NCBI GenBank assembly: GCA_012295275.1
Contig: CM022678.1
Span: forward strand, 3,658,001-3,722,000
DNA: 64,000 nt
Reading direction: 5' to 3'
Origin: Chrysomallon squamiferum
Taxonomy: Eukaryota > Animalia > Mollusca
Shown here: positions 1 through 64,000 of the stretch, in pieces
Layout: every line of letters begins with the position of its first letter
Numbering within the stretch: position 1 is the stretch's first letter
Notes under the pieces: generated by a model
The model's input: only the letters and a program-made list of their open reading frames with translations
What the model was told of the DNA's origin: nothing
Database searches by the model: none
Program-made: the position numbers and the translations under genes

Positions 1-513
1 TAATACTGTTATAAAATACGGCCATTTTACCACTTTACAATTGAAGTCTTGACATCATCTCATCGTGTATATGTATTTTTTTCTGAGGCTGGTAAAAAGT
101 TTAGTGCACACTGTTGTGTCCAGCATACATTGACTTCACGATGACAGAAACACAAACACGTCAGGTTATTTTTAAACTGTAGTCTGTCTATTACACTTAG
201 TTTTTAGATACAGTTTGGCAGAAAACATAATTTAGAAGAATGCAGAATATATTCAGACTGTGTTCATATCTCCACAGGTGCACTTTAAAAACTGATAAAC
301 GTTAAAAACACAACAGTCAATTGGGATTATACAAACATATTTAAACTTTCCAGTGTTTGTTTATATCATGATGGAAGATGAAACGAATAAAATAATTAGT
401 TAGAAGTATATCATCCCCACCACAAAAAAATCCCCAGCAACAACAAACACATGAATCGAATAAAACGTCCACGTTAATCTACACGTATCAGAAATGTTTA
501 TCTGCTGTGGTAT

Positions 514-1558
514 CTAAGAAAATATCAGAGCAGGAATCTGAGATGTGAAATTAATTTCTTTGTCAAAAGTACGTAGCTCTGAATCGGAGAAATCGAAAAC
601 AAAGTCATCAACAACAACATGCGTTATGTCTTCATCACCGCAGAATGTACGTTCACCTCTCATCCTGTAACAAATAGTGAACATTTTATTTGCTTCAATG
701 GCGACGTCTTCTTTAAAATAAACAGAAAACATTTTGCTTTCATCCTTTTCTACTTCTACCTTTCTGGTGATTTTGGTTTGTTCAACACCGAGTTCGTTGA
801 TCACTTTAGCTTCAACGTCATATGAAGATCTTTGTTTTTCTTTCGGCCCGTATAACATAAAACCGTGGAGTTTTATATTTCGGTTGCATTTGAAAGACAA
901 CGCATCACTACCAAAACAAGCACCCCACGACCCACCATCTTCTGTCTTAAAACGATAAACACATTTGTGAGGACGGCATCTTCGCTTTGTAGAAAACTCT
1001 GCAGAGGTCTGATTAGGACAGATGACATATTTCAAAAGGGCAAGCTGCTCCTCTGACGTCAACAGCCCGCTGGGACAAACAGTGTTGACAATGAACTGCT
1101 GCGACATAACGGGCAGCCGTAAGTCTTTAGTAACTGAATCGAACATTTCTCGTTTTGCTTTACCAGTTATTTTTATGCCTCGCTTCCGACAATTGTATTC
1201 TGCCCATTTGTTAACAGCTACAAAGATGTCTTCCTCTTTGACGTCTAGCTCGTCTGACCGGACAATTTCTTGAAGGCTCTCACGAGAAAGAGATAAAAAT
1301 GATTCAGATTGGAAAACTTCCTTTGCGTTGTGGCTGATAAATGTTCTGGATCTTTCGGATAGTTCCTTTTCTTCAAAAAACTTCGACTGTTCAAAAATAA
1401 CGGAGACACTGTCCACCGTGATAGAACTTGCCAAAAATTCCAGACAACGAATTTCCAATCTCTCCAAGTTGTACTTCTTGGCAAGATAAATCAAAGTTAG
1501 AGCACTTTCTGGGTTGAGCGTCGCACTGTTTGTGTATAGATACCTGATAAATAAATAA

Positions 1559-1598
<40 letters not shown>

Positions 1599-1860
1599 GA
1601 TGACGATGACGATGATGATAGTAATAATAATAATAATAATTAAAAAAAAGGATAAAATTAAATAATAACCTTAAGAAAATGACGAAGGTATCGGAATCTA
1701 CATCAGGTATAACAATTTCGCCGATTTCAGCCATTGGTCCGCATAACATTTTCTCGAACACGTGACTTCGACTGATCATGATGAATTTGTGCGCTTGAAC
1801 CGGCCTCTGCTCTGGTCCTACACGAAATGTGACGTCACAAGCAATGCTCTTTTCAAACAT
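514..1860 (-). CDS. BTB-BACK-PHR protein (BTBD1/2/3/6-like Cullin-3 adaptor), two coding exons
   Basis: BTB start CDVTFRVG..AHKFIMISRSHVF, BACK (FLSLSRESL..EEDIFVAVNKWA..LRLPVM) and PHR-like end (DALSFKCNRNIKLHGFMLYGP..SQIPALIFS*). GT-AG intron 1544-1669 (126 bp) explains the poly-Y/H stretch in the ORF. The reading frame continues upstream to an acceptor at 1957-1958. Confidence 0.9.
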
Positions 1861-2137
1861 GTGCAGATTGGTGTCTGCAAACCCTTCTGATGATTGCCAG
1901 TTGTTGGTATTCTCACCAATTGACTTTTTCTTTTTTTTGTAATGTAGCTTCCCAGACTGAAATATATAGTAGTATATTGTCTACGTCTTTCTTTAAGAAA
2001 AAAAAAAAAGAGAAAATAATAATAAGAAAAAAACTATGAAAAGTAAAACAAGAACAAGTAATGAAAAATTAAATGAAGAAGAAAAATAACAAACAGAAAA
2101 CAGACAAAAATAAAATGAGAATAAAAGAAAGAAATAA

Positions 2138-2235
<98 letters not shown>

Positions 2236-2299
2236 TAAACTGCTTTATTTTACATAATTATAGTCATTCTTCATATTCATATGTACCTCCGCCAACCTC

Positions 2300-2623
2300 T
2301 TACAACGCTCGTACTGCCTAGCTAAGTTGACTATACGCATACCTCGCTCATTCTTTTTATGATTTCATGCTTTAATTCAATGGACATCATCCGCTTCTTC
2401 TTCTCAGAGTCCTTTGCACTCACTTTCTTAGGATCCATGGTCTGAGAAAAAAAAAAAAAAAGAAATTTGGCAAAATAGTACACAAAACGCGAACACAACA
2501 CAATACACAATGTTTCCGCGGCGAGGTAACCACGTGAAGTAAACGAGTGAGACGCGGGATGCTGGGCGGATGTTGTGTTGTTCGTTGCCACAACTATCGG
2601 CGGATTATCTAAATATACCACTG
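2300..2623 (-). mobile_element. Tigger/pogo DNA transposon 5' remnant
   Basis: Minus strand begins TA|CAGTGGTA (Tc1/mariner-pogo-type end). It then encodes MDPKKVSAKDSEKKKRMMSIELKHEII and, after a frameshift, GMRIVNLARQYER, resembling the CENP-B-type HTH N-terminus of Tigger transposases. Confidence 0.75.
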
Positions 2624-3639
2624 TATATATATATATATATATATTTTTCACATAATTTTAACCATCAATGGTAACATGTAATTTAATCGAACGATTCTAA
2701 CGATACAATGAAAAAGCGAATGGCGTCGATAGATAATACCCACAAATAATTAAATCCAGGTGATTACTTTAACTTTTTAACTAATCTTTTGCTTATTAAC
2801 ATACGTCATCTTAGTTTGTTAATTAGTTTGTTTTCAAGCGTTAGTACGTACCACAGAATAACACAATAAAATATCCAACAGAAATATATGCGGCTATCTT
2901 TTATCAATCCGCATGTATGTTACATAAAAATCCCAAAAACAACCATTTAAACCATAATTACCATTGCCTGAATGGTCCTGTTTTGAGTACACGTCCCTCA
3001 GACAACTTGTCGCAAGAACGCGCACCGATCAAAATATCTCGTTTAAAACGCGCGACGTCTATTTATAGAGATCACGCGGGCGTCCATGAAACACCTTTGC
3101 AGACAGCCTTTCTGAATTTAGTTTGCAACTTAAATGCCAATTTTGAATTTGATAAACTTCCCCTAATTATATAACAGAGCTTCTAAACAGCGCATGTCCG
3201 TCTGCATACGCTCTGGTGTTTAGTCTTTGTGTACTTATCCCTATTTTCTGACATCAATTAGCTAAACATTTAAGAAGTGTAAAAACATGAGTTTATAAAC
3301 ATGTTTATACAAGATAGCTAAATAAATATTACCGTAATATAATAATATACTTAATATAAAATGTAGCAGTCATTCTGCTTTAAAAGGGCATATAAAAAGA
3401 AGTGTTTTGTGAATATTATACAATTCACTAGATGGAATACAGTATGATGATTAAAAGCAAGTCTGATAAAGAGGCACCAATGAGGTTTCGTAACCATGAG
3501 TATTATATCACTTTAATAATTGTTTCCTTTCAGTAATTAAACAAGAAGAACAACAAAAATAACAATAATAACAGTACAACGTCACAAAAACTCAACGAAT
3601 TAAGAAAAAAAAAAAAAAAAAAAATCACGAAATCGATTA

Positions 3640-3880
3640 ATGATGGATCTAAACGATGACTGGCAGACGAGAAAAACACTGGCGCAGACCAACTTGTACA
3701 TGCTAGAGAACGAGATTGCGTGTGACGTCACTTTCAAAATTGGGTCATCAAGGAAGGTTATTCGTGCACACAAATTCATAATGATTAGTCCTCTAAAATG
3801 TTCACTGGTGTAATGGCTGAAACAGGAGAGGTAGATAACAGGGATATTGATGCCACAGTTTTCAAACTGTTTCTTAGACA
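3640..3880 (+). pseudogene. Orphan, frameshifted exon 1 of the BTB-BACK-zinc finger family
   Basis: MMDLNDDWQTRKTLAQTNLYMLENEIACDVTFKIGSSRKVIRAHKFIMIS nearly matches 37410/43948. A deletion and frameshift follow, the GT donor is lost and there is no exon 2 downstream. Confidence 0.85.
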
Positions 3881-5424
3881 GAAGTTTGAAAATCAACATA
3901 CTTTCAATTTGTTTGTTTGTTTACTTATTTACTAGTATATTGGTCTTTTTTATTTTATCGTTTATTATATATGGTTGTATGCATGCACGTAGGTAGGTAT
4001 GTGTCTTTGCATGTATGTGTGCATGTATGTTTGTATATTTGTATATGTATATGATATGATATGTTTAAATAAACGTATGTCAGTAGCATGAACCGACAGG
4101 AACGACAAATTACGTCACCAGAAAAAAAATGTTTCGAGAATTTAATGGGTGCAAACCACAACTGAATGTTCTTTTCTTTTGGGTTTAGACACGGGGAATA
4201 TTGCCAATTAAAAAAGTTAATACATTAATCTTATACCTAATTATAATTTTAGTTTATTATGCACGCATTTACACAAAAATAATCCAGTTTGAAAAGTTTG
4301 ATTAAGCTGAAAAAGTAGTTACGAAAGACGTAGGACATCATGGTTTGGTAACACGAACAAACATCCTTATCTTTATCAGTGTAAATCATAAAAAGATGAG
4401 AAAATGTACGTAAAATAACTGAATTTGGAAGTTTAAAAACTTCCGTGAGTTCACGGAAATGTCCGATTGAAATCCAAGATGGCAGCGTCGAACGCCGATC
4501 AGTGTTTACAAACTTTTAAACACATATTCCTTCAAAATTTGGGAGAAATATGTCATTTAATCGATAAATAAATAAATAAATATACATAGATATCTATTAT
4601 TGAGTCGAAATTGCTGCAAAGGTAGAAACGTAGAAACCTTTTTTTTTTTTGTTTTTGTTTGTTAACTTTGACGTCATACCATCTCGTACTATATTTTTTT
4701 TCCAGATATTACGACGTCGCAAACCAAAAAAAAAAAAAAAAAAAAAAGAAAATTAATTTTCACAGACATTGGCGCGTGAATGTGAATATGAAGATGACTA
4801 TTCTCATAAGGTACCATAATGCGGACACATTACTCTGCCAAAACTCCATAACAGACAGTTCTCAGTACATAGTTGTAAACCGATACTTGAAACCATCATA
4901 ATTCGTTTTTAATAATATTTATTTCCATTTTCAGTGCATTAGAGGTCATATTTACATGTAAAAAACACAAATTGATTACGTTATTTGAATGATTGCCTTG
5001 ATACGTTCATTATAATGCTTGATACCAGTTTTACAACAGATTATTGAAGAAAAAAAAATATTTTAAAAGTCTATCAACCAGCCGTATAAACGCTAAATTG
5101 ACAGCAGTCTCTATAAATCAATAATTCTATCTACCCTCTAGAGAAATAAACAAAACACAAGTTAAGTTACGAGCTAATTATTTAATTATGATATGCAGGG
5201 GACGTGATAATAATACATTATACAATCTATAAATCATACATTTAAATATAGGCACAGGTTAAGTGCACACTGCACCCTGTCAAAATAAGAACAAACAAGA
5301 GCTTACCATACTCGTCTGTAAAGACAATGTCATTCAAATACACTGATTTCCCGCCTGTCTGAGCTCTCGCGTTGACCTTTGCCTTCTTCGCTTAGTTACC
5401 AAGTGCAAACTCTTTTGTAACAAC

Positions 5425-7660
5425 GTCACGGAATTGAAAAATTGGCGGCAAAAATAAAACGTGCGGACGTCGTTGAAGTATAACGAATAGCTATTTTAAA
5501 ACAACGCCATGGAATTCAAAAACTGGCGGCAAAAAATAAAACGTGCGGACGTGATTGAAATTAAATTGGTTATCCCAAAAATTTACTTTGCAGTGATGGT
5601 CTAGGGATTGGCAAATACATTAGTACCTTGTCACCTGGATTAAATTATCTTATTTTAGCTTTCCTATCGAAGTGTGCTTTTTGTATTTTAGTTGAGTTTT
5701 CTCTAAATATTTTTGGGCTAATCGAGTCGCCTGCCATAACCTTTTTTTTTTTTTTAATTTTGGATAGTACAACAACTTAAAAACATTTATACTTCTCATT
5801 TTCATCTGACATGATTTTTATTTACGGTTTTCATTCATCCACACATTTTGAGTCTGATTTAAAACGTTTTTATGCACTATTATTGACAACACCCTTTTCA
5901 AAGATGGATAATTTCTCTGTGCTTGGCATTTCTTACCACAACAGCTCTCTGAAAGACCATTACCCACCAACATGTCTACACCCTCCATTGGTAAACTGTC
6001 TATGAGTCCGACCAGCACCTGTCCAGAAACTAGGTGTAATGGAATGGTAGTACACATTCCCGCAACTGCCTGAACAATTATATTTTTACCTGTTGCCGAT
6101 GTTTCTGGATCTCTTATGACATCTTTTATAATCAGGCTCTGCCAAGCTCCCGTGTCTCAAAAAATGGAAATAACTATTTGGTTGAATATCACAAATAGTG
6201 CCCTCTGACATATATTTAACATATTTCTTCTGAGTGTACATCGCTGGTAATTCTGAAACATTATTTTTTGTTCTGTGATAACAGTTTGAAACAACTTGAT
6301 TATTCATTGTGCAGTACGAACAACGTGGTTGAAAAGACTTTGTTTCAGCCAACAGTTTGCTCTTTACTGACATAGTATTATAGTAATTCTGCCCGCCAGA
6401 AATAAAAACAACATAAGTTAAGGTACAAGTTAATTGTTTAATTATGATATACATGTGACTTGGTAATAATACACTATACAATCGATAAAAAAATATATTT
6501 AAATAATTTTGATTAATGACACCGGAATTGAAAAATTGGCGGCTTAAATAAAAAGCGCGAACGTGATTGAAGTAACAATTAGTTAAACAATTTGAATTCC
6601 AGGACATAAATATAAACAGGCGGATGTCGCATAAAGATAAATTTGTTAGGCAATCTGAATTCCGTGACACTAATAAATGCCGAAACCGTTCTAGCCATTT
6701 AAATTGAAAGGCCACTCTTTCGAACTGTTGAAAGAAAATTTCAACATCATTCTCATCAAAATTAGGAACTGGCCTGTAACAGTCATTAATTCTAAAACCA
6801 TTCGATCCATTCTCACTTGATTTATCTCTGTGTCTTCTCTTTCTCTTTCCCTTCCTTTTCTCTTCTCTCTATCACTTTCATATTTTAGCTTCTTAAGCTG
6901 TAATTTTTGTTCTAAGGTTAATTTCCCTTCCTCTGATTGCACTGGTTCTGCCATACACGGAGTTACACCTATGTCATTACTTCCCCCACTCTCGTTATCT
7001 ACGGAATCTCCAAAATATTTCTCTGATTTGTTCTCTATCTTGTTTGACTGGGCAACTGAAATATTATTAATATTTGCCAATTCTAACAGCTTAGTCCTCT
7101 TGGCTCTTTTAATAAAACTTACACTAGGATTGTTCATATATATCTTGATCCATAAATTATTTCTCAGTTTTGATTTTATTAATTTTGTTTTCGTTATTTT
7201 TTGTTGTGTTGTCTTTTCTCAAGTAGGTATGACCATAGATTAGATAAATTAGATAAATTGAGAAAATACTCAATACATCTAAAGAAATAATTCCATAAAA
7301 ATTATGGAGCTAATGAGCTCCCAAATTAATTATTTGAAAAATCCCGAACAAGAGCCCCAAACTTGTTAATCCTGGTTCGCCGCCTAGCTGAGCTGTCGTG
7401 TTAATTGATAATTTCCAAGTGCTGGCCCTTTTAAAACAACGCCATGGAATTTAAAAATTGGCGGTAAAAATACAAAGTGCGGACGTAATTGAAGTTAAAC
7501 TTTGTGACGCAATTTGAATTCCATGGAAGAAATATAAAACATGCGGTCTTCTTTCAAGTACAAATTAATTACGCAATTTGAATTCCATGACATAAAAATA
7601 AACAGGCGGATATCACCGAAAAATAATTTGTTTTACGCAATCTGAATTCCGTGACACAGT
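5425..7660. repeat. Dispersed clusters of a ~60-80 bp unit (ggaattgaaaaattggcggc-aaaataaaacgtgcggacgt)
   Basis: Related units at ~5425-5560, ~6520-6670 and ~7435-7656, interleaved with the Gypsy remnant. Confidence 0.6.
5940..7368 (-). mobile_element. Degenerate Ty3/Gypsy LTR retrotransposon (PBS, gag, protease remnants)
   Basis: Minus strand reads TAACA then TTGGGGCTCTTGTTCGGGAT (7341-7360), a degenerate tRNA-Pro primer-binding site. It has a gag-like coiled coil and PVPNFDENDVEIFFQQFERVAFQFKW (~6695-6775), and protease pieces DTGAWQSLI (~6130-6157) and IPLHLV..VLVGLIDSLPMEGVDMLVGN (~5960-6045). Multiple frameshifts. Confidence 0.75.
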
Positions 7661-8619
7661 GTTATTGTCAAACTTTGTTGTAATGATAAGTCGCTGCAAA
7701 CAAAGAAACAATAACTTGGAGGTTTACAGAATTTACTAGACAATATCTGTTCTTACTGACACAGGTCCACTTTAAAGTGGGAGTAACATTGGTGTATATT
7801 TGTTAGAAAAAAAAAGTTATTGTATTATTTGATTCACTGTTTAAATTATACACATATCAAATAGTTTATCTGGAACTGGCAGATGATTTAACTGAAGAAC
7901 AAATAAACAAATAAATAAATAAATAAATAAATAAATAAATGAATAAATAAATGAATAAAGAGGAAAAAGAGGAAGGAGAACAAAAGATTAATATCAAGGG
8001 GGATAATAGGCCACGGCTTGCGCACCCCATGAACGCTCCTGGACTTGTTGTCAAGACAACGAGGTAAATACAGTGTACACGAAATAAACAGATTGCTTAG
8101 AGCGACCAACGCCATGATCACAAGAGATTTGCGTTTTACTGACGTGAATCAAAGTTATTTATAGATAATTATAATCTGACGAAAGGAGAAGAAAGAAGGA
8201 AAGAAAAGAAATGAACATTAATACGAAAGCTTTCAGTACGAGAGTTAAGATTTTTTTTATGTCGTTTTCAGTATAGCAATAATTAATATCAAGCCACACG
8301 TTAGCTTCGAGATAAAAGTGAATAAATAAATAAGTAAAGCAAGAGAAGCAGCCTAAATTTATCGGTTACTGATAGATTAGATGACAAAAATGTTAAATTT
8401 CAAAATTAAACATGAGAGATCTGCGTGTTAGTAACGTGATTCTTATTCATGATTATATGTAGAGAATTATAATAGGACATCATAAAAGAAAAGCAAATTG
8501 AAAGAAATGAAATAAATAAAAATAAAAATAAAAATAAAATAAAATAAAATAAATAAATAAATAAACAAACAAATAAATAAATAAATAAATGCAAAATGTA
8601 GAGTTGGATGGAAAGTTAT

Positions 8620-9390
8620 TAAAAAACAGACAGGGTGAAACTCCTTTTTTTACAGCTCTGAGTTACTACCAGTATCATTCTAACAAACACCAAGATGTGC
8701 TCTCTTGTCAGAACAAAGTTTTGTATTCACTGGAACATGGAGCTGATTCTAATTTTACAGAGAATGAACAAAGAAATTTAGAAGTTGTGACAACACTGAC
8801 TGAAAAAGGTTTCATGTAAATGTTAAAAACAGTGTAGGTGAAACTGCTCTTTTTACAGCTCTGAATTACTACAAATTTAATTCTCCCGAATGCCGAATGT
8901 GTACTCTCATAAGAGCATCGTAATTTTGTACAATGTTTTACTGGAACATGGAACTGACCCTAATTTAACAGACAATGACAGCAATTCTGTTTTACACTTA
9001 GCGGCTAAACATGGAAATATACAAATTGTGACAGCACTGATTGAAAAAAGCTTTTAATGTAAATATTAAAAACAGTAAAGGTGAAACTTCTCTTTTCAGA
9101 GCTGTTAAATATAAACGGAAGAAAATAATTTTGTATTTACTGGAACATGGAGCTGATCCTAATTTAACAGACAAAGATAACAATTCTGTTCTACACCAAC
9201 AGCTGAACAAGAAATAAAGAAATGTTGACAGTACTAATAGAAAATGGCGTTAAAGTAAATGTAATTAATTGCAGTGGTGAAACTTCTCTTGATAAAGCTA
9301 AGAATTGCAGATTTTGTTGTGAAAGGGAAACTGTTCTGTATTTACTGGAGCATGCTTCTAAAGATAGTAACAGATAAACTAACTGTAAAA
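8620..9390 (+). pseudogene. Decayed ankyrin-repeat array (3' end of an ankyrin gene)
   Basis: Repeated GET(P/A/S)LF.A, LLEHG(A/T)DPNLTD and NSVLHLAAKHGNIQIVTALI motifs with frameshifts and stops. No 5' part is visible. Confidence 0.85.
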
Positions 9391-10289
9391 TAAAACCCTT
9401 GAATTTTAAATTTAATACATTATGTACACAGACTGGTGAGAATCTTTTAAAATTGTGCAGAAATATTTAATTGTGAAAGTGATGTTCCTAATAAACATAA
9501 TGAAGAAATATAAATTTTGTTTGTAGTTTCTGTGGTACAAAGTTGATCTTAATTTTCTACTTCATCCTGAGACAGTTTCACTTCTGATGTAGTTTTATTT
9601 TGAACTACTTCATTTGAACTTTTAATGTAGTGGTGTATCAGAGTATTTAATTGTGTGCTAAATAATATGTACAGTTTGAACTTTTCCATTCAAAGCAATA
9701 ATATTGATGCACGAGCTAGACCATATTTTCAAAATAAAATTTGTGGACAAATACACTCTGATGAAGAATTAAAGCCAGTGTAAGTCTGTGTAACTACATT
9801 GCTGTGTAGTCTGTCTAGAGATTGTAAATTGATTCTATTCAAATACTGTATTAATGTATGGTACAATTTTTGTTTCAATACAAATAGCATATTACCTTAT
9901 TTATAGCTGTTGCATCTATTCAAATATTGTATTAATATGTGGTGCAGCCTGTTTTATCTTAATATGTATGGCGTAGTTTTTATTTCTATACAAATTTTGT
10001 ATAACCTTATTGTATAGTCTATTGTACGTAACAAGAAATATTATAATACTCTGTATGTTTGAGGTATTTATTGCACAGTTCAGTTTAGAAAGATGTTAAA
10101 ATATGTTAGAGTTCTCTGTAATAATACAACAGTAGTAAAACTGATGTTAATTTTGATCAGGTTATTCAGTCAGTGAAAAGTCAGAAAGTTTTAAAATCAA
10201 ATTTGTTATATTATTCATGATGACTTAATTATTGCATATTGCTACGTTTTCCTCTATCTCCATATTACGTGGACATCTCTCTGATACTT

Positions 10290-10700
10290 GGTATATTTCA
10301 GTGTATAATGTCTAGATTTGAGCTAGAGTATCACAAGGACATCTTTCTTTATGTTCCAGTGTATATTCTCTAGGTTTGGGTACAGTGATAAATATAATGT
10401 TCGGTATGTTTCAGTGTACATTCTCTAGGTTTGGGATAGAGTATGATAAATGTAATGTTTGAGATGTTTCAGTGTATATTCTCTAGGTTTGGGTACAGTA
10501 TGATAAATATAATGTTCGGTATGTTTCAGTGTATATTCTCTAGGTTTGGGATAGAGTATGATAAATGTAATGTTTGGCGTGTTTCAGTGTATATTCTCTA
10601 GGTTTGGGTTGGGGTATGATAAATGTAATGTTTGATATATTTCAGTGTATATTCTCTAGATTTGAGGTGGAATATCGTAAATGTAATGTTTGGCATGTTT
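10290..10700 (+). repeat. 57-58 bp minisatellite, ~7 copies
   Basis: ttctctagg anchor recurs at 10421, 10479, 10536 and 10594. An inverted partial copy lies at ~11670-11759. Confidence 0.9.
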
Positions 10701-11058
10701 CGTGCTGTTTGCTGTGGGACTCTAGTGGGAATGATGATATAAAACGGCAGCACAGAAAATAACAGTACAGCACCTCAGCATTTATGTCATTCTCCTGTTA
10801 TTGCATCTTCTTCCACATAGCTTCTAAAAACCAAAACCACGGTCCAAACAAGAGGATGTTGAGAGTACAACGCTGGGAATGTTGTTATAAAGAGAGGTGA
10901 CTGTAATATCTTTATTCCGTATTAAAAACAATCCGCTCTTTTTTGTCTTTAGAAAAGCAGCACAGTCTCTAGAATCTTTCGCAAGAGAATGTGATCATTT
11001 ATATAAAAAATATAATGTCTTTCAACTGTCAATAATAGTAGTAGTAGTAGTAGTAGTA

Positions 11059-11099
<41 letters not shown>

Positions 11100-11619
11100 C
11101 TTTAACACACGTACACAATAATCCATTAAAAGACTTGCACATATATTAATAACAACAACAACAACAACAACATATGCACTCCACATGTGGTACGTTTTAC
11201 GCTTACAGTAACGCACATTAATTATCAAAACAAACACAAAAAAACAAACAAAAAACCATTAAATACTCGCTAAGTCAGATGTATATTAAAAGGCTCACTA
11301 ACATTTACTCACCAACAGCCTTAACACTATCACAGACGTAACCAAAGCAACAGTGGAGAATATTGTCATTCGCCTTGACAAAACGTCTGTTTATTTTTTT
11401 GAAATCATCGATAGGAAAATAAAATAAAAATAAATTCCGTTCTGGGATGATTCCCGTCATATCTCTTCTAATTGTCATTCTTTCAGTGTTTGAGAGTCTG
11501 TGGTTTATGTTCTGTGTAGTGTGTTACAAAGAAAGCAAGCTTTTTAAAATTTTTAAATTATAAAACAGCAAATACTGTGAATATGAATTGGCTTGAGTGT
11601 TACTGTGCGAAGAAATAAA

Positions 11620-11651
<32 letters not shown>

Positions 11652-12693
11652 TGAAAACTATTTAAAGATGCCAAACATTACATTTATCATACTCTATCCC
11701 AAACCTAGAGAATATACACTGAAACATACCGAACATTATATTTATCATACTGTACCCAAGATCTCATCTAGGAAATATCAACGAAGTACCTGAACAATAA
11801 GTAAGTACGTATCTGTATGTGTGTGTGCATGTGTGTGTGTATGTGTGTGTTTGTCACGACAGTAACCAGTTACCTCTTTCATGTTTTTCTTCATGAGGCT
11901 GGAAATAACTCTACCCAACCTGAGATTAAACTTTTATTTGTCTTGTACACTTTACAGTTGTAATATTTAAGTATATTTTAGAATATTAATTAACAGTCAT
12001 GTTCTTCTTTCATTATGGAAGTGTGTATATATGTGTGTCTCTTTTTGTCTTAGTGTGTGTGTGTGTGTGTGCGTGTGTGTATTTGTATGTAAATCTGAGT
12101 AATCTAAACAGACAAAATATAATTCAGTTTAAGCGATCTTTAAATTTTTGTTGTTTTATGTTAATCCAGTTGTGTGTCACTGACCACACAATTCTGTCCT
12201 GTGAAAAGAAAAATATAAAACAGAGATCTCTTCACATTTCGGCCATTTTCCATTTAGAAAAATGAAATGAATTATGTACGTAAATGTGTATGTATGTACG
12301 TATGTAAATATAAGTATGTTGTATGCACTATACATGTACATATGTATGTACTTATGTGTGTATGTTTGTGTGTGTGTTTGTGTGTGTATGTGTGTATCAA
12401 GACAGTAGCCAGTTATATGTTTCATGCGTTTCTTCATGCACGGGAAATAACTCTACACAACCTTAGACTTGCTTTGAAAATTAAACTTTTATCTGTGTTG
12501 TTCAGTGTACAGATATAATATTTGAGTATATTTTAGAATATTAACTAACAACCATGTTCTTCTTTTATTACATGGAAGTGTGTATATATGCATGTCTCTT
12601 TATGTGCTTGTCCGTGTGTGTGTGCATTTCTATTTGTATGTAAATGTAAATACTTTAAACAAACAGAACATTTACTTACTGACCAAACAATCG

Positions 12694-12726
<33 letters not shown>

Positions 12727-13289
12727 AAGCAATGAAAAACAAGAAATTTAAAAAAATGAAATGAAATAACTAAATAAAATGTTATACAGTTAGAAGCTTT
12801 GTGTTTTTCTAAAATTTTTTCAAAGATTGAAAGTGTGACAATTAGAAAGGAGAGGATGGAATGCAGGAAGACTTTCCATGAAAGAAATATCATTACGTTT
12901 AACATCATTGATGAAATAATTTTTTTTCCTACGGAGAATTTCAGTTAATAAACAATTTTATTTTTTATTTTTATTTTTTTTATTATTATTATTTTCTTTT
13001 TGACGATACAGTACACTTTTTGGCCAGAAAGACGAAATCACTAGGTATCAAGAAAATAAAAATAACTGGACACAGAGATAATAAAAGTAAGTAGATAGGC
13101 AGAAAATAAAAATTCCTATAGAGAAAAAAATACAACAACAACAGATAACGAGAAAATAACTGTACAGAAAGACAACGCACTCATGTATGGTGTATTAGTA
13201 CAGGGTCATGCAATTAATCTACATGTACGTGGGATTGCGGTTTGACTAAGACAGAAACGGCTAGATTACAAATGTATGTAATGCATGTT

Positions 13290-14371
13290 TATCCGTAGTT
13301 CGCACGTTAATCGTTCAGCTGGAAACAAGGAGAATTTGAAACCTTCATAGTTACACTCATTGTGAGATAATAGAAAAATATCGTTAACTGGTATTGAAGA
13401 TAATATCATTAATACTGGCTGCTTTTCTGTGTGAAGCACTAGATCAGATTACAAAGTTTAATGTCAAACTTCTGTTCATTATTATTATGTATGTGTCTCT
13501 TTGCGTGTGTGTATGTATTTCTATTTGTATGTAAAAAACAGAATATTTATTTAATGACCACACAGTTCTTTTGTCCAATGGAAGAAAAAAATAAAATAAA
13601 AATAAATAAAACAATGCAAAAGAGATTTAGAAAAATGAAATGAAATGAAATAAATAAAATGCTATATAGTCAGAAGCTTTGTATTTTTCTAAAACTACAC
13701 CTCACTTTAGAAGATTGAAAGTGTGACAATTAGAAAGGAGAGGATGGATTGTAGGAAGCCTTTCCGTGTAAGAATTATCATTTGTTTTAATATTATTGAT
13801 GAAATGATTTTATTTTTTCCTACAGAGAATTTCAGTTAACAAACAAAGTTTTATTATTATTATTATTATTATATGTGCAAGTTAACATTTTTTTTCTTTT
13901 TTTTTTCTTTACGGTACAGTGCAATATAATTGTGTGCCTTCAGTTTGATTGAAGAAACTCTTTAGTATTCTTCCTTCATATTATTTGATTTCACCCATGA
14001 TTTTTTGTCTGATTTTATTATTTCCTTTCTTTACTTCATTGTTAATATTATTAATATCATAATCATTGTTGATGTTGTTGTTGGTGTTGTACTTCTCCTT
14101 CTTGTTGTTATTCTTATTACTAATCTTATTATATATATATATATATATATATTTGTTTTTTTGTGTGTGTGTTTTTTTTTTGCAGTCTGTAATACATGAA
14201 TACATACCTAGACAGATCGCATGTTAATCGAGTTCACGACTGAGTTATAGACGAGGTTCATAGTTAGAGAATAGAAAAATATAGTTAACGGGCATTGAAG
14301 ATATCAATACTGATACTGCCTGCTTTTCTGTGTCAAACAGTAGATCATATTTCAAAGTTTATTACTTCTGT

Positions 14372-14402
<31 letters not shown>

Positions 14403-15135
14403 CATTAATATTATTATTAATTTTATTTTTGTTTTTTTCTACTGTATGCAATACATGCATAGTACTTAGACAAACCGCACGCTAAACGTGGTCACGTTTG
14501 AGTGGTAAACAAGCACATGCTGAAACCTGTGTAGTTACACTCATTGTTAGAGAACAGAAAAATGTGGTTAACGGGTATTGAAGATAATATCCGTAGTTCA
14601 CACGTTAATCGTTCAGCTGGAAACAAGGAGAATTTGAAACCTTCATAGTTACACTCATTGTGAGATAATAGAAAAATATCGTTAACTGGTATTGAAGATA
14701 ATATCATTAATACTGGCTGCTTTTCTGTGTGAAGCACTAGATCAGATTACAAAGTTTAATGTCAAACTTCTGTTCATTATTATTATGTATGTGTCTCTTT
14801 GCGTGTGTGTATGTATTTCTATTTGTATGTAAAAAACAGAATATTTATTTAATGACCACACAGTTCTTTAGTCCAATGGAAGAAAAAAAAAATAAAATAA
14901 AAATAAATAAAACAATGCAAAAGAGATTTAGAAAAATGAAATAAATAAAATGCTATATAGTCAGAAGCTTTGTATTTTTCTAAAACTACACCTCACTTTA
15001 GAAGATTGAAAATATGACAATTAGAAAGGAGAGGATGGATTGTAGGAAGCCTTTCCGTGTAAGAATTATCATTACTTTTAATATTATTGATGAAATGATT
15101 TTATTTTTTCCTACAGAGAATTTCAGTTAACAAAG

Positions 15136-15185
<50 letters not shown>

Positions 15186-15659
15186 GTGCAAGTTAACATT
15201 TTTTTTTTTCTTTTTTCTTTACGGTACAGTGCAATATAATTGTGTGCCTTCAGTTTGATTGAAGAAACTCTTTAGTATTCTTCCTTCATATTATTTGATT
15301 TCACCCATGATTTTTTTTCTTTACTTCATTGTTAATATTATTAATATCATAATCATTGTTGATGTTGTTGTTGGTGTTGTACTTCTCCTTCTTGTTGTTA
15401 TTCTTATTACTAATCTTATTATATATATATATATATATATTTGTTTTTTTGTGTGTGTGGTTTTTTTTTGCAGTCTGTAATACATGAATACATACCTAGA
15501 CAGATCGCATGTTAATCGAGTTCACGACTGAGTTATAGACAAGGTTCATAGTTAGAGAATAGAAAAATATAGTTAACGGGCATTGAAGATATGAATACTG
15601 ATACTGCCTGCTTTTCTGTGTCAAACAGTAGATCATATTTCAAAGTTTATTACTTCTGT

Positions 15660-15707
<48 letters not shown>

Positions 15708-15895
15708 GTAATTTTGTTTTTATTATTACATTTGGTTTTTTCTATTGTATGTAATACATGCATATTACTTAGACAGACCGCACGTTAAACGCGGTCACGT
15801 TTGAGTGGTAAACAAGCACATGTTGAAACCTGTGTAGTTACACTCATTGTTAGAGAACATAAAACTATGGTTAACGGGTACTGAAGATAATCTCA
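13290..15895 (+). repeat. Direct tandem duplication, ~1.3 kb unit x2
   Basis: Near-identical spurious ORFs at 13461 and 14759 (offset 1298). The copies differ mainly in microsatellite lengths. Confidence 0.9.
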
Positions 15896-16181
15896 TTAAT
15901 ACTGAATATTTGACATAGTTATTTATTTTTAGTTTACATGCATGACTGTTAGAAGCATATCTATGCAGGTGTTTTATTAAGGATCGTCTTTGAATATAAA
16001 TGTATTTTAAAAAATCCAAAACGAATAAAACTCTGATCCAAGTACCCAGTAGGAAATCTCCAGCGTCAAACCCACCTCAAGTACTGAGAACAGTAAATAA
16101 ATAAATAAATAAATAAATGAATGAATGAAAGAATAAACAAATAAATGAATAAATGAAAGAATGAATGAATGAATGAATGAA

Positions 16182-16259
<78 letters not shown>

Positions 16260-16704
16260 CTAACTCCCCTTATTACCGAGATAACAAAACACCCCGAATC
16301 TGTGACGTGTCGCTTTGTAAAAGATCACCCGATATATCCAAGCGGGTTACTGACAGAACGATCAGACGACATATTCTTCTCTGCGAATTTGTTAGTCTAC
16401 AAGGTTGGAGATTTTCTTGCATTTAAAACACAGGTAAGTCAAATTTATACTATACTGTTCTGTGTTGTGACTGTTGATTGTTTATTTATTTCACAGTAAA
16501 CCTAGTTATTAACTGTGTTTGTTGACCTCGAACACCAGCACTCGAAACTCGTCTCGTTAGTATTTTTCTCGCACAAATGTTGTACGATGGAATATACTAG
16601 AGAACCAGAAAAGAACAGTATTATTTTTATTAAATTATTTATTTATTTGATTGTTACATGATATAGTTAAATAAACAAATAAATAAACAAAAGGAACAAT
16701 AATA

Positions 16705-17076
16705 ATGACGAGCGAACAGTTATAGAAATAATAATGCATTCTTTGTTCAGTTATCTTATAAAATAGTGGATAGAGGAATAAAATATCTACGAAATAACTG
16801 ATTATTTGAAAATACAAAACAGAATTTAATATATATTTATTAATTTCTTCAAATATTAATGATGATGTAATTGAGTTTAACTGGTAAGATGCAAAAGATG
16901 TAGAACAATTATCATAAGCCACGGGTTAAAATATGTTTAATATTTAGATAACGTTAATAAAGTAATAAGTTAATTTGTATATACAAATTTGCTATAATTC
17001 TAATCGGTTACTGAGCTGTAACTCATAATGAATAAAAAGGATATTCTTTTGTTTGCTGTGATCTTTTATTTTTGAA

Positions 17077-17136
<60 letters not shown>

Positions 17137-18209
17137 TAACTGTTTAATATGGAGTATCTTTTAGAAATTATTTTTGACAACTGGTGATGAAAGATTTAAG
17201 TTATTGTTAAATTTCTTAGTTTCACTAATTAAAATTATTTATTAAATTACATTATTGCTATGAATTAAAAAATTAAATGGAAGATAAATAATACGACATC
17301 AACTGATTTTGTAAATGTTTGAGAATGAAAGGTTTATTATTAATAGTCAGTTTTCTCTGTCGTTACATTTTAAAATAAAGAAGCTCACTGCTCAAGGTCA
17401 CTGTTACTTTAAGACAAGATCATTGTCACGAGATCTAGTAACGTTCCACTTTATAATACTTAACGTGTTTTGTCACGTAGACCCGATTTAGGAAAAAAAA
17501 AACCCCAAGACTGTTGTTATTATTACCCATGTTTTCATATTTACTGAGTTTTGTATATTTAGAAACGTTTCTACACAACTGAAGTAATCGCATTATCATC
17601 CATCAAAGAAGACTGATTTTAAAGCAGTCGATATTACAATTCATTATTATTGTTTCAGTATGTTTGTGATTTCTTGCTTTTACTTAATTATAATTTAAAA
17701 CTCATAACCACGTGTTGGTAGACAGTTTATTTAGTGGCAGATTTGTAATTATTTATTTATGTACTATTATTTTTGCAGGGTTTGTTTTTAATATCTTTTC
17801 GATCAAGTATACAGACAGTTTGAAAAACGTGCTATACATAGAACTGGTGTAAAACGTGTTTACATTGTCACCAAGCAAAAACAGTAACACACTACGTGGA
17901 AACCTGTGACGTGTCATCTTATGTCACCTGACATATCTAAGCGTACCAATCACAGAGCGAGCAGGCGAAGAATTTCTGGCAACTCGTTAGTTGGCACCAG
18001 TCCAGTTTACTGCGATTTCGTCAGACAGGTAGGGGTACCTTATACTACACTGTTATTAGTAGTGACTGTTGATGGTTTATTTATTTCAAAGTATAAAATT
18101 AATAATTTTATTTTATTTGTTTGATTGTTTGTTTGTTTGTTTATTTATTTATTTATTTATATTTCGTCGTTTTATTATGAACTAATACAATTGCCTCAAA
18201 AATAAAAAA

Positions 18210-18249
<40 letters not shown>

Positions 18250-19044
18250 CACTTATTTATTTTATAATATTTTACTATATCGTTTTCATAAAAATGTCAA
18301 AATATATCTTTGTGTAATGATAAACAACGTTATAAAAAATAACGGCACCAATAAAAGAAGTGGTGTCAAAGTATAACTGTGTTGACGAACTAACATGTTG
18401 TAAAAATAATAATTTATAATGTGTGTTCTGTTGTAAAATAGCCAATGGAGGAATAAATATCTTCGGAATAACTGATTATTTAAAAATACAAAATTAAATT
18501 TAACTACTTTCGTCAAATATTAATGTAAATTAGTTTATTTAAAAGGTTAGAAAGTTATGATTTTTACTTTTGATTTCTTCTTTCTTTCTTCTTCTTCTTC
18601 TTCTTCTTCTTCTTATTATTATTATATTTTTTTGATCGTTAAATTTGGAATTTCTTCTTATTAATATCTTTTGACAAAGTCATGAAACATTCACATTGTT
18701 AAATATTTCGACTTCATTAAACGAACATTTTATTATTTTATTAAATTACATACCTGCGAAAAATTAAATTAAAGGATAAATACTACGATGCAAACAATTT
18801 TGTCATTATCTAAGAATAAATGTTTCGTTATTAAAACTTAATGGTAAAATCAGAAAGGTCAGTGTTACTTTAAGGTGAGATCATTGTCACGAGGTCTAAA
18901 CATTTGAAATACTTAATGTGAGTTTTGTCACGTAGATACGAATAAGCAAAGAAAAGTATACTTTTTCTAGTGATTATTATTTTCTTAATTAAAAATAAAT
19001 AAATGTGTGTTTCTTTGTTGTTTATTTATTTCTTTTTTTATAAA

Positions 19045-19077
<33 letters not shown>

Positions 19078-19572
19078 TTGTTTTCTTGATTGTTTAAATT
19101 TGTAATTTCTTCTCATTAATATTTTTTTGGACAAGGTCGTGAAACATTCACATTGTTAAATATTTCGACTTTTATTAAATTACATGTCTGCGAAAAATTA
19201 AATCAACGAACAGTTTATAGAAATAATAATGCATTCTTTGTTCAGTTATCTTATAAAAATAGTGAATGGAAGAATAAAATATCTACGAAATAACTGATTA
19301 TTTGAAAGTACAAAACAGAATTTAATATATATTTGTTAATTTCTTCAAATATTAATGATGATGTAATTGAGTTTAATTGGTAAGGTGCAAAAGATGTAGA
19401 ACAATTATCATAAGCCACGGGTTAAAATATGTTTAATATTTAGAAAACGTTAATAAAGTAATAAGTTAATTTGTATATACAAATTTGCTATAATTCTAAT
19501 CGGTTACTGAGCTGTAAGTTATAATGAATAAAAAGGATATTCTTTTGTTTGTTGTGATGTTTTATTTTTGGA

Positions 19573-19613
<41 letters not shown>

Positions 19614-20701
19614 GATTATTATTATTATTATTATTATTTAACTGTTTAATATGGAGTATCTTTTAGAAATTATTCTTGACAACTGGTGATGAAAGATTCA
19701 AGTTATTGTTAAATTTCGTAGTTTCACTAATTAAAATTATTTAGTAAATTACATTATTGCTATGAATTAAAAAATTAAATGGAAGATAAATAATACGACA
19801 TCAACTGATTTTGTAAATGTTTGAGAATGAAAGGTTTATTATTAATAGTCAGTTTTCTCTGTCGTTACATTTTAAAATAAAGAAGCTCACTGCTCAAGGT
19901 CACTGTTACTTTAAGACAAGATCATTGTCACGAGATCTAGTCACGTTCCACTTTATAATACTTAACGTGTTTTGTCACGTAGACCCGATTTAGGAAAAAA
20001 AAAAAACCAAGACTGTTGTTATTATTACCCATGTTTTCATATTTACTGAGTTTTGTATATTTAGAAACGTTTCTACACAACTGAAGTAATCGCATTATCA
20101 TCCATCAAAGAAGACTGATTTTAAAGCAGTCGATATTACAATTCATTATTATTGTTTCAGTATGTTTGTGATTTCTTGCTTTTACTTAATTATAATTTAA
20201 AACTCATAACCACGTGTTGGTAGACAGTTTATTTAGTGGCAGATTTGTAATTATTTATTTATGTACTATTATTTTTGCAGGGTTTGTTTTTAATATCTTT
20301 TCGATCAAGTATACAGACAGTTTGAAAAACGTGCTATACATAGAACTGGTGTAAAACGTGTTTACATTGTCACCAAGCAAAAACAGTAACACACTACGTG
20401 GAAACCTGTGACGTGTCATCTTATGTCACCTGACATATCTAAGCGTACGAATCACAGAGCGAGCAGGCGACGTAGAATTTCTGGCAACTCGTTAGTTGGC
20501 ACCAGTCCAGTTTACTGCGATTTCGTCAGACAGGTAGGGGTACCTTATGCTACACTGGTATTAGTAGTGACTGTTGATGGTTTATTTATTTCAAAGTATA
20601 AAATTAATAATTTTATTTTATTTGTTTGGTTGTTTGTTTGTTTGTTTATTTATTTATTTATTTATATTTCGTCGTTTTATTATGAACTAATACAATTACC
20701 T

Positions 20702-20747
<46 letters not shown>

Positions 20748-21103
20748 CACTTATTTATTTTATTATATTTTACTATATCGTTTTCATAAAAAAGTCAAAA
20801 TATATCTTTGTGTAATGATAAACAACGTTATAAAAAATAACGGCACCAATAAAAGAAGTGGTGTCAAAGTATAACTGTGTTGACGAACTAACATGTTGTA
20901 AAAATAATAATTTATAATGTGTGTTCTGTTGTAAAATAGCCAATGGAGGAATAAATATCTTCGGAATAACTGATTATTTAAAAATACAAAATTAAATTTA
21001 ACTACTTTCGTCAAATATTAATGTAAATTAGTTTATTTAAAAAGTTAGAAAGTTATGATTTTTACTTTTGATTTCTTCTTTCTTTCTTCTTCTTCTTCTT
21101 CTT

Positions 21104-21134
<31 letters not shown>

Positions 21135-22666
21135 TTATTATTATTATATTTTTTTGATCGTTAAATTTGGAATTTCTTCTTATTAATATCTTTTGACAAA
21201 GTCATGAAACATTCACATTGTTAAATATTTCGACTTCATTAAACGAACATTTTATTATTTTATTAAATTACATACCTGCGAAAAATTAAATTAAAGGATA
21301 AATACTACGATGCAAACAATTTTGTCATTATCTAAGAATAAATGTTTCGTTATTAAAACTTAATGGTAAAATCAGAAAGGTCAGTGTTACTTTAAGGTGA
21401 GATCATTGTCACGAGGTCTAAACATTTGAAATACTTAATGTGAGTTTTGTCACGTAGATACGAATAAGCAAAGAAAAGTATACTTTTTCTAGTGATTATT
21501 ATTTTCTTAATTAAAAATAAATAAATGTGTGTTTCTTTGTTGTTTATTTATTTCTTTTTTTATAAAATTATTATTATTATTATTATTATTATTATTTAAC
21601 TGTTTAATATGGAGTATCTTTTAGAAATTATTCTTGACAACTGGTGATGAAAGATTCAAGTTATTGTTAAATTTCGTAGTTTCACTAATTAAAATTATTT
21701 AGTAAATTACATTATTGCTATGAATTAAAAAATTAAATGGAAGATAAATAATACGACATCAACTGATTTTGTAAATGTTTGAGAATGAAAGGTTTATTAT
21801 TAATAGTCAGTTTTCTCTGTCGTTACATTTTAAAATAAAGAAGCTCACTGCTCAAGGTCACTGTTACTTTAAGACAAGATCATTGTCACGAGATCTAGTC
21901 ACGTTCCACTTTATAATACTTAACGTGTTTTGTCACGTAGACCCGATTTAGGAAAAAAAACAACCCCAAGACTGTTGTTATTATTACCCATGTTTTCATA
22001 TTTACTGAGTTTTGTATATTTAGAAACGTTTCTACACAACTGAAGTAATCGCATTATCATCCATCAAAGAAGACTGATTTTAAAGCAGTCGATATTACAA
22101 TTCATTATTATTGTTTCAGTATGTTTGTGATTTCTTGCTTTTACTTAATTATAATTTAAAACTCATAACCACGTGTTGGTAGACAGTTTATTTAGTGGCA
22201 GATTTGTAATTATTTATTTATGTACTATTATTTTTGCAGGGTTTGTTTTTAATATCTTTTCGATCAAGTATACAGACAGTTTGAAAAACGTGCTATACAT
22301 AGAACTGGTGTAAAACGTGTTTACATTGTCACCAAGCAAAAACAGTAACACACTACGTGGAAACCTGTGACGTGTCATCTTATGTCACCTGACATATCTA
22401 AGCGTACGAATCACAGAGCGAGCAGGCGACGTAGAATTTCTGGCAACTCGTTAGTTGGCACCAGTCCAGTTTACTGCGATTTCGTCAGACAGGTAGGGGT
22501 ACCTTATACTACACTGTTATTAGTAGTGACTGTTGATGGTTTATTTATTTCAAAGTATAAAATTAATAATTTTATTTTATTTGTTTGATTGTTTGTTTGT
22601 TTGTTTATTTATTTATTTATTTATGTTTCGTCGTTTTATTATGAACTAATACAATTGCCTCAAAAA

Positions 22667-22702
<36 letters not shown>

Positions 22703-23064
22703 CATTTATTTATTTTATGATATTTTACTGTCGTTTTCATTGAATAATAAAAAGTCAAAATATATCTTTTGTGTAATGATAATAAAAAATAAAAAGTAAT
22801 AACAAAAAAAATAAAACGGCACCAATAATAGAAGCGCGGTCTAAGTATAACTGTGTTGACGAACTAACATTCATTAAAAATAATAATTTATAATGTGTGT
22901 TCTGTTGTAAAATAGCCAATGGAGGCATAAATATCTTCGGAATAACTGATTATTTAAAAATACAAAATTAAAGTTAACTACTTTCGTCAAATATTAATGT
23001 AAATTAGTTTATTTAAAAAGTTAGAAAGTTATGATTTTCACTTTTGATTTCTTCTTTCTTTCTT

Positions 23065-23095
<31 letters not shown>

Positions 23096-23130
23096 TTATT
23101 ATTATTAACTTTGGAGATCTTTCTTTAAGT
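16705..23130 (+). repeat. Direct tandem triplication, ~2.5 kb unit (third copy truncated)
   Basis: The same sequence recurs at 17906, 20408 and 22367 (offsets 2502 and 1959). The third copy starts within an (ATT)n tract. Confidence 0.9.
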
Positions 23131-23134
23131 AAAA

Positions 23135-23196
<62 letters not shown>

Positions 23197-23229
23197 ATAA
23201 TAATAATAATAATAAAAAATACGAAAAGA

Positions 23230-23374
23230 ATACCCTAAAAATTTAAAAAGTAAAAAATAAAAAATAAAAGATAGAATGTTTAAAAAAATAAAAATAAAAT
23301 AAAATAAAATAAATAATAACAATAATAGGAATAACAACACCAACAACAACAGCAATAATAACAATAATAATAAT

Positions 23375-23430
<56 letters not shown>

Positions 23431-25215
23431 TTAACCTGCTTTGTTTTATATAATTATACTCATTCTTCATATTTACATTTGCCAAATCAACCCTCCTTCC
23501 CAACCTCAGCCCCACGGTTCTTATCTTGACCCCCAGTTCCTAAAACAAATTTCTATGACTGTCAAGATACGCTAGAATAGTCAGCTGGAATTACACACAG
23601 CGCTTTTAAAGTTTAAATTTAAACAAATCTTTCGTAGCACAAGTCACACATCAAGAATCTTTGTAACTAGGAAATCGAAACTTCATAACTAACACAACTA
23701 ATAAATAAAGTCAGTTTATTCCTCCATCTTGTAAATTATTATTATTATTATATAGAATTATAAATTAATTAGACAACAGAAAATTTATTTTTTCAATGTT
23801 TGATTTCTAATTTTCTAATAGTGTTGTAATTGACCTGACTAGTTATCGTGGAGTTTCCAATGGTGTGATTTGTATCTATTTATAGGTCACCTCGGTGAAT
23901 ATGTAAACTCTTATCTGTGAAGAAAGATCCCACTAATCAGTTGAATTCATTGCATTGATAATACAAATATTATTTACCATGACTTAGTGTCAGACATAAC
24001 ATATATTTATTTTAATATCATCATTTATTAATGTTTCTCTTTCTTGCACCTCCCAAAATAATTTTCGAATATTTTTATACATCTGATCTTAATAAGGTTG
24101 ACACCGGTTTATTAGTTATATTGTTGTTCAAGGAAAGAACGCCTGCACTTCCTTGTCGATATCAACTTGTTTTTTCTTCAAACAATTCATTCCTTACGAT
24201 AAGTCAGTAATTTATAAATTAATTTGATAAAAAAAAATTTGTTTTCTTAATGTTTGATTAATAATTTTTATATAGTGTTGTAATTTACCGGATCAGTCAT
24301 CGTGGAGTTTCCAGTCCTGTGATTTGTATCTATTTATAGATCACCTCGGTGTATACGTAAATTGTCATCTATGAAGAAACATCCCACTAGTCAGATGAAT
24401 TCATTAGACTGATAATAACAATATTATATACCATGATTTGTGTCAGACATCAGATATATTTAATTTATTATCATCATTTATTAATTTGTCTCTTTTCTCG
24501 ACCTTACAATATCTTTTTCTCATATTTTATACATTTGATCTTAACAAGGTTGACACCGGTTTATTAGTTATATTGTTGGGACAGGAAAGAACGCCAACAC
24601 TTCCTTGTCGATATCAACTTGTTTTTCCTTGAAAAAATTCATTTCTTACGGTAAGTCAGTAATTTTCTGATGTTTAAGTGGTTTATACTTTCGTTTAGAA
24701 ACAAATACGACATCAGAAAATATATTTCCTGTAAAATCAGAGTTAAAGTTAAATGTTCTACGTCTTAGTTTCAGTTTCGAAAATATCTCTTAGTAAGGAT
24801 TAATAATAATAATTATAATAATGATGATACTACAACAACAACAACAACAACTACTACTACTACTACTAGTAGCAGTAGTAGTAGTAATAATAATAATGAT
24901 AATAATAATAACAACAATAACAACAACTACAACACCAGCACTAATGATTATTATTATGGTTGTTGTTGTTGTTATTGTTTAATTAGTTTTTATCAAGTTA
25001 CTGGCAATTAAAATTAACATTTTATTCGGTTTTCATAATTGAATAATGATAACCATTGTATGTAGGCACATAACAGACTTGCAGTTTACCAAATTAGAAA
25101 ATAATTCTTATGGAAGGACATACACAGTCTACGATCACTCTTTCCAAACCTCTGCCCCACTGAACTTATTACTGTACAGAATTTTAAATTAAATTTATAA
25201 ATAAAAAAATAATAA
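23230..25215 (+). promoter_or_regulatory. Shared upstream block (copy 1) with ISRE/IRF-like motifs and tandem ~470 bp units ending in donor-like sites
   Basis: Homologous to ~34350-36360, ~41150-42900 and, diverged, ~50160-50900. Contains GAAATCGAAACT (23671-23682), AGTTTCAGTTTC (24767-24778), TGGAGTTTCC (23849-23858) and cttacg|GTAAGT (~24651). Regulatory function is inferred. Confidence 0.45.
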
Positions 25216-28188
25216 TTTATTGTTGTTGTATGTGTTGTTGTAGTAGTAGTTGTTGTTGTTATTATTATTATTATTATCACTGCCAACATACGTTGGAAAA
25301 ATCATCCGGAATTATATAAATTAGTCATTTGTGTCACGTTACATTATAATAATCTTTGTTATAACGAAAGCGATACTTGATAATTTACTAACGCAGATAT
25401 TCACTAAATGTTTTATTAAGAATTTTAGTTTTCACCTTGTTCAGATATAATCTGGTTTTACAAATTTATATACATCGACTGTTGATTGTGGAATTTGTGA
25501 AATCAGCTAATGTTTCCAGTGAGAACAGAGGTAGCCATGCTCTCTCAATAACTTGTGTACATACAAAACTATCATGTGACTGAAACAGGTCTTGTATTAC
25601 AAATATACTAGTAAGCAGTGCTGGTCTATTTTTGTAAAAGTACATGACTGTTTATTGTATTACATTTGATTCATATAATATTATTTTGTAAGCTACCTGG
25701 ATCCATTATATTGATAATAAATAAATTAATTAATAAAACTGGATTTTAATCATCAGTTTTATGTCTGTTAAAGAATTTTTAATTCTTTGAAAAAAGGGAA
25801 TTATAATGGATTAATTTTTAATTTTAGTAAGTATTTTTTTTTTCTCGGTACTTAATTTTTTTGTTTTAATATTTTGGGCAAATATGTTTCATAATAATAA
25901 AAGGAATATGTATTAATTTAAGAAGCAAGATAAATCATTATGTAAGTTTTGTATTGTTCTATTGACAGGACAGAAGAGTTGTATGGTCAGTGACAGAAAA
26001 TTGGTTTAACATACAGCAGCTAATGCCTAAAGATGGGTTCAAATAAACTGAAGGTAAGTAAATATTTAAAAAAAAAAAAAAAAAATTGCTTACTTTAACA
26101 CGCAAACAGAAACTGAAACACACATGTAAATATACATTTCAAATTCAAGTTCAATTAAAATTTAGTATTATAAGTGTAAAATGTACAAAATACGATTGAT
26201 AAAACTTAAGTTGTCAAACCTAGTATCAGGCTATGTCCAGGTTTTATTAAAAATACCTATTCATTGTTTTTGTGGTTTATTACTTGTAATCATCTTTATA
26301 AATTTTTAACATTTACATAACATATTTTACACTGACATCATATCTGTCCCTGATACTAGTTACCTAATGTTTTCTTTGTTATTATTTCTTTATTTATTTC
26401 AAAATTGAAGTAATAGGTCATTATTGAACATTATTAAAAAATGTTTGTTATGTTTTGTTATTTTTCCAACATAGTAAAATGACTGTATCACTTGTCATTC
26501 GTTTAAAAAAGAAAATGAATTGATATGTTTTCAGCCACTGAATATTTATGACTTCAGTTTTTTTTCAAATATTTAATCAGTTTTAAGCAAGCAGTATCAA
26601 ATAAGTAAACTCAGTTAGGTAACACGAACTTTCATCCAAACATTTTGAAGCATAAATAGAGTACTTTTTTTTTACACACTTCGACTGGCAAATAGAGATG
26701 TGTGTTTATGAATCTATATCTTCAATCTGTGATAAATTATTATATTTACTGTAGACTAATTTTCACTCACTAAATTATTAAACTATTTATAAATATAATA
26801 GAATAATGACTACTAGTATTATTTTGAAAATACATTTACGTTTAATGTTTAAGTGAAAGAATATATTTTCAAACACAATCATATGTTATTATAATTACTG
26901 TAGAATTATGTTTAACTGCATGAAATAACTTTAAATATTTTTTTTTCTTTTTCTGATACATGTGTATAGAGTGTGGAGAAATCATCTTTAAAAATAAAAT
27001 GTAAATGAAGAAAGTCTTTGTATAAGTATGATAATGCTTGAATGCTATACTATTTATAGATGTCACTACTGTGTTGGTGGATTTTCAACATGTCAGTTTC
27101 AAACACAAGACGCACGGAGGAAATGTGTCTGTACATTAACATGAAATCATGAAGTGATCAAGATTTGGAATGGAAAATAATGCAGATTATTAACAGCTGA
27201 AAACTTCAAATTCTCAAAGTATGTGTACACAAGTAGACATAATAGAGAACAAAAAATATTCATTTAAAAATATAACGGACTTGTCACCCTGATTTGAAGT
27301 ATTACACGTTCTTACATATTTAATAATAAATTAAAAATATAAGAACTTCTAATGATAATAAATAAGTAAACATATTACCTACTTTAAGAATTAACCTGAA
27401 TACAAATAAATATGACAAATTTGCTAAAAAACCTGAGGAAAAGGCAGGAGAGTGTGACAATATGATATAGACATAGAAAAGTGTTAAGCACCCTTGTATT
27501 ATATAGAACATTTCTTGTAATCACAATATTGTCACAAAATTTCCAGTACTATTTAACACTAAAATAGTTTAAGATGGTCGTTTCAAAGAGAAAATATTAA
27601 TTTGAATATGTAGATGACATCTTAGATAAAGTGTTCACTGGCAAGTAAGTATTCAACTGAATTCAATATCCAAGTTAAATGTTGGATTTGCCATCTTTGT
27701 CTTTCTGATGCCCACCATTGTGTCATGTTGATATTGAATGATTTAGCTGTGGTAGACAGTGAAGTCAAAACTCTCTATGTAATATGTGAGTACACTGCAG
27801 TTTCAGAAAAAAAGGAGACGTGATACACTGACCTGTCACAGTGAAATCAGTTGAGACTATCCTTCAGAAACATGGAACATCATTGTGTTGTTAATAATCA
27901 TAAAATTGTAATTACTTGTCACATGTTGTCACTCATTATCTCAGTGCTAACATTTTCTCCAGGAGTATATTTGTGACATTTTCATTCGAATTGTTTATAT
28001 CACATAATTTTCTACTGTAAGAGTATAATTAAAACTATTCAGATATTATTTATACATTTATATTATTTATATAACATAATCTAGTTATAGGCTTTATTTG
28101 ATTAGCTTTACGAAAATATTCCTCGAATATATTTATAGAAGAAAAGTTGAGAATACAGTTTATAAGTCTCAGACTAATATTAATACAA

Positions 28189-28472
28189 GGGACTTGATGT
28201 AGGTCTCTGGTAGAGTGTGCAAAGTGTAGTAGGTTTTCTGGATCAGTTCCTCCTGGTGGAATCTTGAGCTGTTTCATTTCGTCAGTGGTCAACAACTGAT
28301 GTATGATATAGCATGTACTGTCTGTGTGAAGGTGTAAATGAAATATCACTGGTTGTTCTCGAGAAAGAGCACACCGTGAAGTAGTGGCAGTGTGTTTCTT
28401 TTTTTGTTTCTGTTATCAGACTTGTCCTTAATCCGATGTCTGACCCATAAAACTGAATACAATGCATTGAAT
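28189..28472 (+). mobile_element. Probable degenerate tRNA-derived SINE
   Basis: ~280 bp GC-richer island. Its head has A-box-like (gtaggtctctggtagagtg) and B-box-like (ggatcagttcc) motifs, and the body resembles gastropod SINEs as recalled, not searched. Confidence 0.5.
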
Positions 28473-28537
28473 AATGTATTTATTTTCTTTCTTCTATCAT
28501 AAAAATCATCATATTATTTTTTTGCAGCTCAGCCAAT

Positions 28538-31517
28538 ATGGATGACAAAAATGAGAATTCACAAATTTCATCTAATGCCACAGATGTTTCTTCCTCAGAA
28601 AGTAAGACAAAATTATTTAAATATTTCATTTATTGTATTCTTCTTCTTCTTCTTCTTCTTTTTCTTCTTCTTCTTTTTACGCTTTGTAAAGGGACACGTT
28701 TTTTTAATATTCCTAATAAATTAACAATTCAATGATGTGGGTCTTGTTTTTGTTCGGAAATACATAGTTGTTATCATCTGATTTCAAATCCATATAATTT
28801 TATTGTTATATTTCGTAATACTGTTAAAACAGATGGCATTAATAGTGTACACTGTCATATCTCTACATGCAGATACAAATGTTTTTAGAAATTATATTTA
28901 TAAATTGTGAATTTAAATTATTTATTTCATTCTGTTGACAAAGATACTGGAAGAACACAACCAGTGGTAGAAAGTAATGTAAATATCAGGACAGTTCAGA
29001 ATTACCACACTGTGACTAATAGCAGGAATGTTGTATTTGGAAATCAAGTTATTAACACCAGTAAGTTAAAAAACTGAAATTTGTCTTTTTTCTACCTGTT
29101 TAATGAATAAGAGAATACACATTACAGTAGTCATTATTACTTTTCTATTACTGTGACCCGAACAACATAGAAACATTCTGATAAATGTATGTTAAAATGA
29201 ATAAGATTTTCTTCTTAAACTATTAAAATAACTCAACACAAATTAAACAACACTATATTCCTGTCATTATTATAACATGTAAATACTCAAATACAGTGCA
29301 AGGTACATGTAGCAAGGTACATGAAGCAACAACAGTAGCAACAACAACAAGGACAATAATACTAACAATAACTATAAACCAAAAAAAAAAAAAAAAAAAA
29401 CGTTAGTCATAAGAAAAACAGCAGTAGTTTTGATAATAGTAGGAGCAATTATATAAAATAAATAACAAAGATATAATAATAATAATATATGTTTACTGTT
29501 TCATGATTAAAGTGGAGAGTAATTGAACAAATCACTTTAATCATTCTCTTTTATTCAGCATCAGTAATACACACTTACTTGTTTTACTGTTTTGTTATTT
29601 CAGCAAAGATTGACGGACGAGCATCCACTATCAAAGGTATTTTATTATTTGAATAGTTTCCAAAGATAATCATAAATAACAGGATAATCATCTCTACTTT
29701 TACACCATCTAAAATCGTGACATCTTATTATCATCATTACATTGTCATGAACCAAAAATTATAACAACACTCTAAAATTATATTATTTATATTGAAATGG
29801 TAAAATATGTTCTAAATAATCAATAATAGATGTTAATATTTTAATGTTATGATACAGAGTGTACCAGGTCAATGTTAAACTCAGTTGACTGGAGATCTAT
29901 ATTGAAACAAGAGCAGAGAAAAGAGGTGTTGCACTTTTGAAGCAGCATGGTGTTGTGATTGTAGTAGGAAGTCCAGGTTCAGGAAAGACAACTCTAGCTT
30001 CGAGGATGATGAGACATATAGAAAATGAAGAAAAAAAAGAATCATACTTGCTGACTTATCACTATGAATTCAATGACATCTCTCTATCTGGAAACAAGAA
30101 ATGTGTTGTTCTCATTGATGATATATTTGGTAAGACTAATCTTGTTTCAGATTTTATAGACTCATGGAAACTGAAATTTCCAAACATTTGGAATTTTGTT
30201 CAGGATGGTTCTCTGAAATGTATTATTACTTTAAGAAAACAAATATTTTCAGAAAGCGAAATTAGTTTGAACGAATTTGATCTGTTTAATGAGAAACATG
30301 TTCTTGATCTGCAGAGTGATGACTGCTGTCTGACTGACGATGAAAAGGAAAACATTCTAAACAAATATCTAAAACAAAAGGATGTTAAAATGGATGAAAT
30401 GGATAAATTGACTGCCATTGAAAGTTCATGTATAGAGTTAGGGTTTCCTCAGGTCTGCGTGTTTTATGTTAATTCAAGAAATGCACAAAAAAGAGGAGTT
30501 GAGTTTTTTGCGAAACCTGTAGAATATCTCAGACAACAGCTGAAAAATTTGAAAACTGACAAATCTTCACAGATCAATTACCTGGTTCTACTGATCATCT
30601 TGTTCCGACAAGGCAGTCTCAGCATTGATTCACTGGACCCATTTGAAAATGACACTGACAGTGACATAATGAAATTAATAAAATTGCTAGAGCGAGTCTG
30701 TAGAGGTCTGAAAAGCACTGATCTTACAGATATAAAGGAAACAGCTGATGTAATGTGTGGTACGTATTTGAAGTGTTGTGACAATAAATACACATTTATT
30801 CATCAGTCAGTGTTTGACTCTTTGTTTCTGTTGTTTTCATCAAAGTTTCCAAAGAAAGCAGCAGAATTGCTAGAAGTGTGTCCTGTCTCCATGTTGTTAG
30901 AATATGTTGTGACACCTGGAGTGTCTAACAAAAGTCACATTACAATGACTGTGACACCTGACTGCTTTGATTTTCTTGCTCGCAGATTTTCTGACTTGCT
31001 TGCATCAGAAAATTTTACAGAAATTGTTTCACATCCATCACTGAAAGATGAAGAGTTTCTAAAATACCTAATACAGGAAAAGGATTTTTATGGTAGGTTG
31101 TCTGAAATACTGTATCAAAGACTATATGGAGATCAATGTAAATATTTTTATATATCATTTGTACATGTAGACACTGTTAATGAAATATTTAGCAATGTTT
31201 CATGTCTTCCTGACAGTGATTTACAGTTTAATTATAGAGGTATGTGGCATTTGAAAGTTGAAGAATGTTATATAAATTCATCAACTGTTGCAAGTGAATG
31301 TATTGTGAACGGACTAAAATCATTGTCAAGACTATTCACATCAAATCTATGCAAAATGAAATTAACATATCTGAAAAAAGAACTTTTGGATATTTCTTGT
31401 TTGTTTGGTGATGAGGATGTTGTGAGAATGTTGCTAAAATCAGGTGTTATTCCAACATTTGATACATTCAGTGCCGCTGCTTGTTCAAAAACAGACAGTG
31501 CTACCATACTCAAAGAA
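28538..31517 (+). CDS. STAND-class (nSTAND3-like) P-loop NTPase with N-terminal RHIM-like motif and start of ankyrin-like repeats; 3' end lost in gap; apparent 1-nt frameshift
   Basis: Predicted exons 28538-28601, 28944-29060, 29604-29636 and 29858-31517+, all GT-AG and phase 1. Walker A GSPGSGKT, Walker B VVLIDDIFG, IITLR sensor, GFP (GxP), YTFIHQSV winged-helix motif, then ankyrin-like LLDISCLFGDEDVVRMLLKSG. Frame breaks near 29889. Confidence 0.8.
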
Positions 31518-31717
31518 NNNNNNNNNNNNNNNNNNNNNNNNNNNNNNNNNNNNNNNNNNNNNNNNNNNNNNNNNNNNNNNNNNNNNNNNNNNNNNNNNNN
31601 NNNNNNNNNNNNNNNNNNNNNNNNNNNNNNNNNNNNNNNNNNNNNNNNNNNNNNNNNNNNNNNNNNNNNNNNNNNNNNNNNNNNNNNNNNNNNNNNNNNN
31701 NNNNNNNNNNNNNNNNN
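31518..31717. other. Assembly gap (200 N)
   Basis: Run of exactly 200 N, probably a placeholder size. Confidence 0.99.
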
Positions 31718-32613
31718 AATAATAATAATAGTAATAATAATAATGAAAATAATAATAGTAATAATATACACATACTCTACATCTGATACTTTCTACACCT
31801 AGAATAACACTTTAATTACCAACACAGTCACAAAAGAAATTACATTAAATACTCAGACGCACATTAAAACGGTCACAACAGATGTTAAAGCTATCACAGG
31901 CGCAGCCAAAGCAACCTGAAGAATATTTTCATTAGCCTTGATGAAGAAATTAACAAACTTTCTGTGTGTGTGTGTGTGTGTTGTAAAGACAGTAAGCAGT
32001 TATTGCTTTCATGAAGGGGAAATAACTCTACCCAACCACCAACCTGAGATTTGCTTTGACGATTAGACTTTTATCTGTGTTGTACACTGTACAGTTGTAA
32101 TATTTAAGTAAATTTTGAGAATGTTAACTAACAGTCATGTTCTTCTTATTTTTATTACATGGGAGTGTGTATATATGTGTGTCTGTGTGTGTGTGTGATT
32201 ATGTTCTTGTGTGTATGAGTGTGTGTGTGTGTATGTGTGTGTTTGTGTGTGTGTGTGTGTTTGTGGAATTTACCTGTATTAAACTAGTTGTATGTCACTC
32301 ACCACACAGTTCTGTCCTGTGAAAAGAAGAATTAAAAACAGAGATCTCTTCAAATTTTTATTTATTTATTACTAAAATCTTGTTCATTTTCCATTTAGAA
32401 AAATGAAATGAAGTAAATAAATAAAATGTTATACAAACAAAAGCCTTTTTGAAAATACACCGCACTGTCAACGACTGAAAGATTGATAATTAGAAAGGAG
32501 AGGATGGAATGTCAGAAAGTATTTCCATGCAAGAAATGTCATTACATTTAATATCATAGAGGAAATAATTTTAATTTTAATCTTACAGAGAATTTTAGTT
32601 AATAAACTGGACT

Positions 32614-32660
<47 letters not shown>

Positions 32661-33094
32661 TTATTTTTTTATTATTTTTTTGAAAAAACAGTTTTCTAGT
32701 TGGTTATAAAATCGAAATTATGAGAACCCCCCCCCCAAAAAAAAAAAAAAAATAAAATCAATATAACTGGATTGCTAGAACATCAAAATACCTATTCTGA
32801 AAGACCTTGCGGTCACGTGTACTGTTTTAGGACAGTGTCGTGCAATTTGACCAACACAGAAACGGCTAGATACAAATATGTGAAACTAAATTCATCAGAG
32901 CAGTTTTAAAACTACAACGACAGTTAGATTATTGATACGGTTTTGACTGCAGTTTCTAGCTATAGGACTTGGTTGCTGTAAACACTAATAAATTATATAG
33001 AATAATTTATCTCTTTTTTTTCAGTATGTTGTTGTAAAAAAATCACTCACATCTTCTCCTAGCTGATGTGGACCAAACTTTTAGTATGTGTGTA

Positions 33095-33195
<101 letters not shown>

Positions 33196-33274
33196 AAACA
33201 ACAACAAAACAAAAAATAAAATCAAAAACAAAAACAACGATAACAAAATAAATCAACCCCACAAAAAAAAAATT

Positions 33275-33700
33275 AAACCCGACCGTCTCAGATTTTTATG
33301 AAATATTAGGCCAATCGGACAAATGCTGTGGGAGATATGGCTCCCCGAATTTTGAGATTTTTGTCAAAAATGGGCGTGACCACCAACTTTTGAGCCCTCA
33401 TATCTCAGGAACTACTGGGCCAATCTTCATAAAATTGGTATTGTTGAAAAGGCAATATGACAAGGATTCCAAATCTACCATTACTGTGGGGTACATTGAC
33501 CTTTTGACCTTTGCTATGACCTTGAATTTGACCGTGTGGATCACGTGACCTTGAGATTACCTTTATTGAAATTTAATCTCCCACATGTTAACTAAAACAT
33601 ATAAAAGTTTCCTGGGTGTAATATTTTTTGTTTAGCCATAATATAGATTTAAAAAATGCACGTCCATGAAAATAACACCTTTTCTGCCATTAACATCTGA
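33275..33700. mobile_element. Probable non-autonomous interspersed repeat (tgacct-rich)
   Basis: GC-richer island with repeated tgacc(t) motifs typical of invertebrate non-autonomous elements. Family not identified. Confidence 0.35.
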
Positions 33701-34111
33701 TTAACTAAAACCTGAATGATCAATTCTGGATGCTAGGAATCGCCATCTCTCTTGATCACCAACTAAGACATTGTAGGCCTACATGTATGATCATATGATA
33801 TCAGACTACTTACCTCATTGCCTTCTCACCAGTTCAGCAGTCACAGAATCATTCAGTAACCCACTTCCCCCATAATCTTGCAATTCTAGCATCATCCTTT
33901 TTACTCAGAGAGTACATCCGTCGAGAAGATGCAACAGAAGGTGTATCAATGACACAGAATATGTCCCTTTCACTAATCCAGCAAGTGTCTTCTTTGTTTG
34001 GCCCCAAAAGAAGAAGTTATATGTAGTCTTTATTCCCGTCACCAAAGCATGAATCTAATAAAACATCCTCGTGAACGTACATGTATACATCATGTTTACA
34101 TTCTGCTGTAT

Positions 34112-34345
34112 CTAAGAAAATATCAGAGCAGGAATCTGACGCGTAGAATTTAAATTCTTTGTCAAAAGTACGCAGGTCTGAATCGAGGAAATCAAACACA
34201 AAGTCATCAACAACAACATGCGGTATGTCTTCATTACCAAAGAATGTACGTTCACCTCTCATCCTGTAACAAATAGTGATCATTTTATTTGCTTCAATGG
34301 CGACGTGTTCTTTAAAATAAACAGAAAACATTTTGCTTTTGTCTT
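34112..34345 (-). pseudogene. 3' (PHR) fragment of a BTB-BACK-PHR paralog
   Basis: MFSVYFKEHVAIEANKMITICYRMRGERTF matches 514-745, with a +1 frameshift near 34145. Fused at ~34349 to the shared upstream block. Confidence 0.9.
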
Positions 34346-34464
34346 TTCCCTAAAAATTTAAAATGTAAAAAAAAAAAATAAAAGATAGAATGTTTTATTA
34401 AAAATAAAAATAAAATAAAATAAATAATAACAATAACAGCAATAACAACACCACCAACAACAGC

Positions 34465-34526
<62 letters not shown>

Positions 34527-36675
34527 TAATAATAATAATAATAATAATACAAATTAACCTGCTTTGTTTTATATAATTATACTCATTCTACATATTTACA
34601 TTTGCCAAATCAACCCTCCTTCCCAACCTCAGCCCCACATATCTTATCTTGACCCCCAGTTCCTAAAACAAAGTTCTATGACTGTCAAGACACACTAGAA
34701 TAGTCAGCTGGAATTACACACAGTGCGTTTAAAGTTTAAATTTAAACTAATCTTTCGTTGCACAAGTCACACATCAAGAATCTTTGTTACTAGGAAATAG
34801 AAACTTCATAACTAATTAACACAACTGATAAAAAAAAAGTCAGTTTAATCCTCCATCTTGTAAATTAATATTATTATTGCATAGAATTATAAATTAATTA
34901 GATAATAGAAAATTTATTTTCTCAAAGTTTGATTTCTAATTTTAAAATAGTGTTGTAACTTACCTGACTAGTTATCGTGGCGTTTCCAATGGTGTGATTT
35001 GTATCTATTTATAGATCACCTCGGTGTACATGTAAATTGTTATCTATGAAGAAACATCCCACTAATCAGTTGAATTCATTACATTGATAATACAAATATT
35101 ATTTACCATGACTTAGTGTCAGACATAACATATATTTATTTTAATATCATCATTTATTAATGTTTCTCTTTCCTGCACCTCTCAAAATCTTTTTCGAATA
35201 TTTTTATACATGTGATCTTAATAAGGTTGACACCGGTTTATTAGTTATATGGTTGTTCAAGGAAAGAACACCTGCACTTCCTTGTCGATATCAACTTGTT
35301 TTTTCTTCAAAAAATTCATTCCTTACGGTAAGTCAGTAATTTATAAATTAATTCGATAACAGAAAATTTATTTTCTCAATGTTTGATTAATAATTTTAAT
35401 ATAGTGTTGTAATTTACCTGACTAGTTATCGTGGAGTTTCCAATCCTGTGACTTGTATCTATTTATAGATCACCTCGGTGTATACGTAAATTGTTATTTA
35501 TGAAGAAATATCCCACTAATCAGATGAATTCATTAGACTAATAATAACAAAATTATTTACCATGATTTGTATCAGACATCAGATATATTTAATTTATTAT
35601 CATCATTTATTAATTTGTCTCTTTTCTCGACCTTACAAAATATTTTTCTCATATTTTATACATTTGATCTTAACAAGGTTGACACCGGTTTATTAGTTAT
35701 ATTGTTGGGACAGGAAAGAACGCCAACACTTCCTTGTCGATATCAACTTGTTTTTCCTTGAAAAAATTCATTTCTTACAGTAAGTCAGTAATTTTCTGAT
35801 GTTTAAGGTGTTTATACTTTCGATTAGAAACAAATACGACATCAGAAAATATATTTACTGTGAAATCAGAGTTAAAGTTAAACGTTCTACATCTTAGTTT
35901 CACTTTCGAAAATATCTCTTAGTAAGGATTAATAATAATAATTATAATAATGATGACACGACTACTACTACTACTACAACAACCACTACTACTACTACTA
36001 CTAGTAGTAGTAATAATGACAATGATAATGATAATAATAATAACAAGAACAATAACAAGAACAACTACAACACCAGGAGTAATAATTAATTAGTTTTTAT
36101 AAAGTTACTAGGAATTAAAATTAACATTTTAACTATATATATTTTTTCTCTAATTATACTAACGTATTTTATTCGGTTTTCATAATTGAATAATGATAAC
36201 CATTGTATGTAGGCACATAACAGACTTGCAGTTTACCAAATTAGAAAATAATTCTTATGGAAGGACATACACAGTCTACGATCACTCTTTCCAAACCTCT
36301 GCCCCACTGAACTTTTTACTGTACAGAATTTTAAATTAAATTTATAAATAAATAAAAAAATAATAATTGGTTTTCGCAGTGTTTGGTTAAATGTTTTAAA
36401 AAACATTGTACAGATTATAATTTAATTATCGCGGAGTTTCTGATGACGTGATTTTTATCTCTTTATAGGTCAACCGGTGTATACGTAAACACTTGTCCAT
36501 GAAGAAAGATCTTTCAATTATTTGATAAAATGATAAATAAAAATATTATTTACCATAACCTATCCCTTTTATACTTTGAAATAAAAACAAAAACGGCTTC
36601 ACAAGACATATTTACTACAGAAACAGAGTTAATAATAAATGTTCACTTTCTAAAATATCTTTTAATAAGGATTAT

Positions 36676-36754
<79 letters not shown>

Positions 36755-37409
36755 GCTGCTGCTTTTATTATTTATTTTTTTTTTTTTTTATTTCTGTTAT
36801 TCACCACCATCGTGATTTTGATAATAAGTATTATATCTCACTAAATATGGATAAAAAAAAACAACAGCAAAGAAACATCAACAGCAAAAAAGAGAAGAAA
36901 ACAAATGAAAAACTAAACTATAATAAAATAAACCAGCCATATTGTAACATCGTGAACCAGTTCCACGTTTTATTCATCCATTCATATCACGTGACAAGTG
37001 TATTTAGGAAGCCCGTGTGAAAAATATGATTTACTACTACTACTACTACTACTACTCCTAATACTAAGACAAATCTATCTAATTGAGGTTTTCAGTGTAA
37101 GAAACTGATTTCTTTTTTCCTGTTTTCCTTTACATATTTGGTATTATATTCCTTTAAATCCAGCAATTTAGAATTAACTAAATATTTTCTTACACATCAC
37201 TATTACGGGCAGCAAAACGATATAAACATTTTTTTTTTTTTTTTTTTTTTACAAAAGGAATGATATATTGTATATCGGTATTAAATTACTATAATTATAT
37301 CACTTTAATAGTTGTTTCCTTTCAGTTTCAGTAATTAAACAGCAACAATAGTAACAGTACAACCTCACGAAAACTGAAAGAATTAAGAAAAAGATCAGAA
37401 AATCGATTA

Positions 37410-38744
37410 ATGATGGATCGAAACGAAGACTGGCAGACGAGAAAAACACTGGCGCAGACCAACTTGTACATGCTAGAGAACGAGATTGCGTGTGACGTCA
37501 CCTTCAGAGTTGGGTCATCAAGGGAGGTTATTCGAGCTCACAAGTTCATAATGATCAGTCGTAGTCACGTGTTGGCTACAATGTTCACTGGTGTGATGGC
37601 TGAACAAGGAGAGGTAGATATCCCGGATGTTGACGCCAAAGTTTTCAAATTATTTCTCAGGTAAAAGTTCAACATATTTGAATGTGTTTATTTATTTACT
37701 TATTTACTAGTACATAGGACTTTTTCTATTATTAGGATATAGTACAGTCTTTTATTAGTACATTTTTATATATGTATTTGTGTGTGAGTGTGCTTGTATG
37801 CATTCCGACATATATGTATTTAAGAATTAAACCACACACTGGCAGAGGAAATTCTTTTATTATTTTCGAAATCTTCTTATCATTTTTAATTTGTATGTCT
37901 ATTGACTAAAGTTTATTAATGTTTATTACAGGGTGCTTTGGTCTTGTGTATTTATGTCGTTTCTGCTGCTAGTTCTGTTACTATTGCTACTATTTACTGT
38001 TGTAGATTTTTGTACACGAACAACATGGAAATAGAACCTGACAGTGTTATGCATTTGTTGTATCTGGCCAAGAAATACAGCACCGGAACACTTGAAGATA
38101 TCTGTCGTAAATACTTAGAAACATCCCTGACTGCAGAAAATGCCTGCACGATACTGGAACAGGCCAAGTTTTTCAGCGAAAAGGAACTGGAAAATAGAGC
38201 GATGGACTGCATCATGAAGAAAGGTAAGAAAGCCGTGAAAGGTTCAGATTTTTTGAATTTGTCGCAGTCGTCACTTCTGGAAGTTGTGAAAAGTGATGAT
38301 TTTCAAGTTGAAGAGGAGGACGTGTTCAACGCCGTGTTTGAATGGGCGAAGAATCGGTGTCAGAAGGACAACGTGGATGTGAATACCGAGTCTTTAAGAA
38401 AAGTACTTGGAGACGTCGTCCAGCAAATTCGTTTTCCATTGATGGACAGAGAATGTTTTGTTAAAACTGTTGGACCGAGTCGTATGCTCACTGACAAAGA
38501 ACGCCTGATGATTTCTGACCAGATGACTTGTAAAGATCTTCCCGTCGAACCATTCAGTGATAAGAAAAGACAATTATTCGTGTGCGCCAATTGCGGTTTT
38601 GATAATAATACTGAGTTCAGGATATGTAACCGTTGTTATTGTTGTAAATTATGCCGCGTGCAAGCGAAACACCATAAACAGGAAAAATACGATGAACAGC
38701 CTGTTTATACACTATACTGTCCAAAGTGTGGACAAACAAAATAA
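37410..38744 (+). CDS. BTB-BACK protein with C-terminal Cys zinc fingers, copy A
   Basis: Exons 37410-37660 and 38006-38744 (phase 2, FLR|FLYT). The intron position is the same as in the BTB-PHR gene. The C-terminus has four CxxC pairs. Confidence 0.9.
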
Positions 38745-39394
38745 AAAGAATGAGAGTGAAAAGGTTAAAGAGAATTTAAATATCTAGACACATGTATATA
38801 TATATACACACACATACACACACACACATATACTTGCACACACACATCCCATATACGTGTATGAAATCGGTGTTGGTGTTTACATACATACATATATGGA
38901 TACATTCATACATACTCACATAAATGTATACCTTAGAGCCTGTATTTATTAAATTCTCGTCAGTTTGTCTCTTCCTTTGCTGATTTAAGAAACACTCACA
39001 ACTAATCTGATTAGCTAGCGTAGCAAAAGTTTTATCCACCTGTTTATTATATAAAGACATAGAATCACTTGTTATAAATCACTAACGCATTTATTTGTAT
39101 ACTTAGGTCGTAAGAGGGCTGAAACTGGTCACTGATTGTATGTTTTCATGTCTGTCGTAGAGAACAAATAAAAACTGTTGTTTATTCGTAGGAGTAGCCC
39201 TTTCATACAATTAACAAAATGAAATAATTATGACAACCATGTTCAAGCTGTTAACTAGCATTAAAGTCTTTAAACAAGAAATGAGCTATAGAAACCACCA
39301 ATGAATTGAACTGTCAGCTGGTTTCCAATAATTCATATAAAATATACTAATTAAATATGATTCACAAACAGGTTTTAAAGCATGCGTCTGTCAG

Positions 39395-39832
39395 TCATTT
39401 ATTAGTTAGCATAGTTGTCCAGTTAACTGGGTCTTCGATTGGCGGAAAGAAAAAGTGGGTGGGAACAAACCAATTAATTAGCCAATAGTTTCCAAACACG
39501 CTTCTGAATTTCTCACCAATTGTTCTCCTGTCAACCAACCTGGTTCTTTTCTTCTTGGAATTATTTTCAAACGTAGTTATCCCCCTTGTTATCAGATAAA
39601 TATGTTCGGTGAAAAATTTTGCACTGAGAAGAACGCAGTAGAAATGTAGTGACGTAATAGAGACGTAAACGGCAACAGTCAGTGACGTATAGCCCATGAT
39701 ACAGCGGACAAGAGCAGAGAGAGCAAAAGTGTCGACGTAATTCATGGAAGACCAAAGAATTTGATGGATGAAGACGAGAAGATGGAGAAAACAGTAACTG
39801 CTTCCCATCAGCGTCCAGAAACAAAATATGAC
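39395..39832 (-). pseudogene. 3' fragment of DHHC palmitoyltransferase (copy A), lacking the DHHC motif
   Basis: Near-identical to the C-terminal ~145 aa of copies B and C. Truncated at an inversion junction at ~39830. Confidence 0.9.
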
Positions 39833-40574
39833 TCGGATTTGAAAGTAAAGAGTTACAAACGCAACAACGACGAGGATGAAGAAATATTCACAATTTCCAG
39901 ACTTTGATGAGCTGTGCTAACAAACGATATTTTTTTTTTAAATATTTTTATGTCACCAGTTTTTCTTTCTCTCTCTTTTTTATTCTGCTTTTTTTTTCTG
40001 TTTACTTTATTTATTTTATTTCGTTTCATTTATTTCTCTTCTTTTATTTATTTATTTATTTATTTTCTTTTATTTTATTTACTTTGTTTATCTTCTTTTA
40101 TTTATTTATATATTTATTTATTTACGTATTTACTTATTTTACTTTATTTATTTTTTATTTGTTTTTTCATTCAGAACGTTTTCATCTGAAATACACTTGT
40201 CCATATATATATATATATTTCATATTTGTGTCTATCTTCTTGGCGTATATTAACATATGTCTGCCTGTCCTTTAGTAAAGGGTGTCCGTGTGTGCCAGAG
40301 TGTGTAATGGTGCATTAAATACCTGCGAGAATATATTTGTTCCGAGAGTGTGTTGTAGGTGTGTATGTTCGTATCTCTGTTTGTATGTATGTATAATATG
40401 CATTGATGGATGCCACAATGTAACATTATTGATATCCAACCACGTAATCCATATAATTGTTTGAATAAATCAGTAAATATACTTGTAAAAGTTATTATTA
40501 TCATTATCATCTTTATCATCATCATCATAATTCATCGCTAGTGTTATGATTCTTAATATTATCTCTGTCTCTTG

Positions 40575-40697
40575 CCTCTGCTCTGGTCCTACACGAAATG
40601 TGACGTCACAAGCGATGCCATTTTCAAACATGTGTAAATTGGTGTCTGCAAACCCTTCTGATGATTGCCAGTTCTTTCCATTATCATCCGTTGACAT
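40575..40697 (-). pseudogene. 5' fragment of a BTB-BACK-PHR paralog
   Basis: MSTDDNGKNWQSSEGFADTNLHMFENGIACDVTFRVGPEQR matches ~1803-1926, then breaks into unrelated sequence. Confidence 0.9.
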
Positions 40698-40927
40698 CTT
40701 TTTTTTTCTTTATAATAAGGCTTCCCAAACTGAAATATATATACATATATATAGATCAAATATTGATACAGAAATATTTGATTTCTAAATACGTTATTTT
40801 GTCACCAACGTGATTTGTTCCGGGAATCAATTTTATAACTAAATTCTACATACGTAGCCTTGAGGCAAATGTTTTCTTACCGTTCGACTAAGATAAAAGT
40901 CTTATACCATTTATTTATTAATTATTA

Positions 40928-41013
<86 letters not shown>

Positions 41014-41069
41014 AAATTATTATTATTAACTTTGGACATCTTTCTTTAAGTAAAATCATAATAACAATG

Positions 41070-41138
<69 letters not shown>

Positions 41139-43211
41139 TACGAAGAGAATAACCTAAAAATTTAAAATGTAAAAAATAAAAAAACAAAAGATAGAATGTT
41201 TTTTTTTAAATAAAAATAAAATAAAATAAATACTAACAATAATAGCAATAACAACACCAATAATAATACCAACAACAACAACAACATCAACAACAATAAT
41301 ACAGAAGGAAATCGAAACTTTATAACTGACTAATACAACTGATAAATAAAGTCAGTTTAATCCTCCATCTTGTAAATTAATATTATTATTGTACAGAATT
41401 ATAAATTAATTAGATAACAGAAAATTTATTTCCTCAATGTTTGATTTCTAATTTTAAAACAGTGTTGTAATTTACTTGACTAGTTATCGTGGCGTTTCCA
41501 ATGGTGTGATTTGTATCTATTTATAGATCACCTCGGTGTACATGTAAATTGTTATCTATGAAGAAACATCCCACTAATCAGTTGAATTCATTACATTGAT
41601 AATACAAATATTATTTACCATGACTTAGTGTCAGACATAACATATATTTATTTTAATATCATCATTTATTAATGTTTCTCTTTCCTGCACCTCTCAAAAT
41701 CTTTTTCGAATATTTTTATACATCTGATCTTAATAAGGTTGACACCGGTTTATTAGTTATATGGTTGTTCAAGGAAAGAACGCCTGCACTTCCTTGTCGA
41801 TATCAACTTGTTTTTCTTCAAAAAATTCATTCCTTACGGTAAGTCAGTAATTTATAAATTAATTTGATAAAAGAAAATTTATTTTCTTAATGTTTGATTA
41901 ATAATTTTAATATAGTGTTGTAATTTACCGGATTAGTCATCGTGGAGTTTCCAATCCTGTGACTTGTATCTATTTATAGGTCACCTCGGTGTATACGTAA
42001 ATTGTTATTTATGAAGAAACATCCCACTAATCAGATGAATTCATTAGACTGATAATAACAAAATTATTTACCATGATTTGTGTCAGACATCAGATATATT
42101 TAATTTATTATCATCATTTATTAATTTGTCTCTTTTCTCGACCTTACAAAATCTTTTTCTCATATTTTATACATCTGATCTTAACAAGGTTGACACCGGT
42201 TTATTAGTTATATTGTTGGGACAGGAAAGAACGCCAACACTTCCTTGTCGATATCAACTTGTTTTTCCTTGAAAAAATTCATTTCTTACAGTAAGTCAGT
42301 AATTTTGTGATCTTTAAGGGGTTTATACTTTCGATTAGAAACAAATACGACATCAGAAAATATATTTACTGTAAAATCAGAGTTAAAGTTAAATGTTCTA
42401 CGTCTTAGTTTCACTTTCGAAAATATCTCTTAGTAAGGATTAATAATAATAATTATAATAATGATGATACAACAACAACAACAACAACAACAACTACTAC
42501 TACTACTACCACTAGTAATAATAATGATAATAATAATAATAATAACAAGAACAACAACAACAACAACTACTACACCACCAGCAGTAGTGATTATTATTAT
42601 TGTTGTTGTTGTTTAATTAGTTTTTATCAAGTTACTAGCAATTAAAATTAACATTTTAACTATATATATTTTTTTTTCTCTAATTATACTAACGTATTTT
42701 ATTCGGTTTTCATAATTGAATAATGATAACCATTGTATGTAGGCACATAACAGACTTGCAGTTTACCAAATTAGAAAATAATTCTTATGGAAGGACATAC
42801 ACAGTCTACGATCACTCTTTCCAAACCTCTGCCCCACTGAACTTATTACTGTACAGAATTTTAAATTAAATTTATAAATAAAAAAAAAAAATAATAATTG
42901 GTTTTCGCAGTGTTTGGTTAAATGTTTTAAAAAACATTGTACAGATTATAATTTAATTATCGCGGAGTTTCTGATGACGTGATTTTTATCTATTTATAGG
43001 TCAACCGGTGTATACGTAAACACTTGTCTATGAAGAAAGATCTTTCAATTATTTGATAAAATGATAAATAAAAATATTATTTACCATAACCTATCCCTTT
43101 TATACTTTGAAATAAAAACAAAAATGGCATCACAAGCTATATTTACTACAGAAACAGAGTTAATAATAAATTTTCACTTTCGAAAATAACTTTTAATAAG
43201 GATTATTACTG

Positions 43212-43303
<92 letters not shown>

Positions 43304-43565
43304 GCTGCTTTTATTATTTATTTATTTAATTTTTTATTTCTGTTATTCACCACCATCGTGATTTTATATCTCACTAAATATGGATAAAAAAACAACAACA
43401 ACAAAGAAACATCAACAGCAAAAAAGAGACGAAAACAAATGAAAAATTAAACTATAATAAAATAAACCAGCCATATTGTAACATCGTGAACCAGTTCCAC
43501 GTTTTATTCATCCATTCATATCACGTGACAAGTGTATTTAGGAAGCCCGTGTGAAAAATATGATT

Positions 43566-43597
<32 letters not shown>

Positions 43598-43947
43598 CTA
43601 ATACTAAGACAAATCTATCTAATTGAGGTTTTCAGTGTAAGAAACTGATTTCTTTTTTCCTGTTTTCCTTTACATATTTGGTATTATATTCCTTTAAATC
43701 CAGCAATTTAGAATTAACTAAATATTTTCTTACACATCACTATTACGGGCAGCAAAACGATATAAACATTTTTTTTTTTTTTTTAATTACAAAAGGAATG
43801 ATGTATTGTATATCGGTATTAAATTACTATAATTATATCACTTTAATAGTTGTTTCCTTTCAGTTTCAGTAATTAAACAGCAACAATAGTAACAGTACAA
43901 CCTCACGAAAACTGAAAGAATTAAGAAAAAGATCACAAAACCGATTA

Positions 43948-45241
43948 ATGATGGATCGAAACGAAGACTGGCAGACGAGAAAAACACTGGCGCAGACCAA
44001 CTTGTACATGCTAGAGAACGAGATTGCGTGTGACGTCACCTTCAGAGTTGGGTCATCAAGGGAGGTTATTCGTGCACACAAGTTCATAATGATCAGTCGT
44101 AGTCACGTGTTTGCTACAATGTTCACTGGTGTGATGGCAGAAACAGGAGAGGTAGATATCCCGGATGTTGACGCCACAGTTTTCAAGTTGTTTCTGAGGT
44201 AAAAGTTCAAATGTCAACATATTTGAATTTGTTTGTTTGTTTACTTATTTACTAGTATAAAGGACTTTTTCTTTTATATGGATATAGTACAGTCTTTTAT
44301 TAGTACATTTTTATATATGTATTTGTGTGTGTGAGTGTGCTTGTTGGCATTCATACATATATGTATTTAAGAATTAAAGCACGCACTGGCAGAGGAAGTT
44401 TATTACAGGGTGCTTTGGTCTTGTGTATTTATGTCGTTTCTGTTGCTAGTTCTCTTACTATTGCAACTTTCACTGTTGTAGATTTTTGTACACCAACGAG
44501 ATAAAAGTAATACCTGACAGTGTTATGCATTTGCTATGTCTGGCCAAGAAATACAGCACCGGAACCCTCGAAGATATCTGCTCTAAATACTTACAAACAT
44601 CCCTGACTGCAGAAAATGCCTGCACGATACTAGAACAGGCCAAGTTTTACGGCGTAAAGGAACTGGAAAATAGAGCGATGGACTGCATCATGAAGAAAGG
44701 TAAGGAAGCTGTGAAAGGTTCTGACTTTTTCAATTTGTCGCAGTCGTCACTCCTGGAAGTTGTGAAAAATGATGATTTTGAAGTTGAAGAGAAGGACGTG
44801 TTCAACGCCGTGTTTGAATGGGCGAAGAATCGGTGTCAGAAGGACAACGTGGATGTGAATACCGAGTCTTTAAGAAAAGTACTTGGAGACGTCGTCCAGC
44901 AAATTCGTTTTCCCATGATGGACAGAGAATTTGTTGTTAAAACTGTTGGACCGAGTCGTATGCTCACTGACAAAGAACGCCTGATGATTATTGACCACAT
45001 GATTTGTAAAGATCTTCCCATCGCACCATTTAGTGATAAGAGAAGAAAATTATACGCGTGCGCCAAATGCGGTTTTGATCATAATACTGAGTTCAGGATA
45101 TGTAACAGTTGTAATTATTGTAAATTATGCCGCGTGCAAGCGATAAACCCGCAACAGGACTATGTCAGATACGATCCCGCACTCTGTTTCCAACCGCCTG
45201 TATGCAGAGTATACTGTCGAAAGTGTGGACACACAAAATAG
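43948..45241 (+). CDS. BTB-BACK protein with C-terminal Cys zinc fingers, copy B
   Basis: Exons 43948-44198 and 44482-45241, intact frame, close paralog of copy A. Confidence 0.9.
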
Positions 45242-45284
45242 AATGAGAGTGAAAAGTTTAAAGAGAATTGAAATGCCTAGACAC

Positions 45285-45321
<37 letters not shown>

Positions 45322-45888
45322 TATTTGCACAAACACACACGTCCCATATACGTGTATGAAATCGGTGTTGGTGTTTACATACATACATATATAGATACAC
45401 TCATACATACTGACATAAGTGTATACCTTAGAGCCTGTATTTATTAAATTCACGCCGTTTTGTCTGTTCGTCTGCTTATTTACGAAATATTCACAGTTAA
45501 TCTAATTAGCTAGCGTAGCAAAAGCTTCATACACTTGTTTATTATATAACGAAATAGAATCACTTGTTATAAATCACTAACGGATTTATTTGTAAACTTA
45601 GTTCATAAGAGGGCTGAAACTGATCACTGATTGTATGTTTTCAAGTCTGTCGTAGAGAACAAATAAAAACTGTTGTTTATTCGTTGGAGTGGCCCTTTTA
45701 TACATTTAACAAAATGAAATAATTATGACAACCATGTTCAAGTATTAACAAGCATTAAAGTCTTTAAACAAGAAATAAATTATAGAAACCACCAATTGAC
45801 TGAACTGTTAGCTTGTTCCTCACAATTCATATATAAGATACTAATTAAATATGATTCACAAACACGTTTTAAAGCATGCGTGTGTCAG

Positions 45889-47034
45889 TCATTTATTACT
45901 TAGCATAGTTGTCCAGTGAACGGGGTCTTCGATTGGCGGAAAGAAAAAGTGGGTGGGAACAAACCAATTAATTAGCCAATAGTTTCCAAACACGCTTCGG
46001 AATTTCTCACAAATTGTTCTCCTGTCAACTAATCTCGTTCTTTTCGTCTTGGAATTATTTTCAAAGGTAGTTATCCCCCTTGTTATCAGATAAATATGTT
46101 CGGTGAGAAATTTTGCACTGAGAAGAACGCAGTAGAAATGTAGTGACGTAATAGAGACGTAAACGGCAACAGTCAGTGACGTATAGCCCATGATACAGCG
46201 GACAAGAGCAGAGAGAGCAAAAGTGTCGACGTAATTCATGGAAGACCAAAGAATTTGATGGATGAAGACGAGAAGATGGAGAAAACAGTAACTGCTTCCC
46301 ATCAGCGTCCAGAAACAAAATATGACGAAGTATCTATGGTTTCTCCAGCCGATGCACGAGCCTGAGAAATAACAGTGATGATCTCGTTTTAAGACACACA
46401 CTTTACAGACAGGACAGTGATGACACCGCGGAGGCATGACGTCATTACAGACACAACAGAAACCGTGCAGCCCGTGCGACCCAGAATCGAAACTTCTGTG
46501 CGATTTTTCCGAATCAGTGTCGTCCACGTGATCCTGAATTTGAACTGAAAAATGTACTTTTGAATTACGCGGAATGTTAACATTACAAACAGCTTCTTTC
46601 GACATTCCCGTTTTCGCATTACTTTTGATTGCTGAATTTATATTATTTAGATAATTTCTTTCAAAGATGGATGCATACGGTAACGAGGCTCTTTCTCGGA
46701 GAAGATTTTTACACGTGGAGTCGACGAAACGAACGCCACACCAGGAAATAAAAATCTGAAAGAGGAGAAACGTTCCAATGTACACTGGCATTTTCTCCTC
46801 CCCGTACAAAACAGGCGCCACTTCCGTCACTCCGTAATACCACGTGACCAATGACGTTGTAAGCAGAAGAGGTACAGGAAGCGGAAGTTTCGCCATATAT
46901 TGCGTCCAGGCTTCAACTCGATCGTGGAATTTCTTTGATTTGTGTCTGTAGTGACTCTTCAGTTTCGCTGACAAACTTGTGTTCTCCAAGTGATTTGAGT
47001 TTTCTGAGTGAATAACAAGGCTGGGTTTTTCTAT
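45889..47034 (-). CDS. DHHC palmitoyltransferase (ZDHHC22/24-like), copy B
   Basis: CCVCNDVMPPRCHHCPVCKVCVLKRDHHCYFSGSCIGWRNHRYF, four hydrophobic segments and a TTFE motif. Acceptor at 47037-47038. First in-exon Met is at 46896 (MAKLP). Confidence 0.9.
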   Translation of the reverse strand: MEKPSLVIHSENSNHLENTSLSAKLKSHYRHKSKKFHDRVEAWTQYMAKLPLPVPLLLTTSLVTWYYGVTEVAPVLYGEEKMPVYIGTFLLFQIFISWCGVRFVDSTCKNLLRERASLPYASIFERNYLNNINSAIKSNAKTGMSKEAVCNVNIPRNSKVHFSVQIQDHVDDTDSEKSHRSFDSGSHGLHGFCCVCNDVMPPRCHHCPVCKVCVLKRDHHCYFSGSCIGWRNHRYFVIFCFWTLMGSSYCFLHLLVFIHQILWSSMNYVDTFALSALVRCIMGYTSLTVAVYVSITSLHFYCVLLSAKFLTEHIYLITRGITTFENNSKTKRTRLVDRRTICEKFRSVFGNYWLINWFVPTHFFFPPIEDPVHWTTMLSNK

Positions 47035-47156
47035 ATCTAAAAAGAATAAGAAACAGAAATACATGAATAGAATGTACATGGGACTGGAATCATGTTTTAA
47101 CATATTATTGTCATATACAATACTTTTTGCTTGTACATATATTTTTACCTATACTG

Positions 47157-47194
<38 letters not shown>

Positions 47195-47724
47195 CACACA
47201 CACAGATACACAAAATATTTGTATAAACATATATACATATACACACATGCAAACATACATAGATACATACATACATACATACATACATACATACATACAT
47301 ACATACATACATACACACACAGACACAGATACACACGCACACACATATATGTATAAATTTATGTATATATTCAGTATATTATCAAATAGATGTGAAAATT
47401 CGTATCCACTTACCAGGTAGAGACATATTTTCATCTATTCAGCTTGTACGTTATTTTGCACGGTTTATAAACTGTACATGGAATAGATTCGCTATAAAGA
47501 ATTACATATTCAAGAATAAAAAACCAGTCAGGTGTTTCCACTGCTTCAAGTCAACTTAGATTTATCAAGTGAATTTACCTTTCACCTGCTTCAGTAATCC
47601 TACCTTTAACAATGCACAAATATAAAGGCGCGGTCACACCGCACAATATATGCGGATAGTTTCTGGATTGGTAATAATATAAATACTATCTGACACTGTG
47701 ATTATATATATGCACATGTTTGTT

Positions 47725-47824
<100 letters not shown>

Positions 47825-48115
47825 AATATCAGAACAGTACATATACGTAAAGAATATTTGTAATATGTAAACTAAATGTATTGGATGTCCAAATAAACTT
47901 CGGGAAATAAATATTTAATATTTATTTATTTGTAGTTGCTTTTTATTAAGTAATTAACTTGTTATTATTTTTGTTTTATAAAACCAAACATTCTGTTACG
48001 AGCAATCGCCCTCTGTTAACGCACCTTTACACTTACAATGATCAATGAACGGATTTGGCTTTTAAACCTTATTCCCTGGCAAACTACCAAATCAGTGAGA
48101 ACAGGCTACAGTTCA

Positions 48116-48162
<47 letters not shown>

Positions 48163-48846
48163 GATGAAGATGATTATAATAATATTAAGAAGAATAGCAT
48201 TAGTGATGAATATGATGAGGATGATAAAGATGATAATAATAACTTTTAAAAGTATATTTACTCATTTATTCAAACAGTTATATGGATTACGTGGTTGGAT
48301 ATCAATAATGTTACATTGTGGCATCCATCAATGCATATTATACATACATACAAACAGAGATACGTACATACACACGTACACACACACTCATGCACCAAAT
48401 ATATTCTCGCAGGTATTTAATGCACCATTACACACTCTGGCACACACGGACACCCTTTACTAAAGAACAGACAGACATACGTTAATATACGCCATGAAGA
48501 TACACACAGATATGAAATTATATATATATATATATATATATATGGACAAGTGTAATTCAGATGAAAACGTTCTGAATGAAAAAACAAATAAAAAATAAAT
48601 AACGTAAAATAAATAAATTCATTAATAAATAAATAAATAAATAAGTAACTAAATAAATAAAAGAAGATAAACAAAGTAAATAAAATAAAATAAAATAAAT
48701 AAATAAATAAAAGAAGAGAAATAAATGAAACGAAATAAAATAAAAAAGTAAACAGAAACAAAAAAGAAGAAGAAAGAGAGAGAGAGAAAAAAAAAATGGT
48801 GACATAAAAATATTTTTTAAAAAAAATCGTTTGTTAGCACAGCTCA

Positions 48847-49763
48847 TCAAAGTCTGGAAATTGTGAATATTTCTTCATCCTCGTCGTTGTTGCGTTTGTA
48901 ACTCTTTACTTTCAAATCCGAGTCGTCTGTTCGACTTTCTAAGTATCTGGCGACGATGTAAGCGATAACGTAGAAGGACAAACCAACGAATCTAAAACCA
49001 CACTCCAAACCCTTCAACCAGTACCGCAGACTGGGCAGGTCGTACAGCTGACACGCGCCTCGATTGCCGCACGTGCTCTTCCAAATGAGGCACGTGCCGT
49101 CGATGACGTAACCGAAGAGAATGGGCGCTGGTAAGAAACCTGGAGACAGAATAGCAATAAATAAGTTTTTGTTAGAGACATGTTTTAATGGCTGAGAGTA
49201 ACACTACTGATCAACTGTAATAATGTGAGATGTATGATTGTCTTTAGTTTTCTAGGATAAGTATTAATATTATCGTACATACCAAGAAGTGAAATGAGAA
49301 ATGAAAACAGCGCCATTGCCATTGTTTTGTCCTTATCGGGCACGCTCCTGTGAATATAAGAACATCGACTTTTAATTTAGAACATTTAGTCTCGTATATA
49401 TTTTATATTCTTCTAAGTTATCTTTGGCGATAAATTGTTATTTATAAATATAACAAGCTATGTACAATACTCTCATTTTCTTCATTTTCCTGACGTCATT
49501 TCACATTGAAAAATGACGTCATGAAAAAAATGAAGCAAACCGCAGTCATAGCTATCTTTATATAGAATTTCACTTAATCATTAAAGGAACACTTTAAACT
49601 GAGCGTCATCTGTGGTGAGATAACTGTGGGTTATCTCCGCGTTTACCTCAATGAGACCGCTCAGCAGGTCACCAGTGACGTAATAATACAAGTAGCGACA
49701 GTCAGGTTCGCAGAGCCCGGCCGTCGCAGTTCCTCCTGGAATTACGGAGCACCCTCCAAAATT
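48847..49763 (-). pseudogene. Duplicated last three exons of the SLCO/OATP gene
   Basis: Exons 48847-49139, 49283-49347 and 49647-49763 copy 59185-60137. There is a 38-bp frameshifting deletion at 49650/49651, and no upstream exons. Confidence 0.9.
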
Positions 49764-50101
49764 CTGAAATAAACAAAATACACAGAATACACATCATACA
49801 GGTGACAGCAATATTTCCTGCTGTGACATCACTATGTATTCAAAATGACGCCATAAGAACTTACTTTATTTAATATATTTTTCTCTGTTATCTAATATAC
49901 CAAAAAGAGACACATAGAAAATGTAATACTTTGAAGGTATTATATTGTTGGTGTTAAATCTGTGTTAAGAATGTGAAAAATGAAGGAGACCGCAGTGAGC
50001 TATGTTTGTTGTTTTTATGTATTTTGTAATACTTCATTATTATAAAAGATTGGTCCACGTCGAAGTACAATAATAATTGGATGTTCATCAGATGATTCAG
50101 A

Positions 50102-50140
<39 letters not shown>

Positions 50141-51203
50141 GCTACTACTACTACTTCCCAGTCTCAGTCACCCGGACTTTATGGTCCTTATCGTGTCCCC
50201 AGTTCCTAAAACTTATTTCTATCACTCTCATCGTACTTCAGAAAAGTCATCTGGAATTACATACAGTGCTTTTAAAATTTAGATTTAAGCTAATCGTTCA
50301 TAGTACAAGTCACACTTCAAGTGTCTTTGTTACTAAGATACCGAAACTTCATAGTTGACTAGAACAACTGATAAATAAAGTCAGTATATCCTTCCATCTT
50401 GTTTATTATTATTATTATTATTATTATTATTTTATTTATTTTATTTATTTATTTATTTATATTTCATTTTTTTCTTAAGCGATGGTGATAGAATTTACCT
50501 GATTACTTATGTGAGAAGTTTCCTGTGGTGTGATCTGTATATATTTATAGATCACCCCGATATATATATATATATATATATATACGAAAAAACATCCGAC
50601 TAATCATGTGTCAGTAAAGTTGTTATCATCATTTGTAACTTTGCCCTTCTCCACCTCCATCCAAAGTATTTCTCGTATATTGTTGTTCATGTGATATCAG
50701 AAAGGTGGACCCAGGTTTATTAGTTATATTCATGTTGAAGGACAGAACGCCCACCGTAAGTCAGGTAGTTTTGTAATTTTAAAGATTTATACTTTCAGAT
50801 GAAAACAAGTTCAATATATTTACTGTAAAAACAAAGTTAAAATTAAATTTTCAACGTCTGACTTTCACTATCGAAAATACCCCTTAGAAAGGATGAATAA
50901 TAATAATCATAATAATAATAATAATAAAAATAATTGTTATTGTTATTATCATTATCATTATTATTATTATCATTATATATATACATTGTATGTATGGTAA
51001 TACACTCTTAAATTCTTCCATTTCGATTTATTCAATTAAAGTTTTAGGCATTACCATTTGAAAACGATATGAAAAATTTTAGTCCTCCTTTTTTTTTACT
51101 ACAGAAATGATACATTATATTTCTACAATTATATCACTTCAATAGTTGATTCCTTTCAGTTTCAGTAATTAAACAGCAACAGCAGTAACAACGATAGCAT
51201 CAT

Positions 51204-51793
51204 ATGGCGTCAAGAAAACCCAATGTATCAAGCAGTACCACGTCACGAAAACTGAAAGAATTAGGAAAAAGATCACAAAATCGATTAATGATGGATCCAA
51301 ACGGAGACTGGCAGACGAGAAAAACACTGGCGCAGACCAACTTGTACATGCTAGAGAACGAGATTGCGTGTGACGTCACTTTCAGAGTTGGGTCATCAAG
51401 GGAGGTTATTCGTGCACACAAGTTCATAATGATCAGTCGTAGTCACGTGTTTGCTAAAATGTTCACTGGTGTGATGGCTGAAACAGGAGAGGTAGATATC
51501 CCGGATGTTGACGCCACAGTTTTCAAGTTGTTTCTGAGGTAAAAGTTCAAATGCCAATATGCTTTGAATTTGTTTGTTTGTTTGTTTACGTATTTAGTGG
51601 TATATATATGTATTTTTGTTTTATTGGGTTATTATAATAGAATACGCCTATGTGTGTTCGTACATTTATATGTTTGTATGAATGTACGGAGGTACGTATG
51701 CATATGTGCATGTGTATGATTACCACGATTCTGTACGTACGTACATGTGTATGTGTGTTTGTATGTGCGAATAGTATGAATATAATATGTACA

Positions 51794-51835
<42 letters not shown>

Positions 51836-54800
51836 TGTGTGGATTCAATATGTGATGTGGAATATATATTAATACTTGTGTGCATACGTAGGTACGAATA
51901 TGTATAAATATAAACTTGTGTGCTTATGTTCGTTTGTGTTGTGTACGTATGCGTTATTTACGTATCTTTTTAAACATGTATGTCTGCATGTTTTCTATGT
52001 ATGTGTGTCTGTGTGTTGCCGTGTCTGCGTGTTTGAGTATATTTTTATTCTTTAGTTTCTGTTGCTAGTTCTGTTACAATTGCTACTATTTACTGTTGTA
52101 GATTTTTGTACACCAACGAGATAAAAGTAAAATCTGACAGTGTTATGCGATTGTTGTATCTGGCCAAGAAATACAGCACCGGAACCCTCGAAGATATCTG
52201 CTGTAAATACTTAGAAACATCCCTGACTGCACAAAATGCCTGCACGATACTGGAACAGGCCAAGTTTTTCAGCGAAAAAGAACTGGAAAAGAGAGCGATG
52301 GACTGCATCTTGAAGAAAGGTAAGGAAGCTGTGAAAAGTTCAGACTTTTTCAATTTGTCGCAGTCGTCACTTCTGGAAGTTGTGAAAAATGATGATCTTC
52401 AAGTTGAAGAGGAGGACGTGTTCAACGCCGTGTTTGAATGGGCGAAGAATCGGTGTCAGAAGGACAACGTGGATGTGAATACCGAGTCTTTAAGAAAAGT
52501 ACTTGGAGACGTCGTCCAGCAAATTCGTTTTCCATTGATGGACAGAGAATTTTTTGTTAAAACTGTTGGACCGAGTCGTATGCTCACTGACAAGGAACAG
52601 TTGTTGATTCACAACCATCTTACTTGTAAAGATCTTCCCGTGATATATATATACACATACCAGAACGTACACAGATATATACACACACCAGTACGTACAC
52701 AGATATATACACACACCAGTACGTACACAGATATATACACATACCAGAACGTACACAGATATATACACACACCAGTACGTACACAGATATATATATACAC
52801 ATACCAGAACGTACACAGATATATACACACACCAGTACGTACACATATATATATATATACATACCAGAACGTACACAGATATATATATATACACATACCA
52901 GACACAGATATACACACACCAGTACGTACACAGATATACACACACCAGTACGTACACAAATATATACACACACCAGTACGTACACAAATATATACACATA
53001 CCAGCACGTACACAGATATATACACACCACCACGTACACAGATATATACATACACATACCAGAACGTACACAGATATATACACATACCAGAACGTACACA
53101 GATATATACACATACCAGAACGTACACAGATATATACACACACCAGTACGTACACAAATATAAACACATACCAGCACGTACAGAGATATATACACATACC
53201 AGTACGTACACACATACCAGATATATATACACATACCAGAACGTACACAGATATATACACATACCAGTACATACAGAGATATATACACATACCAGTACAT
53301 ACAGAGATATATACACATACCAGTACGTACACAGATATATACACATACCAGTACGTACACAGATATATACACATACCAATACGTACACAGATATATACAC
53401 ATACCAGTACGTACACAGATATATATACACATACCAGTACATACACAGATATATTCACATACCAGTACATACACAGATATATTCACATACCAGTACATAC
53501 ACAGATATATTCACATACCAGTACATACACAGATATATTCACATACCAGTACATACACAGATATATTCACATACCAGTACATACACAGATATATTCACAT
53601 ACCAGTACATACACAGATATATTCACATACCAGTACATACACAGATATATTCACATACCAGTACATACACAGATATATTCACACACCAGTACATACACAG
53701 ATATATACACACACCAGCACGTACACAGATATATACACACACCAGCACGTACACAGATATATACACACACCAGCACGTACACAGATATATACACACACCA
53801 GCAAGTACACAGATATATTCACACACACACCAGCACGTACACAGATATATACACATACCAGCACGTACACAGATATATACACATACCAGCACGTACACAG
53901 ATATATATACACACGTACCAGCACGTACACAGATATATACACACACCAGTACGTACACAGATATATATATATACACATACCAGCACGTACACAGATATAT
54001 ACACACACCAGTACGTACACAGATATATACACATACCAGCACGTACACAGATATATACACATACCAGCACGTACACAGATATATACACATACCAGTACGT
54101 ACACAGATATATATATATACACATACCAGCACGTACACAGATATATACACACACCAGTACGTACACAGATATATACACATACCAGCACGTACACAGATAT
54201 ATACACATACCAGCACGTACACAGATATATACACATACCAGCAAGTACACAGATATATACACACACCAGCACGTACACAGATATATACACATACCAGCAC
54301 GTACACAGATATATACACATACCAGCACGTACACAGATATATACACATACCAGCACGTACACAGATATATACACACACACACCAGTACGTACACAGATAT
54401 ATATATATACACATACCAGCACGTACACAGATATATACACACACCAGTACGTACACAGATATATACACATACCAGCACGTACACAGATATATACACATAC
54501 CAGCACGTACACAGATATATACACATACCAGTACGTACACAGATATATATATATATATACACATACCAGCACGTACACAGATATATACACACACCAGTAC
54601 GTACACAGATATATACACATACCAGCACGTACACAGATATATACACATACCAGCACGTACACAGATATATACACATACCAGCACGTACACAGATATATAC
54701 ACACACCAGCACGTACACAGATATATATATATACACATACCAGAACGTACACAGATATATTCACATACCAGTACGTACACAGATATATATATATATACAC

Positions 54801-55039
54801 ATACCAGAACGTACACAGATATATTCACATACCAGTACGTACACAGATATATATATATACACATACCAGAACGTACAAGATATATTCACATACCAGCACG
54901 TACACAGATATATATATATACACATACCAGAACGTACAAGATATATTCACATACCAGTACATACAACCATATGGACATACTAGTAGATGCATACATATAT
55001 GCACATACTAGCATATCCACAGATATATACACATACTAG
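51204..55039 (+). CDS. BTB-BACK copy C; zinc-finger tail replaced by minisatellite-encoded ~800 aa (or a pseudogene)
   Basis: Exons 51204-51538 and 52102-55039. Homology to copies A/B stops at ..TCKDLPV (52641), and the frame stays open through the repeat. Confidence 0.65.
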
Positions 55040-55520
55040 TACATACCCACATATAAACACATACTGGTACATACACAGATATATACATATACTAGTACAT
55101 CCACACATATATACACATATTAGTACATACACAGATATATACATTTACTAGTATATATACAGATATATACACATACTAGTACATATACAGATATATACAC
55201 ATACTAGTACATACAGATATATAGACACATACTAGTACATACACATATATACACATACTAGTACATACAGATATATTGACACATACTAGTACATATGCAG
55301 ATATATAGACACATACTAGTACATACACACATATATACACATACTAGTACATATACAGATATATATACACATACTAGTACATACAGATATATAGACACAT
55401 ACTAGTACATATACAGATATATAGACACATACTAGTACATACACACATATAAACACATACTAGTCCATACACAGATATATACACATACCAGTACGTACAC
55501 ACAGATACACATACTAGTAC
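52642..55520 (+). repeat. ~28-bp minisatellite (ataccagcacgtacacagatatatacac), ~2.9 kb
   Basis: Directly visible. It has blocks of variant units, and a TAG-containing variant occurs from ~54980 onward. Confidence 0.97.
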
Positions 55521-56354
55521 ATAGACACATATAAACACATTCTAGCACATCCACAGACATATACAGACAGAAAGTACGTAAACAGGTATATACACATACT
55601 CTTACATATAAGACATAACACCACATATGTATGAAATGGATGTTCGTGTTTAATACATACATTGCCACACATCTGCAAAAATACATACACATCTGCAAAA
55701 ATACATACATACAAAAATACATGCATGCATACCCACAAATATGCATGAACACACACATACATGCATGCATACACACATATATATATACTTACATACATGC
55801 ATACGGTAGAGCGTGTATTTGTTAAATTCATTTTATAACAAAGTATTTGCTAAGCAGATCATATAACACTATTTTTTTAAGTCTATTTTCTTTGAAACTT
55901 GTTTCTGCGTGTCTTTATGTCTGTTCGTGTGCTTTTTACGGAATATTAGCATTCTTTGCAATTAATCTGATTAGCTAGCGTAACAAAAGTTTCATCTATT
56001 TGTTTATTATATTATGAAACAGAATGAGTTCTCATAAATCACTAACGTATTTATTTGTATACTTAGTTCATAAGAGGACTGAAACTGATCAGTGATTGTA
56101 TGTTTTCAAGTCTGTCGTAGAGAACAAATAAAAACTGTTGTTTATTTGTAGGATTAGCCCTTTTATACAATTAACAAAATAAAATAATTATGACAACCAT
56201 GTTCAAGGTATTAACAAGGATTAAAGTCTTTAAACAAGAAATAAACTATAGAAACCACCAATGAACTGAACTATCAGCTTGTTCCTCACAACTCATATAT
56301 AACATACTAATTAAATATGATACACAAACACGTTTTAAAGCTTGCGTCTTTCAG

Positions 56355-57481
56355 TCATTTATTACTTAGCAAAGTTGTCCAGTTAACTGGGTCTTCGATT
56401 GGCGGAAAGAAAAAGTGGGTGGGAACAAACCAATTAATTAGCCAATAGTTTCCAAACACGCTTCGGAATTTCTCGCCAGTTGTTCTCCTGTCAAGGAATC
56501 TGGTTCTTTTCGTCTTCAAATTGTTTTCAAACGTAGTTATCCCCCTTGTTATCAGATAAATATGTTCGGTGAGAAATTTTGCACTGAGAAGAACGCAGTA
56601 GAAATGTAGTGACGTAATAGAGACGTAAACGGCAACAGTCAGTGACGTATAGCCCATGATACAGCGGACAAGAGCAGAGAGAGCAAAAGTGTCGACGTAA
56701 TTCATGGAAGACCAAAGAATTTGATGGATGAAGACGAGAAGATGGAGAAAGCAGTAACTGCTTCCCATCAGCGTCCAGAAACAAAATATGACGAAGTATC
56801 TATGGTTTCTCCAGCCGATGCACGAGCCTGAGAAATAACAGTGATGATCTCGTTTTAAGACACACACTTTACAGACAGGACAGTGATGACACCGCGGAGG
56901 CATGACGTCATTACATACACAGCAGAAACCGTGCAGCCAGTGCGACCCAGAATCGAAACTTTTGTGCGATTTTTCCGAATCAGTGTCGTCCACGTGATCC
57001 TGAATTTGAACTGAGAAATGTACTTTTGAATTACGCGGAATGTTAATATTAGAAACAGCTTCTTTCGAAATTCCAGTTCTCGCAACCCTTTTGACTGCTG
57101 AATTTCTTCCAAAGATGGATGAATACGGTAACGAGGCTCTTTCACGGAGAAGATTTTTACACGAGGAGTCGACAAAACGAACGCCACACCAGGAAATAAA
57201 AATCTGAAAGAGGAGAAACGTTCCAATGTACACTGGCATTTTCTCCTCCCCGTACAAAACAGGCGCCACCTCCGTCACTCCGTAATACCACGTGACCAAT
57301 GACGTTGTAAGCAGAAGAGGTACAGGAAGCGGAAGTTTCGCCATATATTGCGTCCAGGCTTCAACTCGGTCGTGGAATTTCTTTGATTTGTGTCTGTAGT
57401 GACTCTTCAGTTTCGCTGACAAACTTGTGTTCTCCAAGTGATTTGAGTTTTCTGAGTGAATAACTAGGCTGGGTTTTCCAT
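56355..57481 (-). CDS. DHHC palmitoyltransferase (ZDHHC22/24-like), copy C
   Basis: Same DHHC-CRD as copy B with a 6-codon in-frame deletion in the cytosolic loop. First in-frame Met is at 57344, and an out-of-frame ATG lies at 57481. Confidence 0.9.
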
Positions 57482-57603
57482 ATCTAAAAACAAAAAGAAA
57501 CAAAAATACATGAATAGAATGTACATGGGACTGGAATCATGTTTTAACATATTATTGTCATATACAATACTTTTTGCTTGTACATATATTTTTACCTATA
57601 CTG

Positions 57604-57655
<52 letters not shown>

Positions 57656-58142
57656 CACATACATATATATATACACACACATGCAAACATACATAGATAC
57701 ATACATACATACATACATACATACATACATACACACTACATACACACACACACACACACACATATATGTATAAATTTATGTATATATTCAGTATATTATC
57801 AAATAGATGTGAAAATTCGTATCCACTTACCAGGTAGAGACATATTTTCATCTATTCAGCTTGTACGTTATTTTGCACGGTTTATAAACTGTACATGGGA
57901 TAGATTCGCTATAAAGAATTACATATTCAAGAATAAAAAACCAGTCAGGTGTTTCCACTGCTTCAAGTAAACTTAGATTTATCAAGTGAATTTACCTTTC
58001 ACCTGCTTCAGTAATCCTACCTTTAACAATGCACAAATATAAAGGCGCGGTCACACCGCACAATATATGCGGATAGTTTCTGGATTGGTAATAATATAAA
58101 TACTATCTGACACTGTGATTATATATATGCACATGTTTGTTT

Positions 58143-58229
<87 letters not shown>

Positions 58230-59184
58230 GTAATATTAGAACAGTACATACGTAAACAATATTTGTAATATGTAAACTAAATGTATTGGATGTCCAAATA
58301 AACTTTGGTAAATAAATATTTAATATTTATTTGTTTGGTGTTGCTTTTTACTAATTAATATAAAACCAAACATACTGTTACGAGCAATCGCCCTCTGTTA
58401 GCGCACCTTTACACTTACAATGATCAATGAACGGATTTGGCTTTAACCTTATTCCCTGGCAAACTACCAAATCAGTGAGAACAGGCTAAAGTTTATTAAT
58501 ATATATATATATATATATATAGTGATGATGAAGATAATTATAATAATATTAAGAAGAATGCCATTAGTGATGAATATGATGATGATAATAAAGATAATGA
58601 TAATAATAACTTTTAAAAGTATATTTACTCATTTATTCAAACAGTAATATGGATTACGTGGTTGGATATCAATAATGTTACATTGTGGCATCCAGCAATG
58701 CATATTATACATACATACAAACAGAGATACGTACATACACACGTACACACACACTCATGCACCAAATATATTCTCGCAGGTATTTAATGCACCATTACAC
58801 ACTCTGGCACACACGGGCACCCTTTACTAAAGAACAGACAGACATACGTTAATATACGCCATGAAGATACAGACAGATATGAAATTATATATATATATAT
58901 GGACAAGTGTAATTCAGATGAAAACGTTCTGAATGAAAAAACAAATAAAAAATAAATAACGTAAAATAAATAAATACATTAATAAATAAATAAATAAATA
59001 AGTAACTAAATAAATAAAAGAAGATAAACAAAGTAAATAAAATAAAATAAAATAAATAAGTAAATAAAAGAAGAGAAATAAATAAAGTAAATAGAAACAA
59101 AAAAGAAGAAGAAAGAGACAGAGAGAAAGAAAAAATGGTGACATAAAAATATTTAAAAAAAATATCGTTTGTTAGCACAGCTCA

Positions 59185-60512
59185 TCAAAGTCTGGAAATT
59201 GTGAATATTTCTTCATCCTCGTCGTTGTTGCGTTTGTAACTCTTTACTTTCAAATCCGAGTCGTCTGTTCGACTTTCTAAGTATCTGGCGACGATGTAAG
59301 CGATAACGTAGAAGGACAAACCAACGAATCTAAAACCACACTCCAAACCCTTCAACCAGTACCGCAGACTGGGCAGGTCGTACAGCTGACACGCGCCTCG
59401 ATTGCCGCACGTGCTCTTCCAAATGAGGCACGTGCCGTCGATGACGTAACCGAAGAGAATGGGCGCTGGTAAGAAACCTGGAGACAGAATAGCAATAAAT
59501 AAGTTTTTGTAAGATATATGTTTTGATGGCTGAGAGTAACACTACTGATCAACTGTAATAAAGCGAGATGCATGATTGTCTTTAGTTTTCTAGGATAAGT
59601 ATTAATATTATTGTACATACCAAGAAGTGAAATGAGAAATGAAAACAGCGCCATTGCCATTGTTTTGTCCTTATCGGGCACGCTCCTGTGAATATAAGAA
59701 CATCGACTTATAATTCAGAACATTTAGTCTTGTATATATTTTATATTCTTCTAAGTTATCTTTGGCGATAAATTGTTATTTATAAATATAACAATCTTGG
59801 GTGAATACTCTCATTCTCTTCATTTTCCTGACGTCATTTCTCATTGAAAAATGACGTCATGAAAAAATGAAGCAAACCGCAGTCATAGCTATATTTATAT
59901 AGAATTTCACTTAATCGTTAAAGGAACACTTTAAACTGAGCGTCATCTGTGGTAAGATAATTTGAGTTATCTCCGCGTTTACCTCATAAGTGTGACGTAG
60001 ACTGGCATCACGCTCATTGTTCCAATGAGACCGCTGAGCAGGTCACCAGTGACGTAATAATACAAGTAGGGACAGTCAGGTTCGCAGAGCCCGGCCGTGG
60101 CAGTTCCTCCTGGAATTACGGAGCACCCTCCAAAATTCTGAAATAAACAAAACGCACAGAAATCAGGGATAGAAGAGATATATCATACAGCTGACTGGAA
60201 TCTTTCCTGCTGTGACATCATTGTACGTACAAAATGACGGCATAAGAACTTAACATTTTATTTTTTTATATTTTCCTCTGTTATTTAATTTACAAAAGTG
60301 TACCTACTTTGGAGGTATTATATTGTTTGTGCTAAATCTGTGTTAATAATATAATAGTAGAACAAATAATTACAAAGAAAGATTTTACTCCGTACCTTTC
60401 AATATACGTTATCACTAAAATTTAAACCTCAGATCATATCTTGAATACAAACTAAATTGAACTGAAGAAAATAAACATCTCAAAAAGCATTAACAACAGC
60501 AAGAACAATACC

Positions 60513-60590
<78 letters not shown>

Positions 60591-60860
60591 GATAATAATA
60601 ATAATAATAATAATATAAAAAATAACCACGTGACCTACAGATTTTGTTTGATTGGTGCATCCAGCGACACATGGCGAGTAATACACGTTGTTGTCTTCTC
60701 CACAGATGGGTAGAAATTTGCTCGAGTCACACACGCAGTCTGTGAGCCCAGTGTCAGTGAGAGGCCTGCGTAAATAAAGGAATAAAACTGAGTACGTTAT
60801 AACACAGACGACAATTTACCTACGTCATGACGTCATTAAAATATGACATGACAGCGGAAT

Positions 60861-60946
<86 letters not shown>

Positions 60947-61420
60947 GTTGGTCTCTGTTTCTCTATATGTCTCTCTTTTTGTCTCCTTTTTTTTTCTTTT
61001 TTTTATGCTTGTATAGAAAATATGTAATCGATGGTTACCTGTTTGCTTCATATCCATAAATTACTGGATTTTCGCAACCAAACAAGAAATCCAGCGAATT
61101 AATGGCCGTCGATAGACTGATGTTGATAAGTATGTACCGCAGACATCCTATACGAGTGAGTTTCAGTCTACTGGTGACAAGTCCGCCCATAAAGGTGCCG
61201 ATCGTTGTACCAATTAGTCGCTGAAGTCCTGAATAGAGAAATATCAAATTAATCGAAATACGTCGAGAAAATAATAAATTGAATACAGAAGAATAAGAAG
61301 CCCACAAAATAATAAACAAACAACATCGCTCCCCCAAATATAATAATAAAACAACAACAACAAAAACAACAAGAAAATAAATAAATAAATAATAAAAAAT
61401 AAAATAAAATAAAATAAATA

Positions 61421-61451
<31 letters not shown>

Positions 61452-61621
61452 AATAAATAAATAAATAACTAAGTAATAAATAAAAAAATAAATAAATAAT
61501 AAAAAATAAAATGAAATAAAATAAAATTAAATTAAATAAAACAAATAAATTAAATAACAAAAAAAAAAAAAAAAAAAAAAAAAAAATAAAATAAAATAAA
61601 ATAAAATAAAATAAAATAAAA

Positions 61622-61656
<35 letters not shown>

Positions 61657-62045
61657 CTGAACACCCTCGTCAAAGAACAACCAACCTCTGCTGTACGATG
61701 TCAAAAATCAAAAAAAAAAAAAAAAACCAAAAAAAAACCCCACAAAACATACTCATATAAACTTAAAATAAACACAAAACCCTAAATACTTTTTCATAAT
61801 CACAAAATTCCGATTAAAACACCAGAAGCAAAATAATTTTTCTTCTCAAAACAAAGAGATTTAAAACGATACAGACCTAGGATGATATTAGTTTTGTATC
61901 CTGGGATTGTAAACTGGTGCTCTACGTATTTGGGACCGAAAGACACAGAACCAGCCACACTGAAAATGACGCTGACTATTCCACACAGAACTAGACTGTA
62001 CACAGGACATTTGACCACCCGATACAGGGACTTGGGCAAGTCTGA

Positions 62046-62095
<50 letters not shown>

Positions 62096-62615
62096 CGATT
62101 ATGATGACGACGATATCAACGATAAAAGAACAATCAAAATAATATTAATAATGCTGGAGATGGTGATACAAGTACAATTAACATTAAAATTTACAAGAAG
62201 AATAAGAACAAAACAGCAGTAATAATAATAATACTAATGATAATAATAATAGTGATGATGATGATGATGACGAAAGTTATGATGATGATTACAATTAAAA
62301 ATAACAGGAAGAAGAAAAAAGCAAGAAGAACTAGACTACTATTACTGCTACTATGACTACTAAAACAACAACTATTACTATTATTAATACTACTACTACT
62401 ACTGCTAATAACTGTAGTTGTAATAGTAATTATAAGAATAATAACAACAGCAATAGTCGTAGTAGCAGAATGGTAGGACGAGTGGAAACTATTACTGATA
62501 TACTAGTAGTAGCAGTATAGACAGCAGGAAGGGAAAAAAGATATCTGTGTGTTTGTTTTTGTGTGTGTACGTGCGTGTGTTTGTGTCTAAACAACACTAA
62601 ACTCATTATAAACAA

Positions 62616-62663
<48 letters not shown>

Positions 62664-64000
62664 CTGCAACAAAACCAACCAACCTTTGATCTTCTGATAC
62701 AAAGACAGATTGTCGTTTTCTATGACTGTTTCGTTTTCTTTTACACTGAGAGACGTAGACTTGAGACGTCGAGGAAAGAAGAGGAGTGGAATAGCAAAGA
62801 GAATCCCAGCCAATCCGAAAATGAGAAATCCCAGCCACCAAGCTCCTATCCATTTGGGATGTCTGGGATTCAGGTTAGTCGCTGGGAGAAAACAAACGAA
62901 AAAGATGACATCGAAATATATAAAAAAATATTACGTTTTTTTTTGTTCAATATCGTATTATTGAACAAAATAAACATTCAAGTATCACTGCTATATATAT
63001 ATTATTTCTTTCTTTTTTCTATCTTTCCTTTTCATTTCGTTATTTTTTTTTATATCTCATCTTATTTATTTATTTATTTATTTTGTTTGTAAAATTACTC
63101 AGTCTTTTAAAGATCGCTTATTTATCACTTCTGGTCAGTTTCGTCCCAACAAGAGTTACCTACCTTTGAGATCTACCGGAAGTTTTCGAAAGAGACCTCC
63201 TAATGCTATGGAAAGCGAAGGACCAAACAGATTCATTGTGGAAATAATACCTGAAAGTAAATAAATAAAAACAGGTTCATTGTGAAAATAATACCTGAAA
63301 GTAAATAAATAAAAACATTTAAATTCATAAATAGATAAAGCATCCGCTGTAGTGCATTATTAATTCATAATTGTGCAAATCAAGTTCTAGTTCAGAAAAA
63401 ATCTTGAAACATTTGTTTATCTGAATTTATTATTATCATCATCATTATTAGTATGTTGTTGTTAATAATAATAATAACAGTGATAAAATACTGTTAATAA
63501 TAAAAATAGTTACGATACTAGTAATAATAATGAAGGTGATAATAATAATATAATAGTAACAATAGTAGTAATAATAGTAGTAATAGTATTAATAGTAATA
63601 GATGTAATAGTAGTAATAGTCGTAGCAATAGTAATAGTAATCGCTGTAGTCGTAGTAGTAGCAGTAGTAGTAGTAATACTAATAACAACAACAATAAGAA
63701 TAATAATAAAAAAGCGGTAAAAAAAAAAAAAAAAAAAAAAACGTACCGATATAAAAACTAGTTTTTGCCTTGTTCGACGTGTTGTCATCGACAAACACCG
63801 TGGAAAGTGGTGTCCTGGGGGCTTTGGCGATTCCCTGGATGACCAGACTAGCTCCGAGGAGGTAGACAACCCAGCTGAGACCCTTGCTGTCGTCTGCTCG
63901 CTCAGCGCCCGAGCATGCGTCAGCGGAGACATCAGCACCGTCACGACAGAGCACGTCATAGTCGAACCCGCGCGCGTTGCCGCTGACGTTTCCGGAAGCC
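59185..64000 (-). CDS. SLCO/OATP organic anion transporter, 3' nine exons (5' end outside window)
   Basis: Phase-consistent exons 63747-64000, 63164-63250, 62684-62881, 61877-62041, 61039-61228, 60639-60765, 59983-60137, 59621-59685 and 59185-59477. Motifs PKWIGAWWLGF, Kazal-like CVCDSSKFLPICGEDNNVYYSPCVAGC, and PAPILFGYVIDGTCLIWKSTCGNRGACQLYD. Confidence 0.93.

Follow-up and report, generated by a model that had tools for sequence, protein, structure and literature searches.

A frameshifted, gap-truncated nSTAND3-ankyrin receptor copy from a mollusc, with a divergent RHIM-like motif that may seed amyloid

The window examined here, a 64-kb stretch of AT-rich animal DNA with a single 200-N gap, carries a frameshifted and gap-truncated copy of a mollusc nSTAND3-ankyrin receptor gene, whose short N-terminal motif has, in our judgement, an even chance of being an amyloid-seeding signal. 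The snail copy is broken as assembled and is without its sensor. Several of its relatives carry similar motifs, some of them at a similar distance from the NTPase, and we are fairly confident that the motif is a real feature of the family. Judged from sequence comparisons, the family-level idea of a receptor with an N-terminal amyloid-type motif appears to hold moderately. The features of the locus are compiled in Table 1.

Table 1 Features of the receptor locus and its surroundings (positions within the window)
Feature	Position	Strand	Basis or remark
Degraded ankyrin-array remnant, perhaps the last part of a dead paralogue	8600..9370	+	several frameshifts and stops
Candidate upstream exon, probably 5' UTR	25969..26053	+	by eye: CAG acceptor, GTAAGT donor
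Exon 1, ATG at 28538, polar low-complexity start, own acceptor	28528..28601	+	predicted from sequence
Exon 2, phase 1-1, 38 whole codons, holds the motif	28944..29060	+	predicted from sequence
RHIM-like motif TVTNSRNVVFG	29009..29041	+	conservation peak against homologue N-termini
Exon 3, phase 1-1, where the conserved pre-NTPase helix begins	29604..29636	+	in register with homologues
Exon 4 start, as far as the one-base frameshift	29858..29889	+	
Site of the frameshift, one base short of the homologues	29886..29893	+	TGA at 29886-29888 in the NTPase frame
nSTAND3 NTPase with helical, winged-helix and arm regions	29889..31517	+	Pfam, motifs, predicted fold
First, degenerate ankyrin-like repeat	31383..31448	+	Ank_3 E 0.19, below cut-off
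200-N assembly gap cutting the exon; inferred site of the ankyrin array	31518..31717	.	

The STAND NTPase

The open reading frame (ORF) of 543 open codons at 29889-31517 matches the Pfam family nSTAND3 (PF20720) with an E-value of 1.1e-25 and 90.5 bits, compared to a cut-off of 27.2, and the residues that are invariant or nearly so among its relatives are all kept in the NTPase of the window. We take the segments at 29967-29990 and 30108-30122 to be the Walker A and Walker B motifs, named after the STAND literature; by the same naming, the sensor arginine lies by 30236, the GxP motif at 30441-30449 and the winged-helix histidine motif at 30795-30809. In the ESM Atlas, the first match (0.99) was to a mollusc nSTAND3 cluster. 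The AlphaFold2 model of the ORF (pLDDT 81) aligned with NB-ARC, Apaf-1 and NACHT structures at Z 13-15 over 270-330 residues (rmsd 3.8-7.1). The best alignments were to STAND proteins, among them 8bob, a maltose-regulon STAND protein (Z 15.1, rmsd 4.3, 282 aligned residues), NRC2 (Z 14.9, rmsd 3.8, 270 aligned), NRC1 (Z 14.8) and Apaf-1 (Z 13.8, rmsd 5.0, 326 aligned), and Foldseek retrieved the same STAND group as the structural alignment. The STAND NTPase proposed in the initial annotation of this DNA is thus borne out by an HMM match above the cut-off, by the retained motifs and by the predicted STAND fold. According to the model, the receptor would be an NLR-like STAND protein with an NTPase, helical and winged-helix fold.

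Exon structure

Joining the three small exons to the CAG acceptor at 29857 reproduced the N-terminal peptide that had been proposed earlier. All three have AG/GT ends and phase-1 ends, and the predicted gene model is the splicing of exons 1-2-3-4. Exon 2 has a single open frame, and the codons of the motif lie within that frame at the position originally assigned to them. Because exon 1 has its own acceptor, an upstream exon should exist, and the ATG at 28538 may not be the first codon. The ATGs of the candidate upstream exon are either out of frame with 28538 or soon followed by a stop, and this exon appears to be non-coding. In agreement with the initial reading of the N-terminus as free of death-fold and TIR domains, the exon-2 peptide, which was the part scanned, gave no match to either.

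Frameshift, gap and state of the copy

As assembled, no continuous reading frame leads from the N-terminal module to the NTPase. A frame that enters through the acceptor at 29857 runs into a stop about 27 codons into exon 4, and the NTPase occupies another frame, in which a TGA immediately precedes the ORF. The P-loop-anchored alignment with homologues becomes gapless only when a single base is taken to be missing near 29889. For the 11 residues that precede the break, the summed BLOSUM62 score against 15 homologues was +17 with the missing base versus -70 for the other reading. Exon 3 and the opening codons of exon 4 then fall in the register of the homologues, which ties exon 3 to the gene and identifies the frameshift. 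Among the 17 AG sites in 29640-29964, eight lead to a stop and nine are open; three of the open sites are in phase 1, all with weak pyrimidine tracts, and no convincing acceptor that bypasses the frameshift was found in this interval. Two other routes were rejected: the acceptor at 29859 combined with read-through of the TGA fitted the homologues less well, and translation starting from Met40 in the ORF would lose Walker A. The single motif-NTPase-ankyrin protein of the initial annotation is therefore not encoded by the gene as assembled, owing to the one-base frameshift and the 200-N gap.

We slightly favor the explanation that the receptor family turns over by birth and death and that this locus is one of its recent pseudogenes or null alleles, making a short peptide or nothing. 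The frameshift site lacks a long homopolymer as well as a convincing bypass acceptor. The coding exons of the neighboring DHHC and BTB genes contain no frameshift, and local assembly errors thus look rare. The decayed ankyrin remnant (Table 1) and fragmentary BTB and DHHC copies near the locus also fit a dead gene. This explanation has to accommodate that the lesion is the only one in ~1.9 kb of coding sequence, with the NTPase frame open and its conserved residues all present, and that it lies 1.6 kb from the assembly gap. An assembly error accordingly keeps a substantial chance, although one short of even, whereas a splice route that is not apparent in the sequence and bypasses the frameshift is highly improbable. 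The pseudogene reading is compatible with the family-level explanation, and the window's own copy is, as it stands, a poor test object for the function of the motif.

Ankyrin sensor

The ankyrin sensor of the initial annotation was recovered in part. One sub-threshold repeat is present, which has a 34-43% identical counterpart in ankyrin-bearing relatives, and arrays occur in clade relatives; the array of the window gene itself is cut off by the gap. Eight clade relatives that align up to the gap point continue for 372-1074 further residues, which are mostly ankyrin, and by this comparison the array probably lies in the gap. No ankyrin-coding DNA was found in the window after the gap.

A decayed ankyrin remnant is located ~20 kb from the receptor gene, and 2.4 kb downstream of this remnant there is DNA with 70-78% similarity to that beyond the gap. 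We rejected these ankyrins at 8.6-9.4 kb as the sensor of the window gene, because they are decayed and lie upstream of it.

Family and N-terminal modules

A representatives search returned 1035 relatives at E<=1e-3, of which the best 150 were itemized. The best matches were proteins of Gigantopelta aegis (34-43%) and Haliotis. Ankyrin repeats were present in 13 of 14 long matches, and a profile-based homologue search returned the same 14 proteins again. In a quick tree of 63 rows, which comprised the strongest matches and rows picked for their N-termini, the window and nine Gigantopelta proteins formed one group (SH-aLRT 100). The window gene thus nests among Gigantopelta nSTAND3-ankyrin proteins and belongs to the nSTAND3-ankyrin family. 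Upstream of the NTPase, other relatives (24 scanned) carry caspase, Death, CARD, DED-like, SAM or HEPN_DZIP3 domains, or low complexity only. For the N-terminal comparisons, 154 relatives were considered; 75 with <20 residues before the pre-NTPase helix, many of which may be partial models, were dropped, and the 79 that were kept formed 52 clusters. A metagenome scan for related loci yielded one weak 30-residue match (L001), which was set aside.

Recurrence and conservation of the motif

In what we regard as the least biased test, every 12-mer of the 71-aa N-terminus was scanned against the 52 non-redundant homologue N-termini, with shuffled versions of each target as the null. The scan peaked on the motif, where two 12-mers matched 10/52 and 9/52 targets at p < 0.05 (2.6 expected), compared to 0-6 targets for 12-mers starting at 1-39. 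A re-run gave 8/52 and 10/52 for the motif 12-mers. When each motif 12-mer was itself shuffled 150 times, the mean was 2.7-2.8 and none of the shuffles reached the summed score (p = 0.007); NTPase-region targets, used as a control, gave 3/52. Several of the matches are plainly spurious (P0155, P0078, P0038), and P0020 and P0021, both from the clade of the window, rank first and third.

The motif is situated in a low-complexity region just N-terminal to the NTPase, at a distance of 38 residues in the window, 38 in P0020 and 42 in P0021, and in 5/9 relatives it lies 33-43 residues upstream of the NTPase. In a P-loop-anchored register, the motif of P0020 falls within 2 residues of that of the window. 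Across relatives, the motif is thus conserved above its flanks (8-10/52 versus about 3) and recurs just upstream of the NTPase.

Seven clade members have N-termini of sufficient length, and a similar motif occurs in four of them (0.15 expected, for a pattern defined post hoc). Overall, this post hoc pattern was found in 9/79 N-termini versus 1.8 expected; it showed the strongest enrichment of five patterns tried and was written after seeing the sequences. It was present in none of 20 N-termini with a folded domain (14 recognized by Pfam matches, some of them below the cut-off, and six by clustering or by eye) versus 9/59 of the others. The instances stem from Gigantopelta, Haliotis, the bivalve Potamilus and one further contig, with P0042 placed among the Haliotis rows by the tree alone. 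Chance occurrence was estimated with a pattern that was likewise written after seeing the data: with the final Gly, a single match was obtained among the 127,996 six-frame codons, and 0.17% of 20,000 shuffled versions of the 71-aa N-terminus contained one; without the Gly, there were 15 matches among the codons, and 4.4% of the shuffled versions contained one. Pairwise motif tests in the first homologue set gave 0/12 significant results. A de novo EM search reached a best log-likelihood of 162, which is weakly above the 128-144 of six shuffled sets, in an over-fitted solution centred on the upstream strand.

The N-terminus might instead be a drifting low-complexity linker in which the motif is a chance beta-prone stretch, the signal passing via the NTPase oligomer or via a helper receptor with a folded effector. 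Such a linker would agree with the frequency of the short pattern among shuffles of this N/T/V-rich N-terminus, with the share of relatives that have <20 residues before the pre-NTPase helix (75/154, many of them possibly partial models), and with the missing enrichment of a priori RHIM patterns and the missing profile matches described below. It accounts poorly for a conservation peak on the motif that depends on residue order, for an equal distance to the NTPase in paralogues that are ~35-39% identical to the window NTPase region, and for the presence of VQFG and hydrophobic tetrads in gastropod and bivalve relatives. We consider a mere linker unlikely.

Likeness to RHIMs

According to the accessible part of a mutational scanning study of RIPK1 and RIPK3 (10.64898/2026.02.19.706818), nucleation depends on a tetrad of hydrophobic residues (offsets 0, 2, 8 and 10). 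The spacing of the RIPK1 RHIM, which had been ascribed to the window motif, was retrieved at three of these four tetrad positions and at the final Gly, and was not retrieved at the first tetrad position, which is a His. The tetrad is complete (4/4) in 6/9 instances of the motif, and its first position is hydrophobic in these although the pattern did not require it (background 0.26, p = 0.012). Among polar-loop lengths of 3-7, enrichment was observed at 5 only, which is the RHIM spacing (6/52 versus 2.5).

The a priori tetrad pattern was not enriched (17/79 N-termini versus 22.3; 14/59 versus 10.8, p = 0.17), nor was a further generic pattern (9 versus 8.0), and the strict G(I/V)Q(I/V)G core was found in 0/79 N-termini. 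The core of the window motif is VVFG and does not conform to (V/I)-Q-(V/I/L/C)-G. It does contain VxxG, as does the cryptic RHIM of arthropod IMD, but this match is uninformative because VxxG occurs in the N-termini at chance level (27/79 versus 28 in shuffles). Across the instances, the cores VVFG, VHVG, VQFG, VQIP and IHVT are more varied than those of vertebrate RHIMs. Both units of P0021 contain VQFG, and a naturally occurring RIPK3 variant with this core remains able to signal in human cells, as stated in the accessible text of PMC12119088.

Neither the Pfam RHIM profile (E<=10; with filters that drop weak matches and without an invertebrate-RHIM positive control) nor other amyloid-motif Pfam families matched the exon-2 peptide, the 14 + 8 + 16 full-length relatives or the 10 motif peptides. 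A PDB sequence search, also without an invertebrate-RHIM positive control, gave no match for the peptide or for a 10-row profile, and the P0010 stretch retrieved ubiquitin noise only. The ESM Atlas returned no usable match for the motif peptide, and the complex prediction for four peptide copies scored 0.02, which is uninformative either way. As a RHIM proper, the motif thus failed on its core (VVFG) and on its incomplete tetrad, with no match in the Pfam RHIM and PDB searches as run, and we read it as a divergent RHIM-like motif without filing it as a RHIM.

The variability of the core, which exceeds that of vertebrate RHIMs, would also suit a conserved short linear strand that docks on a folded partner, or auto-inhibits the NTPase by folding back, without amyloid; any linear motif would fit the observed conservation and position. 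The hydrophobic spacing, which equals the RHIM tetrad spacing in six of nine relatives, is at odds with this possibility, as is the coincidence of the site with the position of amyloid motifs in fungal and bacterial NLRs. A docking strand has in our view a small chance of being correct, smaller still than that of a linker. Amyloid formation by the motif, as judged by analogy, is the reading that we prefer, and it is reasonably probable.

Proposed mechanism and significance

Modelled on the NWD2/HET-S and BASS pairs, we infer a mechanism in which the ankyrin array would bind a pathogen or damage cue and the NTPase would then exchange ADP for ATP and oligomerise. The oligomer would cluster the N-terminal motifs into a cross-beta seed, which may recruit an adaptor that has a RHIM, the most plausible one being a RIPK1-like kinase, with NF-kB activation or cell death as the outcome. 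That the receptor signals by this amyloid route has at best an even chance. More tentatively, and with the balance leaning against it, the expanded mollusc nSTAND3-ankyrin family as a whole may use NLR-nucleated amyloid, its paralogues carrying differing RHIM-like and other short motifs that are interchangeable with death-fold or enzyme effectors.

A RHIM protein of oyster is reportedly the topic of a paper, going by its title. In the accessible parts of the literature, the RHIM of zebra mussel RIPK1 is described as required for maximal NF-kB activation, and RIPK was not found in Aplysia. The search for a partner with the same motif, as envisaged in the initial annotation, returned none in the six frames of the 64-kb window, where a motif interrupted by an intron or lying inside the gap would escape; the neighbors of the receptor in the window are BTB-BACK and DHHC genes.

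In the literature as far as accessible, amyloid signalling seeded by NLRs has been demonstrated in fungi and has support in bacteria, and for animal STAND receptors we found a 2014 prediction from amphioxus alone. Our literature search, with subscription journals mostly outside its coverage, retrieved no account of nSTAND3-ankyrin proteins bearing motifs of this kind in molluscs; Figure 1 of PMC4262963 and the tables of PMC8195603 could list them. If true, the family-wide use of NLR-nucleated amyloid in molluscs would place fungal-style NLR amyloid signalling in animals and would imply a motif diversity beyond the single metazoan RHIM. The accessible text of a 2021 review (PMC7889193) lists as open whether the RHIM is the sole signalling amyloid of animals. 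Aplysia has four NACHT proteins, and gastropods are reported to have few classical NLRs, according to sources accessible in part; the family suggests how such gastropods might sense intracellular danger. It also supplies named proteins whose motifs are short enough for peptide assays (XP_041355392.1, XP_041355986.1 and KAK3605934.1).

Comparison with known systems

The architecture had initially been regarded as uncharacterized in animals. However, a RHIM-NACHT-repeat protein with an NWD2-like architecture, BF82280 of Branchiostoma, was reported in 2014 (Kajava et al. 2014, PMC4262963, accessible part), and such a design had thus already been predicted in animals. Like the receptor described here, BF82280 is an animal STAND receptor with a RHIM at the usual site of the death fold, and its authors liken it to fungal NWD2. 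It differs in being of the NACHT clade and not nSTAND3, in having a profile-significant RHIM as opposed to the divergent motif found here, and in its cephalochordate origin.

The fungal NWD2/HET-S and PNT1/HELLP pairs and the bacterial BASS-NLR/Bell pairs share with our receptor a short N-terminal motif, a STAND NTPase and a WD, TPR or ANK sensor, and the fungal PP and bacterial BASS3 motifs have a common RHIM-type core, as far as the accessible accounts of these systems go. In these pairs, the NTPase is of the NACHT or NB-ARC type and an effector gene with a matching motif adjoins, whereas in the 64 kb of the window no effector gene is adjacent, and the window core departs from G-phi-Q-phi-G. 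With the RHIMs of RIPK1, RIPK3, ZBP1 and TRIF and the cryptic RHIMs of arthropods, the motif shares the hydrophobic spacing (3/4 in the window, 4/4 in six relatives), the final Gly and VxxG. Unlike the RIPK1, RIPK3, ZBP1 and TRIF RHIMs, the window motif has a core without Gln and opens its tetrad with a His; it has no Pfam RHIM match, and its carrier is a STAND protein.

Among molluscs, the expansions of NACHT and HEPN_DZIP3 proteins in pearl oyster (PMC9646362) and Crassostrea (PMC8195603) are likewise lineage-specific, copy-variable STAND receptors with swappable N-termini; they differ in that their STAND domains are given as NACHT or left unspecified and their effectors are folded, as described in the accessible text of both papers, and the term RHIM occurs 0 times in that of PMC8195603. 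The nSTAND3 domain itself appears in work on Avs5 and in a fungal NLR survey, both accessible in part. Avs5, a bacterial anti-phage protein of the layout Sir2-nSTAND3-TPR, has the same Pfam NTPase family and the same three-part layout in the accessible account, and helical assemblies (9jap, 9nc9) are among the fold matches of the window NTPase. It differs in its enzymatic effector, its TPR-type sensor and its bacterial origin, at 11-12% identity.

N-terminal features of nSTAND3 relatives

Among the homologous nSTAND3 relatives (P handles), receptors of the Haliotis clade carry further short motif types N-terminal to the NTPase domain. A Gly-rich motif, the second type, is found in P0031, where it occurs twice, and in P0044 and P0045 (and P0016); it is possibly another amyloid-type motif family. 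A third conserved block, which is beta-prone, is common to six receptors of this clade (P0012, P0013, P0015, P0025, P0027 and P0036).

Folded domains were also observed. P0030 (Haliotis rufescens XP_048241358.1) is a caspase-nSTAND3-ankyrin fusion, a receptor carrying its own protease effector, and P0124 combines a SAM domain with the RHIM-like motif. P0051 and P0053 contain a region judged by eye to be TIR-like, for which there was no Pfam match at E 1e-4. P0007 and P0011 have long tandem arrays of short repeats ahead of the NTPase, and the hydrophobic N-terminal segment of P0005 and P0019 is possibly membrane-spanning.

Genomic surroundings of the receptor gene

The tandemly duplicated units upstream of the window's receptor gene each close with a possible first exon (GT donors near 18030, 20535 and 22495) and may represent duplicated promoters of this gene. 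Downstream of a decayed ankyrin array, the DNA at 11.8-15.2 kb is 70-78% alike to that following the assembly gap in the NTPase exon, a resemblance suggesting that this is either a tandem paralogue of some age or a dispersed repeat.

In the BTB-BACK cluster, one gene is of the BTB-BACK-PHR type; of three copies on the plus strand, two have a Cys-rich tail and the third runs into a tandem repeat. BTB genes alternate with DHHC palmitoyltransferase copies (two full, one partial), forming tandem units. The three copies of the repeat element, probably a transposon, are 92-96% alike and contain an internal 456-bp tandem duplication. The transporter-like exons may belong to an organic anion transporter (SLCO/OATP) gene.

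Table. Features of the window surrounding the receptor gene.
Feature	Position	Strand	Remark
BTB-BACK gene/fragment	514-1980	-	
BTB-BACK gene/fragment	3625-3878	+	
Decayed ankyrin array	8600-9370	+	several frameshifts
Tandem duplication	16700-23100		units ~2.0-2.5 kb, 95-97% alike
Repeat element	23233-24868		1.6-2 kb
BTB-BACK gene/fragment	34100-34350	-	
Repeat element	34348-36368		1.6-2 kb
BTB-BACK gene/fragment	37335-38744	+	
DHHC palmitoyltransferase	39395-39832	-	
BTB-BACK gene/fragment	40575-40694	-	
Repeat element	41306-42889		1.6-2 kb
BTB-BACK gene/fragment	43873-45241	+	
DHHC palmitoyltransferase	45889-47148	-	
BTB-BACK gene/fragment	51198-52640	+	
DHHC palmitoyltransferase	56355-57536	-	
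Transporter-like exons	61035-62930	-
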